In this document: piece by piece, positions 1 through 64,000 of the stretch | How the letters are laid out: each line of letters begins with the position of its first letter | Numbering within the stretch: the first letter of the stretch is position 1 | Assembly: GCA_012343875.1 (NCBI GenBank) | Contig: GCA_012343875.1_3924.1 | Origin: a phage | Direction: 5' to 3' (one strand) | Length of the DNA stretch: 64,000 bases | The notes under the pieces: generated by a model | What the model was told of the DNA's origin: nothing | Database searches by the model: none | The model's input: the letters and a program-made list of their open reading frames with translations, nothing else | Made by a program: the position numbers and the translations under genes

Positions 1-754
1 GAGTCTCCATCAGCATCCCAATACCAGCTTGCTTTGTAGTCATATCATAAGCAACCTTTGCAGCAATACCAAGTGATTCAGCAGTATCATTTGCCTTAAT
101 CAAACAGCATGACGCATAGCCTGATTTAGTTGCTCTTAAACCGTTTAAATAAGGCGTAGGAGCGTTAATCTTCAGGTCAGATAGGTAAGTGTACAGCTTG
201 ATAACATCTTGCAGTCTACGGTGCTTTGGTTGCTTCTCAAAGGCTTTCATAGCCATACCCATAAACATAAATTGTGGTGACTCAAAAAGTCTTCCAGTCT
301 TAATATCACGGATACCATACTTGTCTCTGAACTGTTTCAATACTGCATAGCCGTAAGAGATATCTTTTGAGTGTACGATGTAACCTTGCAGATATTCAAG
401 CTCTTCCTGTGAATAATCCATCTTCTCCCAAAGTCCTGCTCTCTCCATATTTTTAACGAAGGTAACCAGCGTAGGAACCTTAGTAAAGCCTCCAAAGGCT
501 TCTTTGTAGATAATCCCCAGAAGTAGCCGTCCAGCCATATCTGAGTACTCTTGAGTTTGTTTATCAACACAAACATCAATCATGGCTTGGTGCATCTCTT
601 TTGTAGTGCAACCCTCATAGACACGCTTCATGGCTTCCATAGTGACTTCTGACCAGATAATTCCACGCTTATCTGCCCATGATGCCCACTTATTCAGTCT
701 TTCTGGGTCAAAGCTTACTACTGTACCGTTTGATTTTTTAATTGTCTTAATCAT
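1..754 (-). CDS. nrdA: Ribonucleotide reductase large subunit NrdA, N-terminal part (gene runs off the window start)
   Basis: Minus-strand ORF from ATG at 752-754, no stop before position 1; hand translation MIKTIKKSNGTVVSFDPERLNKW (ATP-cone-like) and KINAPTPYLNGLRATKSGYASCCL resemble class Ia RNR alpha motifs. Confidence 0.85.
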   Translation of the reverse strand, partial: MIKTIKKSNGTVVSFDPERLNKWASWADKRGIIWSEVTMEAMKRVYEGCTTKEMHQAMIDVCVDKQTQEYSDMAGRLLLGIIYKEAFGGFTKVPTLVTFVKNMERAGLWEKMDYSQEELEYLQGYIVHSKDISYGYAVLKQFRDKYGIRDIKTGRLFESPQFMFMGMAMKAFEKQPKHRRLQDVIKLYTYLSDLKINAPTPYLNGLRATKSGYASCCLIKANDTAESLGIAAKVAYDMTTKQAGIGMLMET

Positions 755-800
755 TTTTGAATCCTACAGATGAGAAGAGCCTCCGAAGAGGCTCCCTAGT

Positions 801-1133
801 TTAAATCTTGAAAATTTGCTCATTCTGCCACATATCGTAAAACTTATCACTTACCTTTGTGACTGACGAAGTGTGCATACAATTGACGAACCATGATATA
901 TTGCTATTCATAATTATTTCAAGCTGTTTTGTGACATCCACATTCATGTCTTCAACAACGTAATTACCTCGCATCTTGCAAACAACTCTTCCAAACAAGA
1001 TTGCACTTCTGCCTCTTCGGTCGTCACAGTACATAACTGTGTCTCCGTGCTTAACATCTTGTCCGATACTATCAACACCTAATTTAGCACCTGAGATAAT
1101 GTCATCATAAGATAACTTTTTTGCTTTAGACAC
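801..1133 (-). CDS. hypothetical protein (110 aa)
   Basis: ORF track; tight packing in minus-strand operon. Confidence 0.5.
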   Translation of the reverse strand: MSKAKKLSYDDIISGAKLGVDSIGQDVKHGDTVMYCDDRRGRSAILFGRVVCKMRGNYVVEDMNVDVTKQLEIIMNSNISWFVNCMHTSSVTKVSDKFYDMWQNEQIFKI

Positions 1134-1458
1134 GGTATTTCTCCAAGTTTCTTTTTAGATATAACCAACCATAGTCAGTTCTTTCTACACCCATGAAGAG
1201 TGGAGCCATTACAACTTTACCAAAAGTATTCCTGTGTTGACAGATTTCAAAAGAATACTCTTTCTCAATATCAATCCCGTATTTGTACAGGACTGCTTTT
1301 AAAACTTGTTCATTATCCAGAAGTGTATCTGGAGTCTCACCATACTTCTCAAGTAACGGGTCATTCATAAACACCGTCATAGAAATATTGTAGTTTGAGA
1401 AGTGGCTCTTCTGAGCCACACCTTCTTTATTAATGTTCTGTGAATCCATTATAACCAA
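1126..1458 (-). CDS. hypothetical protein (110 aa)
   Basis: ORF track; overlaps neighbours by a few nt as in an operon. Confidence 0.5.
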   Translation of the reverse strand: MVIMDSQNINKEGVAQKSHFSNYNISMTVFMNDPLLEKYGETPDTLLDNEQVLKAVLYKYGIDIEKEYSFEICQHRNTFGKVVMAPLFMGVERTDYGWLYLKRNLEKYRV

Positions 1459-2185
1459 CCCCTTTTAACCAGCACTTCAGGTTATTAGCATCATAATTCA
1501 GTTTCGGGTATGAGGTTACATGGAACTGCTCACCATCATAGTAGACAATATCTGCAATCCATAGTCCATTCTCTTTACAGAAATCTTTATCTGCTTTAGA
1601 GGTAATTGGATTAACTTCTACAAAACCATCTACACCCAAATCCTTTAAGCTACATACAATACCTTTGCAGATAACGCATGTGTCAGATACTACCACAAAA
1701 AGTTCTTGGCTTTCAAGTTCTACAATGTATTCACCAAGCTGAACTTTAGGGAGATTAGATTGCTTCATAATCTTCCCATCGGCTGCACGAACAATTGCAT
1801 ACCATTCTTTACCATCAACTACTGACATTCTGATGATACACTCTTGACCAGTACGCTTCTCAATATCTGCAAGACGTTTTAAAGCTTCTTCATAGTCGTC
1901 TGTGTACTTCAGGTCATTATTATGGCAAACAGCTTCCATAGCACCATTATGGTCATGTTGTGACAGGTAAATCAAACCATCAAGAACATATTGCAAATCT
2001 GCCTGAGCATCCAGTGTCTCAATGGGGTCTTTCTCTTCAATTGCTTTTACAAGCTCTTTTGCTTCCTCAAGCATACACAGAGATTGAGATTTCAAAGATT
2101 CCCAATACTCATTGCTGTAAGGTTGCTTTTGGGTGTTTCCACAACGAAGATTCCAGTTTTTTACTGATTCTCTTGAGTTAAACAT
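1430..2185 (-). CDS. hypothetical protein (251 aa)
   Basis: ORF track; no motif recognised. Confidence 0.5.
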   Translation of the reverse strand: MFNSRESVKNWNLRCGNTQKQPYSNEYWESLKSQSLCMLEEAKELVKAIEEKDPIETLDAQADLQYVLDGLIYLSQHDHNGAMEAVCHNNDLKYTDDYEEALKRLADIEKRTGQECIIRMSVVDGKEWYAIVRAADGKIMKQSNLPKVQLGEYIVELESQELFVVVSDTCVICKGIVCSLKDLGVDGFVEVNPITSKADKDFCKENGLWIADIVYYDGEQFHVTSYPKLNYDANNLKCWLKGVGYNGFTEH

Positions 2186-2423
2186 TCGGACTCCTTAAAA
2201 ATCTGTTAACTTTTAGCTCTCGTGTTTCAATATATTCCAGATGCTCACGTAACTCTTGACGTTTAAGCATTAGGTGCTGCATTTGAGATTCAACAGCTTC
2301 AACTTCTTTAATTATTGACTCTCTGGCATTTGCAAGAATGCGCTCAAGTTCTTCAATCTTGCTGTCAACCTTTGCTACATGACTCACAGCTTTACTTTTG
2401 TTAAACATTTTATTCTCTCTCAA
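2178..2423 (-). CDS. hypothetical coiled-coil protein (81 aa)
   Basis: ORF track; heptad-like charged sequence. Confidence 0.45.
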   Translation of the reverse strand: MRENKMFNKSKAVSHVAKVDSKIEELERILANARESIIKEVEAVESQMQHLMLKRQELREHLEYIETRELKVNRFLRSPNV

Positions 2424-2429
2424 TAGTTA

Positions 2430-2927
2430 TCAAGCACAATTCGCTTTCATTACCTTATGGATTCTTTTTTCAGCATCTTCATAAGTTTCTTTAGTAATAA
2501 ACTTAATTGCTGCAATATTGGCATTGTAGAAGAGTCTGAGCTTAGAGTCAATCCTTTTTGTCATTACATCGAATTTATGTTGAAGGTTTGCTTCACCATA
2601 AACTAAACCACCTTTCGTGTAGTAGGTTTGGATAATGTAAAAGTCAAAAGATTCCTTTCCAAAGCTTTCAATATCTTTTTTAATATACTCAGAAGAAGTC
2701 TCGTAAGTCATCCAATCACTTTCCTTAGTGACTACCTTCTTCCGAGTCTTCCCAGCAACTTTTCTTTTGGTCACACTGTTAAGCTGTTTCTTTCCGATAT
2801 AATATTGTCCAGTCTTCTTACAGTGTACTAAATAGACAAAACCAAAATGTTTAGTGGGGTCAACTTCCCCACATAAAGATACCCAATGACCATAGGTGGG
2901 GCAATTGCCAAATCCTTTAATCTTCAT
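2430..2927 (-). CDS. putative GIY-YIG family endonuclease (homing-endonuclease-like)
   Basis: FGFVYLVHCKKTGQYYIGKK fits the GIY-(9-10 aa)-YIG spacing; sits between replication genes. Confidence 0.5.
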   Translation of the reverse strand: MKIKGFGNCPTYGHWVSLCGEVDPTKHFGFVYLVHCKKTGQYYIGKKQLNSVTKRKVAGKTRKKVVTKESDWMTYETSSEYIKKDIESFGKESFDFYIIQTYYTKGGLVYGEANLQHKFDVMTKRIDSKLRLFYNANIAAIKFITKETYEDAEKRIHKVMKANCA

Positions 2928-3957
2928 TCATACACGGCTCCCAATTATATTTCTTAAAAGAGAAATTATCTTTTGGATTTCTTTCTTGATAAGCTATCCA
3001 GAAATGCTGTTCCATTAGTTCTAACGGTGTCTTTGTAACAGTCTGTCCATCCCATGATACATAGGTGTAAGAGTCTTTTTTAGCATAGAGTTCATAGATA
3101 GCATCAAGACACTCTTTGTAGGTCTCTTTACCATCTAAAGCATTCATCACAGCTACTTTACCAGCACCTTTAAGTCCGAAGTAGTTGTCTGCATTATCTC
3201 CAGCAACAGCCTGATAGCACAAGAATTTAAAACCTACACCAACTGTTTTTGCAGCTTTTGGTTTTGACTTGATAGGACAATCCCAGATATCACCAACATT
3301 ATTGTCAGCAATAAAGATTAGTGGTGATTTTTCATAAGTCATATCAATACAATAAGTTCCTTCAGCTTGTCGAAGGTCTTTGTCAATACTCATAAGAGCA
3401 GCTTTCTTACCCATCTTTTCAGCTTTAGCAATTACAATTGAATCAGCTTCGAAGCCACCCTTTAAAAGCTTGAACTCTGGTCTGGATAAAAGATATTCAC
3501 GACAAGCAACTAAGTGTGTTGGTGTGACAGCATCTTTACGGTTACCTTGATATTGGTGCTCAAGACCTTTAATGTCTTTATGTTTATGCACACCTTTCTC
3601 TGTTAAATAACCTACCCAAGTTCTCTCTTTACCAACAACCTTAAGCCATTCCTGAAGCACCTGTTGAGTAGCCATGATAGCTTCTTTTTCACTCTTAGCT
3701 TCTTTCCAAGTCTGTCTTTCCCATTCATCTTCATCAAATGTCAGGCCAAGCTCTTCCACAAGGATTCTCTGGTCTGCTAACCATCTTGCAGCATCTTTCG
3801 CATTATCAAATGGCTCAGATTCTTCTGCTGTGAGTTTATTGACGTATTTATATTTTGCTTTCTCAACTACACAAGCACCTTTATAGGCAATACTGTCAGA
3901 GTCAATAAAGACATGTGTAACTGAATCGGGAAGCTTTGTTAATGTGTACTTCTCCAT
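2917..3957 (-). CDS. 5'-3' exonuclease / flap endonuclease (FEN family)
   Basis: VFIDSDSIAY near N-terminus, GGFEADSIVIAKA (G-x-EADD-like) and SIDKDLRQ motifs typical of T5 D15 / T4 RNase H type nucleases. Confidence 0.6.
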   Translation of the reverse strand: MEKYTLTKLPDSVTHVFIDSDSIAYKGACVVEKAKYKYVNKLTAEESEPFDNAKDAARWLADQRILVEELGLTFDEDEWERQTWKEAKSEKEAIMATQQVLQEWLKVVGKERTWVGYLTEKGVHKHKDIKGLEHQYQGNRKDAVTPTHLVACREYLLSRPEFKLLKGGFEADSIVIAKAEKMGKKAALMSIDKDLRQAEGTYCIDMTYEKSPLIFIADNNVGDIWDCPIKSKPKAAKTVGVGFKFLCYQAVAGDNADNYFGLKGAGKVAVMNALDGKETYKECLDAIYELYAKKDSYTYVSWDGQTVTKTPLELMEQHFWIAYQERNPKDNFSFKKYNWEPCMNED

Positions 3958-3971
3958 TATGGCTCTCCATA

Positions 3972-4002
3972 TGAAAAAGCCCCATACTAAGTACAGGGCT
4001 TT
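3972..4002 (-). terminator. putative intrinsic terminator downstream of SSB-like gene
   Basis: Stem AAGCCC/GGGCTT with 12-nt loop; U-run on minus strand. Confidence 0.4.
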
Positions 4003-4019
4003 AAAGTAACTTTTAGAGA

Positions 4020-4877
4020 TTAGTCTTCTGTATCGAAGTCTTCATCCTCTTCGTCATCTGGGTCTGGCAAATCTTCATCATCACCATCATCAGACTCATT
4101 CGAAGATTTATGGTCTGTTGCATCTTCTTCAGTGATTTCACCGTTATCTTCGACACCATCAAGACCAAGCATAGCCAGTTCATCTTCATCCAGTTCAGGT
4201 TCACCATTAGCACCGTTACCACCAGTGTAAGGCACAAGAGTATCAATGATAAACTGTTCCTGAATAGGTTTTGTCAGAACATTGTTCTCAAAAGTGTAGA
4301 AGTGAGTAGAAAGAATCACACTACCAAAAGAACCGTTGCCAACTGCAATATCTGGGTGAATTACATCATAGTTCTTGTCATCTTCATGTTTATCAGATGC
4401 TTGAGCTTTGATTTTCTTCATTGGCTGCTTAACAGCTACACGCTTACCATTTACTTCTTCAATCAGCATTACAGGGAATGACTGTTTAGCTGTCCATACA
4501 GCACCATCCTTATAAGCTGCTGCACGACTTACTTTCAAGATGTAGTAAGTGTCTGCTTCAAAAGGTGGTTTACAACCAAACTTCTCTTCGAAGTCATCTG
4601 CATCAACTGCTTCAGTGGTGACTTTATCCCAGCCTTCTGGATTTTTCTTAGACTTAGTAAACTCTTTAAACAGTTTGTTACCGTCTTCTGCCAGAATTGA
4701 TACGCTGTAGTTACAGTCTTTTCCTGGGAATTTCTTATCAATAGACTTACCTTTTCCCGGACGTGGTGAAGTGTTCAGGTAATAAAACCAGACATCTTTC
4801 AGCAGGTAACGCAGAGTTTGACGCTCAGTACCGTTGTACTTCTCTACCGGAGCTTTCATTTTAACAACTTTAGACAT
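4020..4877 (-). CDS. putative single-stranded DNA-binding protein with acidic C-terminal tail
   Basis: C-terminus DDGDDEDLPDPDDEEDEDFDTED resembles acidic tails of T7 gp2.5-type SSBs; located among replication genes. Confidence 0.4.
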   Translation of the reverse strand: MSKVVKMKAPVEKYNGTERQTLRYLLKDVWFYYLNTSPRPGKGKSIDKKFPGKDCNYSVSILAEDGNKLFKEFTKSKKNPEGWDKVTTEAVDADDFEEKFGCKPPFEADTYYILKVSRAAAYKDGAVWTAKQSFPVMLIEEVNGKRVAVKQPMKKIKAQASDKHEDDKNYDVIHPDIAVGNGSFGSVILSTHFYTFENNVLTKPIQEQFIIDTLVPYTGGNGANGEPELDEDELAMLGLDGVEDNGEITEEDATDHKSSNESDDGDDEDLPDPDDEEDEDFDTED

Positions 4878-4949
4878 TATTTAAACCTCTATCTCAATTT
4901 ATGAAGAGTACCAATTCTAGTTTGTTGATACTCTATTGTCAAATACTAA

Positions 4950-5099
4950 TTACTGGAAGTTGTGCTTATCTTTAGAAGCTGCTTTACGTGCAGTTTTTCC
5001 AGTTCTTACACGTTTTTCTTCATAGTATTTTGCTGGTTTTCCAGCAGTGGCTTTTAAGGAATCACCAAAAACTTTTTCAAATGCTTTAGAGTGTTTCAT
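4950..5099 (-). CDS. small basic protein (49 aa), not in ORF track
   Basis: ATG overlaps stop of upstream ORF (ATGA), GGAG about 8 nt upstream; Lys/Arg-rich MKHSKAFEKVFGDSLKATAGKPAKYYEEKRVRTGKTARKAASKDKHNFQ. Confidence 0.35.
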   Translation of the reverse strand: MKHSKAFEKVFGDSLKATAGKPAKYYEEKRVRTGKTARKAASKDKHNFQ

Positions 5100-5377
5100 G
5101 ATATTCTCCGATATACTTGATATTCAAACACATTTTCTTTCATTATAAACAGCCAACCAATATTATGCTGAGGTATAGTAATAGTGACTGTAATAATACT
5201 GTGATGGAAGTTTTCTTCTACCTCAACGCCTCCATCACATTTCATGCAGAGCATTCTATAGAACCTATCAATCTTTGTCAAACACTCTTCCTGAAATTTA
5301 TTTAAACTTTTTTCTTCAAAGAAGGGTGTGAACCCCTCTCTTTTATAGCTATCACTCAGTTTCGAACGGGCAGTCAT
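5096..5377 (-). CDS. hypothetical protein (93 aa)
   Basis: ORF track; GAGG about 7 nt upstream of ATG; overlaps 3' end of primase-helicase gene by 26 nt. Confidence 0.4.
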   Translation of the reverse strand: MTARSKLSDSYKREGFTPFFEEKSLNKFQEECLTKIDRFYRMLCMKCDGGVEVEENFHHSIITVTITIPQHNIGWLFIMKENVFEYQVYRRIS

Positions 5378-7343
5378 CTACATCCTCACTTAATACAGGT
5401 GGAATCGTTGAGCTTTGACGCTGCTCTTCAGTATAGACTTCACCAGTCTCACGGTCAAACACTTCATCCTCATAATGTGGCAAAGAGTCATCGTAATGGT
5501 CTTCAACTTCACCAATACCAAACTGCTGGCGAATGTTTTCTGCTGCACCATCAATGTCAACTCCACAACCAGATGCTTTGATGAGACGTCCTGTATCTGG
5601 ATTGTACCAAGTATGACCAGCAATACCAGTTGACTTACCATGCCGACGGCACTTAGTTAACTTGATTTTTGTCAAGTTTTTCTTAACAGGGTCTGGGTCA
5701 ACCTTGTTACGCATTAATAGAATGTTGTTCATAGAAATCTGGAAATACGCACCAGAGCCTTTGATATCCTCTTCAGAGATATCTCCACCTTCAGAGTTGG
5801 CTTTCTGACCCCCTGCGCTCTTACGAACGTGACAGACGTTCACCTGTGCATACTGGTAGCGTTTGCAACGGCGCAATAGTTCAGACAAAACTTCCTCTTC
5901 ATCCGTATCTGAACGTGACAGAGCCAACGTAATAGGGTCAAGAATAATAATCTTACAGTCTAAACTGTTAACAAGATAGTCAACAAATTCCAGCAGGTTA
6001 TCTTGGTCAATTGCACCTTGATGGTCTACGATGTGGATACGACGACCTTTAGATAGCTCTGCATGTGCTTCCTTCAATTCATCCCAATCACGTTCGTCAT
6101 AAGGAATCTCAGAAATCTGCTTGCTGAGGTGGATTGCACAGAGCATCTCCATCAACTCTTCATAGGTATCTTCGACCGGAATTACACCAATATTGTAATC
6201 GGTATCTTTCCAAGCAGTATAAATCATTTCACGAGTGTATGCTGATTTACCCACTGAAGATGGTGCTGCCAGAGTTGTAATCTCACCTAAACCATAACCG
6301 CCATAAGTCAGCCTGTTCAAATCTCCGAAAGATTCTGGGAAAGGAATCAATGGAATCTGACCACGATTCTTCATTGCCTCAAAACCATCTGCGAAGTTCT
6401 TGATACCAGCAGGGCAGTAACGGGGCGCATTGTAGATACGCTGCTTAAACCCTTCAAGAACTGTGTCTTTCTCTTTATAGAACTTTGTCCACCATTCGTT
6501 AAGGTCTTTTACACCTTCTGGATACTGGAATAAACGAACCTTCTCAATAGGTAGGATACCAGCAGCCTCTTTGGTAGCTTTAGCACCTGCTTCATCGTTA
6601 TCAAAGCACAAGTAAATTTCATCAAATGATGTAATGTACTGATAGTTATCTTTGATAGACTTAATGTTTGCACCTGACGGAACAGATACGTGACAGTAAT
6701 TCTTACGACGAGATTTGTCCTTAATCGCAAGAGAAGTCATATAGATTGCTGTCGCACATTCCATCTCACCTTCCCAGATGAATAGACGGTTACCACCTTC
6801 TGGAGCAATCCATGAACCGAACATTGCTAGTTCACCTTTAATGTCTCCAACACCACCAGAAAAGTCTTTTAGCTTACCACGTAGGTGCTCTTTTGGATGG
6901 TCTTCTGGGTAACGGTGACGAACACGGTAGCCAACATGTTCTAGCTTACCATCTTCATTACGTTTGTAAGTTGGGTAGAAATGTGCGTCAATTTCACCAT
7001 CACTGTCAATGTCAACCTTGATACCTAAGCGTTCAAGGACTTTTGCAGGAATCTTCCTATCTTTCAAGTCCATTGCTTCTAGGTTTTCTTTTACATCGTC
7101 TAAATCCATTCCACGGAAAGTACGGTTTTTATTGTCTGAACCAGTAGAATAAGTGCTCACGATTTGTCCTTTATCAAAATCCCACTCTGGGAAACCTTTG
7201 TTACAACTAAAGCAAGTCATTGAATAAGAATCATCGTCATGGTGATAGATTGAACCAGCATCTGATGAACCACAACGTGGACATGCGCAATGACCAACAA
7301 ACTGACCAGCCTCTTTCAATTTACGACCTTTAGACATTAGCAC
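5352..7343 (-). CDS. bifunctional DNA primase-helicase (T7 gp4-like)
   Basis: N-terminal Cys4 zinc-binding CPRCGSSD...CFSCNKGF, central TOPRIM-like region, C-terminal Walker A AAPSSVGKSAYT (DnaB-like). Confidence 0.8.
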   Translation of the reverse strand: MLMSKGRKLKEAGQFVGHCACPRCGSSDAGSIYHHDDDSYSMTCFSCNKGFPEWDFDKGQIVSTYSTGSDNKNRTFRGMDLDDVKENLEAMDLKDRKIPAKVLERLGIKVDIDSDGEIDAHFYPTYKRNEDGKLEHVGYRVRHRYPEDHPKEHLRGKLKDFSGGVGDIKGELAMFGSWIAPEGGNRLFIWEGEMECATAIYMTSLAIKDKSRRKNYCHVSVPSGANIKSIKDNYQYITSFDEIYLCFDNDEAGAKATKEAAGILPIEKVRLFQYPEGVKDLNEWWTKFYKEKDTVLEGFKQRIYNAPRYCPAGIKNFADGFEAMKNRGQIPLIPFPESFGDLNRLTYGGYGLGEITTLAAPSSVGKSAYTREMIYTAWKDTDYNIGVIPVEDTYEELMEMLCAIHLSKQISEIPYDERDWDELKEAHAELSKGRRIHIVDHQGAIDQDNLLEFVDYLVNSLDCKIIILDPITLALSRSDTDEEEVLSELLRRCKRYQYAQVNVCHVRKSAGGQKANSEGGDISEEDIKGSGAYFQISMNNILLMRNKVDPDPVKKNLTKIKLTKCRRHGKSTGIAGHTWYNPDTGRLIKASGCGVDIDGAAENIRQQFGIGEVEDHYDDSLPHYEDEVFDRETGEVYTEEQRQSSTIPPVLSEDVDDCPFETE

Positions 7344-7530
7344 CTCTTCGTTGTAGTTCTGCCTTCAATCCATTTTCAATCTTGTCCAGTTCATGAATTT
7401 CATCTGCAATCTCTTTCCTTCGTGATTCAACTCTCTTAAGACGTTCAATCATTACCTCATTGGAAAGAGATGAGAGTTCCACTAAACGGTGGTCAATAAC
7501 TTTAAAATTGTCTTTTACTCTCATCTTCAT
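7330..7530 (-). CDS. hypothetical coiled-coil protein (66 aa)
   Basis: ORF track. Confidence 0.4.
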   Translation of the reverse strand: MKMRVKDNFKVIDHRLVELSSLSNEVMIERLKRVESRRKEIADEIHELDKIENGLKAELQRRGANV

Positions 7531-7538
7531 TCTCTCTT

Positions 7539-8282
7539 TTAAACTTTAATGATGGCTCTTAGCTTGTTCTCAAGGTCTGCAAGAGTACCATTATTATGAA
7601 TAATGTCACGCTCATATTTTGTAGAAATCCCATTTTCTGAAACATGTGATGAAACTTTGTCCACATTGTCTCTTTTTACTTCAATAGTTTGGTGTGCAAA
7701 TCTACTCAGCCATTCAGCTTCAGAGTCAAATCTTAAATCACTGATTAAGACAAAACCATATTGATTTCTAAGTGAGCACATTTCATGGAATCTAACCATT
7801 CTTTTTTCAAGGTCTTTAGACCAGAACTTGTCGCCCATTACTTTACGGACAACTTCAGTACCCCAAATCTGTTGAATTTGTCTTGATGAGAATTTATACT
7901 TTTTGCTAAACCCCAGACGTGTCAATAGAGTCGGTTTAGCAACCTTCTTAAGCTCCATGATTAATCGTCCGGTTAACTCTGACATAAGCTTGAAGTCCAT
8001 ATGGTAACGTTCATCTCTGAAGGTGAACTCCATAGCTTCCGTAACTTTAAACATCAGTTCAGGATATGATAAGTCAAAAACCTGTGGAGTCTCTTTAGTT
8101 TCACCGTACAGGTCATTCCAAGTCAAGTCAAATATCTTTGATGCAGATAGTTTAAGGTTGTCTGCAAAGGCCATTACTTCAACATTGTAGCCGTACTCAT
8201 CCTCTAAGATGTTCTTCACAATAGAACATGAGGTGTCTTTTCCAGAACGTGCCTTTCCAGTAAATGCGATAATATTACTCAT
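7539..8282 (-). CDS. putative deoxynucleoside monophosphate kinase
   Basis: N-terminal P-loop IIAFTGKARSGKDT as in T4 gp1 / T5 dNMP kinases; size 247 aa. Confidence 0.55.
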   Translation of the reverse strand: MSNIIAFTGKARSGKDTSCSIVKNILEDEYGYNVEVMAFADNLKLSASKIFDLTWNDLYGETKETPQVFDLSYPELMFKVTEAMEFTFRDERYHMDFKLMSELTGRLIMELKKVAKPTLLTRLGFSKKYKFSSRQIQQIWGTEVVRKVMGDKFWSKDLEKRMVRFHEMCSLRNQYGFVLISDLRFDSEAEWLSRFAHQTIEVKRDNVDKVSSHVSENGISTKYERDIIHNNGTLADLENKLRAIIKV

Positions 8283-8343
8283 TTTATCTCCATTAATTAC
8301 TAAAAAGCCCCCAACTAAGGAGGCTTGTAAGATTTATAAAGAC

Positions 8344-9144
8344 TTAGTGCAGTTGCTCATCAGACTCTTTTTCAGCCATAGCTGAGAGTTGCTTCACAAA
8401 ATCATCACCGAAGTTAATGCGTAGTTTCTCTTCAATGATGGAAGCACCAATGTTCACCAAAACATCATTGATTGCTTGCATACTGACGCCACCAGTCATC
8501 TCTTCAATGAACTCAATACTCACACCCATCATCTGTGAAAGTTGGATTAGTGCAACGATATTCATCATCGTAGAGATAGCTGGAATCATTAGTGCAACTT
8601 TCACCTGAAGCGGTTCTATATCAGCTACAGAGTCATTCTCAACAGCTTCTTCCAAAGACTCTTTAGTTTGCTGGATAATCTCCTTGATTCGTGGGTTTAG
8701 TTCTTCTACACCCCAATCAAGTTTTTCATATCGTGACAACTTCTCTTCCATTCGCTTCTCAAGAGCAGCCATAACAGCACTGGTTGATGAAATTAACAGG
8801 TCAATTAGCTCATCATTACCTGCGAGTAGTAGCAAGTCTTTTTCTTCAGTGGTCATGGCAATATAGTCATTTTTCTGCATCTCATAAAAAATGAACTCTG
8901 CAAGAGCATCAACACCTACAACGATAGATGCTAAAGCAAGTGTTTTGTCGCAAAGCATCATGTTGACCTGTTCTGCAAAAGCACCGTTATCAGACTTGTC
9001 TTCAGGCAAGTTATAGCTTGCAGGCATAAACTGTTCTGTGTAGTTGTTCCCACGAAGAATCATAGCCATGCTTTCTACGGCATTGATTAAAAATGCTTCG
9101 TCAATACCTTTTTCTTCAAGCATCTTTTCTACATCGATATTCAT
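8344..9144 (-). CDS. hypothetical protein (266 aa)
   Basis: ORF track. Confidence 0.5.
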   Translation of the reverse strand: MNIDVEKMLEEKGIDEAFLINAVESMAMILRGNNYTEQFMPASYNLPEDKSDNGAFAEQVNMMLCDKTLALASIVVGVDALAEFIFYEMQKNDYIAMTTEEKDLLLLAGNDELIDLLISSTSAVMAALEKRMEEKLSRYEKLDWGVEELNPRIKEIIQQTKESLEEAVENDSVADIEPLQVKVALMIPAISTMMNIVALIQLSQMMGVSIEFIEEMTGGVSMQAINDVLVNIGASIIEEKLRINFGDDFVKQLSAMAEKESDEQLH

Positions 9145-9145
9145 A

Positions 9146-9568
9146 TTATTTCTCTCTCAGTTGGTTAAGTTTCTTTCTAGAACATTTTAAGTTTTCAGAT
9201 GAAGAAAAGTCAAGTGTCTTTTCAGAACGTGGATAATAGTGCCTATCCCAAGAAGTTTCAACATCGTTAATCAGTGACGCTAGATTACACAGGTCTGTAC
9301 CACTTTGCAACCTCTTTTTAAGAGAATCTAGTAAAGCAACTGTGTCTTTAGCTTTACGTCTCGCTGTAGCAACATCTTTCATATGCTCAAATACAGAGCA
9401 TTTTAAGTCATCTTCATAGTTTTCAGACAACTCTATTTCATGTTGTATATCAACCATTCTCCTGTGATGGTGAGCATATTCCCGTTGAGCAGCAATGTCA
9501 AGTTCTTCCAACTTCTGCAAAGCTCTAACAAAGTCAGCTATGTCTGGGTGAACAAACATTTTCTGCAT
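9146..9568 (-). CDS. hypothetical protein (140 aa)
   Basis: ORF track; first gene of the minus-strand operon. Confidence 0.5.
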   Translation of the reverse strand: MQKMFVHPDIADFVRALQKLEELDIAAQREYAHHHRRMVDIQHEIELSENYEDDLKCSVFEHMKDVATARRKAKDTVALLDSLKKRLQSGTDLCNLASLINDVETSWDRHYYPRSEKTLDFSSSENLKCSRKKLNQLREK

Positions 9569-9826
9569 GTAAGCCTCTTTTAAGTAACTATTAAGTTTTA
9601 ATCTTTTATCTTAACGTATTCTATACGTTATACTTTAAAGCTTTTTAAAAGCTATTAAATAATCTTTTAAGAGTTTTAAAGTATCTGTATAGTTAAACTG
9701 TTAAGTAACCTTTTAAGTAAAAAACCCACTTCGCAAAGATTAACACCTTGTCAAGTGCATTGTCAACTTGCTTTTTATAATTTTTTGCAGTAATGTATGA
9801 GGTTAATGGTTTTAGAGGGAGTAAAA
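9569..9826. promoter_or_regulatory. divergent promoter region between minus and plus replication operons
   Basis: AT-rich 258-bp gap between divergent gene starts; tandem TTGTCAA at 9748-9766, TATAAT at 9776-9781, CTTTTAAG-type repeats. Confidence 0.5.
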
Positions 9827-12526
9827 ATGGAAAACGTAGATTTTAAAAACTTACATTTAGTTGGTGATACAGAAACTGATGGTTTACTCCTTGAGTTCAC
9901 TAAAGTGCACGTAATGGCTTTCGCAGACTATAAATCTGACGATGAAGAGCCACCTGTATGGGTCTTTACAGATGAACCTATTCTCGGTCACAAGTACACC
10001 AAGTACATCAAGGGTGGCTTACGTGAAGGTATTGAGTTTGCGTTAAAGGCAAAACGTCTTTGCATCCATAACGGTCTCGGTTATGACTGGTGGGTTTTCA
10101 ATCACATTGCACCTGATTTATGGAACTTTGATAACCCAAAGTGTAAACCGTGGAGTAATTTCTTTCAGGATTCTCTTATCCAGTCTCGTGTTCAGTGGAT
10201 GGATAGACCAACTCCAAAGGGTTATAAAGGTGCTCATGGTTTGGCTGCATGGGGTGCTCGTGTTGGTGTTCGTAAACCAGAGATTGAACATTGGGGTGTG
10301 TGGAATGCAGAAATCTTCACTCGTGTTGTAGAAGATATCCGTATTAACGCCAAAACTAAACGGGCACTTGATAATGAGTATCTCAAGCTTAAGAAGTGTG
10401 GCATAGATACTTATGAAACCTACATGCGAGCTAAAGAAACATCTTTCTGGATGAGCCAGCAAGCTATCAATGGTTGGAAAGCTGATAAAGAGCTTATGGA
10501 GTTCCATGTAAAGGAACTTGACAAGTTGACTAATGAGCTTGCTTCAGAGGTTGAACCACATCTACCTCCAACTATTAAGACCAAAGGTAAAGTAACTGGT
10601 GAAGAGTTTGCAAAGGCTTGGAATGAGTATGTTGAAACATTTGGTCATGCAGATGGGTTGAAGAGAATCACCAAGTATCCTAAGACGAAGTACCGTCAAC
10701 AGGTGCGTAACGGTGAGATGCAGACATACGAAATCAAACCATTTGGTAAGCCAACTACAAAGATTTTTAACATTGAAAAGAGAAATTGCTATACACCAAC
10801 CAACTCTGTAACTGGTGAAGAGTACAAGGAAGGCTTTGTAGCAATGAAGGATGCTCGTGCAATTTGCAATGAGTTGAATGCAAAGATTGGTAAGAAATGC
10901 AAAGACTGGAAGCCAGTGAAAACAGTCAAAACTGTGAAGTACTATAACAGTCACGTTGTTAACCACTTTGAACTTGAGTCAAGTCGCTACACAGGTTTGA
11001 TTGATGCACCATATACACCAATTGATTTTGAAGTTTCTCGTATGACTCAGGTAGCAGTTGTTAAAGACTACTTGAAATCAGTTGGTTGGATTCCAGATGA
11101 CTGGAACTACAAGAAAGACTCAGACGGTCGCCCTGTCAAAGTTTGTCGTTTCAAAGACAATAAAAAGATGATTACAAAACATCCTAAGTGGCAGGAGATG
11201 GTAGAACGTTGTGGTTTAAGTTATGTTGAACATGAAGGTGTTCAGTACATTGAGCATAACTGGTCTGTGAAGAAGTACACAGATTTGCTTGAGCCTTGCT
11301 TAATCCGTACTTCACCAAAACTTACTGAATCATCTTATGATACGATTGAAGGTGAGCTTGGACAGAAGATTGCTAAGTACTATACTTTGATGCACCGACG
11401 CAGAACTATTGAGAACTCAAAGGATGATGAAAAAGGTTGGTTGAACCAGATTCGTCCTGATGGTCGCCTTAGTGCTGGTGCAATGGTGTTTGGTACTTCA
11501 ACTGGACGTATGACACAATATGGTATTGTAAACGTACCGTCTGGTGCTGCTGTCTATGGGGAACCAATGAGGGCAGTGTGGATTTGTGAGGAAGGTACTA
11601 ACGTTGTCTCTGTAGATATGAACTCAGCCCAGCTAGTTCTTCTTTGTAACTTTATGGGTGATAAAGACTTCACCAAAGCGGTAACGCAAGGTAAAGAAGA
11701 GATTGAGTTTATTCGTCAAGAAGATGGACGCTATTACTGCAAACATTTTGATGAGTACCTAAACCCAGAAATTGATAAGTACCTTCGCTATGACTCTGAG
11801 AATGACCTGTACGTTGTCTATTCAGGGACTGATGCACATACACTGAACAGTATCTACTTTAGCTTGAACGATGAGCAGGACATCTTGACTTGTCGAGCTA
11901 CTCAGGATGAGAATCTTCTTCATGAGATTAGCAAAGGTCGTAAGAAAGCTAAGAATGGTATCTATGCACTACTGTTTGGTGCAGGTGATGAGAAGTTTGC
12001 TAAGACGATTAAAGCTGCAACTACTCAGGAAGGTGCACTGACTAAACAAACTTACTTTATTCGTTTGCCTAAAATTAAGAAGCTACTAGATGACTTGGAA
12101 GCTGACTACAAAGCAACTAAAAAGGCACTTGAAGAGGTGTTTGGTAAGACTGCTGCAATCTCTAAAGGGGGTTTTGTAAAGGTTGCTGGAGCTTGGTTGT
12201 GGTGTAAATCTCCACACAAACTGTTGAACTACCTTTTGATGGGTTCAGAGGCCCAGATTCAAAATGAGGCAATTAACCTTGCTTGTCGTCGCATGATTGA
12301 CGAAGGGTTGATGAAGCTAAATGGGCGTAAACCAGCTATAGGTGCTCGTTTGCTCTGCGCATATCACGATGAAACAAGTTGGGAATGCCCAGAAAGTATG
12401 ACGGCAGAAGTGAAAGCAGTTACTGACTGGTATTATGGACAAGCTTCTAAAAACTTAGGTCTTAAGAAAGAAACACTTGTTACAGGTACTGGTAAGGTTG
12501 GTAAAAGCTGGCTTGAAGTACACTAA
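9827..12526 (+). CDS. DNA polymerase, family A (Pol I-like) with 3'-5' exonuclease domain
   Basis: VGDTETDGL (Exo I) near N-terminus, long polymerase domain; start moved to ATG 9827 (GGAGGGAG 5 nt upstream) rather than track start 9797. Confidence 0.9.
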   Translation: MENVDFKNLHLVGDTETDGLLLEFTKVHVMAFADYKSDDEEPPVWVFTDEPILGHKYTKYIKGGLREGIEFALKAKRLCIHNGLGYDWWVFNHIAPDLWNFDNPKCKPWSNFFQDSLIQSRVQWMDRPTPKGYKGAHGLAAWGARVGVRKPEIEHWGVWNAEIFTRVVEDIRINAKTKRALDNEYLKLKKCGIDTYETYMRAKETSFWMSQQAINGWKADKELMEFHVKELDKLTNELASEVEPHLPPTIKTKGKVTGEEFAKAWNEYVETFGHADGLKRITKYPKTKYRQQVRNGEMQTYEIKPFGKPTTKIFNIEKRNCYTPTNSVTGEEYKEGFVAMKDARAICNELNAKIGKKCKDWKPVKTVKTVKYYNSHVVNHFELESSRYTGLIDAPYTPIDFEVSRMTQVAVVKDYLKSVGWIPDDWNYKKDSDGRPVKVCRFKDNKKMITKHPKWQEMVERCGLSYVEHEGVQYIEHNWSVKKYTDLLEPCLIRTSPKLTESSYDTIEGELGQKIAKYYTLMHRRRTIENSKDDEKGWLNQIRPDGRLSAGAMVFGTSTGRMTQYGIVNVPSGAAVYGEPMRAVWICEEGTNVVSVDMNSAQLVLLCNFMGDKDFTKAVTQGKEEIEFIRQEDGRYYCKHFDEYLNPEIDKYLRYDSENDLYVVYSGTDAHTLNSIYFSLNDEQDILTCRATQDENLLHEISKGRKKAKNGIYALLFGAGDEKFAKTIKAATTQEGALTKQTYFIRLPKIKKLLDDLEADYKATKKALEEVFGKTAAISKGGFVKVAGAWLWCKSPHKLLNYLLMGSEAQIQNEAINLACRRMIDEGLMKLNGRKPAIGARLLCAYHDETSWECPESMTAEVKAVTDWYYGQASKNLGLKKETLVTGTGKVGKSWLEVH

Positions 12527-12587
12527 TTAGTATTGACAAGGTGCTCATGGAAGAGTACCTTATACTGTATCTTATATAGGAGGGCTT

Positions 12588-12797
12588 ATGAGCCATCGTG
12601 GAAGAACCCATGCAGCGATGATGAAAGGTGCTTCAAAGGAGACTATCAAAAATCGTAAGCAGAAGTTGTTTGAGAGAATGAACAGGTTAATTGACAATTC
12701 ATCTCTTTCAGGTTCTGAGAAGGTTTTCTTGAAAGGTAATCTGAAAAGCATTGCACAAGAACTTATTGACATTGAGTATTGGAGACACCAAAAATGA
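12588..12797 (+). CDS. hypothetical protein (69 aa)
   Basis: ORF track; AGGAGGG upstream. Confidence 0.45.
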   Translation: MSHRGRTHAAMMKGASKETIKNRKQKLFERMNRLIDNSSLSGSEKVFLKGNLKSIAQELIDIEYWRHQK

Positions 12798-13006
12798 CAC
12801 TTGCAGACGTTATCCAACAACTTCATGATAACTGCTATACTCCAGAGTTGATTCAGGAGATGCTTATTGTAGTGATGCCTAGTAAGTTCGTAAAAGGTTT
12901 TAATAATGACTCTTTAAGGTCTGCGCATATCCTTATTGTTGATGGTAAGATTGCAAGGGACCGTACTGGAGTCCTTAAGGGCGAACGTATTAATATTGAC
13001 CTCTGA
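12794..13006 (+). CDS. hypothetical protein (about 70 aa)
   Basis: ATG at 12794 preceded by GGAG; the track start at 12779 is a TTG. Confidence 0.45.
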   Translation: MTLADVIQQLHDNCYTPELIQEMLIVVMPSKFVKGFNNDSLRSAHILIVDGKIARDRTGVLKGERINIDL

Positions 13007-13024
13007 ATATTGGAGATACCGAAA

Positions 13025-13180
13025 ATGAAACGCAAAGTTAAGTTTTTTAATTTATATGGAAGAGTTGGTAAAGGTTTTGACTGGCAACTGTTACGCTCAA
13101 ATGTTAAAAGCAATGAATTAGCACCACTTATCATTCATTATCGACGTACATACAGAGAAGTAGAGCATCGTGAACAGTAA
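13025..13180 (+). CDS. small basic protein (51 aa), not in ORF track
   Basis: ATG 13025 preceded by TTGGAGATACC, matching the RBS context of the preceding gene; fills an otherwise empty gap. Confidence 0.3.
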   Translation: MKRKVKFFNLYGRVGKGFDWQLLRSNVKSNELAPLIIHYRRTYREVEHREQ

Positions 13181-13193
13181 ACAGGGGTGTATT

Positions 13194-13430
13194 ATGTGGA
13201 AATCAGTAATTGCGCTTGGTGTTATTTTTCTATCTGGCTGCAACCCTTCTTATGAAGATAAAAATGCTTCTTACAGCCTCCCACCAGAGATGCAAGATTG
13301 CAGAGTATACAAGTTACATGGTGATGCTATAAGCAGAGATATTGTTGTTGTCAGATGTCCAAACTCCCAAACAACAACATCTTATAGCTATGGCAAAAAT
13401 GGTCAATCACACACTACGGTTATTGAGTGA
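13194..13430 (+). CDS. putative lipoprotein (78 aa)
   Basis: N-terminus MWKSVIALGVIFLSGC has hydrophobic core and lipobox L-S-G-C; start taken at internal ATG 13194. Confidence 0.5.
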   Translation: MWKSVIALGVIFLSGCNPSYEDKNASYSLPPEMQDCRVYKLHGDAISRDIVVVRCPNSQTTTSYSYGKNGQSHTTVIE

Positions 13431-13440
13431 GGGTTTCACG

Positions 13441-13647
13441 ATGGAAGTCCTAGTAAACTATATCTATTGTTATGATGTTGTTCACTCTACTACAACGGTA
13501 GCTCAACGTAACCCAATCGTCCCACGAGAAGGTGAGTTGGTTCGCATTGATGGTTGGACTTACACTGTGGAAAGCATCATTCATAAGTTTGATGTTGCTG
13601 GTGATGTTCAAGTTATTGACGTAGAAATTGGTGGTAAGAGAAAATGA
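13441..13647 (+). CDS. hypothetical protein (68 aa)
   Basis: ATG 13441 preceded by GAGGG; in frame with track ORF 13342..13647. Confidence 0.4.
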   Translation: MEVLVNYIYCYDVVHSTTTVAQRNPIVPREGELVRIDGWTYTVESIIHKFDVAGDVQVIDVEIGGKRK

Positions 13648-13803
13648 AATCTAAGCAAACAATGGCAGATGCAATCTTCACAGTACACAGTTTCGAAAGG
13701 TTGCGCATCAAAGATGCAAAGGATACCCCAAAATGCGTTGTACATTTTATTAAAAGGCGTAGTAACATGTCCTATATGAAATCTGACAAAGGTGAGAGTA
13801 CAA

Positions 13804-14022
13804 ATGGATAAAGATAACAAATATAATAACGCCGTCCTTACAGAAGATGGTGAGCTTGAAACATTCATTCTTCGTGTTGATGGTAAACTATTCCGGTGTC
13901 GTTGTGGGTCAAACTGTTTTCATAAACCAGATAAAAATGACTTAGAGCTTTACGCATGTAATGCTTGCAATACTTGGTATCACTCAGAGGTTAAAAATGA
14001 CAATTCTATACAAACAAAATAA
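13804..14022 (+). CDS. small zinc-ribbon protein
   Basis: CRCGSNCF...CNACNTWYH (C4-type); ATG 13804 preceded by GGTGAGAG. Confidence 0.45.
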   Translation: MDKDNKYNNAVLTEDGELETFILRVDGKLFRCRCGSNCFHKPDKNDLELYACNACNTWYHSEVKNDNSIQTK

Positions 14023-15097
14023 AGATGGCTCTTTTAACGTCTGGTCATGCGTTGCTGTAGGTAACAAAGTTATTACAACCTACGGTAAAGAAAATGGCAA
14101 GATGATGTTTGAAGAGTATACAGCAGAACCTAAAAACATCGGTAAAAAGAATGAGCGTAACGCTGAACAGCAAGCTCTCTTTGAAGTTGCTGCTAAGTAC
14201 AAAAAGCAAGTTGACCGCAAAGGTTATGCTTACACAAAAGAGTCTGCACAGAATACTGAAAAGGCAGGTGTACAGCTTGCTCATGATGCTGCAAAGGTTA
14301 GCCACGCAAAGTATTTGAAGTTCCCTGCTGATGCTCAACCAAAACTTGATGGTGTACGTTGCAGAATTTCAAGAGATGCTGATTCAGTTAGTTTCACGGC
14401 TTATTCTCGTGAGAATACTGTTTACAACGTTCCAGCAGAACTAATCCCAGATTTGCTTTTGCTGCTTAAATTACACCCGCAAGTTGAAGACTTTGATGGC
14501 GAGATTTATGCTCATGGTTGGGACTTAGAAGATATTGTATCTATGATTAAGAATGCTGACAATCCAGACCGTCACCTTCTTAAATTCTACTGGTATGATA
14601 TCTGTGACAATTCAAAATCTTGGCCTGAGCGTCGTGAAGTTATTGATAACTCACCTATTGTTGAGCTTGGGGATGCCTGTAGAGTTGTTCCTGTACAGAC
14701 TATCCGTGTAAATTCTTGGGAAGAGTTTGATGAAGCTCATGATAAGTGGGTTGAAGCTAAGTTTGAAGGTGCAATGTACCGTTCAATCTCTGAAGACTCA
14801 TTCTATGAGTGTTGTCACCGTTCATACTTCTTGATTAAGCACAAGAAGATGCACACTGAAGAGTTTAAAGTGACTGGTGTAAAGACTGATAAACGTGGTC
14901 ATGGTAAGTTCGTTGTAGAGACTCTTCCTAACGTCTTTGTAGATGTCTCATGGAAGACTACTCATGAGAAGAAACAGTATCTTGCTGAGCATCCTGATGA
15001 GTTTATCGGGAAACCTTTAACGGTACAGTTCCAGAAGATGACTCGTAAGGGGTCTTTGCAGTTCCCTGTTGGGCTAGTTATACGAGATTATGAATAA
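13997..15097 (+). CDS. ATP-dependent DNA ligase
   Basis: Adenylation motif I PKLDGVRC (KxDGxR); start taken at ATG 13997 (GAGG upstream). Confidence 0.8.
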   Translation: MTILYKQNKDGSFNVWSCVAVGNKVITTYGKENGKMMFEEYTAEPKNIGKKNERNAEQQALFEVAAKYKKQVDRKGYAYTKESAQNTEKAGVQLAHDAAKVSHAKYLKFPADAQPKLDGVRCRISRDADSVSFTAYSRENTVYNVPAELIPDLLLLLKLHPQVEDFDGEIYAHGWDLEDIVSMIKNADNPDRHLLKFYWYDICDNSKSWPERREVIDNSPIVELGDACRVVPVQTIRVNSWEEFDEAHDKWVEAKFEGAMYRSISEDSFYECCHRSYFLIKHKKMHTEEFKVTGVKTDKRGHGKFVVETLPNVFVDVSWKTTHEKKQYLAEHPDEFIGKPLTVQFQKMTRKGSLQFPVGLVIRDYE

Positions 15098-15103
15098 AAG
15101 TTG

Positions 15104-15131
15104 TTGACATAGAAAATTTGGTGAGTATACT
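15104..15131 (+). promoter_or_regulatory. sigma70-like promoter TTGACA-16-TATACT
   Basis: TTGACA at 15104-15109, 16-nt spacer, TATACT at 15126-15131, immediately after ligase stop. Confidence 0.5.
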
Positions 15132-15139
15132 GAGCAGCA

Positions 15140-15320
15140 TAAACCAACGGGTACTCACCAGCATCACTTAAGAGTCTTTTAAAAGGGTTTTTAAGTGATG
15201 TGTAGCTCGGTCAGGTATGGTGCGGTGGTGTAAGGTGGTGTCAGGTGTAGTATGGTGCTGTGATGTGAGGTATGGGTAGTTAGTCTCAGCTACATTAAAA
15301 TGAGACTTACCTTTTTAAAA
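15140..15320 (+). ncRNA. candidate small RNA (GU-rich, hairpins plus terminator)
   Basis: Downstream of promoter 15104-15131: inverted repeat CATCACTTAA/TTAAGTGATG (15161-15200), GT-rich tract 15208-15280, hairpin AGTCTCA/TGAGACT (15282-15307) followed by T-run; no ORF. Confidence 0.35.
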
Positions 15321-15415
15321 GGTCTTTAAGAGGGTCTTTTAATAAGGTATTGTATGGTGTAGTTTGGTTAGGTATGGTTGGGTGTGGTAAGGTAGGGTAT
15401 GGAAGGATGGCAGTA
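15208..15415 (+). repeat. GT-rich degenerate microsatellite-like blocks (GGTRTGG-type units)
   Basis: Two blocks (15208-15280 and 15343-15415) of reiterated GGTATGG/GGTGTAG/GGTGTGG units, almost C-free on plus strand. Confidence 0.7.
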
Positions 15416-15526
15416 GCCTTATAAAAAATCTGCCAAATAAGCTATAAAATCTGTTGACAAGTCAGGTGTTATAGCTTATTTTTATACTCAATGTAATACA
15501 AAATTTAATATAACTTTGAGGTCATT

Positions 15527-15910
15527 ATGAAAAAGGTTTTATTAGCTGCTGCAATGGTTATGGCAATGAACTTACCAGTCAATGCAACAGAACTTCCAAA
15601 TGTGGACTTATCAGGTGTTCCAGAAGATACTTGCCAGATTGTAAAAGGTGTTGCGCTATCTAAAGGTGAGTTACTTAAACCAATCTCTGAAGAATCTTTG
15701 ACAGAGATGACTGATAAGGTAACTGACTATCAGTATCGTGTTCTTGCAGAGTATTTCCTGCAATCTGCAAACATTAAAGAGAAACACCATGACGATATTG
15801 ATGTACAGGCGATGCTCAACCACCGTATCCAGTTTAAAGAAGATTTGATGCAAAAAGCTATGTATGGTGTTGAGTATTTCTTAGAAAACAGAAGCTGCAC
15901 AGGTATTTGA
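15527..15910 (+). CDS. putative secreted/periplasmic protein (127 aa)
   Basis: N-terminal signal-peptide-like MKKVLLAAAMVMAMNLPVNA. Confidence 0.5.
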   Translation: MKKVLLAAAMVMAMNLPVNATELPNVDLSGVPEDTCQIVKGVALSKGELLKPISEESLTEMTDKVTDYQYRVLAEYFLQSANIKEKHHDDIDVQAMLNHRIQFKEDLMQKAMYGVEYFLENRSCTGI

Positions 15911-15911
15911 T

Positions 15912-16124
15912 ATGGCTCTTAAAAAGTTACATCCCAGAAGCGGTTATGGTAAGATAGTCGATGATACAGACGGCTTTACAGTATTTACAGTCATCTGTCA
16001 AGATGATTCACAGATTGAAAAGGCTCTTGATGATTATCTTAACGATGAACGTGAAAAGGTTAGGGCTACAAACATAGATTCATTAATTGACACTTCACGT
16101 AAACGGAAGAAGAAAGATGAATGA
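15912..16124 (+). CDS. hypothetical protein (70 aa)
   Basis: ORF track. Confidence 0.4.
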   Translation: MALKKLHPRSGYGKIVDDTDGFTVFTVICQDDSQIEKALDDYLNDEREKVRATNIDSLIDTSRKRKKKDE

Positions 16125-16416
16125 AGTTTTTGACCCTTATGCTCCACAAGATGATTGGGAGGCTGACAGAGAGGCTGAAATGGAGAGTTATGTTTGTCCA
16201 ATGGATGTAGACGAAATGAGAGATTTCGTTGCACACCGTTTTAAGAAAGAGATTAAATCCAGAGGTCTTTCTCAAGAGCAAGTTGCTAAAATTTGTGGTA
16301 TCTCTCAGGCTCGCGTATCCAACATAATCCACCTCACTGGTAATGTCTCCCTTGAGTATATGTTGGAAGTATGTGAAAAATTTGGTGTTAATTTCAATTT
16401 AAGGCTGGCAGATTAA
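16117..16416 (+). CDS. putative helix-turn-helix DNA-binding regulator
   Basis: LSQEQVAKICGISQARVSNII resembles XRE/Cro-type HTH; start at ATG 16117 overlapping upstream stop. Confidence 0.5.
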   Translation: MNEVFDPYAPQDDWEADREAEMESYVCPMDVDEMRDFVAHRFKKEIKSRGLSQEQVAKICGISQARVSNIIHLTGNVSLEYMLEVCEKFGVNFNLRLAD

Positions 16417-16417
16417 T

Positions 16418-16777
16418 ATGAAACGTGAAAACATTATCCACTCTGAAAACTTCGCATTAGGCTTTTATGGTGTACCTACTCACCTTGAAAAGTATTATGG
16501 TGTGAAGATTCTCTCCAATCTCATTATGGCTTACAAAGATGGTAAGATTAAGCATACTGAGAAGAAACGTGTCATGGGCTATATGGCTGTAGGTTCAGCA
16601 ATCTCGAACATTAAGCTGGAAACAACTAGCAGTCAGATTGTGAAAGACCACTTCATCAAAGAGCTTTACCAGAATCTTGATGGTGTAGATGTTCAGGCTG
16701 TTTGGCTGGATGTTGACGGTCATAACTACACGAGTTTTGTTTTCAAAAACGACGACATTAAGTGTCTGTTCCCATAA
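16418..16777 (+). CDS. hypothetical protein (119 aa)
   Basis: ORF track. Confidence 0.45.
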   Translation: MKRENIIHSENFALGFYGVPTHLEKYYGVKILSNLIMAYKDGKIKHTEKKRVMGYMAVGSAISNIKLETTSSQIVKDHFIKELYQNLDGVDVQAVWLDVDGHNYTSFVFKNDDIKCLFP

Positions 16778-16790
16778 TAGGTGATTAACT

Positions 16791-17306
16791 ATGATTGATA
16801 TCTACTTACAAGATGCTCATGCAGATTTCCTTAAAACGATGCTTAAAAAGTTTATGGCTTCACAGGGTGATAATGAAGCATCTTTTAAAATAGTCACATG
16901 TGGCGACGAAGCTGGTTTTGTTGAGATTGAACATGAAGATACTGGAAAGACTGTTTGTAAGTTACCTGATAGCATGTTCTCTAACACGTTCTTAACAAAG
17001 ACTAGTATAAATGTTAAGCTTGTGCCTCAGATTGAAACATACTCTGGCACAGATTATCCTAAAGGTTTTAAGTCATTGATGAAGTACTTCTTAGATGACT
17101 TTGTGGGTAATCTTCTGAGGGAGGTAAAAGAAAGTCGTACAGTGTTAACTGTAGAGAACATGGGAGGAACTATAAAGGTTACTTCTGACTGTTTTGTGAT
17201 GAGCCTCTTCGACTTCGTTCCTAAGAACTTTGATGGTATTCTGGATGAAGAAGATGACTGTGTAGACTTTATATTGGTTCTTGAACCAGTTTTTGAGGTT
17301 AAATAA
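16791..17306 (+). CDS. hypothetical protein (171 aa)
   Basis: ORF track. Confidence 0.45.
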   Translation: MIDIYLQDAHADFLKTMLKKFMASQGDNEASFKIVTCGDEAGFVEIEHEDTGKTVCKLPDSMFSNTFLTKTSINVKLVPQIETYSGTDYPKGFKSLMKYFLDDFVGNLLREVKESRTVLTVENMGGTIKVTSDCFVMSLFDFVPKNFDGILDEEDDCVDFILVLEPVFEVK

Positions 17307-17567
17307 ATGAAAATTGAATACTGCTATGAGTCTGATGGAACACCTATCCGATGTCCACATTGTGGATGTACAGACTTGCAAGGTGAGGTAAGTGAAATAG
17401 TCAACGGTCATATCGCTGAAGAGAGTACAAGGTGTACAGGGTGTAATGAAATCATTGCTTTCTGGGCTTATGGTTCATACCAACCTACACCACACTTAAT
17501 CTACCATAGCAATAAAGCTGTGAAGAATGTTATCAACTGGTTCATTAAGAAAGGATTTACAAAATGA
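17307..17567 (+). CDS. small zinc-ribbon protein (86 aa)
   Basis: CPHCGC...CTGCNE CxxC pairs. Confidence 0.45.
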   Translation: MKIEYCYESDGTPIRCPHCGCTDLQGEVSEIVNGHIAEESTRCTGCNEIIAFWAYGSYQPTPHLIYHSNKAVKNVINWFIKKGFTK

Positions 17568-18109
17568 TTAAATTAATCTTTGCAAGTGGTGAAAATGGGG
17601 AGTTTGGTACTCCAACTGGTATGCCGTGGCCTCGACATAAACAGGATATGAAAGAGTTTAAGAGAATCACTAAAAACAACTTAGTAGTGATGGGTAATGA
17701 GACTTTCAAGACTCTGGGTAGTAAACCTTTACCAGAACGTGCAAACCTCATCTTAACAAATTCTGTACCATACTTAGGCATAGACTTTGGCAAAGATGAG
17801 GTAATGTATGCTAAGGCCAGCAAAGAATCCTTTGGAGCATTTTTGAAGTATCTCGATAGCTCTATTGATGAAGATGTCTTTGTAATTGGTGGTGCAGGTG
17901 TCCTTGTCAATGCTTTACCATATGCTGGTGTAGTTTTCCATACAGTTTTCCATAAAGTTACTGAAGAGGCCACTGTGTATTTACCTTTTGAAAACTTCTT
18001 TGAGAAGCTGTATGATAACAGTGTATTTACAAAGGTACAGTCAAAACCATCAGAGGATGGTAAAGCAACCTTTGAAATTTATGTTCCACAAGTAAAAGGA
18101 CACTTTTGA
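17564..18109 (+). CDS. frd: dihydrofolate reductase
   Basis: MPW, FKRITKNNLVVMGNETFKTLG, PLPERANLIL and VIGGAGV align with canonical DHFR motifs. Confidence 0.9.
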   Translation: MIKLIFASGENGEFGTPTGMPWPRHKQDMKEFKRITKNNLVVMGNETFKTLGSKPLPERANLILTNSVPYLGIDFGKDEVMYAKASKESFGAFLKYLDSSIDEDVFVIGGAGVLVNALPYAGVVFHTVFHKVTEEATVYLPFENFFEKLYDNSVFTKVQSKPSEDGKATFEIYVPQVKGHF

Positions 18110-18110
18110 T

Positions 18111-19010
18111 ATGTCACAAGCAGATACAAGTTACAAAGATATCCTGAACCATGTTTTATCAGTTGGTGAACTGCGTACTACACGAACTGGAGATGTTATC
18201 TCTGCATTTGCTCCACCTAAGTTTCGCTTTGATATGAGGACTGGTTTCCCACTCTTAACATCTAAACAGGTGTTTACACGGCAAGTTATTGGGGAAGCTT
18301 TATGGTTCCTGAATGGTGAGAATAAGCTGGGTGAACTCCGTTACCGTACTTGGGGTGAAAATGATGGGGAACGCTGGACTATCTGGTCAGATGATTTTAA
18401 ACGCTGGTTAAGCTCTAATTATTCTTCTGAACAAGATTGGTTAGATGATGCAGGTGGGAGAATCTATGGGGTTCAGTGGAGAAACTTTGAAGGTCATAAT
18501 GGTTGTGTTGTAGACCAACTAGAGACCTTAGTAACAAAGATGAAGGGTGATATCACAGACCGTTACATGCTTGTTAATGCTTGGAATGCAGCAGATATTG
18601 CAGCAAACTCAATGGCTTTAGCACCTTGTCATGTTCTGTTTCAGATTTATATCACTAATGAAGGTGAAGTGGATTTGCAATGGTATCAGCGTTCTGTAGA
18701 CACCTTTTTAGGACTTCCATTTAACATTGCGTCTTACGGCTTCATCTTAGAAGTTCTTTGTAAGATGACTGGATACACTCCACGGTACTTGATAGGTGTC
18801 TTTGGGGATACTCAGATTTATCAGAACCATATGAAGCAGGTTTATGAACTGATGAACAATGAAGAGTTCCATGCACCAACTTTTGAGATTGGTCTACCAC
18901 TTAATACTTTAAGTGACCTGAAACATCTTACTGCAAGTGATTTTATTGGTGGTATTAACAACTACCAACATGCAGGGAAGATTGAAGCACCTCTGTCAGT
19001 AGGTAAGTAA
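18111..19010 (+). CDS. thyA: thymidylate synthase
   Basis: LAPCHVLFQIY (active-site Cys), DLQWYQRSVDTFLGLPFNIASY and YQNHM match ThyA signatures. Confidence 0.95.
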   Translation: MSQADTSYKDILNHVLSVGELRTTRTGDVISAFAPPKFRFDMRTGFPLLTSKQVFTRQVIGEALWFLNGENKLGELRYRTWGENDGERWTIWSDDFKRWLSSNYSSEQDWLDDAGGRIYGVQWRNFEGHNGCVVDQLETLVTKMKGDITDRYMLVNAWNAADIAANSMALAPCHVLFQIYITNEGEVDLQWYQRSVDTFLGLPFNIASYGFILEVLCKMTGYTPRYLIGVFGDTQIYQNHMKQVYELMNNEEFHAPTFEIGLPLNTLSDLKHLTASDFIGGINNYQHAGKIEAPLSVGK

Positions 19011-19056
19011 AAACAAAAAAGGCTCCTTTTTACGGGAGCCTTAAAATTTTATTTTT
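19011..19056. terminator. bidirectional intrinsic terminator between convergent operons
   Basis: A-run, stem GGCTCC/GGGAGCC (19021-19040), then T-rich tract; lies between thyA (+) stop and minus-strand ORF end. Confidence 0.7.
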
Positions 19057-19420
19057 CAGTATTCTTTGTGTTCTTTTCAGTAATAGCTTGCAAGGCTGAT
19101 ACTGATTGGGCCAGATTGTTCACACTGTCAGAGAATTTATCAAGAGTTTTGGTAAGTTTCGCATTCTCACCCTTAACATTCTCTAACTGGACTTTCTGGT
19201 TCTCCATACCTAGCTGAATCAGTCTCATGTCAGACTGTAAATCACGAATAGCTGAATAGTTACTTTTGGAATAATTATCTAGCTGCTGTAACTTTGTTGT
19301 GACAGACACTTCTTGCTTACCACTTGAAACTTGCATAGTGGTATACATCCCGATAACACTAAAAATACCAACTACAATTGCACCAATATTATTTTTAAAA
19401 GCTTCCTCTAGCCACTTCAT
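19049..19420 (-). CDS. membrane-anchored coiled-coil protein (possible i-spanin-like)
   Basis: N-terminal hydrophobic helix IGAIVVGIFSVIGMYTTM followed by coiled-coil-like sequence; last gene of late operon. Confidence 0.35.
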   Translation of the reverse strand: MKWLEEAFKNNIGAIVVGIFSVIGMYTTMQVSSGKQEVSVTTKLQQLDNYSKSNYSAIRDLQSDMRLIQLGMENQKVQLENVKGENAKLTKTLDKFSDSVNNLAQSVSALQAITEKNTKNTEK

Positions 19421-19615
19421 TTATTTCTCCCCCTTAAAAGCTTTTTCTAAGTTATCTACGAACTCATCATCAATAGGTGTGTCTGTTTTACTCGCAAGGT
19501 ATCTTGCAAGCTTAAAGAACACTTTCTCAATCATGTATTCACTCAGAAGGGATAAAATGAGTTTCCAGAAGAAGCTACCTAGATTTTTTAGAAGAATTGC
19601 TAGGATTGTAGGCAT
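19421..19615 (-). CDS. small membrane protein (possible holin-like)
   Basis: 64 aa with hydrophobic N-terminus MPTILAILLKNLGSFFWKLILSLL and charged C-terminus. Confidence 0.3.
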   Translation of the reverse strand: MPTILAILLKNLGSFFWKLILSLLSEYMIEKVFFKLARYLASKTDTPIDDEFVDNLEKAFKGEK

Positions 19616-19694
19616 TTAATCACCTCATCAGCCAAGATGGTGAGAATACCCATAAAGAATATTAACACCATCTTAACAATCAGTCAACAAGGGA

Positions 19695-22244
19695 TTAAGC
19701 AGTTCTTACCCAAGCCATTAACTTATAGAACTGGTTAGTAACACTAAATGCTGAACCAGAACCAGTACCACCTGTGTTACCACTAACTGTGTGGCTGTGA
19801 GCACCAATACCAACAGTGTGGCTGTGGTTACCTGTTGTATTCGTTACACCAGACCAGTTTCTTGATGCGTTGAAGTTGACAGGGATACCATTAGTAAAGT
19901 TGTTACCAGTATACCCTTTAGAACCTGCCTGACTACCGAGGTAGAATGCACCACTTGCTGTGTAGAAGCTACTAGCGTCACTTCTGAAGTAACCAAATGA
20001 ACCAGTAATCTCCATAGTACCTCTGTTGTGGTTGTGGTTACCAGTTGTGCTAGAAGTCTTAGTACCATAGTCAAATGATGAAGTAGTAGCAGAGAAGCTG
20101 TGCGTGTGTGAAGGTAAGTTACCAACAGACAACGTTACAGAGTCTGAACCACCAGTTGTAGCAACATCTGAACCGTTTGCTGCTGCAATTCTAATAGTTC
20201 TACCAACACCATTATTCAGGTACGTCCAAGTTAACCCAGGAAGTGCTGTGTTTGGGTTGACATTACTGTTAAACCACGTCACAATACCTACTGGATAGAT
20301 TTTATTCAGGTCTGTAGAGTCACTAATTGCTTCTGCAATCTTCTGGTCAGTTTCTGCTTTAGTGTATGCACCAATATCTGAAGGGGTTGGTTTTTGCAAA
20401 CTTGTGTAGTATTTTGCAATTGTACCCTTCACAATACCTTGTGGAGCATCATCAAATGTCTGTGGGACTTCAAACAACTGTACACTTGCATTACTAGAAG
20501 ACTGAACCCTTGTCGTTGTGCTGTTTTGATACGTACCAGCAAGATAGTAAATATCATAGGTGTCTCCAGAAGTATTCACATAACCAATATCCCTGATAAT
20601 GGTGTTCTCTGATGTTCTCCAAGCAACAACATTTAAGCCCTTTGGATTGTTATTTGAAGTTCGCAGAACAATTTCACATTTACCTGCTTGGTTTGGTGTA
20701 TTAATATTAAAACCTGACCCACCAAATACCTCAATAACAGCAGTGGATGCTGATTGTGGCATCACAACAGTGGCAATTTTAGCCCACTTATCAGTGTTTC
20801 CCACATTGAAGCTAGTGCTTCTGATTCTTAGGTATCTACTATCACTAGCACTTTGCGTAAAGTATCTAGCATCTAAGTTAGAGAAATCTGAAGGTTGAAC
20901 TTGTCCAGCAATAGTCAATGTTTTGTTAATGTATGATGTTGTATTCCCGAGAACCAATTGGGTTCCAGAATAACTGTTATTTAGGGTTACATCATTATTA
21001 TCTGCCCCACCAACACCTACCCACCACCTTGACACATTAGCAGTGTCCACACCACGGATATACAATGGTCTGTTCTGAGTAGAGTTTTTCACAATTAGGG
21101 CTTCATTATCCGTAACAACTTTCTGTACACCATTAAAAGTATTTTGTGCATTAGTTCTTGCAATCGTACTTAATGTTGCTGCCGGAATATATCTAGAGTC
21201 AATATTAGTCCAATCCGAAGGTTGAACTTGACCAGTGATTCTGAAGTTCTGGTTGACTGAGATATAGCCATTATCAAGCCTGATATTTGAACCGTGTACA
21301 TAGTTGTGTAGCAGCACAGAGGCTGTGTTATCCCCGTTCCCTACATACCACCTGTTAGTGTTCTGAGAGTCAACACCCTGAATGAATAGTGAGCTAGCTG
21401 TTGCATTTTTCAACCTTAAAGCAGCACTGTCACTAATGATGGTTAGATTTCTACTAAACGTGTTAGTGCCCGTGAAATTATTATTAGCAGCTAACTGTGC
21501 AAATCTCTGATTAGCAACTGTCTGAGTGAAGTATCTAGCATCTAAGTTAGAGAAATCTGAAGGTTGAACTTGACCAGTGATTGCTAAAGACTTATTAACA
21601 GAGACATTACTTGCAACAGTCAAGGCTGAGTTGTATTTGTTATTGTACAGCTTTACTTCATCAGAGCCATTACTACCAATACCAACCCACCATCTAGCCG
21701 AACCATCTAGGTTTACACCTTCGATGTATTGTGCATTATTTGCATTTTGGTTTCTAAGGCGAAGTAAGTTAGCATCACCTTGAATATTTTGAGTTCCAGA
21801 GAATGTGTTTGTGATAGCAAGTCTTGCATATCTTGCGTCATTCTCTTCATTAGTTCTCATACCAAGCTCATTAGGACTTGGCTTATTCAGAGTATGATAA
21901 ACAGTTGCTGACCTTGAAGCATCTGCAATAGTTAGTTTAAGACCATTTGCATTAAGTTTAAAAGTCTTTAAAACATCCCCAATAGTAATTTCAGAAGAAC
22001 CTGTAGGGTCAAATACTGCCTTACCACCATAAAGTAACTTGACAATACCTAAATCCCCAGTCATATTACTTCCAGCAATCTGAACAAACCTTTCTAGTTT
22101 GAAGGAAGCTAAGAAGTCTTGATAGGTCATTCTGCGGTCTTCATCACCCAACATTTCAGGTCTTTTCTTAACTCTGATGTGCAATAGGTCTTCTGAACGA
22201 ATTGTGTCGATTGAGTTTAATTGACTCAATTTGTAATCTGCCAT
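19695..22244 (-). CDS. long tail fiber protein with His-rich receptor-binding tip
   Basis: 849 aa; three internal about 110-aa repeats ending GQVQPSDFSNLDARY; C-terminal HTHSF, GNHNHN, GNHSHTVGIGAHSHTV motifs and shared tail ...AFSV...VRTA. Confidence 0.75.
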   Translation of the reverse strand: MADYKLSQLNSIDTIRSEDLLHIRVKKRPEMLGDEDRRMTYQDFLASFKLERFVQIAGSNMTGDLGIVKLLYGGKAVFDPTGSSEITIGDVLKTFKLNANGLKLTIADASRSATVYHTLNKPSPNELGMRTNEENDARYARLAITNTFSGTQNIQGDANLLRLRNQNANNAQYIEGVNLDGSARWWVGIGSNGSDEVKLYNNKYNSALTVASNVSVNKSLAITGQVQPSDFSNLDARYFTQTVANQRFAQLAANNNFTGTNTFSRNLTIISDSAALRLKNATASSLFIQGVDSQNTNRWYVGNGDNTASVLLHNYVHGSNIRLDNGYISVNQNFRITGQVQPSDWTNIDSRYIPAATLSTIARTNAQNTFNGVQKVVTDNEALIVKNSTQNRPLYIRGVDTANVSRWWVGVGGADNNDVTLNNSYSGTQLVLGNTTSYINKTLTIAGQVQPSDFSNLDARYFTQSASDSRYLRIRSTSFNVGNTDKWAKIATVVMPQSASTAVIEVFGGSGFNINTPNQAGKCEIVLRTSNNNPKGLNVVAWRTSENTIIRDIGYVNTSGDTYDIYYLAGTYQNSTTTRVQSSSNASVQLFEVPQTFDDAPQGIVKGTIAKYYTSLQKPTPSDIGAYTKAETDQKIAEAISDSTDLNKIYPVGIVTWFNSNVNPNTALPGLTWTYLNNGVGRTIRIAAANGSDVATTGGSDSVTLSVGNLPSHTHSFSATTSSFDYGTKTSSTTGNHNHNRGTMEITGSFGYFRSDASSFYTASGAFYLGSQAGSKGYTGNNFTNGIPVNFNASRNWSGVTNTTGNHSHTVGIGAHSHTVSGNTGGTGSGSAFSVTNQFYKLMAWVRTA
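20850..21900 (-). repeat. intragenic tandem repeat (3 x about 335 bp) in long tail fiber gene
   Basis: Near-identical DNA at about 20862-20910, 21195-21245 and 21530-21580 (GAAATCTGAAGGTTGAACTTGACCAG...). Confidence 0.7.
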
Positions 22245-22290
22245 TATGAATTTTCCTCTTAAAAGGGGCTATAAAGCCCCTGTAAAGAAA

Positions 22291-23466
22291 TTAAGCTGTT
22301 CTCTGCCACACATACACTACAAAAGATGGCTGCTCAACACTGAAAGCTTGACCACCACCAACAGAACCAGATGTCCCTGAGTGTGTATGCTCAGAGCTAG
22401 AAACAGTAACAGTGCCTGTATGACTGTGCGAACCAATATTAACAGTGTGGCTGTGAGCACCAATTGCGACAGTATGGCTATGAGCACCAGATGATGCAGT
22501 TGTACCTGAGAAGCTATGGGTGTGAGCACCAGCTAAATCAGTATACATAGCATTACCAACACCAGCATCAGCAGATGCAGTAATAGCGTTTGTGCCACCC
22601 CTATCATTACCCCTCATAGGAACTCTATGGTTGTGGTTACCAGCATTACTTGTTGTGCCACTAAACGTGTGAGTGTGAGCACCAGCACTATTAGTCGTTT
22701 TTGTACCGTAATCAAAAGTTGATGTACTTTTTGAACCATAATCAAAACTAGAGATAGATACACTTGCAGAGTGTGTATGACCACCACCTGTTAGATAGAT
22801 AGAGTGAGTATGTGCTGGTAAATTATTATTTGTTAATGCTACAGTCTGAGAACCAAACGTTGAACCAACAGGTCTGGAATCTGTATCATAACCAACTAGT
22901 GCTCTACCTTTAGAAACTAACTCCCAAGTACCTCCACAAAGCAAGTAAGTGGATGGGTTAGCAGAGTTAACAGATAGATGAATAGTACCCACTGGATATG
23001 ATGCTTGGATAGCTTTGTATAGATTATTCACTGCTCTCGCTGTAGCATACTTATCAGCATCTTCATTGTACAGATTGGATGTTGTCCAGTTCTGAACATT
23101 ACTTAAACCGACCTGTGCTTTCGTTGTGTTATGTGGGTTACTTTTGTCGTCAATATGTTGCTGAATTAAGTTATTCACTTCCTCTGACGACATAATTTGT
23201 AGATTTGCTCTTGCCTCAGCAACATTTACAATGTCTGACAAGTTATTAGCTGCAACTAATTGAAGAGAGTTAATAACATTATCAAGACCTACTTGCGATT
23301 TCGTTACACCATGAGGGTTATTCCTCAAAGATGCGTGAGGTGCTAACAACTGTTCAAGCGTACATCTTTTATCCTCAACACCTTGCTTAAGATGGAAGAT
23401 ATCACTCAAATCAATTGGTAAGGCCGCTTGTGGCAAGGCACTAATTTGAATTTCACCTACTGCCAT
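22291..23466 (-). CDS. tail fiber protein (short), paralogous tip domain
   Basis: 391 aa; C-terminal AHTHS, GGHTHS, AHTHTF, NHNHR, GAHSHTVAIGAHSHTVNIGSHSHT and ...QAFSVEQPSFVVYVWQRTA, matching the tip of the 849-aa fiber. Confidence 0.7.
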   Translation of the reverse strand: MAVGEIQISALPQAALPIDLSDIFHLKQGVEDKRCTLEQLLAPHASLRNNPHGVTKSQVGLDNVINSLQLVAANNLSDIVNVAEARANLQIMSSEEVNNLIQQHIDDKSNPHNTTKAQVGLSNVQNWTTSNLYNEDADKYATARAVNNLYKAIQASYPVGTIHLSVNSANPSTYLLCGGTWELVSKGRALVGYDTDSRPVGSTFGSQTVALTNNNLPAHTHSIYLTGGGHTHSASVSISSFDYGSKSTSTFDYGTKTTNSAGAHTHTFSGTTSNAGNHNHRVPMRGNDRGGTNAITASADAGVGNAMYTDLAGAHTHSFSGTTASSGAHSHTVAIGAHSHTVNIGSHSHTGTVTVSSSEHTHSGTSGSVGGGQAFSVEQPSFVVYVWQRTA

Positions 23467-23468
23467 TA

Positions 23469-23771
23469 TTAAGCTCCTACATATTCATATGTGTAAAGGT
23501 TTCTTGTACTTGTTGATGCAGTCCCTGTCTCAGACTTAATGAGACTCCAACCATTAGCCACTAAATCTGGTTGCTCAGTTGCATATGAACGAACTTCACC
23601 AACAGTGCCATTTACTTTATTCAGCAGGTAGTTGATAATATAGTTGAACCACTGTCTACCCATAGGTTCACCCTTTAAAAGACCTGTCTCTTGAACTTCC
23701 GGTGGTGGTAAAACTTTTAACTGATTACCATCAGTATCTACTTCGTTTGTAGACCAATTTAGAACTGCCAT
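23469..23771 (-). CDS. hypothetical tail-associated protein (100 aa)
   Basis: ORF track; between baseplate genes and tail fibers. Confidence 0.35.
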
Positions 23772-24625
23772 TAAGAATTTCCTTCTTGTTGTGATTTATC
23801 TTTTCTGCCTTTGACAATTTGCGCAACCTCAGCCATGATTCCGTATGCACCACCTGCAATAGCTTCTTTACCAACGATGAAATAACCACTATTATTAGAC
23901 CTATCTACAGTCATATAGTCATCGCTCTGCGAGTTTACTGTTCTGTCAACCTTAAAGTAACCATCAATAACACCAGCATCTGCAAGGCTACCTACTAAGT
24001 TGGACTCCAGAGAGCCACCAGTATTATTTGTGACAAGACCTCTGTTAGCATCAGTTACAAACCAGTTCTCTTTATCATCAACAATAGCAAGTGATGAATC
24101 AGCAACCTCTACAGGTGTCCAAGCAGTCCCATTTAAAGTAACATCTCTTAAGATAACAGCGGAGCCAGTAGTTGTTGCAGACATCTTTGACAGTGTATAT
24201 GCAGCATCTAGAACGCTTTTTCTAGTGTTGATACGGATAACGATACCACCAGTCTTAGGAGTAATATGCTCAAAAATCTGAGAGAAAGTTGCACCATATA
24301 GTGTCATAATTGCTTTTTGCAAGAATGTTGGGGTGGTGTCAGAGCGTCTTAGGAAGATTTGGATATAAAGCATAGCTCTATATGTTTCATCATCTGCACC
24401 TAAAGGTCTAGGAACTTTAATCAGTGAGCCAATATTATCAAGTTGTTGGCCTACTGACGTCCTGATATTTCTCTCTGTGTGCATCTGCCAGCAAACATCC
24501 TCTAATGTTTGTAGCTCATCAGTGATTGCTTTCAAGATACTTGTATAGATAAATTTATCTTTAAACTGTGTTACAGTCCTTTCATCAAGTGTTTTATAAT
24601 AAACACTATCAATCTTTTCAAACAT
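23771..24625 (-). CDS. putative baseplate protein (P2 gpI-like position)
   Basis: Position and size in a baseplate gene block; no motif confirmed. Confidence 0.35.
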
Positions 24626-24627
24626 TA

Positions 24628-26096
24628 TTACTCCTTAGTGATGGTATACTGGCTACTTTCCCAAACAGTATATTGGTCACCGTCAACAGTAATTCTTGCT
24701 GTAGTATATTGTCCGTCACTAGGTGGAACTGATTGGCTGTTTGATAATGCTACTTTCACCTCATTAATCTCAATACCTTTAATTACATCATAGATATATC
24801 CGTAGATTCTGTTAGGGATAACGTCATTACCAACCTTAAGAGTTCTTCCGTAGGCATTAATACCTTGTACAATACTGTCTCTGATATCCTCTTCAGGGAT
24901 TGTCAAGCTTTCTTCGTCATATAATGAGTAAGATACTTTAACAAATGCGTATTTTGGTGTTGGTCTGCTAAAGTAAATATTATGTGCTAAACCACCTAAA
25001 TCATGGGCTGTACCAAAAATTGAGCCGTAAGCTCTAATACCAGCAGGTTTTGTATCCCAGATTGCTTGAGCAACATTATCATTTTGACCACCGACTACGA
25101 CAATCTTAAAAGATTTTGGTGGAAGACCTTCTGAGTTCGTCTCTTCAGTATCATTTTCAACACCTGAAGCATCTGAGACCCCTTGAACTCTTTTAACAGC
25201 AGCCACAATTGCATCCAAAGTCCCTACACCAGTAACTGCTAAGGATTCTAAATATCTCTGCCTAAGTTCTGTGTCAGTTTCTTCGTTTCTACCAGTTGTT
25301 AAGTCATACCTGTTATAGATGCTGTCAAGGCCATCAACAGTGGTTTCAATCTCAATAAGAGTCCCAGCTAAAGCAGGAATAGCACCAACCTCTTCAGCTA
25401 CTACATCTGAGATAGTTGTAATCTTTGTAAATGTCAGAAACGTTGTCGCAGTAACAACCATAGGGTTTGTTCTTGCAATAATATCACCCTCATCTTTATA
25501 GACTCTTAATGAGGCTCCATCATTGATAACTTCTGCTTTTGCTACAATACCACCATTAATAGCCTCTGCTAATTTAGTTAGTAGTGTGGTAATTGTGTCT
25601 GATGAGGTTGGTTTATATGAGAAAATAACGTTATCAATAATAATAACATAATCTGCATCAGTTCGTAAAGAGTTAACTTCAAGAACAGCTTCAACACAAT
25701 ATGATGGGGTAAGGGTAATATTGTTAACTGGATAAAAGATATTTCCAGCAGTACTTCTCAATCTTGTTGTTGAAGAGATGGTAGCACCAGTTGTTCCAGT
25801 GAACTCAACCTGACCCCTTGTTGCCTGAGCAACATATCTGTATACAGCATTCAAAGCTGTGATATCATCAAGGTTAAATCCTTCAGCCTTGTCAATTGTC
25901 CCGCCGTCATAGATTTCTGATAGAATCTCATGTGTATCTGCTAAAGACCTTGCAATTGAAGCTAGGAAGAGACCTAATTGACTATCTTCAGAAACGTCAA
26001 GGTTTGGTGAAATATCTCTAAGAAGTCTTGATTTGATATTATCAAAAATTTCCTGATATCTTAGAGTTTGTAATCCTGTTGTAGTTAATCCTGCCA

Positions 26097-26097
<1 letters not shown>
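24628..26097 (-). CDS. putative baseplate J-like protein
   Basis: 489 aa, immediately upstream of a gp25/W-sized gene, as in Mu/P2 baseplate operons. Confidence 0.4.
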
Positions 26098-31481
<5,384 letters not shown>

Positions 31482-31482
<1 letters not shown>

Positions 31483-31721
31483 TACATTTTTCCTGCTCTT
31501 CTAAGTTCGTTGTAAGCAATTTCCTCTTTATACGACCTCTGAATCTCAAGAAATTGTCTCAATGATAATAAATCAGAGAATGTCATAGCAAAGAGTTGGT
31601 CAAGTGTTTCTTTACACCCTTCCATACCATAAATAGCAAGCACAAATTTCATCTCGTCTGCTTCTTCATAGGTTGCCTCTACAGCAGCATCAGTTAGTGG
31701 TGTCTGTAGAGTGTTACCCAT
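31482..31721 (-). CDS. putative tail assembly chaperone, downstream segment
   Basis: 79 aa ORF starting 2 nt after the preceding ORF in a different frame, just upstream of tape measure. Confidence 0.35.
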
Positions 31722-31723
31722 GT

Positions 31724-32122
31724 TTACTGAGAAGTTAGGCTTTTGAAAATGCTTGCTTCGAAAAAACTTCCGAAGTTTGCCTCCAGCGCAAATGCTAAGT
31801 AATCAATAAACTCGCCGTAGTTTGCTTGGAAGTATGTATCAATATTGAGTGGGAAGTCATCAACAGTTGCCCCTTGAAATAGTAATGTAGCCATTTCTTC
31901 AAGGTTAATTTCTTCAATTCTGTCAAAACAAGCTTCAACAAGTTCTTTAAATGGAACCATTGGAGCTTCTTTCTTGTCTTTATCAGTCAGACTTGACAGC
32001 ATCTGTGCAAAGGTTGGAACAACAATTTTACCCAACTTCATAGACATCTTAATACCATCTCTTGCCCCAAGCAGAACAATATTTACTTTCTTACCATTAA
32101 TTACTCTAGATTCTGTTTTCAT
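31724..32122 (-). CDS. putative tail assembly chaperone
   Basis: 132 aa acidic protein between tube and tape-measure genes. Confidence 0.4.
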   Translation of the reverse strand: MKTESRVINGKKVNIVLLGARDGIKMSMKLGKIVVPTFAQMLSSLTDKDKKEAPMVPFKELVEACFDRIEEINLEEMATLLFQGATVDDFPLNIDTYFQANYGEFIDYLAFALEANFGSFFEASIFKSLTSQ

Positions 32123-32195
32123 TGTGATTCCTTAATACTTTTAAAAGAAACAAAAAAGGGGAAGACCTTTTAAAGTCTCCCCCTTATAGGATTTA

Positions 32196-32642
32196 TTAAA
32201 CACTTGACGCTGGAATTGTAGAAGTGTAGTCTAGCTTCTCACAACCAAAAATCCAAGTTTTAGAGTTCTGGTCACGACCAAGTTCAATCTGCGGTAATTC
32301 CTGCAACCAAGCATTAATACCAGTTGCCAGAACAGAGCCTGATGGGTCGTAGATTACGAAGTTAGAAGAGATATCTTCTTCAAGTTCCATATTGTCTTGT
32401 TTAGCTTGAATTGCAGAAAGCATCTGGTTAGAGAGAGAAGTCTGCATTAGCTCAATCTCAATAGTACCTGTCTTGTCTGCATTTCTTGTCAGAGCAACTT
32501 GACCACCCGCACCTACAACTGGTGTCACAAGTGGTGATGTTCTCTGTAGACGTAAGAATGAGTCTGGGGCAAAGCCTTCAATGGCAATACCATTCCAGCT
32601 ACACACAACGTCTTTAGGGGAATATTGCTGATACATAGCCAT
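32196..32642 (-). CDS. putative tail tube protein
   Basis: 148 aa, directly downstream of sheath-sized gene. Confidence 0.45.
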   Translation of the reverse strand: MAMYQQYSPKDVVCSWNGIAIEGFAPDSFLRLQRTSPLVTPVVGAGGQVALTRNADKTGTIEIELMQTSLSNQMLSAIQAKQDNMELEEDISSNFVIYDPSGSVLATGINAWLQELPQIELGRDQNSKTWIFGCEKLDYTSTIPASSV

Positions 32643-32657
32643 TCCAATTTACCTCTA

Positions 32658-34010
32658 TTATTCGTAAGCCACTGTACCTTTCAAGTCAACATCCAAGATA
32701 GCTCCTGCTAAGATACCTGAGAAGGTAACGTCTTTCAGGATACGTGCTTTCTTGTCTGCTAAAGCAACTTGAGAGGCTTTAGGAACATTAACTGTGTAAG
32801 ATGACAGGAAGTTTCTGTTGACTGCTCTTTGCAGAGAGGTTTCAATGACTTGACGAATACGGGTAATACCAGTATCATCATAAGTAATCTTACCACCCTT
32901 CTGGTTAATTAGCAAGTCTCTCAGAGAAGTTTTCAGGTCTGATTCTAACCAGTCAACACCACGGATGATATCAATCCATTCCCCACCAGAAGTAATCCCT
33001 CTACGAACCACTGGAACACCACCATCAAGGTCAATAAAGTTACAGTGACGTGCATCTAAAGCTGACTTCTGAATACTTGTCAGAGGTCTCTGATTAGATG
33101 GCTGTAGAGAAGCAGCTACGCCAGTTAGCTGTGCGTTACCCCAAGCAATTGAACCTGCATCATACGGAGCACCATAAGCAATATAAGCCATTTCTGGATA
33201 GTCTTCTGCTGCTGTGTGATGCCACAAGCAAACTGTACGAGTGTACTTATTCTTAGCAAGTTGTGCTGGAACGTCATTTGCACTGGCTAATTCTGTACCT
33301 TGCAGTGCTGCTACATCAGAGTTAGCTGTAAAGAAAATCTTCTTACGAGCTTGAATCTCAGAAGCCATTGCTAAGACAAACTGTTGAGTTCTGTCTTCTG
33401 CTGCAATGAAATACCAGTCAGTTGAATAAGCTTCAATAGCTGCCAGAGCAGTCGATGCTGTGTCAGCAGTTGTGCTTGCAATTGACACTGTTTGTGCTGT
33501 AGTAGTAACCTTCACGAAGTCATTGTCGCCAGCTTTGGTGATTACCATTGTTGCTGAACCGCCAGCACCAGTTACATTGACAGTAACAAGGTCTTTTACA
33601 GAAGGTTCTGCTTCAATCTGTGTTTTAAGCTGCTGTAGCACCTTCTCAGCAGTATCTTCTGACTGTGAAGTGTACTGGAATGGCTGAGAAACTCCACCGC
33701 TCACAGCTACAGTTAAAGAATAGTCGGTGCTCTCAGTAACCTCATCAGGAATTGATACAGTGTACTGCATAGCACGTCTACCAATATAAAGCTGAGTTAC
33801 TTTAGGAGTCTGACTCCAAAGTTGTTTAGCAGCCTTATATGCAGCAGAGTTTTCATCGAAATCTTCAGCAACTTCAGTTAAGGAAGTGTAACCACGGACT
33901 CTTTCTTCAAAGTTATCTGTTGAAGCTAAAAATAGTGGCAGCCCAAAACCTTCTCTTGTAGTTCCTGCGGTGTTCAATGTAATATCTACATTAACAATTG
34001 GATTCCACAT
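32658..34010 (-). CDS. putative contractile tail sheath protein
   Basis: 450 aa, followed by tube-sized gene, chaperones and tape measure (myovirus order). Confidence 0.5.
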   Translation of the reverse strand: MWNPIVNVDITLNTAGTTREGFGLPLFLASTDNFEERVRGYTSLTEVAEDFDENSAAYKAAKQLWSQTPKVTQLYIGRRAMQYTVSIPDEVTESTDYSLTVAVSGGVSQPFQYTSQSEDTAEKVLQQLKTQIEAEPSVKDLVTVNVTGAGGSATMVITKAGDNDFVKVTTTAQTVSIASTTADTASTALAAIEAYSTDWYFIAAEDRTQQFVLAMASEIQARKKIFFTANSDVAALQGTELASANDVPAQLAKNKYTRTVCLWHHTAAEDYPEMAYIAYGAPYDAGSIAWGNAQLTGVAASLQPSNQRPLTSIQKSALDARHCNFIDLDGGVPVVRRGITSGGEWIDIIRGVDWLESDLKTSLRDLLINQKGGKITYDDTGITRIRQVIETSLQRAVNRNFLSSYTVNVPKASQVALADKKARILKDVTFSGILAGAILDVDLKGTVAYE

Positions 34011-34610
34011 TTATTTTACCCCTTTGGAGTCTACATCTAGATGGATAGTATATTCTGGTGGCTCTTGTCCTTCTTCGTAAACTAATTCACCATCAACAAT
34101 GACACGCTCAATAATACTTCCACGTTCATCTTTCAGGACTGAATTTTTTACAAGAGTTACAACAAGAGGCGCAGAATTTTCGAACTCTGTATTAAGATAA
34201 GTGTAGTCATTTGGGATAGCTCCAGTGTCTAAAACTGTAGCTCCTGTTTCTTCAAGAATTAAATCCCTGACTGAACTCATCTCTAATCGTTGTTTAAGCT
34301 CAAGCATAATACTGTGAGCACCTTTACCATTCACCGTAATTAGTACAGGAATCTGAAAAGCAATTCTGTAGCAAACTACATCATCCTCAACAAACTTATC
34401 AAGAACCCAACCATAAGGTGTTGCAGCATCTTGACAATATACGGTAATAAATGGCTGGTCAGGTTTTAAACCTTTGTCATTTGAGTTATCAGAAGGGTAA
34501 GCTCTAATTACGTTTGGTCTATTATTTTTATCACGAGCTAGTCTGTGACCAATAACATCCACTAAGGTTCTAACTAGACCTTTTTCAAGTTCTGCTGTTT
34601 CTAACTGCAT
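34011..34610 (-). CDS. hypothetical head-tail joining/neck protein (199 aa)
   Basis: Position between capsid and sheath genes. Confidence 0.3.
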   Translation of the reverse strand: MQLETAELEKGLVRTLVDVIGHRLARDKNNRPNVIRAYPSDNSNDKGLKPDQPFITVYCQDAATPYGWVLDKFVEDDVVCYRIAFQIPVLITVNGKGAHSIMLELKQRLEMSSVRDLILEETGATVLDTGAIPNDYTYLNTEFENSAPLVVTLVKNSVLKDERGSIIERVIVDGELVYEEGQEPPEYTIHLDVDSKGVK

Positions 34611-34986
34611 TCATTTTATCCCTTCTAATAATGATATATTCATAATGGGACGTATGGGCTAATTGTTGTGACCAATCCATAGTCATAAATACTTCATACT
34701 CATGACCATCAATCATAACAATGTCAGACTCATTCCACTCTACATCATCTGAAGTTCTAAGTTTATATGTAGTATACAGGATTCTTGTATCGGTAAGCCT
34801 GATACCTTCTGGTAAAGCAATCTGTGTACCATTCTTTACAGAACCTTTGATATATGGCTGGATATTACCTTTGCAGTTAACCTCTACAATATCTTGTGAA
34901 GCTACCCAATCACCATCATCATTGTAATAACCGTCTTCAGAGACTTTACGCTTTACTACAAAGCTGTGTCTGTTTAAGAGTCTCAT
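34585..34986 (-). CDS. hypothetical head-tail joining protein (133 aa)
   Basis: Position; ORF track. Confidence 0.3.
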   Translation of the reverse strand: MRLLNRHSFVVKRKVSEDGYYNDDGDWVASQDIVEVNCKGNIQPYIKGSVKNGTQIALPEGIRLTDTRILYTTYKLRTSDDVEWNESDIVMIDGHEYEVFMTMDWSQQLAHTSHYEYIIIRRDKMNAVRNSRT

Positions 34987-35465
34987 TTCTTAATACCCTT
35001 CTTAGTAGAAATTTTATAAGCAAGGTTATCTCTTAAGTCACCTGTCTCAACAAGAGGTGCGTTAAAGCCTTTTTTCTTGACTGTGGAAGGTGCGTTAGGA
35101 GGGAGGATAGCAGAATTACCAAAACCCCTTTTAATTGCCTTTTGAGCATTCTTTGCAAATGCTTCTAAGGTATTTGAAGGGTCTGTGTTGAGACTGCTAA
35201 GTTGCTTATATAGATTCTTCTTAGTCTGCTCTAACAAGGTCTGTCTGTTTAGCATCATAGTGATTTCAAACAACCTACGATATACTTTACCAGAAGCTGA
35301 GGGAACCCCAATAACTTCTTGTAAATACATTAAAGCAGGATAAGAAAAACCAGAGCTATGTTGACCTTGTTCTTGAAAATACCCAACTTGAGCATTAGCC
35401 GTTTGCAAGTTCTTCATAGCCCCGACTAATTTTGCTCTAGCGGGGTGAATAACCCTTTTAACCAT
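34983..35465 (-). CDS. hypothetical head-tail joining protein (160 aa)
   Basis: Position; ORF track. Confidence 0.3.
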   Translation of the reverse strand: MVKRVIHPARAKLVGAMKNLQTANAQVGYFQEQGQHSSGFSYPALMYLQEVIGVPSASGKVYRRLFEITMMLNRQTLLEQTKKNLYKQLSSLNTDPSNTLEAFAKNAQKAIKRGFGNSAILPPNAPSTVKKKGFNAPLVETGDLRDNLAYKISTKKGIKK

Positions 35466-35914
35466 TATTCATCTCGCTCGATAATAAATACGCCATTAAC
35501 ACGGTTGCAGTAATCTCTGCCTTCGTATCTGGCAGCATCACCATATTCTGTGTATTTCTTGACAGAGCAAGGATTCTGACGACGCATATCAATATCACAC
35601 TGATTAATACCACCTGCATAGGGTAGTCCTGAAACAGAGCTTTTAACAAGGTCGTCATAAACAGCTTTCAGAGATTTGAATCTGGAAGAGTTACGTAAAT
35701 AAACACCACCAACCTTCTCATCTCCCATCTTGGCTACTTGAAAGAGTAAATATTTAAGAGCTTTGATGGCTGCTTTCTTTTCATCCTTTCCAGATTCTAG
35801 ATAGAACCACTCTAGCACAGACTGTTCAATGAGAATTTCATCATTATTGGTGTCTGTGCAGAGGATTCTTACTCTATCAAGAGGGTTATTGGCTGGGTCG
35901 CCTGTATAACACAT
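35465..35914 (-). CDS. hypothetical head completion protein (149 aa)
   Basis: Position directly downstream of major capsid gene. Confidence 0.3.
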   Translation of the reverse strand: MCYTGDPANNPLDRVRILCTDTNNDEILIEQSVLEWFYLESGKDEKKAAIKALKYLLFQVAKMGDEKVGGVYLRNSSRFKSLKAVYDDLVKSSVSGLPYAGGINQCDIDMRRQNPCSVKKYTEYGDAARYEGRDYCNRVNGVFIIERDE

Positions 35915-35935
35915 TCATAACCCTCCTTAAGAATA

Positions 35936-37042
35936 TTAGTCTGGTTTAGCGTCAGAACGAACGTCTACCAGCAACTGAGGACGTGTGCAGTATGGCAGCA
36001 TGTAAGAGTGAGCTTCAAAGTCAATACCTTCGTCACGGTCTTTTTCGTATTCGAATACGTACAGTTCCTGACCAAGTGTATTGGCATAACCCATCTTAGG
36101 ACATGGACCATATGCCACTTCGAAGATGTTGTTTGCTTCGCCCAGCATAGAAACGTTAGGGAAAGCATGACCTACACCAACAGTTGCCGCTACGCTATCA
36201 ATGCTCACCAGAGTGTGAACCTTACCACGCTTGTCTTTGAACTTACCGTTGTACTGGACAAACTTAACACCACCGTAGTAGAAAGTGTTCATGTGAGCCT
36301 GAACGCCGTCAGTACCACCAGTTCTCAGAGAACCAGTAATCTGTTGCCAAGCCAGTGGAGTCTGCTGTGCAAGATAAGCGTCACGAATCTTAGGATGCTT
36401 AACCAGTTTGCTGAAGAATAAGCGGTCAACAACTACGTGAATTTCTTCACCGTTGATTACAGTGCCAGTCTTAGCTTCATCTTCCATGTGCATACGCAGT
36501 TCTTCAATAGAAGCGTCGATGTCAGCATTAGGGTTGTCAAGGTCGAAGTAAACAGTCTTCTTCTCAACGTCGAACTGCTTGTACAGGTCAGCATACAGAG
36601 TACCACGAGCATCAACAACTTTACCCTTCAGAGCTTGCATAAACAGGAACTCACGAGTAATATCGAACTTGGTACGAATCTTCATCAGCTTCTTAGCACG
36701 TACTACAGCTTCAGTAGTCAGTTCGTTTGCAGTGCCTGGCTGACGTACACCCTGAATTTCATCAGGAGTAATGCTTTCAACTTCTTTGAAGTACATCATT
36801 GGGAAGCTGATTTGACGAACACGCTCAGGTGCGCTAGTCTCTGCTTTACGGCTATCACGGTCTACCGCATCAAGCAAGCTAACATCCCAATCAGTCAAGT
36901 CCATAAGGAAAGTAGTTTGGGTGATTGGTGCTGAACGGAACAGACCTAAGTTGGAAATATACCCATAAGTATTTGGGATAGACTGGACTTCACCAGTCAG
37001 GTCAGCAAGGAAAAATCTGCTTTTTTCAGAATTAGTCAACAT
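35936..37042 (-). CDS. major capsid protein (lambda gpE-like position)
   Basis: 368 aa, follows protease/scaffold and decoration-sized genes in lambda order; locally higher GC and codon bias suggest high expression. Confidence 0.65.
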   Translation of the reverse strand: MLTNSEKSRFFLADLTGEVQSIPNTYGYISNLGLFRSAPITQTTFLMDLTDWDVSLLDAVDRDSRKAETSAPERVRQISFPMMYFKEVESITPDEIQGVRQPGTANELTTEAVVRAKKLMKIRTKFDITREFLFMQALKGKVVDARGTLYADLYKQFDVEKKTVYFDLDNPNADIDASIEELRMHMEDEAKTGTVINGEEIHVVVDRLFFSKLVKHPKIRDAYLAQQTPLAWQQITGSLRTGGTDGVQAHMNTFYYGGVKFVQYNGKFKDKRGKVHTLVSIDSVAATVGVGHAFPNVSMLGEANNIFEVAYGPCPKMGYANTLGQELYVFEYEKDRDEGIDFEAHSYMLPYCTRPQLLVDVRSDAKPD

Positions 37043-37075
37043 TGTAAAATTCTCCAGAATGTCTTATTATTGTTA

Positions 37076-37453
37076 TTACAGGCCAGTTGGTACGAAATCA
37101 ATACCTTTAGCAGCCAGAGCTGTCTTGACTGCTTCAGCGTCAACGCTTGATTCAAGAGTAAGCATGTCTTTTAGCTCTGCGTCGCGGTAAATACCAACAA
37201 CTTTCAACTGACCGTGGTAAGACAGTTGCAGGTCTGCGTAGAAATTAACGATACATACAGAGTCTGCTTGAGATTCTTCTCCAGCTTGTACCTTAGTACC
37301 GTCTGCTTTCAGAACTTCACCTACACGATACTCTGTAGATGCCTGTGGGGTATACTCTTTACGAGAGTGGCCTGTTGGTGTAACCTGTTCCCAAAGAATG
37401 ATATCATTCAGAGGTTCTCTGTTACCTAACTTAGTAAAACCTTGATATGCCAT
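37076..37453 (-). CDS. putative head decoration protein (lambda gpD-like position)
   Basis: 125 aa between protease/scaffold and capsid genes. Confidence 0.4.
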   Translation of the reverse strand: MAYQGFTKLGNREPLNDIILWEQVTPTGHSRKEYTPQASTEYRVGEVLKADGTKVQAGEESQADSVCIVNFYADLQLSYHGQLKVVGIYRDAELKDMLTLESSVDAEAVKTALAAKGIDFVPTGL

Positions 37454-37464
37454 TATTGTATTCC

Positions 37465-38811
37465 TTATTTGATAAGAGATTTTAGAGCATTCTGGAGAGC
37501 CAGTTTGCGTTGTTCAGCGGTGTCTTCGGAAGCATTCTTAGCTGGTTCTTTTTCTTCTTCAACCAAATCAGCTTCGCCGTCATTACCCACTTCTTCCATA
37601 GCGTTAGAATGTTCAAGAACAGCACCAGCAGTTTCTTTCAGCTTGGTAATTTCTGATTCTTTTTCTTCCATTGCAGAAGCATGGGACGCGATAGTTTCAT
37701 TAAGTTTCTGGTTAGCACCTTCCATAGCATTCATAAACAGAACACTTAGAGGGTTATCAAGACCAGCACCTAAAATAGTCGTTGCAGCTTCTTTTGCATC
37801 AAATCCAAAAGCTTCAGCAGAAGCAGAAATCTTATTAGTCAAATCTGACAAAGCAGCTTCCTGTTCTTTAGCTTTCATTTGAGCAACCTGAAGACGCAAA
37901 GCTTCTAGTTCTTGCTTTTCTTGTTCAGTCATTTCTTCACCTGAATTGTTAACGTTTAAACTTACAGGAGCCTCTTCAGAACCTTGTAAGTAATTTAAGA
38001 AATCATCTTGAGACATGATTGAGTTAATTAAACCAAGTTCAAGAGCTTCCTGAGCAGAATAAACATTCGCCTCAGTATTCTTTACAGCTTCTTCAGAGAT
38101 ATTACGAGCTTCAGCTACAAAACCTGTAAAGGTTGCGTAGGTATCATTAATTCTCTTTTGAAGTCTTTCTTTGCTTTCTTCTGAAAGTGCTTGGAATGGT
38201 GAACCCATACCTTTAAACTCACCAGCTTTGATGACGTTAATTGTTACGCCATTCTTTTCAAATGCCTTAGTTAATTCCTGATGAACCATGATTACACCAA
38301 TAGAACCAACATCTGCATCTGGTGATGCAATAATTTCTTCAGCAGAAGATGCAAGAGCATATGCAGCGGAACAAGCGAACTCATCTACATAAGCAATAAT
38401 TTTCTTTTGGCCTCTTGAAGCCATGATGTGACGTGCTAATTCAAAGCAACCTGAAGCTTCACCACCACCAGAATCAATATGCAGAACAATAGTCTTAATT
38501 GACTCATCTGCTAAAGCTTCGTCAAAGCCTCTACGTAAACCCTCATAAGAGCTTAATCCACCTGTACACATTGCATCAATGAATGTCATACGATGGGTTA
38601 AGCCACCCATAATAGGGATAATAGCAATGTCATCTTTTACTTTTAAAAGACTTCTTGCGTCACCTTTGGGTTTATCAAAGTTTACTGCTGCTTGGACATC
38701 ACCCAGCAATCTGTTATTCACATAAGTTGCTGCTGAGTGAGCTAATGATTCAGTGGCTAGTAAAGGTTGGTTGAATAATCTATCAGCAAGTCTGAAGATA
38801 TTCGAACTCAT
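37465..38811 (-). CDS. prohead protease (S49/ClpP-like) fused to scaffold-like C-terminal region
   Basis: N-terminal half IIPIMGGL...IVLHIDSGGGEASGCFELARHIMASRG resembles S49 peptidases (lambda gpC-like); C-terminal half Glu/Lys/Ala-rich coiled coil as in Nu3-type scaffolds. Confidence 0.7.
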   Translation of the reverse strand: MSSNIFRLADRLFNQPLLATESLAHSAATYVNNRLLGDVQAAVNFDKPKGDARSLLKVKDDIAIIPIMGGLTHRMTFIDAMCTGGLSSYEGLRRGFDEALADESIKTIVLHIDSGGGEASGCFELARHIMASRGQKKIIAYVDEFACSAAYALASSAEEIIASPDADVGSIGVIMVHQELTKAFEKNGVTINVIKAGEFKGMGSPFQALSEESKERLQKRINDTYATFTGFVAEARNISEEAVKNTEANVYSAQEALELGLINSIMSQDDFLNYLQGSEEAPVSLNVNNSGEEMTEQEKQELEALRLQVAQMKAKEQEAALSDLTNKISASAEAFGFDAKEAATTILGAGLDNPLSVLFMNAMEGANQKLNETIASHASAMEEKESEITKLKETAGAVLEHSNAMEEVGNDGEADLVEEEKEPAKNASEDTAEQRKLALQNALKSLIK

Positions 38812-38822
38812 TTTTACTCACC

Positions 38823-39155
38823 CTATTTGTTTAAATCTACAGAGACTGAAGAGATAACATAGATACCTTCTTCAGCAAAGAATTGAGGTTTGCTAAGAGC
38901 ACCAGTTGCCACGCATTTATCGTTAGCATCCCACAAGCTATAGTGTGAGACCGTTGCAGAAGCTGGAACAGTGATATTAACTGTGTCTTCTGAGGCAATT
39001 AAGCCATTATCCGGTTCAGAAAAATAAATAGCCACTGGCTGAGTAACCTTATTTGCTGTAGGGTCTGCCGTTGGGTCTACATTGTGTAAAATAATAGTCG
39101 TTGGGGTTAGCGTGGCGAGGATTTTGTTCTTACCATCAATAGTTAATGTTCCCAT
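38823..39155 (-). CDS. hypothetical protein (110 aa)
   Basis: ORF track. Confidence 0.4.
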   Translation of the reverse strand: MGTLTIDGKNKILATLTPTTIILHNVDPTADPTANKVTQPVAIYFSEPDNGLIASEDTVNITVPASATVSHYSLWDANDKCVATGALSKPQFFAEEGIYVISSVSVDLNK

Positions 39156-39655
39156 TAATTAAACCTTACTTTTTGTTTAAGGACTGTTGAATGGTTACCA
39201 GATTCATCTACCACATTTACAATCATATCATATACTTTGCCTTTGACAAGTACTTTGTAATCATTTTGTGAAAAAATGTATTCAAGTCTGTTTGTTTCTT
39301 TATTAACTGTCATTGGAGATTGAAATGCAGTGTCGAGGGTAATGAAAGCGGCTTCAATGCTATTAACATTGATACGTTTATTCTCGCAGTTATATAACTT
39401 TACACCCAAAAGGCATGAACTGTCAAATGGAATTTTAACAATTTCACTACAATTCCCTGAAATAAACGGTTTTCCACTCATTGGAGCATCAAGTAACCTG
39501 CAAATAGTGAAAACGTCAGAGGTTCCACCATCACTTACATAACCTGAAAGGCTGACCCTTGAGCCAGCCTCTACAGATAATTTGTCAGTGATAATAAGAA
39601 CACCTCTATACGAATGCACTCGTGTAGCATTTGAAATAGAGATAACTTCAGCCAT
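39155..39655 (-). CDS. hypothetical protein (166 aa)
   Basis: ORF track. Confidence 0.4.
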   Translation of the reverse strand: MAEVISISNATRVHSYRGVLIITDKLSVEAGSRVSLSGYVSDGGTSDVFTICRLLDAPMSGKPFISGNCSEIVKIPFDSSCLLGVKLYNCENKRINVNSIEAAFITLDTAFQSPMTVNKETNRLEYIFSQNDYKVLVKGKVYDMIVNVVDESGNHSTVLKQKVRFN

Positions 39656-41130
39656 TATTTATTTGCCTTATTTGCTGTGCTTGGGTCTTTCGCTGAAGGT
39701 GTCTTTGCAGTACCTTCTCCAGCGGTCTTATAACCATCTCCTGAGCGGCTTTGGCTATTTGGAGAAAGCTTTTCAGATACTGGCTGAGACTCATCAGCAG
39801 GAGGAAGACCAATATGCTCTCTAAGCTTGTTAGATAGCTCTTTGTCAACTTCCAAAGCACCTACTGCAACAGTCTTCTGGATATAAGAACCAATTGCTTC
39901 AAGGTCTGGAGTTTCGATATCATCATATGTGATTTGTACATGTTCTTCATCATCCCACATATTAAGAGCATAAGTCTGTGCAACTAAATCACGGTTAATT
40001 ACGTTCTTAATTTGCTTCAGCAGAATATCTACTGACATCGCTAGTAAGCTTGTCTTAGAATCTGCAAGAGAGAATGAACCGTATTTTGACTGACCCATAG
40101 CAAGAACATCTGACATAAATGCCATCATAATCTGCTTAGAATATCTGTCAATAATAGAACCTGTATCATATGCTTTAGCACCCTGTCTAGAAACTAATGA
40201 GAACTCAAAAATATCCTCTTTAGTATCTGGGTCGATATATCTAGGCCAGATTAAACCTGCTCTGTCATTAGCAATCATATCATTAACAACAGTTTTGCAG
40301 TATTGTACGAAAGCTTTCTTTTCAGGTTCTGCATTTTCATCCAGATAATCTGGTGGTAAACCAATCTTTGGCATACCTACCAAGTCTCTTGAAACACCAA
40401 CAGCTTCGTACTCTTCAATCTGAACTTTATACTTCCACGGTACATAAGCATTAAGTAATGGTGAGCGACCTTCTGGGTTTCCATATTCATCGTCATACTT
40501 AAACAGCATGAATTTAGCTCGTGGAAGTTTTCTTGTCAGTGGTTTTTCTCCGAGATTAATTGCTCCAGCAATATGTGAAACATTTCTCAGATTCTGTCTA
40601 ACACCTGTAACTTTTCTAAAGTCTTCGTCAAAATACCACTTATCAAGTGTTGATTGGTTTCTGATTGGTAATTTAGCCCATCCAATTAGACCATCATCAA
40701 ATTTAGACTGGTACTTTCCTTTCTTACCCTGACGTTTCTTATAAACCTTTTCATTAACACAGAACCCATAAGTGCAGAATGACATTACAGAATTAATAAA
40801 ATCTGCCCAATCATGCTCCATGTCATCCATTAAAGAATTAAAGAAGTCTGCTCTTTCAAGCATTTTAGGGTCTTGCTCTTTTCCCTTTGGAGGTACGAAT
40901 CTCCAGTTGACTTTTCTGACAAACATCTTAATAATATTTACAGATGCTGCTACAGCAGGGTCACGCATCATTAATTGGAAAGTTTTAATACTTTCAGGGA
41001 ACCTTAGTGCCTGACGAGGTTCTTCATAGATTCTTCCATTCTTAACCTTCAGACCCAAAGAACCTACTTCACCCATTCTAAATGGTGGTAAGCTTTCTTG
41101 TGTTTCTGTAATATCTGCCATTCTTCTCAC
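39655..41130 (-). CDS. portal protein
   Basis: 491 aa immediately downstream of terminase large subunit. Confidence 0.65.
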   Translation of the reverse strand: MRRMADITETQESLPPFRMGEVGSLGLKVKNGRIYEEPRQALRFPESIKTFQLMMRDPAVAASVNIIKMFVRKVNWRFVPPKGKEQDPKMLERADFFNSLMDDMEHDWADFINSVMSFCTYGFCVNEKVYKKRQGKKGKYQSKFDDGLIGWAKLPIRNQSTLDKWYFDEDFRKVTGVRQNLRNVSHIAGAINLGEKPLTRKLPRAKFMLFKYDDEYGNPEGRSPLLNAYVPWKYKVQIEEYEAVGVSRDLVGMPKIGLPPDYLDENAEPEKKAFVQYCKTVVNDMIANDRAGLIWPRYIDPDTKEDIFEFSLVSRQGAKAYDTGSIIDRYSKQIMMAFMSDVLAMGQSKYGSFSLADSKTSLLAMSVDILLKQIKNVINRDLVAQTYALNMWDDEEHVQITYDDIETPDLEAIGSYIQKTVAVGALEVDKELSNKLREHIGLPPADESQPVSEKLSPNSQSRSGDGYKTAGEGTAKTPSAKDPSTANKANK

Positions 41131-41137
41131 CTAGCTA

Positions 41138-42754
41138 TCAACGTCTAAGCCCCTCATATGGGTTTCCTCTCACTAAATCTGTGTGAGCACCCATTGATGG
41201 TGGCTTGAATAATTTAACTTCGTTAAGACTGTTGAAAGCATCACTGGTAGCATCCACTTGGTCATCTTTAGTTTTACCATCGCCACAAAAGCCTTCAAGC
41301 TCTTGAAAGTAAGCTTCATTCCAACTACCTCTCAAGACTTTTACAAGTCCAGCTTCAGAAGCAGCAGAAAATCCCGCAAAGCGGGTAACTTTATCTTTAT
41401 TTGTTGGTTTGGCTCTTGCTCGATAACCTTTCTCGGCAAGTTTCCTGATGAGGGATGTTGCGTAGGATTTACCAGCAGCGCCTGGGTCTTGAGGGATAAA
41501 AATACCAGTTCGCTTACCGTCACTTTCAGCAGTCAAATTAATTTGTGTTTCGACTCCAGAGGGTCTATCTCTAAATCTTACTACATCAATGATATAATAG
41601 CAACCGTCTTTTTTAGATTTACCCATCTTAACACCTGCTGTCCAGTCTGGATTAGGGTTAATCTCCGATGGTAAAGTTGCTGCTAAGTCCCATGCTCTAA
41701 CATCAAATACATCTTCTGGGAGTGAATCAACAATTTCACACCATTGTCTTTGCCAATAGTTTGAACCTTCTGCACGAGCCTTCCAGTTACCGAAACGAAG
41801 TCTTGCAACGTTTACAGGGGTGTTGTTTTCCAACTTACCACGGTATTTTGGTTCTAAGAAGTCAAGAATTGGGTTATCATCAATCGTACCAGAGATGAAT
41901 GTATATGTTTGAGGAATCTCAAGAGGAAACATTTCAAGAATCTTGTCTCTCTCCCAATCAGAAACCATAACACCATCATTCATTACATACCAACGAATAC
42001 GACCACACTTTTCAGGGTCTGGGTAACCTTCTTCATCTAAGAATGGTTCTACCCAATCGTAAATAAAGTGGTCTCTGTCTGGGTTCATGGAAATCTTCAT
42101 GTATGAATCACCTTCAGCACCAGAACGTAGACGGGTTTGTAGGTATGAAATCTGTGAAGCAGAGAAGTGTGTACCTTCGTCAAAGTAAATAGCTGAGTAT
42201 TCAATACCCTGATGACCTTCAGCGTGCTTTTCAAGTTCTAGGTAGGTAAACTTGATAGTTGCCCCAGAAGGGAATGTGATAGTCATTTTCTGCTCGTGAG
42301 GAATCCCACCAAACTTACCAAATAGTTTCTTTGCAGCAGGCCATAAACCACCTTGTAACTGTGTTGTATTTCGACGGAAATATACAGCATTATAGTTAGG
42401 GTCTTCAATAAATCTTAAAGAGTCCATTAACAATGCGGCAGTCTTACCAGCACCAGCAGCACCACCATAGAGAACCAAGTCAGCATTAGTATTTAAAAAG
42501 ACCTCTTGAGAACCCGGCTGAGGGGCTACATAATTCTTATCAGTCATCAATTTAAAGATAAGGCGAACTTGGTCTGGTGTGTATCTTAATAAAGTCAGAA
42601 TTTGAGTTGGAAGGAATTTAGAGGGGTCTTTACCGAATGATTTAATAATTTCTTTTACTTCATCAGAAAGCCCCAACTCTCCAGCTAGGACTTTCCTAAC
42701 ATCTTCCACTCGCTTCTGCTTAACAGCATTTAAGTCCATTAAGCGCCTCCGCAA
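41138..42754 (-). CDS. terminase large subunit
   Basis: Walker A LVLYGGAAGAGKTAALL near N-terminus, 538 aa, followed by portal. Confidence 0.85.
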   Translation of the reverse strand: MRRRLMDLNAVKQKRVEDVRKVLAGELGLSDEVKEIIKSFGKDPSKFLPTQILTLLRYTPDQVRLIFKLMTDKNYVAPQPGSQEVFLNTNADLVLYGGAAGAGKTAALLMDSLRFIEDPNYNAVYFRRNTTQLQGGLWPAAKKLFGKFGGIPHEQKMTITFPSGATIKFTYLELEKHAEGHQGIEYSAIYFDEGTHFSASQISYLQTRLRSGAEGDSYMKISMNPDRDHFIYDWVEPFLDEEGYPDPEKCGRIRWYVMNDGVMVSDWERDKILEMFPLEIPQTYTFISGTIDDNPILDFLEPKYRGKLENNTPVNVARLRFGNWKARAEGSNYWQRQWCEIVDSLPEDVFDVRAWDLAATLPSEINPNPDWTAGVKMGKSKKDGCYYIIDVVRFRDRPSGVETQINLTAESDGKRTGIFIPQDPGAAGKSYATSLIRKLAEKGYRARAKPTNKDKVTRFAGFSAASEAGLVKVLRGSWNEAYFQELEGFCGDGKTKDDQVDATSDAFNSLNEVKLFKPPSMGAHTDLVRGNPYEGLRR

Positions 42755-42760
42755 ATAGAA

Positions 42761-42961
42761 TTATTCAGAGTCTGTAGCAGTCTCTTCTTTCTTAACTTCG
42801 AACTTTGCATCAACAGCATCAAGAAGTGCATCCATAGATGCTTCTTTAATATCAATACCTGTTGCTACAGACAATCTGTCTGCAATTGCCATGATAGTAT
42901 TCTGCATAAATTCTAGCTTCTTATTAGCTTCATAAAGTTCTTTATAAACGGTCTCGCTCAT
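42761..42961 (-). CDS. hypothetical protein (66 aa), first gene of late operon
   Basis: ORF track; GGAG about 9 nt upstream of ATG. Confidence 0.4.
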   Translation of the reverse strand: MSETVYKELYEANKKLEFMQNTIMAIADRLSVATGIDIKEASMDALLDAVDAKFEVKKEETATDSE

Positions 42962-42996
42962 TATGTTTTCTCCAAATAGTTAATCATGTTTCCCCT

Positions 42997-43021
42997 TAAA
43001 AAAGACGGTACAGAGACCGTC
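42997..43021 (-). terminator. intrinsic terminator (minus strand)
   Basis: Stem GACGGT/ACCGTC with 6-nt loop, U-run on minus strand. Confidence 0.6.
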
Positions 43022-43086
43022 AAGGAGAAACCACAATGTACGTCAGAGACATACTGTATAAGGCTTCTTATAAAGTATAACTCTGT

Positions 43087-43146
43087 AAAAAAGCCCTGTC
43101 TAAAAATACTCTTCGGTAGCGAAAGGAAGAATACTGATAGCAGGGC
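43087..43146 (-). terminator. intrinsic terminator at 3' end of tRNA operon (minus strand)
   Basis: Long imperfect hairpin closed by GCCCTG/CAGGGC, followed on minus strand by UUUUUU. Confidence 0.6.
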
Positions 43147-43183
43147 ATTATTATTATTTTAATTGAGAGAGAGTAAAATAACT

Positions 43184-43259
43184 TGGAGAATCCGAAGGGA
43201 CTCGAACCCTTATAAACCTGTTTTGCAGACAGGCACATAGCCATTTCTGTCACGGATTC
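43184..43259 (-). tRNA. tRNA-Cys (GCA)
   Basis: Hand-folded: acceptor GAATCCG/CGGATTC, anticodon stem CCTGT/ACAGG with loop CTGCAAA, T-arm AAGGG-TTCGAGT-CCCTT, encoded CCA. Confidence 0.7.
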
Positions 43260-43263
43260 AAAT

Positions 43264-43356
43264 TGGAGGAAGATACCAGACTTGAACTGGTACACCGATT
43301 TCTCAGCTACTGGCAGTTTAGCAAACTGCTCCCTTACCTTTTAGGGTTAATCTTCC
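43264..43356 (-). tRNA. tRNA-Ser (GCT), type II
   Basis: Acceptor GGAAGAT/ATCTTCC, anticodon loop TTGCTAA, long variable arm, T-loop TTCAAGT, CCA; about 93 nt. Confidence 0.65.
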
Positions 43357-43357
43357 A

Positions 43358-44092
43358 TTATTTCTGTAATGCGTTCTTCATTTCTGGTGTTGCAATAGCA
43401 TCAATTACACCAGTTTTACAAGCATCATCAAACCAGTCTGGTAAGATACCTGCTAAGAACCCATTGATATTCGTTTTAAGGTACTCTGCAATAAGGGCAG
43501 CTTCTTCTTCAATCATCTGCACAACTTCATCTGCATAAGCTGTAATCTTCGAGATACCTTCATTAATCTTACTAACAGCTTGGTTAGCTAAATCAGAAAT
43601 AGTATCAAGATCTTTGTCAATAGCGTCTTGTAAATCACTTAATACATCATTAACACCGTCTAGTGCACTGTTAATCGTATCAATAGCTTTTTGACCATAC
43701 TCTGTAGCAACACCCATAATACCACTAAATGGTGTACAACCAACTTGTTCACCTGCTGCACCCATAACATTGGAATAACCTTTTGCTACCTGCATACGTG
43801 ATGAAAACTCATCAATGGATTTTTGACCGTAATCTGTCAGTGTTTTGGTGGTTGATGTAGTGCTTGTTAGACTCGTGGTAAAGCTGTTAAGCAGAACTGT
43901 TGTAAGTCCAGCAGCAACAAGCTTATCTTTTACTGTAGGGTCTGATACAGAACTAATAGAGCTTACAAGTGATGTAGAGGCAGCTACGGTTCCACCGAGA
44001 ACTGCTGCACCAGTAATAAGGGGGTTAGAAAACCCTTTACCAGTTTTTAAGAGATTAAAAATCTCCTTACCTTGTTCTGTCATCTCTTTCAT
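43358..44092 (-). CDS. hypothetical protein with hydrophobic segment and coiled-coil region
   Basis: Track ORF 43358..44155 trimmed to internal ATG 44092 to avoid overlap with tRNA-Phe; segment LITGAAVLGGTVAASTSLVSSISSV. Confidence 0.45.
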   Translation of the reverse strand: MKEMTEQGKEIFNLLKTGKGFSNPLITGAAVLGGTVAASTSLVSSISSVSDPTVKDKLVAAGLTTVLLNSFTTSLTSTTSTTKTLTDYGQKSIDEFSSRMQVAKGYSNVMGAAGEQVGCTPFSGIMGVATEYGQKAIDTINSALDGVNDVLSDLQDAIDKDLDTISDLANQAVSKINEGISKITAYADEVVQMIEEEAALIAEYLKTNINGFLAGILPDWFDDACKTGVIDAIATPEMKNALQK

Positions 44093-44108
44093 TAAGCACC
44101 TTTGAAAT

Positions 44109-44184
44109 TGGTAGTCCAGTGGGATTTGAACCCTCTTCTCATGTTTTTCAGACACGCGCTTTAACCATATAAGCTACTTGGACT
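44109..44184 (-). tRNA. tRNA-Phe (GAA)
   Basis: Anticodon stem-loop CGTGT-CTGAAAA-ACATG, T-loop TTCAAAT, CCA; ends approximate. Confidence 0.6.
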
Positions 44185-44190
44185 ATAAAT

Positions 44191-44266
44191 TGGGGTGACC
44201 TACGGGATTTGAACCCGTATAGACCATGTTCACAGCATGGGTCATTACCATTTATGATAAGGCCAC
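44191..44266 (-). tRNA. tRNA-His (GTG)
   Basis: Anticodon stem CCATG/CATGG with loop CTGTGAA, T-arm CGGG-TTCAAAT-CCCG, CCA. Confidence 0.65.
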
Positions 44267-44297
44267 ATTTAAGGACTCTCGTAAGAATCCTTAGAAG

Positions 44298-44373
44298 TGG
44301 CAGCGGCATAAGGATTTGAACCTTAATAAGACAGCTTCAGAGACTGCTGCATTGCCAGTTATGCTATACCGCT
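44298..44373 (-). tRNA. tRNA-Gln (CTG)
   Basis: Acceptor AGCGGTA/TGCCGCT, anticodon loop CTCTGAA, T-arm TAAGG-TTCAAAT-CCTTA, CCA. Confidence 0.6.
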
Positions 44374-44378
44374 AAATT

Positions 44379-51550: not shown

Positions 51551-52134
51551 CAGTAAGTTTTAATTACAATAGTGATGGCTCTGTATCAATTAATTCACCA
51601 TATGCAAATGACCTACTTAAAGAGCTAGTCAATCAGTGTGAGAGAGGTCTTCACTATGTTCAAAATTCTTTTAAACAGAAGACTATCGCTAATAACTTGA
51701 TGCGTGTAACAGTGACGCCATCGAATCCAAATTATGACTTTGATAGTGAAAGTCCGTACTCATTAGTTGCGCTTGGAGAGAGCAGCCAATTCAAACTTGT
51801 TTGCCACGACTCAGAAACATTTCTTAAGGTATTTTCCAACCTTATCCATAATAATAAGTACAGCTACGTTGATGGCAGTGTAAACTTCTATCCAGCAAAC
51901 TATACATGTTTGTTGGTTGATAATATGAGAAAAAGTAAGCAAGAACCTACAGAAATTTCATTTGATGTGAACTCTAGTCCAGACGCAGAAACAAGTAAGA
52001 ACTTCGATATGAGTTACGCATTGTCACTTAGTAAGAAATCCGAGTTCATTGATTATGTCAATGGATTTGGTTTTAAGTTTGATGAGAGTATGAATCTTAA
52101 AAAACTTAAGAACCTACTTAAGACCAAAGCTTAA
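51544..52134 (+). CDS. hypothetical protein (196 aa)
   Basis: ORF track; followed by hairpin AGGGGC/GCCCCT at about 52147-52165. Confidence 0.45.
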   Translation: MLTVSFNYNSDGSVSINSPYANDLLKELVNQCERGLHYVQNSFKQKTIANNLMRVTVTPSNPNYDFDSESPYSLVALGESSQFKLVCHDSETFLKVFSNLIHNNKYSYVDGSVNFYPANYTCLLVDNMRKSKQEPTEISFDVNSSPDAETSKNFDMSYALSLSKKSEFIDYVNGFGFKFDESMNLKKLKNLLKTKA

Positions 52135-52181
52135 GTGTGAATAGGGGCTGATGCCCCTTTAACTATTTATAAGGATATTTA

Positions 52182-52553
52182 ATGAAAGCTAAGAGTGCAA
52201 AAGACTTTTATTGCTTCCTACAATCCTATGTCAATTCCGTGCAAAATGGTGAAAGGTACAGCCTTAATGATGTTATCCCAACACCTTTGACATGGAGACT
52301 CAGCAAATGGCCTGAAGAAGATATTACACCAACAATCGAACATCGTACCTACAAACCCGAAATCAATATTCCAGACTCTGAGAATCTATTATATCCAATG
52401 TTCCATATTGTTGGTCTTGGAAGATTCCTTATGGATATCCAGTATGTAATTGGTAAAGGTTATAAGGTTAAAGGTATTGTTGTTGGTGACGTATCTCCGC
52501 ATCACAAAGGTTATTTTAGACTAAACGCACATTTAGAGGCTAAAAAGAAATGA
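52182..52553 (+). CDS. hypothetical protein, paralog of the N-terminal domain of the following Ig-repeat protein
   Basis: Shares MKAK..DF..F, GKRY, WPE.DI, YKP, LLY, FMD(I/L)QY.I..GK.V and LNA.L with residues 1-120 of ORF 52550..53683. Confidence 0.5.
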   Translation: MKAKSAKDFYCFLQSYVNSVQNGERYSLNDVIPTPLTWRLSKWPEEDITPTIEHRTYKPEINIPDSENLLYPMFHIVGLGRFLMDIQYVIGKGYKVKGIVVGDVSPHHKGYFRLNAHLEAKKK

Positions 52554-53683
52554 TTAAAGCAAAGACTTACCCAGACTTCAAAGAGTTTGTGAAGGGCTTC
52601 ATTGCAAACGTAAAGGCTGGTAAGAGATATGATTTTAGAACATATCAAGAGGCTATTTTACCGCTTACCTACAGTTCGTATTGGCCTGAAGCTGATATTG
52701 CAGAAGTCGATGAGTTTGACTACAAACCAGACTACAAAGTTCCATTTAGTGATGAGTTGCTTTACAGCATTGGTGCTCAAATGAGAACTTCTGACTTCTT
52801 CATGGACTTACAATATGCAATTATCAATGGTAAAGACGTTGATACAGTTTATTGTGAATGGCTGGCAAGAGTTAAACCATTCTCAATGTTGAATGCTAAG
52901 TTGAAGGACGCTATCAAGCCACCATCAATCACTCAGCAACCAACCAATCAAACAGTAAATGAAGGTGGTACACTTACCCTAAGCGTTGTTGCAACTAATA
53001 CCACTGGATATCAATGGAAAAAGGATGGTGAGGATATCACTAGCGCCACATCTGCAACCTACACAAAACAGTCTGTAGAACCTTCTGATGCCGGTTCATA
53101 CACTTGTGTTGTATCTGGAGAGGCTGGGACAAGCGTTACCTCAGATGCGGCAACAGTTACTGTCAACGCACTGCCTGTGATTACACAGCAACCTTCTAGC
53201 CAGACCGTCAATGAGGGTGGAAACATCAACTTGGAAGTGACTGCAACAGGTGCAACAGGTTATCAGTGGAAGAAAGATGGCTCTGACATTCCTACGGCTA
53301 CAGATGCAACCTATAGTAAGTCTGGTGCTCTGCCAGCAGATGCAGGTTCATACACTTGCGTTGTAACAGGTGCAGGTGGTTCTGTCACTTCTAGCCCTGC
53401 AACCGTTACTGTGAAAGCTTTACCAGTTATCACTCAACAGCCAACCAATCAAGAAATCACTGAAGGTGAGACCTTAACGCTGAATGTTGTGGCAACAGGT
53501 GCGACAGGTTACCAATGGAAGAAAGGTGAGGAAGACATCCTCGATGCAACTACTGCAACTTACACCAAAGAAGGTGCAACCGCTGCTGATGCAGGAAGCT
53601 ACACCTGTGTAGTTACTGGTGCAGGTGGCTCTGTAACATCCAATGCAGCAACAGTTACAGTTAACCCAGCAGGGGAGGCGTAA
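52550..53683 (+). CDS. protein with three tandem Ig-like domains
   Basis: Three about 80-aa repeats of ITQQP..Q.V.EG..L.L.V.AT...GYQWKKDG.DI..AT.ATY.K......DAGSYTCVV.G..GSVTS..ATVTV; N-terminal domain paralogous to the upstream ORF. Confidence 0.6.
   Translation: MIKAKTYPDFKEFVKGFIANVKAGKRYDFRTYQEAILPLTYSSYWPEADIAEVDEFDYKPDYKVPFSDELLYSIGAQMRTSDFFMDLQYAIINGKDVDTVYCEWLARVKPFSMLNAKLKDAIKPPSITQQPTNQTVNEGGTLTLSVVATNTTGYQWKKDGEDITSATSATYTKQSVEPSDAGSYTCVVSGEAGTSVTSDAATVTVNALPVITQQPSSQTVNEGGNINLEVTATGATGYQWKKDGSDIPTATDATYSKSGALPADAGSYTCVVTGAGGSVTSSPATVTVKALPVITQQPTNQEITEGETLTLNVVATGATGYQWKKGEEDILDATTATYTKEGATAADAGSYTCVVTGAGGSVTSNAATVTVNPAGEA
52919..53640 (+). repeat. intragenic tandem repeat (3 x about 240 bp) encoding the Ig-like domains
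   Basis: Near-identical DNA blocks beginning about 52919, 53161 and 53401. Confidence 0.7.
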
Positions 53684-54147
53684 TGCAACTCTCAAGAAAA
53701 GGTTTAGACGCTATTAAGTTCTTCGAAGGTCTGGAGTTAGAGGCTTACGAAGACTCTGCCGGAATCCCAACAATCGGGTATGGTACAATTCGTATTGACG
53801 GAAAACCTGTTAAGATGGGTATGAAAATTACTGCTGAACAAGCTGAACAGTATCTTCTCGCGGATGTTGAGAAGTTTGTTGCAGCAGTGAACAAAGCTAT
53901 CAAGGTTCCAACTACTCAGAATGAGTTCGATGCACTTGTAAGTGAAACATACAACATCGGTATCACAGCTATGCAGGACTCAACATTTATCAAGCGCCAC
54001 AACGCTGGTAATAAGGGAGGTTGTGCAGAAGCTATGCAGTGGTGGAACAAGGTTACAGTCAAAGGTAAGAAGGTCACTTCAAACGGACTGAAAAACAGAC
54101 GTAGAATGGAAGCTGACATTTATCTTGACAGTGTATACCCAAAGTAA
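53683..54147 (+). CDS. endolysin, T4-type lysozyme (GH24)
   Basis: FEGLELEAYEDSAGIPTIGYGT contains the catalytic Glu/Asp/Thr arrangement of T4 lysozyme-like muramidases; 154 aa. Confidence 0.85.
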   Translation: MQLSRKGLDAIKFFEGLELEAYEDSAGIPTIGYGTIRIDGKPVKMGMKITAEQAEQYLLADVEKFVAAVNKAIKVPTTQNEFDALVSETYNIGITAMQDSTFIKRHNAGNKGGCAEAMQWWNKVTVKGKKVTSNGLKNRRRMEADIYLDSVYPK

Positions 54148-54157
54148 TATCTTCATA

Positions 54158-54184
54158 GGCTCCTTCGGGAGCCTTTTTTATTTT
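54158..54184 (+). terminator. intrinsic terminator after endolysin gene
   Basis: Stem GGCTCC/GGAGCC with TTCG loop followed by TTTTTTATTTT. Confidence 0.75.
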
Positions 54185-54198
54185 CTAAGGAGAAAACT

Positions 54199-54597
54199 AT
54201 GAAACTTTGGGCTAGTGACTTTGGAACTTTTAAATACACTCGTAATGGTTCGCTTGTACGCATCATTGGAAACAATGTAGTTTCAAGAGGCGACAAGGTG
54301 TATACACGGTTTACTGTAGAGCTTGTTGAACTGTCACCTATTGAGTCTGTGAGCAATGGTATGTTCAAGTTTGAGACTTACAATGTCAATGAGCATGGAC
54401 AATTCAATCCTCTTGGTGAAAGTGGACTTGATATTATTTCAGAGCACCCATTGACAAAAGAGCAACTTGCAGGTTACTATAAAACTGTTCTGGAAAGGCA
54501 GTTAGCAACACATGAACAAGAAGCTAACTACCATTTACAGCATTGCGAAACTTTAAGAGCAAAAATCGAACAAGCAGAGAGAGGTTTTTATGAATAA
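54199..54597 (+). CDS. hypothetical protein (132 aa)
   Basis: ORF track; AAGGAGA upstream. Confidence 0.45.
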   Translation: MKLWASDFGTFKYTRNGSLVRIIGNNVVSRGDKVYTRFTVELVELSPIESVSNGMFKFETYNVNEHGQFNPLGESGLDIISEHPLTKEQLAGYYKTVLERQLATHEQEANYHLQHCETLRAKIEQAERGFYE

Positions 54598-54985
54598 TAA
54601 CAGTCATATCCACGTTAAAGTTGATGTCAGTCGTTACAGCGAAAATGAGGAACTAGACCTGCAAGATGCTCTTCTATTTGAGAAGAATGGCAATCTTCAT
54701 TTGCATTTTGAAGGTACAAATACGTACCTCCACAGATGCCGAGATGATGCAGACGGTTGTCCTGTTTTTGCTTGGCATAATTTAGAGTTTCCTCTTTACG
54801 CCATCCATTATCCAGATGGTGGGGAGGATTGGACAACCCAATCAATCCGCGATGAGCTTAATGGCATTCCAGTTGAGCAAGAAGAGCAAGAACCTGTTGA
54901 ACTCACCTTCACTTTTATCAAAGAAGAGAAAGTAGGTGACTTGTCAGTAACTGAAGCAATTCAAGTCTCACAGGTTATTCGTTAA
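54590..54985 (+). CDS. hypothetical protein (131 aa)
   Basis: ORF track; overlapping start/stop. Confidence 0.45.
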   Translation: MNNNSHIHVKVDVSRYSENEELDLQDALLFEKNGNLHLHFEGTNTYLHRCRDDADGCPVFAWHNLEFPLYAIHYPDGGEDWTTQSIRDELNGIPVEQEEQEPVELTFTFIKEEKVGDLSVTEAIQVSQVIR

Positions 54986-55278
54986 TGAGTAAAGTACAGG
55001 TTGTTTTCCCTATTTGTGACTTCTCACTAGAGCGTGAACTTGACCTGTACGAAGAAATTACTGACGAAATTATCTGGTCTGTTGTAGAAGAGGCTATCAA
55101 GAAGCTGTATGGTGGCCTCTTAAATCCATCAAGTAAGAAGTTAAGCACTAAGCAAGTAGCTGACCCATATATTTCATACGATGCCTACAACAAACCTTTT
55201 GAAAATACCTGCTTTGACCTTATGGTAGGTAATAACAAAGTCAACTATTTCTTCGTCAGAGAGTTTAACGATGAGTAA
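54985..55278 (+). CDS. hypothetical protein (97 aa)
   Basis: ORF track. Confidence 0.45.
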   Translation: MSKVQVVFPICDFSLERELDLYEEITDEIIWSVVEEAIKKLYGGLLNPSSKKLSTKQVADPYISYDAYNKPFENTCFDLMVGNNKVNYFFVREFNDE

Positions 55279-55615
55279 GCTCCATGTCACAGTGTACAAA
55301 AACTTCTCAGATATTAAAGAGTCTTTAACAAATAAGCTTGACTTACAACGTAAAAGACTCTTTTTAATGTATGACATTGACAACTACAACCATCCTAAAG
55401 AGTTTAACTACAAAGATGGCACAAAGGTTATTGAATTTGAAGATTCTGTAACGGTGTATGTCAAGTATGACTTACCAGCAAAGTACATAGGGATGTTGGA
55501 GTACTATATATTCAAACATACTGGTATGCGTGGTGAGTCTGTTAAGATATCTTCTATAGAAGTTTTTGAGAAACCTAACACACAACTTAAAAAGTATTTA
55601 ATGAGGAAACTGTAA
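55271..55615 (+). CDS. hypothetical protein (114 aa)
   Basis: ORF track. Confidence 0.45.
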   Translation: MSKLHVTVYKNFSDIKESLTNKLDLQRKRLFLMYDIDNYNHPKEFNYKDGTKVIEFEDSVTVYVKYDLPAKYIGMLEYYIFKHTGMRGESVKISSIEVFEKPNTQLKKYLMRKL

Positions 55616-56196
55616 TGTCAGAAGAACATGAGCATATCCAACCAGAAGTTACATTAGTAAAACATTTCGGAAATGTAGAAGGCTGTGTAGCACTTTTTCA
55701 GACTAACATCAATTCTCCAGTCAAACTGTGCAAATTGACGATAAACACCAACAATATCAGTGTATGTGTGAATGAAGAAGTCCAGTACTTCAAATTCAAT
55801 GATAAAGAGGTTGATGCTGCACTATTAAAGTACAGAGCAAATCTTGAAAAAGATATTGACCATAAAGAGGTTGTGAGTCTCTTTGCAGACCTTCATAAGC
55901 TTCTTGACAAGGTTGAAAAAAGAACATACTACATGAATAATGGTTCTATCATTACCACTATGATTTCACCATGTATCTCTGAGCCAATCTTCACGGATGA
56001 TGGTGCTTACTACATTGTAGCTTCGGCAGTGTCTGATTGGTGGTTAAAGAACAATGCCCTGAAAACAGTGATTGAGGCTATCAGAGAACACATCCCTACA
56101 TTTAGCCCGTGGAAAGGCAAAGGTGATGAATTTATCGCACTACTGAGTGAGGAAAGTAACAAGCGTAGTGCATTACTGCCTAAAAAATACTCTTGA
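55615..56196 (+). CDS. hypothetical protein (193 aa)
   Basis: ORF track. Confidence 0.45.
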   Translation: MSEEHEHIQPEVTLVKHFGNVEGCVALFQTNINSPVKLCKLTINTNNISVCVNEEVQYFKFNDKEVDAALLKYRANLEKDIDHKEVVSLFADLHKLLDKVEKRTYYMNNGSIITTMISPCISEPIFTDDGAYYIVASAVSDWWLKNNALKTVIEAIREHIPTFSPWKGKGDEFIALLSEESNKRSALLPKKYS

Positions 56197-56268
56197 CTGA
56201 GTATACAACATTAATTATGATGGGAGCTATCGAGAGGTAGTTCCCTTTTTAGTTTCTGGAGAATAGAT

Positions 56269-56814
56269 ATGGCTACAGTGAAAGAAAAAGATAAAATAAT
56301 TTTGTACGTTAAACAGAATCCGTCAAAGAGTGTTGAGGCTGTTGTAACACATATCTCACACAACGGTATTGTTTATTTCAGGCCACTGAAGAACTTAGAT
56401 TTTGACATGACACCAAACCACACATTTAGTACTTCTGCAAGGCTGTGTGCAGGGACTGTATACTCAACTGCTGAGATTGAGTCTTTATCTTTCACAGGTG
56501 CTTACAAGAACTTTATAGGGATTGCTCTAAAGGACTCTGAAGAATCTTTTAAATTTTTCATGGAGACTAATAAAGGTTGCTACGCACATGTTATGCCAGT
56601 CTATAAGAAAGTTGACACAGAACTTACCAGTAAGTGCGAGGAGATTAGTAGTGACCTGAAGGAGCGCAAAACAGCTATTCAGAATGCCATTCACATCATT
56701 GAGAGGAACCATTTAGAAGTTCTTTTCAGAGATATGCTAAAAGCAGGGTTTACTCCAAACGAAATTACAAGAGAAACACAACGTCAGTTCAGAAATGCTA
56801 TGGTGAAAGAATGA
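56269..56814 (+). CDS. hypothetical protein (181 aa)
   Basis: ORF track. Confidence 0.45.
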   Translation: MATVKEKDKIILYVKQNPSKSVEAVVTHISHNGIVYFRPLKNLDFDMTPNHTFSTSARLCAGTVYSTAEIESLSFTGAYKNFIGIALKDSEESFKFFMETNKGCYAHVMPVYKKVDTELTSKCEEISSDLKERKTAIQNAIHIIERNHLEVLFRDMLKAGFTPNEITRETQRQFRNAMVKE

Positions 56815-57029
56815 AAAAACTAACTACAGTTGAAGATTACTACAAACTGTCCTTGTTAGAACAGTATCGCAGAAGCCAGAATATCAGAAAATGCTATGGT
56901 AAACATGCTGAAGGTGACTTTTACCATTGTTACGATGCAGATTTAAAAGGTGTAACACCTAGAGGGAAAGTCCTGCAAAGATTTGTTGACCTTGAATGGA
57001 ACAAACGATTGAGAGGGGTTGGAAAATGA
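56811..57029 (+). CDS. hypothetical protein (72 aa)
   Basis: ORF track. Confidence 0.4.
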   Translation: MKKLTTVEDYYKLSLLEQYRRSQNIRKCYGKHAEGDFYHCYDADLKGVTPRGKVLQRFVDLEWNKRLRGVGK

Positions 57030-57529
57030 TTTTTGAAGAGAGATATAAGATAGATTACCAGGATACTCGTCATCATACTTCTTTAAGAGTAACCAAACCA
57101 AATGGAGATACTGGTATCATAGCACATTTTGGTGGTGATTATTGGTATGGTACAGGTTGCTTTGAAGGCTACAATCAAGAATACTTGAAAGCTTTCTACA
57201 GAGACTTTACAAATGACTACAACAGGGTTGTTGAAGAGAAGAATAAGTGCATTAAGCATGAATACCACGCCAGAGGTTGTCTGAATATTGTTATGATACT
57301 GGTTTTCTTCTTAGCAACATTGCTAGCCGTATCAGCAATCAGCTACATAGCTCAAGACTTGACCATTACACAGATTACTGCAAAGTTACATGATATCTGG
57401 TACTTGTATACTGTTCCTTTAGCTGGTATTATCATCTCACTAATGAGATTCAGGGTTCATAAGAAACGACTTAAGGATTCTGAGGTTAAACTTGAAGAGG
57501 TAAGTAAAGAATGCAACCTACAATTATAG
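57026..57529 (+). CDS. hypothetical membrane protein (about 167 aa)
   Basis: Start taken at ATG 57026 (ATGA overlap, GAGAGGGG upstream); transmembrane-like LNIVMILVFFLATLLAVSAISYIA. Confidence 0.4.
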   Translation: MIFEERYKIDYQDTRHHTSLRVTKPNGDTGIIAHFGGDYWYGTGCFEGYNQEYLKAFYRDFTNDYNRVVEEKNKCIKHEYHARGCLNIVMILVFFLATLLAVSAISYIAQDLTITQITAKLHDIWYLYTVPLAGIIISLMRFRVHKKRLKDSEVKLEEVSKECNLQL

Positions 57530-57605
57530 CTGTGTGTGTTCGTTTTGCAATCGCTGAAATGATTAACAAGGCAATCTTAAAAGATGCCTATGGAGAGACT
57601 AAGTA

Positions 57606-57830
57606 ATGATTAAGACACCTGTACCAATTTTTGGATTTCCTTCTATAGAAGAGTTTAAAGTTTATCTTGACAAAAACTTCTACAACGAGCAGCCTGTTAC
57701 TTTGCTGAAGAGTGACTTATCAGAGCTTCTTGATATGGTTATCAAGGCAACTCCTGAGAAGGAACCTGAGCAGAAAGCTGAGAAGAAGACTAGTAAGAAA
57801 TCCGATAAGAAGACTGAAAAGTCTGAGTAA
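57606..57830 (+). CDS. hypothetical protein with Lys/Glu-rich C-terminus (74 aa)
   Basis: ORF track. Confidence 0.4.
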   Translation: MIKTPVPIFGFPSIEEFKVYLDKNFYNEQPVTLLKSDLSELLDMVIKATPEKEPEQKAEKKTSKKSDKKTEKSE

Positions 57831-57883
57831 TAACTTAGGGGTTACTTGATAGCCCCTTTGTAGAAACTTAGAAGGTAGCGAAT

Positions 57884-58312
57884 ATGCAAATCATAGCTGG
57901 TCAAGAACTTGACATCATAGATGCAAAAACACAGGAGTACATCGCAACAGTGAAGGTTATAGGAGTCAGGGAGTGGAATACTGAATACCCAATTCAATGC
58001 CTTGTGCTGGAGAAGTTTAAAGCTAATGGTGTACACTTTTACCACGGTGACTACATCAGCTTTAACAAAGACGGTTATTGGCAAGGTAAGAACCATCCTC
58101 AAGCAAATAAGTTTGATATGCGTCTAGTGATACCACAAAAAGGTAAATCACAAAATGTAAAAGATATCCTTGTAGAAGCCTATGAAGAGGGTATAATAGA
58201 TATTGTGCATGATGTTGAAAAAGCTTTAAAGCTTGTTATGCCACATTTAGAGTCTGGAAAGCTGACTTTAGAGATGCTTAATAGGGTTATTCGGAGAGCT
58301 TATGAAAATTAA
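57884..58312 (+). CDS. hypothetical protein (142 aa)
   Basis: ORF track. Confidence 0.45.
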   Translation: MQIIAGQELDIIDAKTQEYIATVKVIGVREWNTEYPIQCLVLEKFKANGVHFYHGDYISFNKDGYWQGKNHPQANKFDMRLVIPQKGKSQNVKDILVEAYEEGIIDIVHDVEKALKLVMPHLESGKLTLEMLNRVIRRAYEN

Positions 58313-58766
58313 AGAAACAGTTCGAAAAGCAATGCTTACCAATTCAACTAAAGATGAAATGTACAAAGAAATCTGTGATGAGTTGAATTGCTCAAGACAT
58401 GCTGCTAAGGTTCTTGTACATTGTTTTATCTGGGAATGTTCAGAAGCATATATGAAACACGTAGCTTTTGAAAGTTCTAACTTACTAGGTGATGTAGAAG
58501 CTAGTGAGAAGCTAAAAGAACCTGAAGTGAAAACAGTCCCTAAAGTTGGTAATACATACCCTCTTAAAGACTTCAAGACTGGAAAGATTGTTGCAAAAGG
58601 TGTAGTAGAATCTGTTTATCATGATGGTAAATACTTACTTAAAATATTCGAGTATGACAGCCACTATACGCACTTATGTGGGATTACATTCTTAGTAACA
58701 GAAGAAGACCTTATTAGGAACAATAGCAACAAGTTTGCAGTACCAGCTTACCAAGTTTTACGATAA
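58302..58766 (+). CDS. hypothetical protein (154 aa)
   Basis: ORF track. Confidence 0.45.
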   Translation: MKIKETVRKAMLTNSTKDEMYKEICDELNCSRHAAKVLVHCFIWECSEAYMKHVAFESSNLLGDVEASEKLKEPEVKTVPKVGNTYPLKDFKTGKIVAKGVVESVYHDGKYLLKIFEYDSHYTHLCGITFLVTEEDLIRNNSNKFAVPAYQVLR

Positions 58767-58779
58767 CGGTGTGATAGAT

Positions 58780-59328
58780 ATGGAAAAAGATAACTTAAAA
58801 GAAGTTGAAGGTAACTACCTAGTCCTTGATTGGAGTGATGTTCGGGAAGCACTCTCCGAAGAAAATCTTGACTGGTTCGAACAAATTATCTTTGCAGTAC
58901 GGCATAACAGAGAAGTTGAAAATGGTAAAGAGCCACTTGAAGGAATCTTTGTAGAGAAGTCTTATCCGTTCTATGAAGACACTTTACAGAAAGTTAAGAT
59001 GTACTTTAGACAGAAGAACCGTAAAGTGGTCACTATGGTATCTCTTGGTGGACAGAATATGTCTGTGATGGAAGATATTAATCCTAAGAGACCGAGTAAA
59101 GGTATCTGTATAAAAATCACAGGACATGAAGAGTATATCTCAGTGGATGACTTTAGTGCATTCTGTAATGGCTCTTGTGTCTTTAATGGTTTTCACTATG
59201 ATATCCGAGTGTACCCAATCAAGGGAGATGATATCATGATGCAGGTATTTGATAACAACAACGGCTTTACTCATTTTTATCAGACAACCAAGTCATCACT
59301 AAAAACAGTTCTGGAAACACTGATTTAA
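58780..59328 (+). CDS. hypothetical protein (about 182 aa)
   Basis: Track ORF 58735..59328 appears to start at a non-ATG codon; first in-frame ATG at about 58780. Confidence 0.4.
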   Translation: MEKDNLKEVEGNYLVLDWSDVREALSEENLDWFEQIIFAVRHNREVENGKEPLEGIFVEKSYPFYEDTLQKVKMYFRQKNRKVVTMVSLGGQNMSVMEDINPKRPSKGICIKITGHEEYISVDDFSAFCNGSCVFNGFHYDIRVYPIKGDDIMMQVFDNNNGFTHFYQTTKSSLKTVLETLI

Positions 59329-59340
59329 AAATATCTTAAG

Positions 59341-59372
59341 AGCCTCCTTAATTGGGGGCTTTTTAATTTTTT
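59341..59372 (+). terminator. intrinsic terminator at end of plus-strand operon
   Basis: Stem AGCCTCC/GGGGGCT followed by TTTTTAATTTTTT. Confidence 0.65.
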
Positions 59373-59375
59373 ATA

Positions 59376-60917
59376 AAATTTTATCGGTTGTCCCAACCTC
59401 TGGGTCACCATCATATGTGAATAAAATATCTACCCTTCTTAACAACCTTCTTAATCTTACTCTCTATATATATAGTTATATAGTACTATATAGTATCTTA
59501 GTAACTCTCTAGTGGTCTTAATAGCCCCTCTGTATAACCCTTCTAACAAGCCCTCTAACAAGCCTTCTAAACAACCTATACAATCACCTTAACCATATCT
59601 CTACACCCTCTTAGAAGCTCCTATACACCTCTTAATCTCTATGTTAGCTATGACACTCTCTATAGGTGTTCACTAGGTATTACTAAGCCTCTATATAGAC
59701 TGTTTTAACAAACTTAACAGGAACATCTTTACAGACCTTATCTCACAAGGTCTAACACGGCACTAACAAGGTATCTTATAATCCTGTTTCTACCTGTATT
59801 TTTAAAAGACTGTATAGGTAATTATTCAGAATTTTAAAATTTTTATAAAATAGGACTATCAAGTCATTTTTTAGGGTCTTTGAAGGAACTCAAAAATATC
59901 TGTAGAAGATGTATATCTGCTTGGTAGCCCTTAACAGCTCCCTTACAAGTACTTTGCAAAATTTTAAAATATCCTTAACAATCTCTTAACAGTTCTCACA
60001 TCTTCTTAACAACTCTTCAAAGGTCTTAACAGTTTCTTAACAGAACTAACAAGGCTGTAACAGTTTTCTAACAAGTGCTGAATAGGCTTTACAGAATCTT
60101 AACAGATGACTAACAAGAGCTAACAAGTTAATTTTAAAGAGTTATTTTGTTAAGATAATTAACAAGTTTCTAACAAGTGTTTAATCTTTTTAACAAGCTA
60201 TTAACATGGTCACTATCTCTTTTCTTATCGTTCCCTTCCTTTCTTAGTGATTCTCTAAATATCCCTCTTAAAAGCTCTCTATAGCTCCTTGTAAGCTCTT
60301 TTAAGTCTCTTCCTAGTAATTACACCCCAACTGTATAGATACCTCTTTATAGGGCTTTACAGGAGCTTTTAAGGCTATGCCAAAGACTCTTACAAGGCTT
60401 TTACGTGGTCTTAACAGAGATTTAACAATGGGCTAACAAGTCTCTAACAAGTGCCTTAAAAGCATAACTATGTAGGGTTTGTTAAGAAATTGTTAAGAAA
60501 ATGTTAAGGGGGCTAGCATTTACGTAACTTTTAAGCTATCTATCACGTAACTTTGAAGTAACTTTATAGCCCCCTATAACATACTTTTTAGTGACTATCA
60601 AGGGGATTGTTTAGTTATTCACAAGATACTAGCCAACCTATTAGCTTATACCCTTATAAGATTCTTTTAAGCCTCTATAAAGCCCTGTAAAGAGCTTTTA
60701 AGGGTGAGTTAATGCAATCCCTTAAGTTAGATTGATAAGGCTGTTATAGCGCTTTATAGAGCGTTTAAATGGGCCATCCCCTTTCTGGGGTTATTGGCTT
60801 ATATTTAAGTTGATTTGATAAAAGGCTATAGAGTAGACTATAGAGTTATTGCTTTTAAGGTCTGATAAGATTCTGAAAAGGTGAGGAAAGGGATTGTATA
60901 AGGATTGGATAGACGTA
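59376..60917. repeat. ORF-free repeat-dense region with phased YTAACAR heptamers
   Basis: No ORF of 60 aa or more in any frame; about 25 copies of YTAACAR, many 10-11 bp apart (59977-60210, 60410-60450); CTTTTAAG and GTAACTTT repeats; palindromes at 59465-59493. Confidence 0.8.
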
Positions 60918-60940
60918 AAAAAGCCCCTGTGAGGGGCTGT
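60918..60940 (-). terminator. intrinsic terminator at end of minus-strand small-gene array
   Basis: Stem GCCCC/GGGGC (loop TGTGA) followed on minus strand by U-run. Confidence 0.65.
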
Positions 60941-60978
60941 ATAAAGGTATCTGGGGCTATTTAGCCCCGTTGCGGCGT

Positions 60979-61227
60979 TTAGTTAGTGCCTTCTTTGTCG
61001 TAGTACAGGGAGACAATTTTTTCACCCCAATAGTGATAAGAATAACCCTCTTTAAGAACTTCCTGTTTTGTTTCTTTCCAGAACTCATCAGAAGGGTTAT
61101 AGTCTTTGATGGTCTGACAGATAAGACCTTTCACCATCTCAAAGGCGTTATCAGTGCCTACAAGGTCAAATTTAACATCCAGAGAGCAAAAGCCGAATTC
61201 GTTAACAGTTGCGCGGATAGTAGCCAT
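60979..61227 (-). CDS. hypothetical protein (82 aa)
   Basis: ORF track; preceded by conserved leader cassette. Confidence 0.5.
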   Translation of the reverse strand: MATIRATVNEFGFCSLDVKFDLVGTDNAFEMVKGLICQTIKDYNPSDEFWKETKQEVLKEGYSYHYWGEKIVSLYYDKEGTN

Positions 61228-61318
61228 TTTAGAATCTCCTAGTTTAAGGTTTTATTTAGTAGGGAGGCCATCCCTCCCCGTTGATTAGTAATTTACTGCA
61301 TGTTGGCGTATGTTGCAA
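61228..61318 (-). promoter_or_regulatory. repeated leader cassette 1: promoter-like TTGCAA-17-TAAATT, GC hairpin, SD
   Basis: On minus strand: TTGCAA (61313-61318), 17 nt, TAAATT (61290-61295), hairpin GGGAGG/CCTCCC, then GGAG before ATG. Confidence 0.5.
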
Positions 61319-61556
61319 GCCTTTTTTCGTTGTATTTTGTAAGAATCTCACAAGATAAAACATCATATTTTATAACCGCGTTGCTTTTGTCGAGGTCAAA
61401 GAATCCAAACGCTTTACCATCTTTGAATCCGACAACTTCATAAGATTCTTTGATGATTTCACCATTGAACAAATCGCTTTCGATGCGGTGAAACAGTGCT
61501 ACGTCTTCTTTGTCAGTTGCAATTTGCAATAGTGTGGTTAATTCTACGTTTTCCAT
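61293..61556 (-). CDS. hypothetical protein (87 aa)
   Basis: ORF track; preceded by conserved leader cassette. Confidence 0.5.
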   Translation of the reverse strand: MENVELTTLLQIATDKEDVALFHRIESDLFNGEIIKESYEVVGFKDGKAFGFFDLDKSNAVIKYDVLSCEILTKYNEKRLATYANMQ

Positions 61557-61648
61557 CTTGATAACTCCAGTTTAGGACTTTATTTAGTGGGGAAGGTCAT
61601 CCCCTCCCCGTTGATTGACAATTTACAGATTTTTGATTGTCTCGTCAA
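61557..61648 (-). promoter_or_regulatory. repeated leader cassette 2: TTGACG-17-TAAATT, hairpin, SD
   Basis: On minus strand: TTGACG (61643-61648), 17 nt, TAAATT (61620-61625), hairpin GGGGAAGG/CCCTCCCC, CTGGAG SD. Confidence 0.5.
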
Positions 61649-62153
61649 TGTCTTTTTCAATATCTTTTAAAGTTTTTTCTAAGTTCTTGATATTGAACGT
61701 TAAACCTTCTCCCAGTGTCTTAGAGTAACCGCTAGGACGTAAATCATAAAGCTCGATTTCTTCCACTAGAGAAAGGTTAACAGTCCAGCCACCTATGCCG
61801 TAGGCCATTGAAACGGTATTTACAGGTGCTTTATAGAACTTGTTCAAGGACTTGATAGAACGTTCATAAGCCATTTTATAACCATTTAAAAGGTTTTTAA
61901 CGTGATTGTGAACGTTTTTACAATCATCTAAGTAAAGACCTAAAAACATCGGGAGAAGTTCCGCGACAGCTTGCATAAAGTGAGAGACTACAACGGTGGA
62001 AACATTACGACGATGGACGTAATAAGCCCCGTTTTCTGATTTGGTAATGGTTGCAAAGTGTACACCATTGCAACGAAATTCATAGGTATCTTTAACAGGC
62101 TTAGACATTACAGCATTTGAACGAATGAAGTTGATAGCTTGAAATTTGTTCAT
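61623..62153 (-). CDS. hypothetical protein (176 aa)
   Basis: ORF track; preceded by conserved leader cassette. Confidence 0.5.
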   Translation of the reverse strand: MNKFQAINFIRSNAVMSKPVKDTYEFRCNGVHFATITKSENGAYYVHRRNVSTVVVSHFMQAVAELLPMFLGLYLDDCKNVHNHVKNLLNGYKMAYERSIKSLNKFYKAPVNTVSMAYGIGGWTVNLSLVEEIELYDLRPSGYSKTLGEGLTFNIKNLEKTLKDIEKDIDETIKNL

Positions 62154-62244
62154 TTTAGAATCTCCAGTTTAGGACTTTATTTAGTGGGGAGGTTATTGCC
62201 TTCCCGTTGATTAGTAATTTACTTGTTTTGATAGCTGATTGCAA
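62154..62244 (-). promoter_or_regulatory. repeated leader cassette 3: TTGCAA-17-TAAATT, hairpin, SD
   Basis: TTGCAA (62239-62244), 17 nt, TAAATT (62216-62221), hairpin GGGGAGG/CCTTCCC, SD. Confidence 0.5.
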
Positions 62245-62373
62245 GCAATTTTTTAAGTTTATCTATAAAGAATCTTTTAAGTTAATCCATTTTAGATAAA
62301 CCCCCTCGAACAAAGTTACCAATGTCAAGGGGAGTTGTCAACACTTTTTTAAAAGTTTTTTGTAAGTTGTTGA

Positions 62374-62715
62374 TTAACTGATGAATATTTTTTCAGGTTT
62401 TACATAGCTGATACGCTGGCTTTTTAGCAGGTCATCCCAGATTAGCGCGGCAATATGAGAATAGCCGGATTCACGTAAAATCTTCATTGTTTTACTTCTC
62501 GTTTCAAAACGGCTTGCGTAGTATTCACTGTTCAAGGTAGTTTTATTCCCTTCGTTATCTGTATGGATGATTTGCATTACCTGAAAGGGGCTTACATCCT
62601 CGCCTTTGTTCCACTGCTCAAAGTATTTTAGGCACTGCATAGGCGACATCTTATCACTGACTTGAGTTGACCAAGATGAGTCAGCTTTATCGGTAATTAC
62701 GGTTACATAAGCCAT
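62374..62715 (-). CDS. hypothetical protein (113 aa)
   Basis: ORF track; preceded by conserved leader cassette. Confidence 0.5.
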   Translation of the reverse strand: MAYVTVITDKADSSWSTQVSDKMSPMQCLKYFEQWNKGEDVSPFQVMQIIHTDNEGNKTTLNSEYYASRFETRSKTMKILRESGYSHIAALIWDDLLKSQRISYVKPEKIFIS

Positions 62716-62807
62716 TTTTGAATCTCCAGTTTAGGACTTTGTTTAGTGGGGAAGTTCATTCCCTCCCCGTTGATTGACAATTTACAGATTTTTATCAGGC
62801 TTGTCTA
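62716..62807 (-). promoter_or_regulatory. repeated leader cassette 4: TAGACA-17-TAAATT, hairpin, SD
   Basis: TAGACA (62802-62807), 17 nt, TAAATT (62779-62784), hairpin GGGGAAGTTCATTCCCTCCCC, SD. Confidence 0.45.
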
Positions 62808-63038
62808 GTCTTTTTCAATGATAATTTCATATTGACCATCGACGCTATCAAAATAAATGCCGTCGCTATCTTCTGTCTTAAAGTAACATTGTATATCATC
62901 ACTGGCGGGATAGTCTTGTCTTGCTATCTGGCAAACTTGAATAGCATTTTCTTTACTCCCTGTAAACTCCTCAAGCCCTTTAAAATCGCATGAATGACCA
63001 TTACAAATAGAAAGGATGAGATAAACGGTTGTCAACAT
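62805..63038 (-). CDS. small putative secreted/lipoprotein-like protein (77 aa)
   Basis: N-terminus MLTTVYLILSICNGHSC has hydrophobic core ending in Cys (imperfect lipobox). Confidence 0.4.
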   Translation of the reverse strand: MLTTVYLILSICNGHSCDFKGLEEFTGSKENAIQVCQIARQDYPASDDIQCYFKTEDSDGIYFDSVDGQYEIIIEKD

Positions 63039-63104
63039 GATTTAAGCCCTCTAAAAGCCCCTACAAGGGGTTGATTAGTGTTTATAAGGTGATTGCATAG
63101 GTTT

Positions 63105-63647
63105 TTAGAAAAAGCTCTTTAAATCCTCTTCTGCAATGTTTCCTGTCAGTGTATCCATGATGTCACAAAAAACCTGAATACTGTCTGAATGTTGAACACT
63201 TTTAGCGAGAAGCTCCAGAGACTCATCAAGATAGTTTAAATTTGGGTTATCCAATGAAGGAAGACAAAAAGGTGAATACATAGCGTTAAACTCTGTTGTA
63301 TAGACCTTTTTAATCCAATTTACATCAAAGTACTCTGTAAAACTTGCTACACTCGACATATTATCACAAGAATAATCATCATTTAGCTCATCCTCTGGAA
63401 TATCTAGTTCTAAGATAACAATATTTTGGGTTTTCATCTGGAAAGCTGCGGTGATAGTGGCATTTCCTAGAGCTTGTTGGATACCTTCTGATGCTATTTC
63501 TTCCTCATCGTCGCCATAGATTTTATTTTCTGGATACACGTAAAAATTGCCGTCCATATCCGAACAATTCCATGCGCCTGATGGTTTATCACCGTTATTA
63601 ATCAGGTTGATGAAGTTTTCTTGAGTAGTACCGTGAAAGCATTTCAT
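63105..63647 (-). CDS. hypothetical acidic protein (180 aa)
   Basis: ORF track. Confidence 0.5.
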   Translation of the reverse strand: MKCFHGTTQENFINLINNGDKPSGAWNCSDMDGNFYVYPENKIYGDDEEEIASEGIQQALGNATITAAFQMKTQNIVILELDIPEDELNDDYSCDNMSSVASFTEYFDVNWIKKVYTTEFNAMYSPFCLPSLDNPNLNYLDESLELLAKSVQHSDSIQVFCDIMDTLTGNIAEEDLKSFF

Positions 63648-63732
63648 TTTTGAATCTCCAGTTTAGGATTTAGTGGTAAAGCTCTTTATCTGGGGCTTAA
63701 GATATCAGCTTTTAAGCCCCTTGTAAAGTACT
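63648..63732 (-). promoter_or_regulatory. variant leader cassette with 9-bp-stem hairpin
   Basis: Same SD context (GAATCTCCAGTTTAGGA) then hairpin GGGGCTTAA/TTAAGCCCC (63692-63720). Confidence 0.4.
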
Positions 63733-63936
63733 TTAACGATTATTTTTGACAACTTTTAAAACTGCAAGATAACCTAAGCAATAAGAATCACCGAAGAGAG
63801 TTCTACCCATGAAAGAATCCTCTTTAATATCCTTTGCAGTAACAGTTTTCTCTACGCCGTGGGAAAGGACTACATCACCAACTTTGATGTCTTTGATGTG
63901 TGCTGTTTCAATGTTTAAGCCGTTAATAATAGCCAT
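63733..63936 (-). CDS. hypothetical protein (67 aa)
   Basis: ORF track; preceded by conserved leader cassette. Confidence 0.5.
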   Translation of the reverse strand: MAIINGLNIETAHIKDIKVGDVVLSHGVEKTVTAKDIKEDSFMGRTLFGDSYCLGYLAVLKVVKNNR

Positions 63937-64000
63937 TTTTGAATCTCCTAGTTTAAGGACTTTACTTAGTGGGGAAGGTCATTCCCTCCCCGTTGATGTG
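63937..64000 (-). promoter_or_regulatory. repeated leader cassette (truncated by window end)
   Basis: TTTGAATCTCCTAGTTTAAGGACTTTACTTAGTGGGGAAGGTCATTCCCTCCCCGTTGA matches the other cassettes. Confidence 0.45.

Follow-up and report, generated by a model that had tools for sequence, protein, structure and literature searches.

What purpose is served by two nearly identical 25-bp sequences, one in each of the two divergent intergenic regions of a phage genome? The DNA analysed here (the window) is a stretch of 64,000 nucleotides; the regions around both sequences share 96-99% identity with over 250 Felix O1-like myoviruses that infect E. coli, Salmonella and Shigella. This identity places the window among the Felix O1-like phages of the genus Felixounavirus, with the Felix O1 record running in the reverse orientation. 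Its open reading frames form four blocks of co-oriented genes (Table 1), and beyond 59328, after 1.5 kb of non-coding DNA, the genes return to the minus strand. Divergent intergenic regions occur only twice in the window, between 9568 and 9827 and between 50924 and 51174, and each holds one copy of the motif. Their Felix O1 equivalents are found between genes 96 and 97 (site 1) and genes 40 and 41 (site 2). The Felix O1 genome paper presumes these regions to be the origins of four 'transcriptons' and calls the divergent layout of genes 40/41 'odd'; it identifies only one promoter there, 'P41', none being evident in the gene 96-97 region that controls DNA polymerase (PMC3185647).

The motif reads ACACCTTGTCAAGTGCATTGTCAAC at site 1 and ACACCTTGTCAAGTACTTTGTCAAC at site 2, with two mismatches between the copies. 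A search of the window allowing up to three mismatches returned exactly these two matches, and 100 dinucleotide-preserving shuffles of the window contained none. The near-exact recurrence described in an earlier note on this DNA is thus confirmed, as is its 12-bp distance between direct TTGTCAA repeats, which start at 9748 and 9760 at site 1 and at 51056 and 51068 at site 2. The likeness of the two regions extends past the 25-mer, for example to AACCTTTTAAGT, found 30 nt leftward of each copy. The same note had located the motif upstream of both plus-strand operons and proposed a regulatory site shared by them. The location is correct, but since both regions are divergent, the motif lies equally upstream of two minus-strand operons. 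What holds of the proposal is a conserved cis-element present in two control regions beyond chance; its tie to the plus-strand operons is not supported.

TTGTCAA is the reverse complement of TTGACAA, that is, the sigma-70 -35 consensus followed by an A. On the minus strand, site 1 becomes aaaaaattataaaaagcaag-TTGACA-atgcac-TTGACA-aggtgt-TAATCT and site 2 gttaaaaaagttg-TTGACA-aagtac-TTGACA-aggtg-TAGGCT; besides these two hexamers per site, called outer and inner below, neither intergenic region contains a further copy. Neither repeat had seemed to the earlier note to lie at a -35 distance from a -10, a statement that fails on the minus strand, where the outer hexamer precedes a TAnnnT by 18 bp (site 1) or 17 bp (site 2). 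We consider it likely that the motif is the core, -35 and spacer, of a sigma-70-type leftward promoter, and not an activator site of the plus strand.

In the mechanism that we propose, the host RNA polymerase holoenzyme would start leftward near the predicted positions 9730 and 51039. The host enzyme is assumed because the authors of the Felix O1 paper detected neither an RNA polymerase gene nor a sigma gene in the phage; they report no polymerase-modifying genes either, nor any gene for a protein that changes the promoter specificity of the polymerase (PMC3185647). The site 1 promoter points to the gene at 9146..9568 (Felix O1 genes 97 onward) and would serve the unit of genes 97-131 and 1-23. 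Downstream of site 2 lie the gene at 50553..50924, a vWA-domain gene, the tRNA cluster and structural genes; the start there would serve the unit of Felix O1 genes 41-79, with a DUF5681 gene, the vWA gene, 26 tRNAs, terminase and structural genes. Recognition would rely on a UP-like A-tract, a perfect outer -35, a spacer of 17 or 18 bp that carries the inner TTGACA, and a weak TAnnnT as -10.

Table 1. Coordinates of the motif copies, the candidate promoter elements and the gene blocks in the window.
Feature	Position	Strand	Sequence or remark
Site 1, 25-bp motif	9743..9767	minus	reads GTTGACAATGCACTTGACAAGGTGT
Site 1, outer TTGACA, proposed -35	9761..9766	minus	invariant in 20 unique orthologues
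Site 1, inner TTGACA in the spacer, about -25..-20	9749..9754	minus	invariant
Site 1, proposed extended -10	9737..9745	minus	TG(9745..9744)-t-TAATCT(9742..9737); orthologues TAATCT or TAGTCT, always after TGn
Site 1, A-tracts, UP-element-like	9772..9786	minus	AAAAAATTATAAAAA; upstream of outer hexamer
8-mer near site 1	9710..9717	minus	CTTAAAAG; 19 nt downstream of the site 1 -10
Site 1, candidate rightward DNA polymerase promoter	9768..9796	plus	TTGCTT(9768-9773)-N17-TAATGT(9791-9796); conserved
Site 2, 25-bp motif	51051..51075	minus	reads GTTGACAAAGTACTTGACAAGGTGT
Site 2, outer TTGACA, proposed -35 (Felix O1 'P41')	51069..51074	minus	invariant in 13 unique orthologues
Site 2, inner TTGACA in the spacer	51057..51062	minus	invariant
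Site 2, proposed -10	51046..51051	minus	TAGGCT, 17 bp from outer hexamer; T, A and final T fixed in orthologues
Site 2, A-tract	51079..51084	minus	AAAAAA; directly upstream of outer hexamer
Site 2, candidate rightward promoter of the 51174-59328 operon	51100..51128	plus	TTGACT-N17-TACCAT; invariant in relatives
Site 3, third candidate promoter of the same build	62313..62341	minus	TTGACA(62341..62336)-actcccc-TTGACA(62328..62323)-ttgg-TAACTT(62318..62313)
Gene block 1	up to 9568	minus	ORF map
Gene block 2	9827 to ~19.6 kb	plus	DNA polymerase gene first
Gene block 3	19.7 kb to 50924	minus	structural genes and 26 tRNAs
Gene block 4	51174 to 59328	plus	ORF map

A scan of the window for tandem TTGACA pairs with starts 9-14 bp apart yielded a third sequence of the same build (site 3), located between two co-oriented early genes. 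Its minus strand reads aaaaaagtg-TTGACA-actcccc-TTGACA-ttgg-TAACTT: the hexamer starts are 13 bp apart, the outer one stands 17 bp from the -10, and TGg forms an extended -10. All three perfect tandems of the window lie on the minus strand, in intergenic DNA, with an A-tract upstream and a TAnnnT at 17 or 18 bp. A tandem with one mismatch at 5281, also on the minus strand, has a spacer of 17 or 18 bp between its outer hexamer and a TAnnnT. Of pairs with no more than one mismatch and a TAnnnT, the window has four, against 0.3 expected from Markov simulations; no further tandem occurs in the 23 kb of Felix O1 sequence that lie beyond the window.

The three outer hexamers (9766..9761, 51074..51069 and 62341..62336) match the sigma-70 -35 in six of six positions. 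Their spacers of 18, 17 and 17 bp, leading to TAATCT, TAGGCT and TAACTT, fall within 17 +/- 1 bp of a -10 with T1, A2 and T6. These -10 hexamers agree with TATAAT in only three of six positions and are not picked by a simple consensus scan. A TGn extension is conserved at site 1 (TGt/TGg) and site 3 (TGg/TGa); at site 2 a conserved TG abuts the hexamer directly, out of the TGn register, and this counts against the promoter reading, as do the long leftward leaders, about 160 and 115 nt, that it predicts. By sequence match, A/T tracts occupy the UP-element positions from -38 to -59, with the proximal consensus AAAAAARNR matched exactly at site 3 (AAAAAAGTG) and in part at site 2 (AAAAAAGTT) and site 1 (AAAAAGCAA).

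Strong sigma-70 promoters such as the early phage promoters T5/T7 A1 and E. coli rrn P1 combine a UP-like A-tract with a consensus -35. The sites described here resemble them in their A-tract from about -40 to -56, TTGACA, spacer of 17-18 bp, TAnnnT and, at two of three sites, TGn. They differ in their weak -10s (three of six positions) and in the second TTGACA inside the spacer, which is as conserved as the real -35.

Some neighbouring features were recorded along the way. The arrangement of A-tract and -35 seen at site 2 also occurs at single-hexamer promoters, on the minus strand at 48945 and 49036. The 8-mer downstream of the site 1 -10 has equivalent copies at 51018-51025 (20 nt downstream) and 62274-62281 (31 nt). 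An Rfam scan of 9400-9950 for RNA elements gave only a chance snoRNA match (E = 0.39).

Orthologous regions of Felixounavirus, Suspvirus and Mooglevirus were gathered from IMG/VR and GenBank, giving 20, 13 and 17 unique sequences for sites 1, 2 and 3. The earlier note had made its case depend on the presence of the motif in relatives, and it is there, at orthologous positions. At all three sites both hexamers are free of substitutions, exactly over TTGACA. The base flanking the hexamer, the first T of TTGTCAA, varies (ATGTCAA, CTGTCAA); the invariant unit is thus TGTCAA, the TTGACA of the minus strand, and not the heptamer of the plus-strand reading. The 4-7 nt between the hexamers, with two to four variants per column, are the most variable columns of the region (GTGCA, GTACA, GTGTA, GCGCA, GTTAT, GAGGA, TCCCC and others), and at site 3 they are hypervariable. 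In the proposed -10, only the T, the A and the last T are fixed while the inner positions vary, as in TAGGCT, TAGCCT, TAAGTT and TAGTGT at site 2 or TAACTT, TAATGT and TAGATT at site 3. The A-tract is conserved at the three sites, its proximal part at site 1 being invariant as CTTGCTTTTT (plus strand). This is the evolutionary signature that alignments of a minus-strand sigma-70 promoter are expected to give, with the exception of the constrained inner hexamer inside the spacer. Judged by these alignments, the motif is a real, conserved regulatory element that most probably belongs to the minus-strand operons.

More distant relatives bear on the spacing. In the Hafnia phage SarahDanielle the hexamer starts are 10 bp (site 1) and 11 bp (site 2) apart, yet 17 bp are kept between the outer hexamer and the -10 (TAATGT and TACTCT, respectively). 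Erwinia Kolesnikviruses have a single TTGACA-N17-TACATT on the same strand in the site 1 region; their site 2 region has TTGACA-N16-TAGAAT as well as another TTGACA, 28 bp further downstream.

How, then, are the plus-strand operons transcribed? The earlier note regarded the repeats as an activator or operator site for them, in the manner of a response regulator or of lambda CII, taking the place of a -35. Direct repeats do precede both operons. At site 1 they end 9 bp before a TATAAT (9776-9781), in a Pho-box-like geometry, and at site 2 TTGTCA(51068)-N18-AATAGT with TGc may be a promoter that uses the repeat as its -35. Yet TATAAT, the 'nearby -10' of the earlier note, is not conserved in Suspvirus or Mooglevirus: relatives have GAAACT, GAAGAT, CATAAA or GTGTCG in its place, and the repeats stay invariant. 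When the first T of TTGTCA changes (ATGTCA, CTGTCA), the plus-strand reading loses a consensus base and the minus-strand hexamer remains perfect. The repeat distance of 12 bp, 10-13 bp elsewhere, also fits neither a Pho box, with its constant 11 bp, nor a CII site, with its constant 10 bp.

Other plus-strand elements are conserved, and their distance from the repeats differs between site 1, site 2 and the Hafnia site 2. For DNA polymerase, the most likely promoter is the TTGCTT-N17-TAATGT that faces away from the leftward -35, with 1 bp between them: across orthologues TTGCTT and GTAnnGT do not vary, the spacer from TTGCTT to TAnnGT is 17 bp long throughout and free in sequence, and SarahDanielle has TTGCAA-N17-TACTAT at the same place. 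Two other -10 candidates for this gene, TATAAT at 9776 and TGcAGTAAT at 9786, were ruled out by their lack of conservation. Relative to the predicted plus-strand starts, the repeats stand at about -42/-54 (site 1) and -66/-78 (site 2), and at site 2 of SarahDanielle the plus-strand promoter is about 110 bp from them. An activator site does not behave in this way, as the distance is not constant; from the outer hexamer to the minus-strand -10 it is always 17-18 bp. An activator of the plus-strand operons is therefore highly improbable in our view.

The near-palindromic outer hexamer might also act as a -35 shared by both divergent promoters in a mutually exclusive way. Site 2 indeed has the minus-strand TTGACA-N17-TAGGCT and the plus-strand TTGTCA-N18-(TGc)AATAGT on the same 6 bp, and TTGCAATAGT is largely conserved. 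At site 1, however, the plus strand offers no -10 at 16-19 bp from TTGTCA. At site 2, some relatives have indels that bring the plus-strand spacer to 19 bp, a Moogle phage has ATGTCA, and the invariant TTGACT-N17-TACCAT already explains rightward transcription. We find such sharing improbable.

Least credible of all is a role at the DNA level, in which the repeats would be a replication or partition element (iterons, an initiator or a centromere-like site) unrelated to transcription. The divergent regions are AT-rich, contain several short repeats and adjoin the DNA polymerase gene, and in one relative a different repeat close by carries the GenBank label 'possible StbAB binding site'. On the other hand, each site has only two hexamers, both equal to the -35 consensus; the A-tracts and a correctly spaced -10 that evolves as such fit a promoter exactly, and the third copy is flanked by two early genes of the same orientation. 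An iteron-type origin, with at least three evenly spaced repeats and an AT-rich unwinding element, does not match the two hexamers per site.

The leftward promoters thus remain our preferred reading, and together with the two rightward ones they give conservation-backed candidates for all four transcription units that issue from the two divergent regions. The proposed rightward promoter of site 1 extends into the leftward A-tract; the two promoters are thus predicted to overlap and to compete for polymerase. Felix O1-like phages are widely used for the biocontrol and typing of Salmonella and E. coli and as engineering chassis (Bas63), and defined early promoters would for this reason be of practical use.

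Earlier annotations touch on some of these elements. 'P41' of Felix O1 is given as TTGACA(N15)TATAGG, on the outer hexamer of site 2 with a different -10 from ours (PMC3185647). The GenBank record of ASO1A carries consensus-scan promoter features on the minus strand at both sites: TTGACA-N16-GTTAAT, starting at the outer hexamer, at site 1, and a feature on the inner hexamer at site 2. The accompanying paper presents an annotation without experiments; the AYO145A record has similar consensus-scan features. These annotations (P41, ASO1A) differ from ours in the choice of -10 and say nothing about the doubled hexamer or how well it is conserved. In the literature on Felix O1-like phages, our search found only consensus-scan annotation, and no start-site mapping or in vitro transcription. 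As such, the promoters are of an ordinary kind and in part annotated already; the second -35 box in the spacer is the modest new part. As for timing, noisy end-point RT-PCR data from Felix O1 assign 19 of the 21 ORFs peaking at 5 min to the two leftward units, and DNA polymerase (ORF 96) peaks at 25 min. This is weakly consistent with leftward promoters that act early.

An ordinary promoter model gives no account of the invariance of the inner hexamer, which sits in the spacer. This strictly conserved second -35 box is a small, testable oddity of sigma-70 promoter architecture. Its position is loose, 10-13 bp from the outer hexamer (start to start) and 4-7 bp from the -10. It could be the -35 of a second promoter, but no TAnnnT is found 15-19 bp downstream at sites 1 and 3 or at either Hafnia site, and at site 2 a poor AATACT at 15 bp is not kept in SUSP1. 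Lacking its own -10, the inner hexamer does not fit the idea of two overlapping promoters, which we reject.

A regulator of phage or host origin could use both TTGACA(A) boxes, or the inner one alone, as its operator. An early shut-off repressor that covers the -35 and the spacer, and switches the three leftward promoters off or on in concert, is one example; the idea is compatible with the promoter reading and would add a layer to the leftward promoters. It would explain why the inner hexamer is invariant in a spacer without its own -10, and why the doubled arrangement is common to three promoters. Sites 1 and 2 also share CTTGACAAG, a 4+1+4 palindrome, and a switch would be mechanistically attractive at site 1, where the rightward promoter overlaps the leftward UP/-35 region. 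Against it, the conserved unit is the sigma-70 optimum hexamer and not the palindrome, the flanks being variable (CCTGTCAAG, GTTGTCAAG, TTGTCAAT), and the variable distances are difficult to reconcile with a rigid dimer or a fixed polymerase contact. Similar tandem TTGACA promoters in unrelated phages with very different hosts point to a universal reader. A Pfam scan of seven flanking proteins returned only DUF5681 and DUF2828/DUF7788/vWA, with no DNA-binding domain, and that no polymerase-modifying genes are reported for Felix O1 (PMC3185647) is a further argument against. All in all, we hold an operator to be rather unlikely.

Several known systems with repeated or intervening elements were compared with the sites. 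The Pho box, the site of PhoB, is a pair of CTGTCAT repeats that have a period of 11 bp and end 10 bp before the -10. Direct repeats, the TGTCA core and the site 1 TATAAT 9 bp downstream recall it; a period of 12 (10, 11 or 13 elsewhere), a -10 that is not conserved and a unit that is TTGACA on the other strand set the sites apart from PhoB promoters. Lambda CII and P22 C1 bind TTGC-N6-TTGC, with a 10-bp period straddling a -35 that is poor. Here, too, direct TTG-containing repeats cover the -35 region, but they are full TTGACA hexamers with a variable period and a perfect -35, and the phage is virulent and without a known CII homologue. T4 middle promoters join a MotA box, TGCTTtA at -30, to a sigma-70 -10. 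The sites share with them a conserved element between -35 and -10, and the plus strand of site 1 has TTGCTTTTT; the inner element, however, is TTGACA centred near -22, no TGCTT box is found at a constant position, and TTGCTT is absent at site 2, which speaks against a MotA/AsiA promoter. The consensuses of IHF, DnaA, FNR, sigma-54, sigma-32 and sigma-E fit the sequence neither in spacing nor in core.

As to what reads the inner hexamer, a constrained unit equal to the sigma-70 optimum, loose phasing and the recurrence in phages of unrelated hosts favour region 4 of sigma-70. Granted the leftward promoters, we lean towards this reader, for which the hexamer would offer a second docking register, aid polymerase capture or tune the promoter; a dedicated repressor is less likely. 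A bolder proposal, which we put forward only tentatively, is that the 'doubled -35' forms a promoter architecture of its own with an important function, its inner hexamer being a second region 4 site or the target of a switch factor. It appeals to a selection as strict as that on a true -35, at three early promoters, in at least four Ounavirinae groups, and to recurrence in unrelated phages. In one version, region 4 of sigma-70 could also land on the inner hexamer, and polymerase capture or escape would follow altered kinetics. In the other, a hypothetical shut-off or switch factor bound to this hexamer would turn the divergent pair of back-to-back promoters from leftward (early) to rightward (DNA polymerase, tail/lysis) transcription.

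We also scanned IMG/VR for TTGACA-N2-6-CTTGACAA (on the plus strand, TTGTCAAG-N2-6-TGTCAA), a pattern too unspecific for retrieving relatives. Among the 122 matches listed, a TAnnnT stands 17 bp from the outer hexamer in 12 and 17 bp from the inner one in 10, over a background of about 0-5 per position. The matches listed include a family of tandem promoters that adjoin gp55, the late-sigma gene, in marine T4-like myophages, and a contig of 203 kb in which three promoters each have three hexamers in a row.

A minor observation concerns genome ends. The Si3 record is linearised at site 2, suggestive of a physical genome end there. In UAB_Phi87, whose record presumably opens at the mapped terminal repeats, site 2 lies about 6 kb from the start of the record.

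The intergenic region that holds site 2, the second copy of the conserved 25-bp motif (51051-51075; site 1, the first, is at 9743-9767), keeps about 93% identity over its entire length (50925-51173) among Felixouna-, Susp- and Mooglevirus. The surrounding kilobase, intergenic region included, is about 85% identical to its Mooglevirus counterpart, so that the non-coding segment is more constrained than the adjoining genes. Each of the two leftward leaders, the predicted 5' transcript stretches of the minus-strand units starting at sites 1 and 2, carries an inverted repeat. At site 1, double substitutions in Mooglevirus-type relatives preserve pairing; at site 2, the repeat is unchanged in every relative compared. 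Either repeat could fold into a hairpin in the leader RNA, or could serve as a palindromic operator. The record of Salmonella phage Si3 (NC_041922; loci L014 and L146) is linearised within site 2: in window coordinates, one end stops at around 51040 and the other starts at around 51054. Probably the assembly was broken arbitrarily at the repeat here, and this point is not a physical terminus.

The 8-mer CTTTTAAG/CTTAAAAG occurs 25 times in the whole window, against roughly 6 copies expected, and clusters in the spacer near 60 kb and in both divergent regions. Each doubled promoter, in which a second, inner TTGACA hexamer sits between the outer one and the -10, has a copy 19-31 nt downstream of its -10 element. 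No consensus beyond these 8 bp is visible.

Eight copies fall in 59370-60920, where about 1.5 kb is devoid of coding genes. This stretch, the counterpart of the gap between genes 23 and 24 of Felix O1, is also dense in the short repeats CTTAACA/CTAACAAG and CTATATAG; it may function as an origin, packaging or terminal-repeat region. Further on (61241-63997), several small minus-strand early genes are preceded by a recurring intergenic cassette some 80 nt long. This cassette comprises a terminator hairpin (GGGGAGGG...CCCCAC), a Shine-Dalgarno sequence and a start codon, and covers repeat families D4, D7, D8, D14 and D19. These cassettes seem to match the direct repeats reported between genes 15 and 21 in the Felix O1 paper.

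Parts of the doubled promoter are also found with a single hexamer. All 26 tRNA genes (43184-48889) lie on the minus strand, and upstream of them are two predicted single-hexamer promoters of the same strand, at 48945 and 49036, whose upstream half, an A-tract followed by TTGACAA, is that of the doubled promoters (ttttaaaaaagttcTTGACAA and tttaaaaagggtaTTGACAA). The 11-mer TTGACAAGGTG, which sites 1 and 2 share and which consists of the inner hexamer and flanking bases, is found again as a single-hexamer promoter candidate, once in the window and once in Felix O1.

Positions of the sequence features
Feature	Position	Strand	Remark
Inverted repeat AACGTAT-TCT-ATACGTT	9613-9629		site 1 leftward leader
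Inverted repeat AGATATC-N6-GATATCT	50973-50992		site 2 leftward leader
8-mer CTTTTAAG/CTTAAAAG	9577, 9664, 9710, 50947, 50956, 51018, 60267-60852, 62274		examples
Terminator-like hairpin	59340-59366	plus	by eye; borders the non-coding stretch
Terminator-like hairpin	60917-60938	minus	by eye; other border
TTGACAAGGTG	12533-12543	plus	directly after DNA polymerase stop codon; N17 TACCTT
TTGACAAGGTG	Felix O1 79299 (L196:6800)		upstream of small ORF after nrdD; N18 TAGGCT
TTGACA-N5/6-CTTGACAAG-N3-6-TAnnnT	L022, L096, L122		marine myophage contigs
Same form	L057, L058, L108		
Three promoters	L068: 6637, 8537, 12571		203-kb contig

Among the matches listed, promoters of the form TTGACA-N5/6-CTTGACAAG-N3-6-TAnnnT are present in unrelated IMG/VR contigs, and one family of TTGACA-N5/6-CTTGACAAG promoters adjoins a T4-type gp55 late-sigma gene. 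In those of L068, TTGACA-N5-TTGACA is followed after 8-10 bp by a third -35-like hexamer, TTGACT (GTGGACA in one promoter), then by N17 and TATATT or TATAAT.

Follow-up and report, generated by a model that had tools for sequence, protein, structure and literature searches.

Does the short open reading frame at positions 13194-13430 of a 64,000-nucleotide stretch of phage DNA (hereafter "the window") encode a functional lipoprotein and, if so, what would such a protein do in the envelope of the infected cell? An earlier note on this DNA had read the frame as a small phage lipoprotein with the lipobox LSGC and, by analogy with Llp of phage T5, as a candidate for masking the phage's own receptor after infection. 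To our knowledge, structural understanding of superinfection exclusion by Gram-negative phages is confined to small periplasmic lipoproteins (Llp–FhuA, Rtp45–LptDE), and all known exclusion lipoproteins of this kind belong to siphophages with protein receptors. The locus thus raises two linked matters, namely the reality of the gene and the nature of its target, which are taken in turn below.

A lipoprotein gene in the replication block of a Felixounavirus genome

The 1.5 kb surrounding the gene matched 256 phage records, nearly all of them from Felixounavirus (Felix O1-like myoviruses infecting E. coli, Salmonella, Shigella, and Citrobacter), with Escherichia phage dune as the top match (99.2% identity); the frame thus lies in a Felixounavirus genome and is phage-encoded, as had been supposed. 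It sits in a compact same-strand block of replication and nucleotide-metabolism genes (Table 1), with several small genes between those for DNA polymerase and DNA ligase and with the block continuing past the DNA ligase gene into those for dihydrofolate reductase and thymidylate synthase. The polymerase–lipoprotein–ligase order is kept in dune, vB_Si_DR094, vB_Si_35FD, UAB_Phi87, DE17, and Mooglevirus ESh22. The two adjoining genes encode proteins of 51 and 68 amino acids (aa), both devoid of a transmembrane segment. A scan for promoters and terminators around the gene yielded no signal above shuffle expectation; gene position is the one pointer to early expression.

Table 1. Positions of the lipoprotein gene, its parts, and other genes discussed in the text (window coordinates unless locus L008 is given).
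Feature	Position	Strand	Basis or remark
Prolipoprotein gene, 78 aa + stop, PHROG 902 / Pfam DUF4884	13194..13430	+	ORF, profile match, dN/dS
Ribosome-binding site AGGGGTG	13183..13189	+	Read from sequence
Signal peptide, residues 1-15 (MWKSVIALGVIFLSG), predicted removal by signal peptidase II	13194..13238	+	Sequence rules
Lipobox L13-S14-G15-C16; Cys16 is the predicted lipid-attachment residue and mature N-terminus	13230..13241	+	Conservation
Mature domain, 63 aa, 7.06 kDa, pI about 6.1; predicted five-stranded small β domain	13239..13427	+	AlphaFold2
Cys36 codon, invariant	13299..13301	+	Alignments; directly before model strand 22-27
Cys55 codon, invariant, inside the most conserved motif V-V-R-C-P-N-S-x-T-T-T	13356..13358	+	Alignments; directly after model strand 35-39
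DNA polymerase	9797-12526	+	5′ side of the lipoprotein gene
DNA ligase	13961-15097	+	3′ side of the lipoprotein gene
Nearest tail-fibre gene	19695-22244	opposite	6 kb from the lipoprotein gene
127-aa protein, PHROG 4332, Sec (signal peptidase I) signal	15527..15910	+	Motif, conservation
77-aa protein, PHROG 4640	62805..63038	-	N-terminus MLTTVYLILSIC
i-spanin of vB_Si_35FD, 115 residues	L008 9088-9435		N-terminal transmembrane segment
o-spanin of vB_Si_35FD, 89-residue lipoprotein, other frame, MKKLSQSFIMFVLLITMSGC...	L008 9329-9598		Overlaps i-spanin

Translation from the ATG at 13194 is well provided for, with an AGGGG Shine-Dalgarno motif 6 nt to its 5′ side. The alternative GTG start at 13170 falls within the 3′ end of the preceding gene and has no comparable Shine-Dalgarno motif; it is an unlikely start because the preceding gene ends with a stop codon at 13178-13180. 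In the dune record the lipoprotein gene is unannotated and an over-extended overlapping ORF has been called in its place. The gene on the 3′ side of 13194-13430 matches its own PHROG over its full length from an ATG at 13441, and orthologues of the lipoprotein gene are annotated in most other relatives.

Among six Ounavirinae orthologues, pairwise dN/dS ranged from 0.03 to 0.37 (with dS reaching 0.5), indicating purifying selection on the frame. Frameshifted or truncated alleles do occur (P0013 and P0014), and the gene may therefore be dispensable. In all, we regard 13194-13430 as almost certainly a genuine lipoprotein gene of the PHROG 902 / DUF4884 family.

Signal peptide, lipobox, and predicted location

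Signal peptides were assessed from motif rules and conservation, with lipoproteins recognised by a positively charged n-region, a hydrophobic h-region, and a lipobox of the form [LVI][ASTVI][GAS]C within the first ~35 residues. The product of 13194-13430 (MWKSVIALGVIFLSGC continuing as NPSYEDKNASYSLPPEMQDCRVYKLHGDAISRDIVVVRCPNSQTTTSYSYGKNGQSHTTVIE; the mature part begins NPSYEDK after the predicted lipid-attachment Cys) has every one of these features of a bacterial-type lipoprotein: an n-region of M-W-K, a 10-residue h-region (SVIALGVIFL), and the lipobox L(-3) S(-2) G(-1) C(+1), followed by Asn at +2. When all six frames of the 64 kb were scanned, no other ORF combined a credible signal peptide with a lipobox, the remaining matches to the lipobox expression being antisense or overlapping ORFs within known genes.

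Conservation among homologues bears out the same assignment. Cys16 shows no variation in either of two alignments (65 and 147 homologues) and a lipobox is present in 142 of 146, with the signal-peptide sequence otherwise varying from one homologue to the next. The proposal of a small lipoprotein with an LSGC lipobox is hence upheld by the signal peptide, the ribosome-binding site, the invariant Cys16, and the recurrence of the lipobox.

According to the E. coli sorting rule, Asn at +2 predicts transfer to the outer membrane (OM), with Asp at +2 specifying retention in the inner membrane. Transfer to the OM is therefore predicted for this product by virtue of its Asn at +2, and we consider an OM location probable. 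The +2 residue is Asp in 31 of 142 members of the DUF4884 family, from which it follows that the compartment may differ within the family.

A family of virulent-phage proteins with three invariant cysteines

A profile match to phrog_902 (E=1.9e-16 over residues 1-76, alongside a weak match to phrog_15147) identifies the lipoprotein as a member of an already catalogued, uncharacterised family, PHROG 902 / DUF4884. All 147 aligned homologues likewise match phrog_902, and every homologue carries the label PF16225:DUF4884 in precomputed tables (E<=1e-5). That label comes from the precomputed tables only, as hmmscan against a local copy of Pfam gave no PF16225 match; NCBIfam holds no model for the PHROG 902 family. 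Some Bacteroides proteins also bear the DUF4884 label. A literature search found no functional study of DUF4884/PF16225 or of lipoproteins from Felix O1 or the Ounavirinae.

The family is widespread. By tblastn, its gene was found in 585 phage records, the carriers infecting Escherichia, Salmonella, Shigella, Citrobacter, Vibrio, Aeromonas, Acinetobacter, Erwinia, Yersinia, and Pectobacterium. When 1.84 billion cluster representatives were searched exhaustively with HMMER, 475 clusters (50% identity) were returned at E<=1e-3, nearly all of the matched proteins being 72-140 residues long; two long matches (P0023 and P0085) were discarded as translations of low-complexity repeats. Carriers comprise the Ounavirinae, the Vequintavirinae (4MG and CB7), 350-kb jumbo phages of E. 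coli, Erwinia, Serratia, and Yersinia, the T4-like Acinetobacter phage Acj61, Acinetobacter phages of 44-110 kb, Vibrio phages of 114 kb, and one Aeromonas phage. Most have contractile tails, and the family members are stand-alone genes located among the early or replication genes of virulent phages that infect Gammaproteobacteria (Enterobacterales, Vibrio, Aeromonas, and Acinetobacter). With the window protein as the query, no relative was detected in 185,579 bacterial and archaeal genomes (one per species), so that the gene of this clade is best regarded as belonging to virulent phages and not as a prophage moron or cargo gene.

The lipoprotein is 88-99% identical among the examined Felixounavirus records from phages of E. 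coli and Salmonella, and the DUF4884 protein of phage NRG857CP1 is 100% identical to that of the window; identity is still about 40% in Acinetobacter, Vibrio, and Aeromonas phages. Exactly three positions are invariant in the alignments of 65 and 147 members, these being Cys16, Cys36, and Cys55. The family consensus reads L-x-G-C ... Y-x-L-P-x-E-L-x-D-C-K-x-Y ... V-V-R-C-P-N-S-x-T-T-T ... G-K, in which LPxELxDC and VVRCPNSxTTT constitute the conserved motifs of the phage family.

A recurrent neighbour was sought in at least 10 unrelated contexts (Aeromonas, Vibrio, and Acinetobacter phages, 4MG, CB7, Acj61, and four metagenomic phage contigs) and none was found, which suggests that the lipoprotein acts in the absence of a phage-encoded partner. 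In the single case of Acj61, the family gene has a spackle homologue (phrog_1586, E=9e-17; Pfam T4_Spackle, 2e-4) as its immediate downstream neighbour, and 61.1 and the primase gene 61 come next.

Predicted fold of the mature domain

Two AlphaFold2 runs, one on the 63 mature residues (147 sequences, mean pLDDT 70.8) and one on the full-length protein (69 sequences, mean pLDDT 67.0), both predicted a small all-β domain at moderate confidence. In the model (m5ba88521361e), strands are placed at mature residues 4-7, 22-27, 35-39, 45-51, and 54-60. As Cys36 directly precedes, and Cys55 directly follows, the two strands that make up the first β-hairpin, a disulfide between them that staples this hairpin is the probable arrangement. 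The mature domain is 6% Pro and contains 3 Cys.

The predicted domain matched no structure in the Protein Data Bank (PDB) by Foldseek at E<=1e-3, and a sequence-profile search of the PDB with the DUF4884 family was empty. A library of viral structures returned family members only, some of which are named "Lipoprotein."

A candidate exclusion or envelope-conditioning factor

With modest confidence, we favour an envelope-conditioning or exclusion factor, relative to which a Spackle-like inhibitor and a receptor mask are the lesser alternatives. In the favoured mechanism, the prolipoprotein would be exported via Sec, lipidated at Cys16, and cleaved by signal peptidase II, after which DsbA would form the Cys36–Cys55 disulfide and thereby staple the β-hairpin. 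Made during infection, the lipoprotein would serve as a type of "lytic-conversion" factor, binding to a conserved periplasm-facing component of the host envelope and not to a phage-specific receptor. It would work alone, with no conserved partner gene. Binding would condition the envelope, e.g., by keeping secondary phages from entering or by preserving the integrity of the envelope up to lysis.

A general role of this kind, directed at a conserved periplasmic target, is plausible in view of a size and Cys format that equal those of the exclusion lipoproteins Llp and Cor and of the presence of the family in virulent phages; the argument that the target is conserved rests on the high conservation of the protein across phages of different host orders. 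The adjacency to spackle in Acj61 is one contextual hint toward exclusion, from a single case. We put forward the exclusion or conditioning role tentatively, at appreciably less than an even chance. The explanation as a whole, which blends the lipoprotein gene and its OM location with that role, comes only a little short of an even chance.

A more far-reaching version would have the DUF4884 lipoproteins constitute a widespread, mechanistically new class of lytic-conversion factors. Seated in the periplasmic leaflet of the OM, they would bind the cell-wall layer or an envelope machine that is conserved and possibly essential, and would thus close the envelope to secondary infection or reprogram it while infection proceeds. 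Targets may in that case include the lipopolysaccharide (LPS) translocon LptDE, BAM, Lol, or Tol-Pal. We judge this broader version unlikely, its chances standing at roughly one in five.

Alternative roles

Among the alternatives to the envelope-conditioning factor, the one that survives best is a Spackle-like inhibitor or modulator, i.e., a lipid-tethered domain that inhibits peptidoglycan hydrolases and so blocks secondary DNA entry or forestalls premature failure of the envelope. Candidate enzymes include the tail lysozyme carried by an incoming phage and, on the host side, lytic transglycosylases or proteases. Lipoprotein inhibitors of lysozyme, including MliC and PliC, are known in bacteria. 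Conservation of the family across several host orders is in keeping with a target that is itself conserved, e.g., an enzyme of peptidoglycan, most carriers have contractile tails that must breach the wall, and in Acj61 the family gene adjoins the spackle homologue itself. Spackle of T4 (Sp, gene 61.3) is moreover a small exported protein of a virulent myovirus encoded by an early gene of the replication region. It differs, however, in being soluble in the periplasm, in having a signal peptidase I signal, and in belonging to another family (phrog_1586, Pfam T4_Spackle), the profile of which (phrog_1586) was not matched by the window protein. Nor does the DUF4884 protein resemble Spackle, MliC/PliC, Ivy, or any solved inhibitor in sequence or fold. 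Since both genes coexist in Acj61, Spackle and the DUF4884 protein are not the same thing, and the separate Spackle gene there argues that neither substitutes for the other. A further point against an inhibitor of this type is that the DUF4884 label is also reported, as an annotation only, in a T1-like siphophage (PMC12210894). We therefore consider this reading unlikely.

Improbable to a greater degree is a receptor mask of the Llp/Cor/Rtp45 type (proposed in the earlier note by reference to T5 Llp), whereby the phage's own receptor would be covered such that same-type progeny and superinfecting phages would no longer adsorb. The attraction lies in the molecular format. Cor (of T1, phi80, and N15) and Rtp45 are likewise small (about 6-7 kDa), periplasmic, and lipidated, have 3 Cys, and act on an OM protein without a partner, and the size, lipid anchor, and Cys count of the window protein equal those of Llp and Cor. 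Mature T5 Llp has 62 aa, 7.09 kDa, and 3 Cys (compared to 63 aa, 7.06 kDa, and 3 Cys here), the mature Cor of T1 has 59 aa and 3 Cys, and Llp is likewise the product of a virulent-phage gene that combines a lipidated Cys with two others. The gene at 13194-13430 also stems from a virulent phage and belongs to a block that is likely expressed ahead of the late genes. In addition, 25 of 147 family members weakly match PHROG 1119, "Cor superinfection exclusion protein."

Sequence similarity is confined to the N-terminus. Alignment by hhalign to Cor (a 20-sequence alignment) covered 19 columns, comprising the signal peptide and lipobox only, and homology to Cor was rejected, the PHROG 1119 matches being signal-peptide matches. 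Homology to Llp was rejected on similar grounds: BLASTP with an Llp sequence checked against PDB 8a60/7qjf aligned the N-terminal 40 residues only (E=0.016), there is no sequence similarity past the signal peptide, and fold searches of solved structures gave no match. The disulfides differ as well, with Cys11–Cys58 of Llp tying together the two termini and the putative bond of the DUF4884 protein stapling an internal hairpin. The T1 genome has no member of the DUF4884 family. In the gene table of one T1-like phage, Cor and a DUF4884 protein are both listed, though as annotations only (PMC12210894).

Genomic position and receptor use also speak against a mask. In T5, llp is located just downstream of pb5, the gene for the receptor-binding protein (PMC9586334), and T1 cor lies within the tail-gene region. 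The gene studied here instead occupies the replication block, between those for DNA polymerase and DNA ligase and not beside a receptor-binding or tail-fibre gene. Llp targets FhuA, whereas the reported target of the Felix O1 group is LPS, with no protein receptor (PMC8594841); the abundance of LPS would make stoichiometric masking futile, an argument made in PMC11990801. Finally, the sequence hardly varies between Felixounaviruses that infect different hosts, and it is conserved in phages infecting other bacterial orders; at 88-99% identity across hosts and about 40% in other orders, the lipoprotein does not co-vary with receptor specificity. Receptor-specific exclusion proteins, by comparison, diverge fast (Rtp45 shares only 35% identity with its Oekolampad counterpart), and the DUF4884 lipoprotein is far more conserved across host orders than would be expected of such a protein. 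Given the absence of homology past the signal peptide, the replication-block position, the use of LPS, and the lack of any tracking of host range, masking of the phage's own receptor is disfavoured, and we retain the analogy with Llp for format and not for ancestry or genomic logic.

A third alternative, an Rz1-like o-spanin that pairs with an i-spanin to fuse both membranes at the last step of lysis, is very improbable. O-spanins are also small OM lipoproteins, like the predicted product of 13194-13430, and the spanin genes of T4 stand outside its lysis cassette. Weak matches to PHROG 456 ("Rz-like spanin") were obtained for 17 of 147 family members, the upstream neighbour in phage 4MG is annotated "Rz-like spanin" (phrog_6073), and 19049-19420 of the window encodes a 123-aa membrane-anchored coiled-coil protein with no adjoining lipoprotein. 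Felixounaviruses nonetheless possess a canonical overlapped i-/o-spanin pair downstream of rIIB, detailed for vB_Si_35FD in Table 1, in a region that falls outside the 64-kb window; the o-spanin of this type is present in 286 phage records, including those of dune (where the pair is annotated as o-spanin/i-spanin) and NRG857CP1. The neighbours of the lipoprotein gene, in contrast, have no transmembrane segment, nor do the neighbours of its counterparts in Aeromonas, Vibrio, and Acinetobacter phages. Unlike lambda Rz1 and the Felixounavirus o-spanin, with which it shares the format of a small OM lipoprotein of a lytic phage, the DUF4884 protein has no i-spanin gene nearby, and its mature part (6% Pro) is not Pro-rich and is predicted to be folded, unlike typical o-spanins. 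The o-spanin reading was thus rejected, based on the spanin pair encoded elsewhere in Felixounavirus genomes and the lack of an adjoining i-spanin gene.

Lastly, that 13194-13430 might be a chance ORF with a hydrophobic N-terminus and no function, for which the overlapping ORF annotated in its place in the closest relative (dune) and the known truncated alleles could be cited, is refuted by conservation and purifying selection (the low dN/dS values, three invariant Cys across hundreds of homologues, a good ribosome-binding site, and annotation of the gene in most other relatives) and has a negligible probability.

Implications

This locus places the molecular format of Llp and Cor in a different setting, namely that of a conserved gene of LPS-dependent myoviruses, from a family spanning hundreds of large virulent phages of several bacterial orders. 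Identification of the target of the DUF4884 lipoprotein could show where phages exploit a conserved vulnerability of the Gram-negative envelope, and interest in the family would rise were it proved to target a conserved envelope machine. If true, the broader proposal of a new lytic-conversion class would extend the principle of Llp, Cor, and Rtp45 from phage-specific receptors to a shared host target, and would cover LPS-dependent phages with contractile tails that have no protein receptor to mask.

There are practical consequences also. Exclusion factors can cause interference between co-administered phages, a matter of relevance to the design of phage cocktails. Felix O1-type phages are already in diagnostic use (PMC8594841) and have been proposed for the control of Salmonella in food production (PMC8300805). 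At the level of annotation, "hypothetical protein" can be replaced by "DUF4884 family outer-membrane lipoprotein," and some records can be corrected as well.

Other exported candidates in the window

Two further candidates for export had been named, with differing outcomes (Table 1). The hydrophobic N-terminus encoded at 62805-63038 is not a credible export or lipoprotein signal, owing to an n-region that is uncharged (no K/R) and to Ile at lipobox position -1. For the protein encoded at 15527-15910, by contrast, the suggestion of a signal peptide holds: it carries a canonical Sec signal that is conserved in relatives (MKK / VLLAAAMVMAM / NLPVNA, followed by TE), with predicted cleavage between VNA and TE after residue 20. 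The mature part contains two Cys, and the product is very probably periplasmic.

Family members and their genomic neighbourhoods

The window's lipoprotein belongs to the family of small phage lipoproteins known as PHROG 902 or DUF4884. Precomputed tables gave PF16225 (DUF4884) to every homologue; Pfam-A hmmscan never returned this family, even at E<=10, and the library copy used may be without that model. Two homologues (P0013 and P0014), both Felixounavirus-type alleles, carry a frameshift beyond residue 46 or so and lack Cys55; these would reflect either sequencing errors or else dispensability of the lipoprotein gene. A C-terminal extension that ends in ...ALKKLTPE(E/D)RKALG(L/I) is conserved in one subgroup, with members on metagenomic phage contigs (see table), and is absent from the window lipoprotein. 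One of these contigs, L012, also encodes a T4 Imm-like protein (PF14373), roughly 4 kb from the family gene.

The only hint of functional context found for the family was adjacency to a Spackle homologue in Acinetobacter phage Acj61, in which Acj61p058 (DUF4884) is directly upstream of Acj61p057 (Spackle), followed by 61.1 and the primase gene 61. Phage T1 encodes, among its early genes and besides Cor, an unrelated 57-aa predicted lipoprotein (ST72, L022 2099-2272; MMRILICMMAAVAMAILVVSGC...).

Coordinates of the genes discussed in this section
Feature	Source	Position	Strand	Remarks
Counterpart of dune_64	Window	13342-13647	+	TTG start
Gene downstream of lipoprotein gene	Window	13441-13647	+	ATG start at 13441; PHROG 4427
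123-aa protein	Window	19049-19420	-	N-terminal transmembrane segment, long coiled-coil; PHROG 4038
64-aa hydrophobic protein	Window	19421-19615	-	PHROG 402; adjoins PHROG 4038 gene
Acj61p058 + Acj61p057	Acj61 (L015)	5001-5591		DUF4884 member + Spackle homologue
Member with C-terminal extension	L012	6001-6339		Metagenomic phage contig
Member with C-terminal extension	L019	4001-4348		Metagenomic phage contig
Member with C-terminal extension	L020	4001-4327		Metagenomic phage contig
Apparent true i-spanin	vB_Si_35FD (L008)	9088-9435		N-terminal transmembrane segment
Apparent true o-spanin	vB_Si_35FD (L008)	9329-9598		Overlaps i-spanin; lipobox MSGC

Gene calls and mobile elements in related phages

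In phage dune (MN850636), the closest relative, the lipoprotein ORF was left out of the annotation, and an over-extended ORF overlapping its 3' part (dune_64, L001 4813-5115) was called in its place. Started from its ATG, the window's downstream gene matches PHROG 4427 over its full length; the dune annotation therefore looks wrong.

An HNH homing-endonuclease gene directly follows the DNA polymerase gene in dune (L001 3477-4004), vB_Si_DR094 and vB_Si_35FD, and the polymerase gene of the last is itself split. No such gene follows the polymerase in the window (~12527-12590), where the dune alignment begins only at position 12533. These differences suggest that mobile endonucleases show a presence/absence polymorphism within this gene block.

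Spanin-like genes

Between the thymidylate synthase and tail-fibre genes, the window carries two adjacent genes (PHROG 4038 and PHROG 402). The architecture resembles that of an i-spanin, but there is no lipoprotein partner nearby; relatives annotate the PHROG 4038 protein as "holin". For Salmonella phage vB_Si_35FD (MZ327261; L008 9088-9864), the recorded "i-spanin" (9401-9598) is without a transmembrane segment and the recorded "o-spanin" (9595-9864) without a signal peptide; both look mis-assigned, and the true pair appears to be the one tabulated. In phage 4MG, the gene upstream of the family member encodes gp112 (L005 2741-2986), an 81-aa membrane protein with only about 40 periplasmic residues that is annotated as an "Rz-like spanin" (phrog_6073).

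Follow-up and report, generated by a model that had tools for sequence, protein, structure and literature searches.

The gap between the DNA ligase gene and the gene that follows it in this phage (15098-15526) very probably holds two vrRNA genes of type II (the SUSP1 clade), which are aimed at a satellite, have apparently lost their effector genes and are most likely inert on their own. vrRNAs are the guides of VIPR (Viral Interference Programmable Repeat), a phage system that silences rival mobile elements and that was described in two preprints (bioRxiv 10.64898/2026.04.26.720920, 10.64898/2026.04.26.720927), cited throughout from the part of their text that was accessible.

In the mechanism that we propose, each vrRNA gene consists of a leader hairpin, YNNGG units in a single-stranded run and, as its 3′ tail, a conserved structure. 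Where the system is complete, each GGY is bound by one Vipr protomer, and the helical filament exposes the NN bases; these pair with double-stranded DNA, leaving out every third base of the target, and the bound complex blocks transcription of the target. In the phage studied here, vipr, vap1 and the vrRNAs between them would have been lost via recombination between repeated copies of a leader hairpin (LB), with two guides left behind a conserved early promoter. These would be aimed at an E. coli satellite that carries tail genes, vrRNA1 at its tape-measure gene and vrRNA2 at a promoter, and would become active only if a co-infecting relative supplied Vipr.

The locus and its signals

The window, i.e., the whole stretch of 64,000 nucleotides that was analysed, represents 64 kb out of a genome of roughly 85 kb. 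A comparison of bases 14000-16500 with phage records identifies the source as a Felixounavirus, a Felix O1-like myovirus: 261 records match at 80-99% identity, 203 of them at more than 90%, and nearly all belong to Ounavirinae of Escherichia, Salmonella, Shigella or Citrobacter. The gap adjoins replication genes. It had been described as free of open reading frames, and this was borne out, as none of at least 30 aa was found on either strand between the ligase stop (15097) and the next ATG (15527). The features of the locus are as follows.

13961-15097: ATP-dependent DNA ligase gene, bordering the gap on its 5′ side
15104-15131, plus strand: predicted early sigma-70-type promoter P1, TTGACA (15104-15109), 16 nt, TATACT (15126-15131), 11/12
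15120-15159, plus strand: 8-bp inverted repeat GGTGAGTA / TACTCACC, spanning the -10 box and start region of P1
15162-15200, plus strand: leader hairpin LA (CATCACTTAAGAGTCTTTT-AAA-AGGGTTTTTAAGTGATG), directly 5′ of the vrRNA1 repeats
15201-15275, plus strand: guide region of vrRNA1, 15 YNNGG units
15276-15311, plus strand: 3′ tail of vrRNA1, type T1 (GTAG..CTAC and AGTCTCA..TGAGACT), H-type pseudoknot
15312-15345, plus strand: T-run, then leader hairpin LB (TTTTTAAAAGGTCTTTAAGAGGGTCTTTTAATAA), a 12-bp hairpin in the fold
15346-15408, plus strand: guide region of vrRNA2, 11 good GGY-NN units
15409-15434, plus strand: 3′ tail of vrRNA2, type T3 (GGCAG, 16-nt A-rich loop, CTGCC)
15437-15482, plus strand: inverted repeat ATAAGCTATAA/TTATAGCTTAT (15437-15479) and T-run
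15454-15459 (TTGACA), then 17 nt and TATTTT, plus strand: predicted promoter P2, 10/12, inside the ATAAGCTATAA/TTATAGCTTAT repeat
15527-15910: 127-aa gene, bordering the gap on its 3′ side

The sigma70-like promoter noticed behind the ligase stop is present, with a sequence identical in dune, NRG857CP1, Moogle, SUSP1 and Si3, and it is marked as a promoter in the annotation of AYO145A. By its position, P1 is placed to drive vrRNA1 and, in relatives, vipr-vap1. The inverted repeat across its -10 box folds at -15.3 kcal/mol (z -2.95) and is conserved among relatives. One possible role is that of an operator, which might be bound by the Cro/CI-type HTH regulator whose gene lies about 1 kb downstream (~16117-16416). 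Another inverted repeat that had been pointed out, CATCACTTAA/TTAAGTGATG, is real and belongs to the 19-bp LA hairpin (-18 kcal/mol, z -4.8), which is found before many tracts across 29 related loci. Likewise, a TTGACA does lie between the arms of the ATAAGCTATAA/TTATAGCTTAT repeat, as had been noted, with a T-run after it; the repeat is conserved in relatives and folds at -16.4 kcal/mol (z -4.6). It looks like the terminator of the vrRNA array and the host of P2, which would serve the 127-aa gene.

A few further observations concern the surroundings of the array. Each vrRNA leader hairpin carries two GTCTTT(T) motifs (in the window at 15173-15179, 15323-15328 and 15335-15341), which we take to be the preferred single-strand binding heptamer of the cold-shock proteins CspB and CspE. 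A search for the leader motif AAGGTCTTT elsewhere in the window returned matches in coding sequence only. In SUSP1 and Moogle, the interval between the ligase stop and P1 contains some 180-200 additional bases with small ORFs, a segment that is missing from the window and dune, and the closest two-module relative, OZ035796.1 (27526-27705 versus window position 15096/15097), has about 178 additional bases there. The GenBank record MN850637.1 (phage warpig) terminates within the vrRNA region, its end (85957-86106) matching window positions 15372-15526; this probably is an assembly break caused by the repeats and not the true genome end. The PhageMaP paper on Bas63 makes no mention of the vrRNA interval.

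Two tracts with a five-nucleotide code

The two GT-rich blocks of the gap were originally read as reiterated GGTRTGG units. The blocks themselves are real (15201-15275 and 15346-15408), but their unit is a different one, namely Y-N-N-G-G with a strict period of 5 nt, in 15 and 11 copies. When 60-nt stretches on both strands of the 64 kb were scored, in-phase GG reached 10 of 12 consecutive units here, and no stretch elsewhere had as many as six. The NN bases read GT TC CA AT GC GG AA GG CA GT AT GC GA GA AT in vrRNA1 and AT AT GT TT TA AT TG GT AA AG AT in vrRNA2. The vrRNA1 tract is identical to the first tract of phage dune, which carries vipr.

In dune, AYO145A, Moogle and SUSP1, the same locus contains genes for proteins of 195 aa and 146 aa between two GT-rich intergenic regions. 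These regions are built from a repeated module, consisting of a leader hairpin, either LA (CATCACTTAAG...) or LB (TTTTTAAAAGGTCTTTAA.AGGGTCTTTTAATAA), a GT tract and a conserved tail of type T1, T2 or T3. A comparison of 29 related loci yielded 97 modules with 74 distinct tracts, each phage having between one and six modules. Tracts that share leader and tail type nearly always differ in length by a whole multiple of 5 nt; the exception is one of 25 LA-T1 tracts, which is off by 1 nt, while a few LB tracts appear to deviate only through the fuzzy-matched boundary of their leader. The profile of the 969 units in the 74 unique tracts is T.85, N, N, G.81, G.93, where the Y position is T or C in 95% and A in 3%, and all 16 possible NN spacers are in use. 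Phages that share about 95% identity in the flanks differ in the tracts, which are hypervariable.

The tails are conserved, and the T1 and T3 tails of the window are the tail sequences of SUSP1. Structure prediction with covariation in related phages had been proposed as a check, and the pseudoknot model of T1 holds for 16 distinct sequences: all of them can form helix 2 (100% paired), in which three pairs covary. Helix 1 is invariant across these sequences and therefore is uninformative on covariation. The T3 stem is invariant in 29 modules and folds at -7.9 kcal/mol, and T2 has GGTAG/CTACC where T3 has GGCAG/CTGCC, which amounts to one compensatory pair. An extended T1 stem (GGGUA/UACCU) that is predicted by minimum free energy was rejected, since several variants break its pairing without compensation. 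What had been seen as a hairpin plus T-run (15276-15316) is present as a conserved vrRNA 3′ tail followed by TTTTT, though a consensus terminator scan made no call there.

The partner protein and the published system

At least 120 contigs of IMG/VR contain a run of seven GGT units in phase. Besides perfect microsatellites, these include many unrelated viral contigs with degenerate arrays that are separated by short conserved punctuation and number up to 18 tracts per locus. Clustering of the ORFs around 56 such array loci, plus dune and the window, revealed one family of proteins of about 180 aa in 37 of the 56 loci (38 of 58 sequences when dune and the window are counted). It includes the 195-aa product of the dune gene (dune_67), which matches PDB entry 36pp, "SUSP1 Vipr protein", with an E-value of 6e-128. 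The same protein falls into PHROG 4652, of unknown function in PHROGs, and a Pfam search returned no family for Vipr or vap1.

Among the unrelated IMG/VR contigs, one has 18 vrRNA-like tracts that each end in GGGCAG|TT (L127 3220-4394, plus strand), another has 12 with GGAATGGTTTAATGAATTTAATT between them (L049 2217-3406, plus strand), and a third has seven with GGCTAATG between them (L039 3396-3843, minus strand). A GGCAG tract end, as in the T3 tail of the window, is common to many otherwise unrelated arrays. In 19 of the 56 array loci (e.g., L034, L035, L066 and L126), the DNA examined contains no ORF of the Vipr family; some of these may be further orphan arrays, and others simply short or truncated stretches.

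According to the two preprints, a vrRNA consists of 9-16 YNNGG repeats and an invariant tail, which in the SUSP1 clade is a pseudoknot. Small-RNA sequencing of SUSP1 infection found four vrRNAs of about 100 nt, one upstream and three downstream of vipr-vap1, and these RNAs co-purify with Vipr. Cryo-EM revealed a helical filament with one Vipr protomer per repeat, in which GGY is flipped into pockets of the protein, and also resolved the 3′ pseudoknot of a SUSP1 vrRNA. The NN bases pair with DNA such that every third target base is skipped, which results in transcriptional silencing that can be programmed. Targets could be identified for 20 guides of the SUSP1 clade, and 18 of these match a satellite phage in E. 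coli genomes; some satellites have vrRNAs of their own (10.64898/2026.04.26.720920, 10.64898/2026.04.26.720927).

The tracts of the window, with 15 and 11 YNNGG units, lie within this range and combine a conserved GGY with hypervariable NN, and T1 and T3 are invariant structured 3′ tails. Because the SUSP1-type leaders and both tails match the published anatomy, we regard the two tracts as vrRNA genes. The original prediction of a small RNA locus is thereby supported and acquires a specific content, as transcripts of about 100 nt were seen from the same locus in SUSP1. With these data as a model, we infer that the vrRNAs are transcribed in the window phage as well. An Rfam search of the gap at a permissive E-value, likewise named as a check, produced only chance matches and no family.

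Predicted targets in an E. coli satellite

The satellite was located by searching 5,426 complete E. coli genomes with the DNA of SUSP1 gp017. It is present in 474 of them, always in the chromosome, as an island of about 10-12 kb that carries recombinase, tape-measure and baseplate genes and occupies several integration sites. Sites that we noted are yciI/tonB, the interior of a DUF72 gene between yecN and yecD, mdtG/lpxL and a position beside wrbA. The ten copies used below are L151 (5500-17300), L152, L153, L154, L155 and L158-L162; in four of them, the tape-measure gene is interrupted by an IS element.

These ten loci were scanned without gaps under the NN-skip-NN rule, with 80% matching NN positions as the criterion. 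For the SUSP1 guides, the scan reproduces the published result on satellite loci (27/30, 22/26 and 21/24). Both guides of the window exceed 80% on this natural DNA. vrRNA1 matches 27 of 30 NN positions (90%) within the tape-measure gene (L158 10729-10772), and the skipped base falls on codon position 3, the wobble position. vrRNA2 matches 20 of 22 (91%) at L159 6051-6082, and this site takes in the -10 box as well as the start region of a promoter (TTGACA-17-TAGTAT) that precedes a 184-aa gene. Shuffling the order of the units gave maxima of 23 for vrRNA1 and 19 for vrRNA2, and none of 300 shuffles attained the observed matches. Within their own 64 kb, the best matches of the two guides are 70% and 77%, which is under the 80% criterion.

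On the side of the host, five satellite loci contained neither vipr nor GGY tracts in a tblastn search and a tract scan. The vrRNA region had no blastn match in the 5,426 E. coli genomes, and the same was true for the vipr-vap1 DNA, i.e., there is no host-side source of vipr in this set.

Probable loss of the effector genes

A complete VIPR locus has an adjacent vipr, encoding a RAMP-like protein of about 20 kDa, and a downstream vap1. The window has neither. A tblastn search of the window with dune Vipr did not find vipr (best E 1.1), and vap1, which accompanies vipr in all 18 of the vipr-positive loci that were examined, was not found either (best E 2.9). The complete genome of NRG857CP1 (84,421 bp) aligns collinearly with the window at about 95% and likewise contains two modules in this layout; a search of this genome yielded no vipr (best tblastn E 0.34), no vap1 and no further GGY tract. 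Furthermore, vipr occurs at a single place in nearly every record that has it (131 places in 130 matching records). From these two observations, we infer that vipr is absent from the rest of the window phage's genome, too.

This state is widespread. In the phage collection, 118 Ounavirinae records have vipr, versus 231-261 that have the vrRNA region, and the deficit is strongest in Salmonella phages, with 17 versus 75-78. The annotation of AYO145A names homologues in Felix O1 for two genes, that of the ligase and that of the 127-aa protein, and gives none for vipr or vap1, which suggests that Felix O1 itself lacks both. About half of the Felixounavirus records, probably with Felix O1 among them, keep promoter-driven, well-formed satellite guides without Vipr.

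The layout of the window hints at how the genes may have disappeared. It reads LA-tract-T1, LB-tract-T3, which equals the first upstream module of dune joined, inside LB, to its last downstream module, and in dune the LB leader occurs in both intergenic regions that flank vipr-vap1. This fits a deletion between LB repeats, and the stretch of T-run and LB at 15312-15345 is probably where the ends were joined after vipr-vap1 had been cut out. A further deletion, this time between LA repeats, would agree with the layout of phages that have one module, such as Si3 (LA-T3). That the change was a loss rather than a gain is suggested by parsimony.

Fate of the orphan guides

It is possible, if rather unlikely, that orphan guides are retained because they function, either loaded on the Vipr of a co-infecting relative or as decoys that soak up the Vipr of a competitor. 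About half of the records with a vrRNA region have no vipr (118 versus 231-261), the strong P1 promoter is still present in the window, and satellites sometimes have their own vrRNAs according to the preprints (10.64898/2026.04.26.720920, 10.64898/2026.04.26.720927). The condition of the guides is also compatible with use. In a comparison of 16 distinct orphan tracts with 60 vipr-linked ones, GGY was kept, with 73% versus 78% perfect YNNGG units (Fisher p 0.15), and the match to the ten satellites was equal, with a median NN match of 0.85 versus 0.86 and 10/16 versus 42/60 guides at 80% or more (Mann-Whitney p 0.65).

However, when a deletion runs from one leader repeat to another, at least one intact module is bound to survive it, no selection being needed, and for this reason the retention of vrRNAs is not evidence of selection. 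Moreover, the three orphan tracts that occur as single modules, in four loci altogether (Si3, at L006 3103-3163 and at L022; the IMG/VR loci L008 and L014), have no significant match in the ten E. coli satellites and none at 80% or above. Two of the three look degenerate, with many TGT or AGT units in place of GGT. Si3 at least is a Salmonella phage. The single-module orphans are either decaying or aimed at Salmonella elements. The lack of vipr-like DNA in the 5,426 E. coli genomes likewise speaks against continued function.

The quality of the orphan guides fits recent, recurrent loss of the effector and continued use in trans equally well. Our preferred reading is that the guides are most likely inert in the window phage unless Vipr comes from elsewhere. 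That effector-less vrRNA arrays are a maintained strategy, by which a phage free-rides on the Vipr of relatives or disarms the Vipr of a competitor with decoys, seems quite unlikely to us; if true, guide-only loci would form a new layer of conflict between phages, other phages and satellites.

A probable RNA guide rather than a sponge or a DNA element

Two further explanations are very improbable. The first, suggested when the gap was first noticed, is a GU-rich small RNA that titrates a host RNA-binding protein via GGA motifs, in the manner of CsrB and CsrA. The tracts are indeed long, single-stranded and repetitive, their predicted structure is slight (-5.5 and -14.7 kcal/mol), and GGAAGGATGG at the 3′ end of vrRNA2 contains two GGA. 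Yet the conserved triplet is GGY and not GGA, given that A makes up 3% of the Y position against 95% for T plus C, and the multiple GGA motifs, mostly in hairpin loops, that characterize CsrB and RsmZ are not found in the tracts of the window. A dedicated phage protein for exactly this repeat, Vipr, is known and its structure solved, no Rfam family matched, and the NN bases, which act as the guide, match foreign DNA much better than expected by chance, a property for which a sponge has no use.

The second, equally improbable explanation is an element at the DNA level, be it iterons, as in the original suggestion, an R-loop replication origin or a recombination hotspot arising from the GT-rich strand. 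Beside replication genes and downstream of a consensus promoter, the non-template strand is rich in G and poor in C, GT-rich DNA is preferred by RecA and resembles Chi, and the locus is recombinogenic, with one to six modules per phage. However, the repeats entail recombination between modules as a side effect, and a conserved GGY with free NN and multiple-of-5 lengths is without precedent among iterons. Small-RNA sequencing and co-purification with Vipr in SUSP1 show the product to be RNA. The compensatory changes that keep the helices paired, together with the NN matches to foreign DNA, point to an RNA guide and not to a DNA site.

A number of working ideas were dropped once Vipr had been found as the partner. 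These were a TRAP-like ring on GGU-NN repeats, which had served as the working hypothesis, strings of two-tetrad G-quadruplexes, an R-loop replication origin, an array of primase recognition sites, a RecA- or Chi-like recombination hotspot, a Rho-avoiding leader and arrays of sigma-70 pause sites.

Comparison with known systems

The locus belongs to a kind already described in 2026 and is not categorically new. VIPR has been presented as an RNA reading of DNA by a gapped code and proposed to be older than CRISPR, and the published discovery pipeline begins from the Vipr protein (10.64898/2026.04.26.720920, 10.64898/2026.04.26.720927), which makes it blind to orphan guide loci. For this reason, and because the word "orphan" is absent from the accessible text of both preprints, effector-less arrays appear to be unreported, and the orphan state of the guides is a modestly new point.

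The case has some wider bearing. It illustrates that a VIPR-type locus can be picked out by reading raw sequence alone. Orphan arrays are common in a well-studied genus that is used for Salmonella typing and phage therapy, where they constitute a natural test of whether vrRNAs are shared or interfere in trans, as well as a record of repeated effector loss through recombination at guide leaders. The locus in the window furthermore offers two concrete predicted targets in an E. coli satellite (474 of 5,426 complete genomes).

The closest known system is the type II VIPR of SUSP1, with which the locus shares its position between the ligase gene and the 127-aa gene, the P1 promoter, the LA and LB leaders, the T1 and T3 tails, the YNNGG code, the range of units and the E. 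coli satellite as the target element. It differs in lacking vipr and vap1, in having two vrRNAs as compared to four in SUSP1 and five in dune, and in the NN sequences, which are not those of SUSP1.

CRISPR, and orphan CRISPR arrays in particular, offer a second comparison. As in the crRNAs of Class 1 systems with their Cas7-type RAMP filaments, a variable targeting part is joined to a constant handle, one protomer with a RAMP fold serves each repeat unit of the guide, and, as orphan CRISPR arrays illustrate, guides can persist without adjacent effector genes. As far as the accessible text of the preprints goes, VIPR has, unlike CRISPR, neither acquisition machinery nor a PAM (10.64898/2026.04.26.720920, 10.64898/2026.04.26.720927). 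Its guide also is not contiguous, since two of every five RNA bases read two of every three DNA bases, and it silences its target instead of cleaving it, the carrier being a lytic phage.

A third parallel is TRAP, which binds (G/U)AG-NN repeats in the trp leader of Bacillus, where a triplet with a 2-nt spacer recurs about 11 times in single-stranded RNA, and, as in vrRNA, one protein subunit takes up each unit of triplet plus spacer. However, TRAP is a closed 11-mer ring that regulates attenuation and is unrelated to RAMP proteins, and while its spacers carry no information, the spacers of a vrRNA are the message.

Follow-up and report, generated by a model that had tools for sequence, protein, structure and literature searches.

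The two adjacent tail-fibre genes described here end in a shared histidine-rich tip, and alignments indicate that both tips are homologous to the metal-binding receptor-binding tip of the T4 gp37 type. The genes lie in a 64,000-nucleotide stretch of phage DNA, the whole of which is called the window below. Residues 623-849 of the long tail fibre (LTF) and 136-391 of the short tail fibre (STF) share 30% identity at E 9e-18 in BLASTP with compositional adjustment, and tblastn with either tip detected these two copies only within the 64-kb window. The crystallised T4 gp37 tip (PDB 2XGF) was matched by phmmer against PDB at E 1.8e-26 for STF and E 5.8e-7 for LTF, and the same search matched no Felixounavirus fibre chain. 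A first, sequence-only reading had proposed both the shared tip and its gp37-like character. Both proposals hold, with metal binding itself assigned by homology.

The STF/LTF pair is an already known receptor-binding apparatus. A 2010 paper already reported that both Felix O1 fibres resemble T4 gp37 (PMC3185647), gp37 similarity for the VpaE1 fibres followed in 2015 (PMC4690856), and the architecture was described in 2025 by cryo-EM of Bas63, the Escherichia phage JohannRWettstein (Sci Adv 2025, baseplate PDB 9NDY; PMC12609058). The present analysis carries little weight as a discovery and amounts to a correct reading of known fibres. It is of use for annotation, as many Felixounavirus records still label these genes 'hypothetical'. 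For the engineering of phages that target O157 or Salmonella, its practical value is a map of the cassettes, with conserved junctions around repeat 2, knob and head and the possibility of the same tip cassette in STF and LTF.

Fibre genes and baseplate context

The open reading frame of 391 aa at 22,291-23,466 very probably encodes the STF, and that of 849 aa at 19,695-22,244 the LTF, of a wV8-like/Felix O1-like Felixounavirus. These boundaries are exactly those first assigned, and all features given here lie on the minus strand. The initial view that both genes encode tail fibres is borne out by PHROG tail-fibre families, with phrog_4277 matching LTF (E 0) and phrog_2097 matching STF (E 1.8e-139); NCBIfam yielded no family for either. 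The fibre region (19,600-23,600) is 97.7% identical in nucleotides to wV8, whose annotation names these genes tail fibres. Direct orthologues of STF and LTF are gp82 and gp83 of wV8 (NC_012749), gp76 and gp77 of Felix O1 (NC_005282), and gp26 and gp27 of Bas63. STF differs from wV8 gp82 at 3 amino acids. LTF differs from wV8 gp83 at 68, about 55 of which fall in a block at aa 253-336, and its best full-length match in the phage collection is KEP3 (92.1%).

Gene order supports the assignment. Baseplate wedge protein 2, wedge protein 1, the LTF-platform protein, STF and LTF follow each other on one strand in the window, in the annotation of wV8 and in Bas63, a member of the same genus. Wedge protein 2 (24,628-26,097) matches PDB 9ndy_H 'Wedge protein 2 (gp023)' over its full length with 1016 bits and carries the Pfam domain Baseplate_J. 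Wedge protein 1 (23,771-24,625) belongs to the baseplate family phrog_4017 (E 9e-167) and is positioned as Bas63 gp24. The T4 gp9-like LTF-platform protein (23,469-23,771), the predicted docking site of the long fibre, matches residues 1-100 of the 100 in PDB 9ndy_S 'LTF platform protein (gp025)' at E 5e-58. A hairpin, GGGGCT-TTAT-AGCCCC with TTTT after it, was read by eye in the gap between the two fibre genes at 22,261-22,280, and a Shine-Dalgarno motif AAGAGGA lies between this hairpin and the LTF ATG. The wV8 annotation lists the hairpin as a rho-independent terminator (NC_012749); a consensus terminator scan missed it, as it scored below threshold.

The N-termini of both fibres are conserved across the genus. 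The baseplate-binding and shaft region of STF (aa 1-145, 23,032-23,466) is 92-100% conserved among relatives, with aa 1-135 being 84-100% identical to 26 relatives, and its translation contains the motif NPHxxTKxQVGLxNV twice, at aa 49-63 and 110-124. The baseplate-binding region of LTF (aa 1-124, 21,873-22,244) shows 92-96% column conservation in 24 LTFs, and aa 1-125 are 74-98% identical to 26 relatives. BLASTP found no similarity between the LTF and STF N-termini. In Bas63, STF attaches to wedge protein 2 and LTF to the gp9-like platform protein (PMC12609058). The conserved N-termini would likewise anchor both fibres of the window to the baseplate, each fibre presumably as a homotrimer, with STF on wedge protein 2 and LTF on the gp9-like platform protein encoded immediately upstream. 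Felixounavirus fibres thereby differ from T4 gp37, as they attach to the baseplate directly, whereas gp37 does so through gp34-gp36.

Collar, needle and head of the shared tip

Both tips begin with a collar of the gp10/gp11/gp12/gp37 fold family, placed before the needle. The STF collar (aa ~146-218, 22,813-23,031, boundaries approximate) matches PF21939 Gp10_C at E 2.5e-18 with 67.8 bits (cut-off 27), and aligns both to T4 gp37 (2XGF) and to gp10 (2FKK/5HX2). The LTF collar (aa ~646-712, 20,109-20,309, boundaries likewise approximate) reaches 23.8 bits (E 9.5e-5), just under the same cut-off, aligns to the STF collar and is 92-95% conserved. T4 gp12 and the C-terminal domain of gp10 have this collar fold family in common with STF. 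T4 gp12 also binds metal through an HxH motif. The tip had initially been likened to both gp12 and gp37; the comparison stands for gp37 and, at the level of the PF21939 collar, for gp10 and gp12, but gp12 gave no significant match to STF, making the STF tip gp37-like and not gp12-like by sequence.

Beyond the collar, homology to T4 gp37 is significant over needle and head, with STF aligned to residues 18-227 of 2XGF and the HxH motifs of STF and LTF in register. The structure 2XGF is reportedly that of Bartual et al. 2010. The STF needle and head (aa 219-372, 22,351-22,812) contain nine HxH motifs, at 219, 230, 264 and 278 on the outgoing limb and at 315, 329, 338, 347 and 360 on the returning limb of the 2XGF alignment. 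They flank a short head of ~34 aa (aa 281-314, 22,525-22,626), to which the variability of the STF needle and head is confined. The LTF needle and head (aa 713-830, 19,755-20,108) contain only four HxH motifs, namely PSHTHSF at 713 and GNHNHN at 737, followed by GNHSHTV at 807 and GAHSHTV at 816. These pairs flank a variable head cassette enlarged to ~67 aa (aa 740-806, 19,827-20,027). The LTF of the window is without two head-proximal HxH motifs found in most relatives, and its needle may therefore differ from the T4 model. For comparison, 7 HxH motifs are reported for T4 gp37, and 7 for STF and 6 for LTF of Bas63 (PMC12609058). The head cassettes of the window are unrelated in sequence to the T4 gp37 head, whereas the heads of some Felixounavirus LTFs (L008 and L017) are nearly the same as the T4 one.

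Each fibre closes with a short conserved tail. The STF tail GQAFSVEQPSFVVYVWQRTA (22,294-22,350) is conserved in all relatives, and its AF...V(R)xA ending occurs similarly in T-even gp37; the LTF tail GSAFSVTNQFYKLMAWVRTA (19,698-19,754) is essentially invariant in 24 LTFs. The two tails had been described as near-identical, which overstates the case, as they are similar only (8/19 identical).

The proposed architecture places the collar first, after which the chain would run out as a limb of a six-stranded beta needle, turn in the head and return. The small head would contact the receptor, and the conserved C-terminal strand would pack again at the collar. HxH motifs on both limbs would point into the needle core, where three chains together could coordinate metal octahedrally (Fe2+ in T4), at up to 9 sites in STF and 4 in LTF. 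That the chains trimerise, reverse direction, bind metal and contact the receptor is inferred from T4 gp37 (2XGF) and Bas63 cryo-EM. Statements on T4 gp37 rest on the Bas63 paper and the 2XGF alignment. Confidence is low in an AF2 monomer model of the tip, with pLDDT <50 for most of residues 268-349 of the modelled fragment. T4 gp37 needs assembly chaperones (gp38/gp57A), although a chaperone is no structural criterion of the tip. A low-sensitivity tblastn comparison of T2-type gp38 and Mosigvirus Tfa with the 64-kb window returned nothing below E 1.8.

It is very improbable that the histidine-rich stretches are Gly/Ser/Thr/His sequence of low complexity that neither adopts a specific structure nor binds metal, the two fibres then resembling each other in composition only. 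G, S, T and H do abound in the tip region, which also holds short internal repeats (a 27-nt period in Tandem Repeats Finder at 22,418-22,489 and repeat families D2-D5 there), but the alignment to the crystallised gp37 tip is position-specific, the STF-LTF match was obtained with compositional adjustment, each HxH pair is either invariant among 37 aligned homologues or conserved to at least 90% (all four LTF pairs at 90% or more), and composition-preserving shuffles almost never match the HxH counts (LTF 4 against a shuffle mean of 0.16, reached in 0/20,000; STF 9 against 1.42, reached in 1/20,000). The homologous gp37-type tip, with HxH motifs at conserved positions, is the reading retained here.

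The mid-fibre knob and cassette exchange

Conservation along LTF alternates between values >0.9 at junctions and 0.0-0.6 in cassettes. The mid-fibre knob (aa 472-611, 20,412-20,831) is a predicted beta-sandwich. Within the genus, three alternative cassettes occupy this place, and the window carries type A, of ~140 aa. The predicted fold resembles carbohydrate-binding module (CBM), galectin and tailspike sandwiches. In wV8/Felix O1-type phages, the knob rather than the tip head alone could provide a second, lateral glycan-binding site that sets specificity for smooth-LPS hosts. The knob is the most variable part of LTF, its three cassette types being unrelated with column conservation of 0.0-0.4, and the close knob copies listed within Felixounavirus belong for the most part to phages of O157, STEC and Salmonella. 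Host recognition was also raised by the authors of the Bas63 study as one possible reason for variability there (PMC12609058). The idea that type A tracks smooth-LPS hosts is weakened, however, as gp37 of the T2 and K3 types has this knob too, and we consider a specificity-setting lateral site unlikely.

Comparison with relatives shows that whole cassettes are exchanged, namely repeat 2, the mid-fibre knob and the tip head, with repeat number unchanged. The LTF allele of the window is, on its alignments, a new mosaic of known cassettes. Repeat 2 (aa ~253-336) is of Felix O1 type inside an otherwise wV8-type gene, and the LTFs of wV8 and Felix O1 are of the same length class as the window LTF with the same knob and head. 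The knob comes in three types and the head in at least six. The fibres of Bas63 and the window vary in corresponding regions, and the LTFs of both have repeated beta domains. The fibre coordinates of Bas63 are not in PDB, and its fibres were compared by description and HxH counts, with relatives L018 and L024, which match the Bas63 HxH counts, as proxies. Both proxies have a ~90-aa domain in place of the type A knob; against them the window LTF has an enlarged head and is without two HxH sites.

Cassettes also recur across genes and phage groups. Each of three relatives (L005, L016 and L026) has one variable tip cassette in both of its fibres, STF and LTF, the two copies being 71-85% identical; in the window the figure is 25%. 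The LTF head of the window recurs in two 170-kb T-even phages with 90% and 71% identity. An apparent likeness of this head to a Mosigvirus gp37 was discarded, the match lying mostly in the conserved HxH flanks and not in the head. Host range would shift by homologous replacement of discrete cassettes between highly conserved junctions. Three units are exchangeable in this way: a repeat core, the knob, and the distal part of the needle together with the head. Such exchange very probably takes place from phage to phage, from one fibre gene to the other, and with the gp37 genes of T-even phages. Duplicated tips, suggested early on as a route to host-range change, are thus plausible given the shared cassettes in three relatives; repeat-length variation, suggested alongside them, is not. 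A broader and rather improbable proposal is that wV8-type LTFs have two separately exchangeable recognition modules, a lateral lectin-like knob and the tip. Together with the STF tip, the phage might display three binding specificities, reshuffled by fibre-gene conversion, and the LTF tip might have given up two head-proximal metal sites for a ~67-aa head also circulating in T-even phages.

Shaft repeats of the long fibre

The LTF shaft consists of three diverged beta domains of the gp37_trimer/T7 gp17 pyramid type, followed by the beta-sandwich knob. Unit 1 spans aa 125-238 (21,531-21,872), unit 2 aa 239-352 (21,189-21,530) and unit 3 aa 353-461 (20,862-21,188). Each unit (109-114 aa) ends in GQVQPSD(F/W)(S/T)N(L/I)D(A/S)RY, and pairwise comparisons gave 38-42% amino-acid and 58-63% DNA identity. 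Pfam PF20744 gp37_trimer matches LTF three times above the gathering score (E 9.1e-81), the domains fit a single-sheet beta meander fold, and unit 2 matches T7 gp17 (PDB 4A0T) by phmmer at E 1.3e-6. The closest known counterparts of the repeats are this T7 gp17 pyramid domain and T4 gp34 rod domains (PDB 5NXH). Unit 2 is a Felix O1/HY02-type cassette, not of wV8 type, with 97-100% amino-acid identity to Felix O1, HY02 and Pr103Blw. Unit 3 and the knob together are 33% identical to residues 653-890 of T2-type gp37.

The three tandem units of about 110 aa first noticed in the translation are real, but the accompanying ~335-bp DNA repeat is barely visible. Tandem Repeats Finder on 18,000-25,000 found no ~335-bp array and only the 27-nt period inside the STF needle, and just a 76-nt piece recurs in DNA between units (spacings 327 and 342 nt, 67-84% identity). 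LTF self-BLASTP did not report the internal repeats; motif anchoring and a repeat-unit HMM recovered them. With this HMM, neither a fourth nor a fifth cryptic copy turned up in LTF, and no copy at all in STF. In Bas63, gp26 and gp27 share a T4 gp37-like arrangement of collar, HxH needle and head, with beta-helix repeat domains in gp27 (PMC12609058). The 'five beta-helix domains' described there therefore correspond to three sequence repeats and two non-homologous positions.

Repeat copy number was examined in related phages: in 26/26 LTFs the number of units is exactly three, and their positions are unchanged. Judged by the unit alignments, the repeats are old duplications, and an assembly artefact is excluded as their source because the copies have diverged and the three-unit layout recurs in 26 independent relatives. 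Expansion and contraction of the ~110-aa array, altering fibre length and so host range, is almost certainly not how LTF adapts. The units are in tandem and the conserved 76-nt stretch could in principle support unequal recombination, but low DNA identity between units and the constant number of three stand against it. The Bas63 study also found no repeat-number variation across the genus (PMC12609058). LTF lengths range over 777-849 aa, and the differences fall in knob and head and outside the repeats.

Gene identity and neighbourhood

Both fibre genes lie on the minus strand, where the sequence-only reading had placed them, with the short tail fibre (STF) at 22291-23466 (391 aa) and the long tail fibre (LTF) at 19695-22244 (849 aa). 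Over 19600-23600, the DNA shares 97.7% identity with the Felixounavirus wV8, an Escherichia phage, and with several O157 typing phages. In the records of these phages, the products of the two genes are named gp82 and gp83 and called tail fibre proteins "similar to" NP_944921 and NP_944923 of Felix O1. The genes directly upstream of STF, on the same strand, match solved baseplate chains of the Felixounavirus phage Bas63 (PDB 9NDY), namely the LTF platform protein (23469-23771, minus strand, E 5e-58) and wedge protein 2 (24628-26097, minus strand, 1016 bits). The genes therefore run in the order wedge 2, wedge 1, LTF platform, short fibre and long fibre, as for gp23-gp27 of Bas63 (PMC12609058). 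Dihydrofolate reductase and thymidylate synthase genes (17564-19010, plus strand) adjoin the fibre operon, as they do in wV8 and Felix O1. The minus strand also carries 26 clustered tRNA genes (43184-48889), which cover most amino acids, with 24 of the 26 confirmed by Rfam. The set fits the group because 22 tRNAs have been reported for Felix O1.

The core observation of a His-rich tip on both fibres and three LTF repeats is correct and already known. A resemblance of Felix O1 gp76 and gp77 to the T4 gp37 C-terminus was reported in 2010 (PMC3185647). In 2015 the same was reported of VpaE1 gp74 and gp75, whose N-termini are conserved and whose middle varies (PMC4690856). A 2025 study described the full fibre architecture of Bas63, its HxH counts and its repeat domains, which were unexpectedly variable (PMC12609058). 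Minor additions of the present analysis are the boundaries of exchangeable fibre cassettes, a Felix O1-type repeat 2 inside a wV8-type LTF gene, the prediction of a beta-sandwich fold for the type A knob, two HxH sites lost from the wV8-type LTF tip, and tip cassettes common to STF and LTF.

The shared His-rich tip

The tip, a collar followed by an HxH needle and a head, is common to both fibres (LTF 623-849 versus STF 136-391, 30% identity, E 9e-18 with compositional adjustment), and the window holds no copies other than these two. The STF tip aligns with chain residues 18-227 of the crystallised T4 gp37 receptor-binding tip (2XGF; E 1.8e-26), the HxH motifs falling in register, and the LTF tip matches the same structure at E 5.8e-7. 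The collar ahead of the needle scores 67.8 bits against Pfam PF21939 (Gp10_C) in STF and 23.8 bits in LTF, just below the cut-off of 27 bits. STF carries nine HxH motifs and LTF four, counts almost never reached in composition-preserving shuffles (means of 1.42 and 0.16, respectively). Across 37 homologues, each of the four LTF pairs is either invariant or conserved to at least 90%. The register with 2XGF, the shuffle counts and this conservation argue strongly against a low-complexity coincidence without conserved positions, the outcome that the sequence-only reading had named as its refutation. The C-terminal tails had been called near-identical; they are indeed similar, but only 8 of 19 residues are identical. 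An AF...V-R-x-A ending is common to the STF tail, the LTF tail and T-even gp37.

Beyond the homology, domain order, conservation and mosaicism observed in both fibres, T4 gp37 and the Bas63 cryo-EM structure suggest how the proteins might work. STF and LTF would form homotrimers with their N-termini as baseplate anchors. The tip chain would run out and back through a six-stranded needle, HxH triads in the needle core may bind metal, the head would contact the receptor, and the C-terminal strand would return to the collar. The receptors of Felix O1-type phages are generally reported to be LPS and not proteins (PMC8594841).

The 15-aa motif NPHxxTKxQVGLxNV occurs twice in the STF shaft (aa 49-63 and 110-124, 61 aa apart, within 23032-23466). 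Many unrelated PHROG tail-protein families match just STF aa ~100-131, around the second copy. The copies probably correspond to the "triple alpha-helix and turn" motif described for Bas63.

LTF repeats and exchangeable cassettes

LTF contains three tandem units, as proposed, at aa 125-238, 239-352 and 353-461 when anchored on GQVQPSD. The units share 38-42% amino acid identity in pairwise comparisons, and there are three matches to Pfam PF20744 (gp37_trimer; E 9.1e-81). At the DNA level the repeats had been overstated. The units are just 58-63% identical in DNA, Tandem Repeats Finder detected no tandem array at the LTF repeat region, and recurring DNA is limited to a terminal 76-nt stretch of each unit, with spacings of 327 and 342 nt. 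With this divergence, the repeats are old duplications and no artefact of assembly.

Among 27 fetched IMG/VR loci carrying LTF, repeats were counted in 26 LTFs including two truncated ones. Exactly three units at the same positions were found in 26/26, leaving variation in repeat number, the only specific evolutionary suggestion of the sequence-only reading, unsupported. Related LTFs span 777-849 aa, with length varying because of two non-repeat regions, aa 462-620 and the distal needle and head. The former has three unrelated cassette types among relatives, of which the window type is ~60 aa longer, and the latter (aa 740-806) has at least six types. Per-column conservation switches sharply between values above 0.9 (N-terminus, unit junctions, collar and C-terminus) and values of 0.0-0.6 (repeat cores, knob and head). 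The two truncated ORFs, in the related loci L011 (5750-7111) and L022 (5818-7443), end at 453 and 541 aa, directly after the third repeat, which could reflect a frameshift, a sequencing error or a real split gene. The LTF of phage EC6 has also been suspected to be incomplete (PMC12609058).

The window LTF differs from wV8 at 68 positions, with ~55 of these within aa 253-336, a single repeat core that shares 97-100% identity with Felix O1, HY02 and Pr103Blw. The best full-length match reaches 92.1%. The allele thus combines known cassettes as a mosaic, with a core of this type in an otherwise wV8-like LTF. Repeat 3 and the mid-fibre knob (aa 472-611), taken as one stretch, share 33% identity with residues 653-890 of a T2-type gp37, and the knob type is also found in many T-even gp37s, lambdoid Stf and P1-like fibres. 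WceF has a triple beta-helix followed by a jelly-roll sandwich (PMC7949094), and we infer that the LTF knob matches this WceF domain.

In the window, STF and LTF share 25% identity in their variable tip cassettes; in three related loci (L005, L016 and L026; STF ~4533-5699, LTF ~5750-8270), where both genes carry the same cassette, the figure is 71-85%. Hence, both paralogous genes can carry the same head, which implies exchange between them. STF and LTF of these loci possibly recognise one common receptor. A head nearly identical to that of T4 gp37 is present in two further relatives, L008 and L017. The window LTF head lacks two head-proximal HxH motifs that most relatives have, with ...SFG... 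and ...SRN... in their place. This head recurs in 61 phage records, with identities of 100% for O157 phages, ~60% for Shigella Sf13-Sf17, and 90% and 71% for two 170-kb T-even phages. The reported Bas63 counts of seven HxH in STF and six in LTF (one HHxH included) differ from those of the window and are equalled in the related loci L018 and L024.

Regulatory-like elements around the fibre genes

A hairpin (GGGGCT-TTAT-AGCCCC, then TTTT; 22261-22280) separates the stop codon of STF from the Shine-Dalgarno sequence of LTF, and its counterpart in wV8 is annotated as a rho-independent terminator. The hairpin might lower LTF expression relative to STF. LTF occupancy is partial in the Bas63 cryo-EM. 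The stretch directly downstream of the LTF stop (19620-19694) contains a 9-bp inverted repeat (AAGATGGTG ... CACCATCTT) and, overlapping it, a promoter-like TTGACT-17-TAATAT that has a TG upstream. The element precedes two ORFs, one of 64 aa (19421-19615) whose N-terminus is hydrophobic and one of 123 aa (19049-19420) with TM and coiled-coil segments, each belonging to a PHROG family of unknown function. A bidirectional terminator-like hairpin, AAGGCTCC(n)GGAGCCTT (19019-19042), with T-runs on both strands, separates the convergent thymidylate synthase gene (plus) and late fibre operon (minus). At the corresponding position, wV8 has a rho-independent terminator annotated on one strand.

What the first reader, a model, noticed from the sequence alone, without database searches (positions are those of the whole stretch)
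59376..60917. 1.5 kb ORF-free region packed with helically phased YTAACAR heptamers between converging terminators
In an otherwise tightly packed genome, about 1.55 kb has no ORF of 60 aa or more in any frame and sits between a plus-strand terminator (59341-59372) and a minus-strand terminator (60918-60940). The plus strand is G-poor and carries about 25 copies of YTAACAR (CTTAACAG, CTAACAAG and variants), clustered at 59977-60210 and 60410-60450 with 10-11 bp spacing, i.e. on one face of the helix. It also holds CTTTTAAG repeats, GTAACTTT x3 (60535-60590) and palindromes (59465-59493). Phased short repeats are typical of iteron-type replication origins or arrays bound cooperatively by a DNA-binding protein; a genome terminus/packaging region or a long non-coding transcript are alternatives.
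Basis: partly seen in the sequence, partly recalled or inferred. Interest (0 to 1): 0.8.

Follow-up and report, generated by a model that had tools for sequence, protein, structure and literature searches.

The report
Phage genome ends with repeat arrays
The gene-free 1.5 kb stretch is where the linear DNA of this Felix O1-like phage begins and ends: it holds the ~590-bp direct terminal repeat used to cut and package the genome, and the phased short repeats are conserved, probably protein-binding, parts of that end region, which is a known kind of feature rather than a new one.

Summary
Window 59376-60917 has no ORF above 35 aa and lies between two inward-facing terminators. It carries 24 YTAACAR heptamers on the plus strand, against about 1 in dinucleotide shuffles. 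Eleven of the 27 neighbour spacings are exactly 11 bp.

The window is a Felixounavirus (Felix O1-like myovirus). Linear GenBank records of close relatives, whose ends were mapped from virion reads, start and stop inside this region. vB_EcoM-Ro111lw (published 613-bp DTR) and Citrobacter phage HP1 (annotated 570-bp terminal repeats) end exactly at window 59923 and 60513. Window 59923-60513 (591 bp) is therefore the direct terminal repeat, present once here, and the flanks are the sub-terminal parts of the concatemer junction.

Both heptamer clusters lie inside the repeat. Their cores are invariant in 86% of columns across three genera, against 52% for other columns. Their positions are fixed, and the pattern recurs in Erwinia Kolesnikviruses. 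The longest invariant block straddles the left boundary.

The heptamers belong to a wider CT-N4-AG octamer lattice of 61 copies. The closest analogue is the T7 terminal repeat with its CCTAAAG arrays.

An iteron origin is not supported, though an added origin role is not excluded. The protein that binds the repeats is unknown. I rate it ordinary in kind and modestly interesting in detail.

The parts
59338..59372 (+). Rho-independent terminator that closes the rightward gene block (last gene 58735-59328)
   Evidence: Terminator scan. The hairpin is conserved in the 9-genome alignment. It is annotated as a terminator in phage Mordin.
59376..59922 (.). Unique sub-terminal spacer on one side of the terminal repeat. 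It lies next to one virion end and is the left flank of the concatemer junction. It carries CT-N4-AG octamers at an 11-12 bp period, a palindromic TATAG block (59462-59496), a 12-bp CTAACAAG tandem (59539-59570) and invariant blocks (59688-59704, 59745-59760, 59837-59853).
   Evidence: It is non-coding in relatives.
59910..59931 (.). TGTATATCTGCTTGGTAGCCCT, the longest invariant run of the whole spacer, which straddles the left boundary of the terminal repeat (cut between 59922 and 59923). It is the putative end-cutting or recognition site.
   Evidence: It is invariant in 9 genomes of 3 genera. Records of Ro111lw, HP1 and pEP20 end or start exactly at GGTAGCCC. A homologous TGTATATCTaCTTaGTgGCC is present in an Erwinia Kolesnikvirus.
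59923..60513 (.). Direct terminal repeat (DTR), 591 bp, present once in this window. In virion DNA it would be present at both ends.
   Evidence: The Ro111lw record (613-bp DTR by PhageTerm, PMC6454146) starts at window 60513 and ends at 59923. HP1's annotated repeat_region 1-570 and 88766-89335 maps to 59923-60513. GE_vB_7A (581 bp) and MET-P1-301 (544 bp) map within a few bases. ZX4221, ECP2307, I14.1 and pEP20 start at the same boundaries. No second copy exists in the window.
59928..59936 (+). CCCTTAACA, 5 nt inside the left DTR boundary. It is one half of an inverted pair that brackets the repeat.
   Evidence: The 9-mer occurs only 3 times in 64 kb on both strands: here, inverted at 60502-60510, and at 19170 inside coding-looking sequence. 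Inverted repeat I4 pairs 59928-59960 with 60478-60510.
59973..60207 (+). Heptamer cluster A: 15 TAACA cores (CTTAACAG and CTAACAAG types), all in one orientation. Spacings are 11, 20, 20, 11, 9, 11, 11 and onward, which averages about 10.3 bp per helical unit.
   Evidence: Core positions relative to the boundary are identical across three genera. The same spacing pattern occurs in Kolesnikvirus.
60147..60165 (.). Head-to-head heptamer palindrome TTGTTAA-GATAA-TTAACAA, lying in and next to an invariant 17-mer
60410..60451 (+). Heptamer cluster B: four direct heptamers spaced exactly 11 bp apart
   Evidence: (families D2 and D5). Relatives gain or lose whole 11-bp units here.
60479..60510 (-). 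Three inverted heptamers (TGTTAAG at 60480, 60491 and 60502) at 11-bp spacing, which end 3 nt before the right DTR boundary
   Evidence: TRF finds period 11 with 94% matches. The block is conserved in the alignment. The Ro111lw and HP1 records begin at ...ATGTTAAGGGGGC.
60514..60917 (.). Unique sub-terminal spacer on the other side of the repeat. It holds GTAACTTT x3 (60524-60565), CTTTTAAG / CTTTATAG / CTATAGAG octamers and the invariant block CCTTATAAGATTCTTTTAAG (60652-60671).
60922..60938 (-). Rho-independent terminator that closes the leftward gene block (last gene 60979-61227, minus strand)
   Evidence: It is annotated as a terminator in phages Barry and Mordin.

Best explanation
The region is the genome-end region, or concatemer junction, of a Felix O1-like phage that packages unit-length DNA with short, exact direct terminal repeats.

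Shown by homology. Window 59923-60513 (591 bp) is the terminal repeat. The 547 bp to its left and the 404 bp to its right are the unique sub-terminal spacers. Each spacer is sealed from the neighbouring genes by an inward-facing terminator. In replicating concatemers the repeat is present once between two genomes, as it is in this window. In virions it is present at both ends.

Inferred. The packaging nuclease cuts at the two conserved boundary sequences, and the repeat is duplicated by DNA synthesis, as in T7. The left boundary is ...TATCTGCTT|GGTAGCCCTTAACA and the right boundary is TGTTAAGGGGGC|TAG. An inverted CCCTTAACA sits just inside each one.

Inferred, at roughly 45% likelihood. The phased TTAACA/CTAACAAG heptamers are binding sites for a recognition protein, either terminase or an accessory protein. 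That protein would load cooperatively on one face of the DNA and mark the junction for cutting and packaging. The heptamers point one way over the left half of the repeat and are inverted at its right edge. They are embedded in a 1.5-kb lattice of CT-N4-AG octamers spaced 10-11 bp apart. The binding protein is not identified.
For: Identity of the phage: 257 phage records match at 90-93%, and all are Felixounavirus or relatives.

Termini:
- Ro111lw has a 613-bp DTR by PhageTerm (PMC6454146). Its record begins at window 60513 and ends at window 59923, and its end sequences are identical to the window.
[quoted passage not shown] Its annotated 570-bp repeat_regions map to 59923-60513.
- GE_vB_7A and MET-P1-301 carry exact 581-bp and 544-bp end repeats at the same place.
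- pEP20, ZX4221, ECP2307 and I14.1 start at the same boundaries.
- Pr103Blw has a 581-bp DTR (PMC8303462).
- Kolesnikviruses have short DTRs (PMC11984208).
- The Felix O1 paper inferred short terminal repeats (PMC3185647).

Selection:
- The longest invariant run of the spacer (22 bp) straddles the left boundary.
- Inside the DTR, TAACA/TGTTA cores are invariant in 86% of columns, against 52% of other columns.
- Core positions are fixed across three genera.
- Indels are whole 11/12/22-bp units.
- Erwinia phages, which otherwise share almost no nucleotide similarity here, keep the boundary motifs, the TAACA spacing pattern and the inverted copies near the right edge. The Hena2 record is opened at the homologous right boundary.

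Analogue: the T7 junction has 13 CCTAAAG heptamers in and around its 160-bp repeat.

Felix O1-type phages have a TerL but no recognised small terminase (PMC3185647).
Against: - No reads from this phage are available, so the ends are inferred from relatives that are 76-94% identical, not measured.
- Some records place the ends a few to about 15 bases away: GE_vB_7A at 59925 and 60507, MET-P1-301 at 59939 and 60492, BPS15Q2 at 60527.
- The two CCCTTAACA copies sit 5 nt and 3 nt from the reported cuts, so the symmetry is approximate. The dyad scan found nothing special at the boundaries.
- Nothing links the heptamers to terminase. No DNA-binding partner was found, and the 66-aa ORF just upstream of TerL is acidic and unannotated.
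- Heptamer arrays would equally suit an origin or an end-protection function.
Confidence: 0.85

Rival explanations
1. The arrays are an iteron-type replication origin. A phage or host initiator binds them and melts the adjacent AT-rich DNA. This role could exist on its own or in addition to the terminus role.
For: - The short repeats are phased, orientation-biased and selectively conserved.
- There are invariant AT-rich elements such as AAATTTTTATAAAATAG.
- Two matches to the TTATNCACA DnaA-box consensus lie in the flanks.
- The region is shielded from transcription.
Against: - The units are 7-8 bp, not 17-22 bp iterons.
- The flanking genes match only PHROG families of unknown function, and none is an initiator family.
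- The DnaA-like matches are not conserved in relatives, and there is no IHF consensus.
- The densest arrays coincide exactly with the mapped terminal repeat.
- GC skew in the window follows gene orientation and gives no origin signal.
Confidence: 0.15
2. The arrays are an end-protection, ejection-control or DNA-anchoring site. A virion or host protein would bind the first and last DNA to enter or leave the capsid, comparable to the repeat-rich non-coding injection-stop region of T5 (recalled from memory).
For: The arrays lie within a few hundred bp of both physical ends, are conserved, and the ordered sites sit on one helical face.
Against: There is no evidence of two-step ejection in Felix O1-type phages and no candidate protein. 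This reading is indistinguishable from packaging recognition by sequence alone.
Confidence: 0.1
3. The region encodes a long non-coding RNA or a protein-sponge RNA with repeated CUUAACAG motifs.
For: The motifs are strongly strand-biased (24 against 3). The fold z-score is about -2.
Against: - Sigma-70-like promoter matches are not above shuffles (6 against 5.6).
- The terminators on both sides face inward.
- There is no credible Rfam match.
- The fold z-score is the same on the opposite strand, so it reflects DNA-level inverted arrays.
- The region spans the physical genome ends, so no transcript could cross it in virion-derived linear DNA.
Confidence: 0.03
4. The region is repeat-prone junk: slippage-generated tandem units with no sequence-specific function beyond providing a non-coding spacer for the ends.
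For: Relatives differ by whole-unit (11-bp) indels. The family of CT-N4-AG units is degenerate.
Against: - The cores are far more conserved than the spacers between them (86% against 52% invariant columns).
- Core positions are fixed across genera.
- The pattern is retained in Kolesnikviruses despite loss of general similarity.
Confidence: 0.05

Closest known systems
Direct terminal repeats of Felix O1-like phages (Ounavirinae) mapped with PhageTerm or annotated in GenBank: vB_EcoM-Ro111lw 613 bp, vB_EcoM-Pr103Blw 581 bp, vB_CbrM_HP1 570 bp
   Same: It is the same locus with the same boundaries to the base (window 59923 and 60513). The flanking genes and terminators are also the same.
   Different: Only the length differs, through 11-bp unit indels. 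Within the papers I could search, these reports give the repeat length only and do not describe the phased heptamer/octamer lattice or the conserved boundary motifs.
Bacteriophage T7/T3 terminal repeat and concatemer junction with its CCTAAAG short-repeat arrays
   Same: Both have a short exact DTR in a non-coding junction. Both have arrays of one heptamer in one orientation, inside the repeat and in both unique flanks. T7 has 13 CCTAAAG in 660 bp. In T7, maturation and packaging start at the junction (PMC3276506). The function of the T7 arrays is also not settled (from memory).
   Different: - The T7 repeat is 160 bp, and this one is 591 bp.
- T7 spacing is 13/26 bp, not helical. Here it is 10.3-11 bp.
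- T7 has no inverted copies at the far edge.
- T7 has a known small terminase (gp18), and its junction carries promoters. Here there is no recognised TerS and no promoter signal.
- The host virus here is a myovirus with an unrelated heptamer sequence.
pac sites built from phased short repeats (P1 pac hexamers flanking the cut; SPP1/SF6 pacL-pacR bound by the small terminase). Recalled from memory, not tested here.
   Same: Several copies of a short motif lie on both sides of, or next to, the cleavage point, spaced so that an oligomeric recognition protein can bind cooperatively and bend or wrap the DNA.
   Different: Those phages package by the headful mechanism and yield permuted genomes. This phage gives fixed ends with an exact repeat. 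The motifs are unrelated, and the binder here is unknown.
Iteron replication origins (lambda ori, P1 oriR, plasmid iterons)
   Same: Both have directly repeated, phased binding motifs next to AT-rich DNA.
   Different: - Iterons are 17-22 bp and few in number (4-5 in these origins, from memory).
- They lie in or beside the initiator gene.
- Here the cores are 7-8 bp, there are 20-60 copies, no initiator gene is nearby, and the arrays coincide with the physical ends.
Plasmid/phage centromeres bound by ParR or TubR (for example R1 parC, arrays of about 11-bp repeats). Recalled from memory.
   Same: Runs of about 10-11-bp phased repeats would let a small DNA-binding protein coat and wrap the DNA.
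   Different: Centromeres sit upstream of their par operon in low-copy replicons. This is a virulent phage, no par genes flank the region, and the arrays are at the genome ends.

Membership tests
Short direct-terminal-repeat (T7-type) genome end / concatemer junction | The same sequence is present at both ends of the linear virion DNA | tested here: met
   This is met in relatives. Exact end duplications of 613, 570, 581 and 544 bp occur in Ro111lw, HP1, GE_vB_7A and MET-P1-301, and all map to window 59923-60513. About 25 of 254 matching records carry two copies. The window itself holds one copy, as expected for a record opened elsewhere.
Short direct-terminal-repeat (T7-type) genome end / concatemer junction | Ends are fixed and sequence-defined, not permuted | tested here: met
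   Independent records from different laboratories start and end at the same bases (Ro111lw, HP1, pEP20). The boundary sequences are the most conserved parts of the spacer. PhageTerm classed the relatives as DTR without permutation (PMC6454146).
Short direct-terminal-repeat (T7-type) genome end / concatemer junction | Read-start peaks at both boundaries and doubled coverage over the repeat in virion DNA of this very phage | not testable with these tools
   No sequencing reads are available for the window.
Short direct-terminal-repeat (T7-type) genome end / concatemer junction | A large terminase is encoded by the phage | tested here: met
   The ORF at 41138-42754 (minus strand) matches phrog_979 terminase large subunit at E 8e-234, and Pfam Terminase_6N and Terminase_6C. 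Whether this TerL falls in a DTR-specific clade was not tested.
Iteron-type replication origin | Several direct repeats of about 17-22 bp that bind an initiator | tested here: not met
   The repeat units are 7-8 bp cores at 10-11 bp spacing. The longer families found by the repeat finder are only 60-80% alike and are composites of the short units.
Iteron-type replication origin | An initiator (Rep/O-type) gene overlaps or adjoins the repeats | tested here: not met
   The five flanking genes on each side match only PHROG families of unknown function. In relatives they are annotated as hypothetical proteins.
Iteron-type replication origin | Conserved DnaA boxes or IHF sites and an AT-rich unwinding element | tested here: inconclusive
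   Two TTATNCACA matches (59416 on the minus strand, 60615 on the plus strand) are not conserved in the alignment. There is no IHF consensus in the region. Conserved AT-rich blocks do exist.
Iteron-type replication origin | Supports initiation of replication | not testable with these tools
   This needs marker-frequency analysis, 2D gels or a plasmid replication assay.
Structured non-coding RNA (any Rfam family) | A match to a covariance model at or near its gathering score | tested here: not met
   There are only two sub-threshold chance-level hits, and neither is in the arrays. Phe_leader scores 25.9 against a threshold of 55, on the terminator. Hammerhead_3 scores 22.8 against 48.5, and lies outside the region.
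Protein-coding gene | A conserved open reading frame | tested here: not met
   The longest ORF is 35 aa. Relatives differ by 11-, 12- and 22-bp indels that would shift any frame.

The most novel reading that the evidence does not exclude
The 1.5-kb CT-N4-AG / TTAACA lattice is the loading platform of a packaging system that works without a conventional small terminase. A still unidentified protein, or TerL itself, would polymerise along about 20 phased heptamers inside the repeat. The inverted CCCTTAACA copies at the two edges would position symmetric nicks on opposite strands, so that one recognition element defines both ends of the terminal repeat.
Probability: 0.3. Interest if true: 0.55.

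Novelty: new member of a known kind. Interest (0 to 1): 0.35.

Why it matters
Practical value:
- Knowing the exact ends (59923 and 60513) lets this genome be annotated and opened correctly.
- It removes the spurious 'hypothetical proteins' that some records call inside the spacer.
- It is needed for rebooting or engineering Felix O1-type phages, which are widely used for Salmonella and E. coli diagnostics and biocontrol.
- It defines the minimal cis-acting fragment for packaging plasmids or reporter constructs into Felix O1-type capsids.

Scientific value:
- These phages have no recognised small terminase.
- A highly ordered, subfamily-wide conserved array of heptamers inside the repeat, together with boundary motifs that are the most conserved non-coding sequences of the region, gives a concrete and testable handle on how fixed ends with exact repeats are recognised in a myovirus.
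- That question is still only partly answered even for T7.

Tried and rejected
- Rfam scan of 58500-61800 at a permissive E-value found only two chance-level hits.
- The sigma-70 promoter scan found 6 sites against 5.6 expected, so there is no promoter signal.
- RNA folding of the repeat on both strands gave z of -2.0 and -1.9. The values are symmetric, so they come from DNA-level inverted arrays and not from an RNA.
- A dyad-symmetry scan around both boundaries showed no centre standing out from several others. I do not claim large-scale symmetry.
- DnaA-box and IHF consensus searches gave counts at chance level for the whole window. The two DnaA-like hits in the flanks are not conserved.
- The third CCCTTAACA, at 19170, lies in coding-looking sequence and is unrelated.
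- Looking for a small terminase next to TerL turned up only a conserved 66-aa acidic ORF. It has no Pfam match and is annotated as hypothetical (or 'unknown' / 'gp50' / 'Phage protein') in every one of the 40 records listed, out of 257 that match. TerL has no sequence relative in the PDB. I did not pursue structure prediction, because even a positive result would not link a protein to the heptamers.
- The Yersinia phage P778 record was fetched as a more distant test case, but it is not opened at its ends, so it was uninformative.
- The PC79-13 127-bp 'repeat_region' is an overlap of a record marked circular that lies inside the repeat. It is not a terminus.
- The Bas63 gene-essentiality paper and the Felix O1, wV8, VpaE1 and Mordin genome papers do not describe this region.
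- The cap on papers was reached before I could read more on the T7 junction.
Full report
**What the window is.** The 1.7 kb around the finding matches 257 phage records at up to 93% identity. All are Felixounavirus (Felix O1-like myoviruses) or close relatives. The window also holds 26 tRNA genes and a large terminase and portal at 39.6-42.8 kb, as these phages do.

**Check of the observation.**
- No ORF longer than 35 aa lies in 59376-60917.
- Inward-facing terminator hairpins sit at 59338-59363 (plus strand) and 60938-60922 (minus strand).
- The plus strand has 228 G against 293 C.
- YTAACAR occurs 24 times on the plus strand and 3 times on the minus strand. Dinucleotide shuffles give 1.06 +/- 1.04, with a maximum of 7 in 2000. 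The density is 25 times that of the rest of the window.
- Eleven of the 27 neighbour spacings of the TAACA core are exactly 11 bp and 13 are 10-12 bp. Random placement gives 1.2 on average and never more than 8.
- A sliding Fourier scan shows the strongest 10.3-11.7 bp periodicity of the whole window across 59.3-60.9 kb.
- One coordinate is slightly off. GTAACTTT x3 lies at 60524-60565.

The heptamers and the CTTTTAAG units turn out to be members of one family, the octamer CT-N4-AG. Variants include CTAACAAG, CTTAACAG, CTTTTAAG, CTTTACAG and CTTTATAG. There are 61 copies against 10.7 +/- 3.0 in shuffles, and 28 neighbour spacings of 10-12 bp against 0.2. Nowhere else in the window approaches this density.

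**The decisive lead.** In a sensitive BLAST of the region, several linear GenBank records started or stopped inside it. I fetched both ends of those records and compared them with each other and with the window.
- Citrobacter phage HP1 (Mooglevirus) carries annotated repeat_regions at 1-570 and 88766-89335. They are identical to each other and map to window 59923-60513. [quoted passage not shown]
- Escherichia phage vB_EcoM-Ro111lw was reported to have a 613-bp direct terminal repeat by PhageTerm analysis of virion reads (PMC6454146). It has an exact 613-bp duplication at its ends. Its first base corresponds to window 60513 and its last base to window 59923. The 50 nt at each end are identical to the window.
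- GE_vB_7A (581 bp) and MET-P1-301 (544 bp) have end duplications at the same place, within a few bases (up to about 20).
- pEP20 is opened exactly at 59922|59923.
- In a search with the repeat alone, ZX4221, ECP2307 and I14.1 begin at the same boundaries. About 25 of 254 records hold two copies.
- Pr103Blw has a published 581-bp DTR (PMC8303462).
- Short DTRs are reported for Erwinia Kolesnikviruses (PMC11984208).
- The original Felix O1 paper already inferred short terminal repeats from the PFGE size (PMC3185647).

The window holds one copy of the repeat, which is what a record opened elsewhere, or a concatemer junction, looks like. I therefore assign window 59923-60513 (591 bp) as the direct terminal repeat. 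The 547 bp to its left and the 404 bp to its right are the unique sub-terminal spacers. This assignment rests on homology, because no reads of this phage are available.

**Where the repeats sit.**
- Cluster A (59973-60207) has 15 cores in one orientation, spaced 11, 20, 20, 11, 9, 11, 11 and onward. That is 93 bp for nine helical units, or about 10.3 bp per unit, which agrees with the local Fourier peak.
- Cluster B (60410-60451) has four cores at exactly 11 bp.
- Immediately after cluster B, three inverted copies (TGTTAAG at 60480, 60491 and 60502) run up to the right boundary.
- The two edges of the repeat are imperfect inverted repeats of each other: 59928-59960 against 60478-60510, 33 nt and 73% complementary.
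- The 9-mer CCCTTAACA occurs only three times in 64 kb. Two of these are an inverted pair 5 nt and 3 nt inside the two boundaries. The third, at 19170, lies in coding-looking sequence.
- A head-to-head heptamer palindrome (60147-60165) lies in an invariant block.

**Evidence of selection.** I aligned the whole spacer from nine genomes of three genera: Felixounavirus, Mooglevirus and Suspvirus.
- The longest invariant run is the 22-mer TGTATATCTGCTTGGTAGCCCT at 59910-59931, which straddles the left boundary.
- Inside the repeat, the TAACA/TGTTA cores are invariant in 86% of columns, against 52% for all other columns. In the flanks the few cores show no such excess.
- Core positions measured from the boundary are the same in all nine genomes: 53, 64, 84, 104, 115, 124, 135, 146 and onward. 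Each genome keeps 19-21 cores and 60-65 octamers.
- Length differences are whole units of 11, 12 or 22 bp. This fits a tandem array that must keep its phase and rules out a reading frame.
- Erwinia Kolesnikviruses share only about 80 bp of detectable similarity with the region, yet they have the same architecture. They have a 1.4-kb gene-poor spacer, a left-boundary motif TGTATATCTaCTTaGTgGCC, TAACA cores spaced 11, 20, 20, 20, 9, 11, 11, and inverted copies towards the right edge. The Hena2 record is opened at the position homologous to the right boundary.

**How it most likely works.**
- What is shown: this is the place where unit genomes are cut out of concatemers, and its repeat ends up at both ends of the packaged DNA.
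- What I infer from the T7 paradigm (established knowledge, and PMC3276506): the nuclease acts at the two conserved boundary sequences on opposite strands, and the repeat is duplicated by synthesis.
- What I infer less firmly: the phased heptamers are recognition sites for a protein that loads cooperatively on one face of the DNA and marks the junction. The opposed orientation at the right edge would give the complex its polarity or define the second cut.
- What is unknown: the binder. Felix O1-type phages have a TerL (Terminase_6N/6C) but no recognised small terminase. The conserved 66-aa ORF just upstream of TerL is acidic and has no family match. TerL has no sequence relative in the PDB.

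**Rivals.**
The units are too short, no initiator gene is adjacent, the two DnaA-box-like matches are not conserved and there is no IHF consensus. An additional origin function cannot be excluded by sequence.
- An end-protection or ejection-control role cannot be told apart from packaging recognition here.
- A non-coding RNA is unlikely. Promoter-like sites are at the chance level and the terminators face inward. There is no Rfam match. The fold z-scores are equal on both strands.
- Pure slippage junk is contradicted by the selective conservation of the cores.

**Comparison with what is known.**
- The locus itself is the already reported DTR of Felix O1-like phages. The reports I could read give only its length.
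- The closest mechanistic analogue is the T7 junction. Reading the T7 ends directly, I found 13 CCTAAAG heptamers in 660 bp: 2 in the right flank, 3 in the 160-bp repeat and 8 in the left flank, mostly 13 or 26 bp apart.
- Compared with T7, the repeat here is longer, the lattice is denser, the spacing matches the helical repeat, inverted copies sit at one edge, there are no promoters, and there is no known small terminase.

**Verdict.** In kind this is an ordinary feature, a short-DTR genome end, and a new member of a known class. The ordered, subfamily-wide conserved heptamer lattice and the boundary motifs appear undescribed and give a testable model for end recognition. I score overall interest at 0.35.

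Noticed in passing
window 43184-48889, minus strand: There is a block of 26 tRNA genes, interrupted by small ORFs. This is typical of Felix O1-like phages.
   Followed up: no
window 61601-62100 and 56401-56800: After the finding itself, these are the next strongest 11.0-bp periodicity peaks in the window. Both lie inside ORFs of unknown function (61623-62153 on the minus strand, 56269-56814 on the plus strand). They might reflect coding for amphipathic helices (3.6 residues is about 10.8 nt) rather than a DNA signal.
   Followed up: no
window 61222-61297: An intergenic element of about 73 bp matches three separate intergenic sites in the end region of BPS15Q2 and other relatives at 85-93% identity. 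It looks like a dispersed intergenic repeat of the early-gene arm, comparable to the 57-bp intergenic repeats reported for Felix O1 (PMC3185647).
   Followed up: partly
window 59416-59424 (minus strand) and 60615-60623 (plus strand): Two exact matches to the DnaA-box consensus TTATNCACA lie in the two unique flanks, out of five in the whole window. They are not conserved in the 9-genome alignment.
   Followed up: yes
window 59376-60917 and the homologous spacers in GenBank records: Several records annotate one to five 'hypothetical proteins' inside this ORF-poor, indel-rich spacer. Examples are ULIM3, UAB_Phi87 and Sl26, and Coenus has tiny CDSs of 30-37 aa. These are very probably spurious gene calls.
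   Followed up: partly
window 42761-42961, minus strand: A conserved 66-aa acidic ORF lies 6 nt upstream of the large terminase gene. It is present in 257 phage records, has no Pfam match, and is annotated as hypothetical or unknown in every one of the 40 records listed. No small terminase is recognised in this phage group.
   Followed up: partly
Nothing links it to the repeats.
   Followed up: partly
L006/L007 (Salmonella phage PC79-13, OR687644.2): The record is marked circular and has a 127-bp 'repeat_region' at both ends that falls inside the true terminal repeat. It appears to be an assembly overlap rather than a terminus.
   Followed up: yes
window 59923-60513: TTAACA and TTTACA are 5-of-6 matches to the sigma-70 -35 hexamer TTGACA, and the promoter scan picked several of them as -35 elements. 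An array of -35-like hexamers without -10 partners at the genome ends is curious, but I have no evidence that it matters.
   Followed up: no
and one search hit lists: One record whose organism name begins with 'Staphylococcus' matches this enterobacterial-phage region. It is probably a mislabelled or contaminated record.
   Followed up: no
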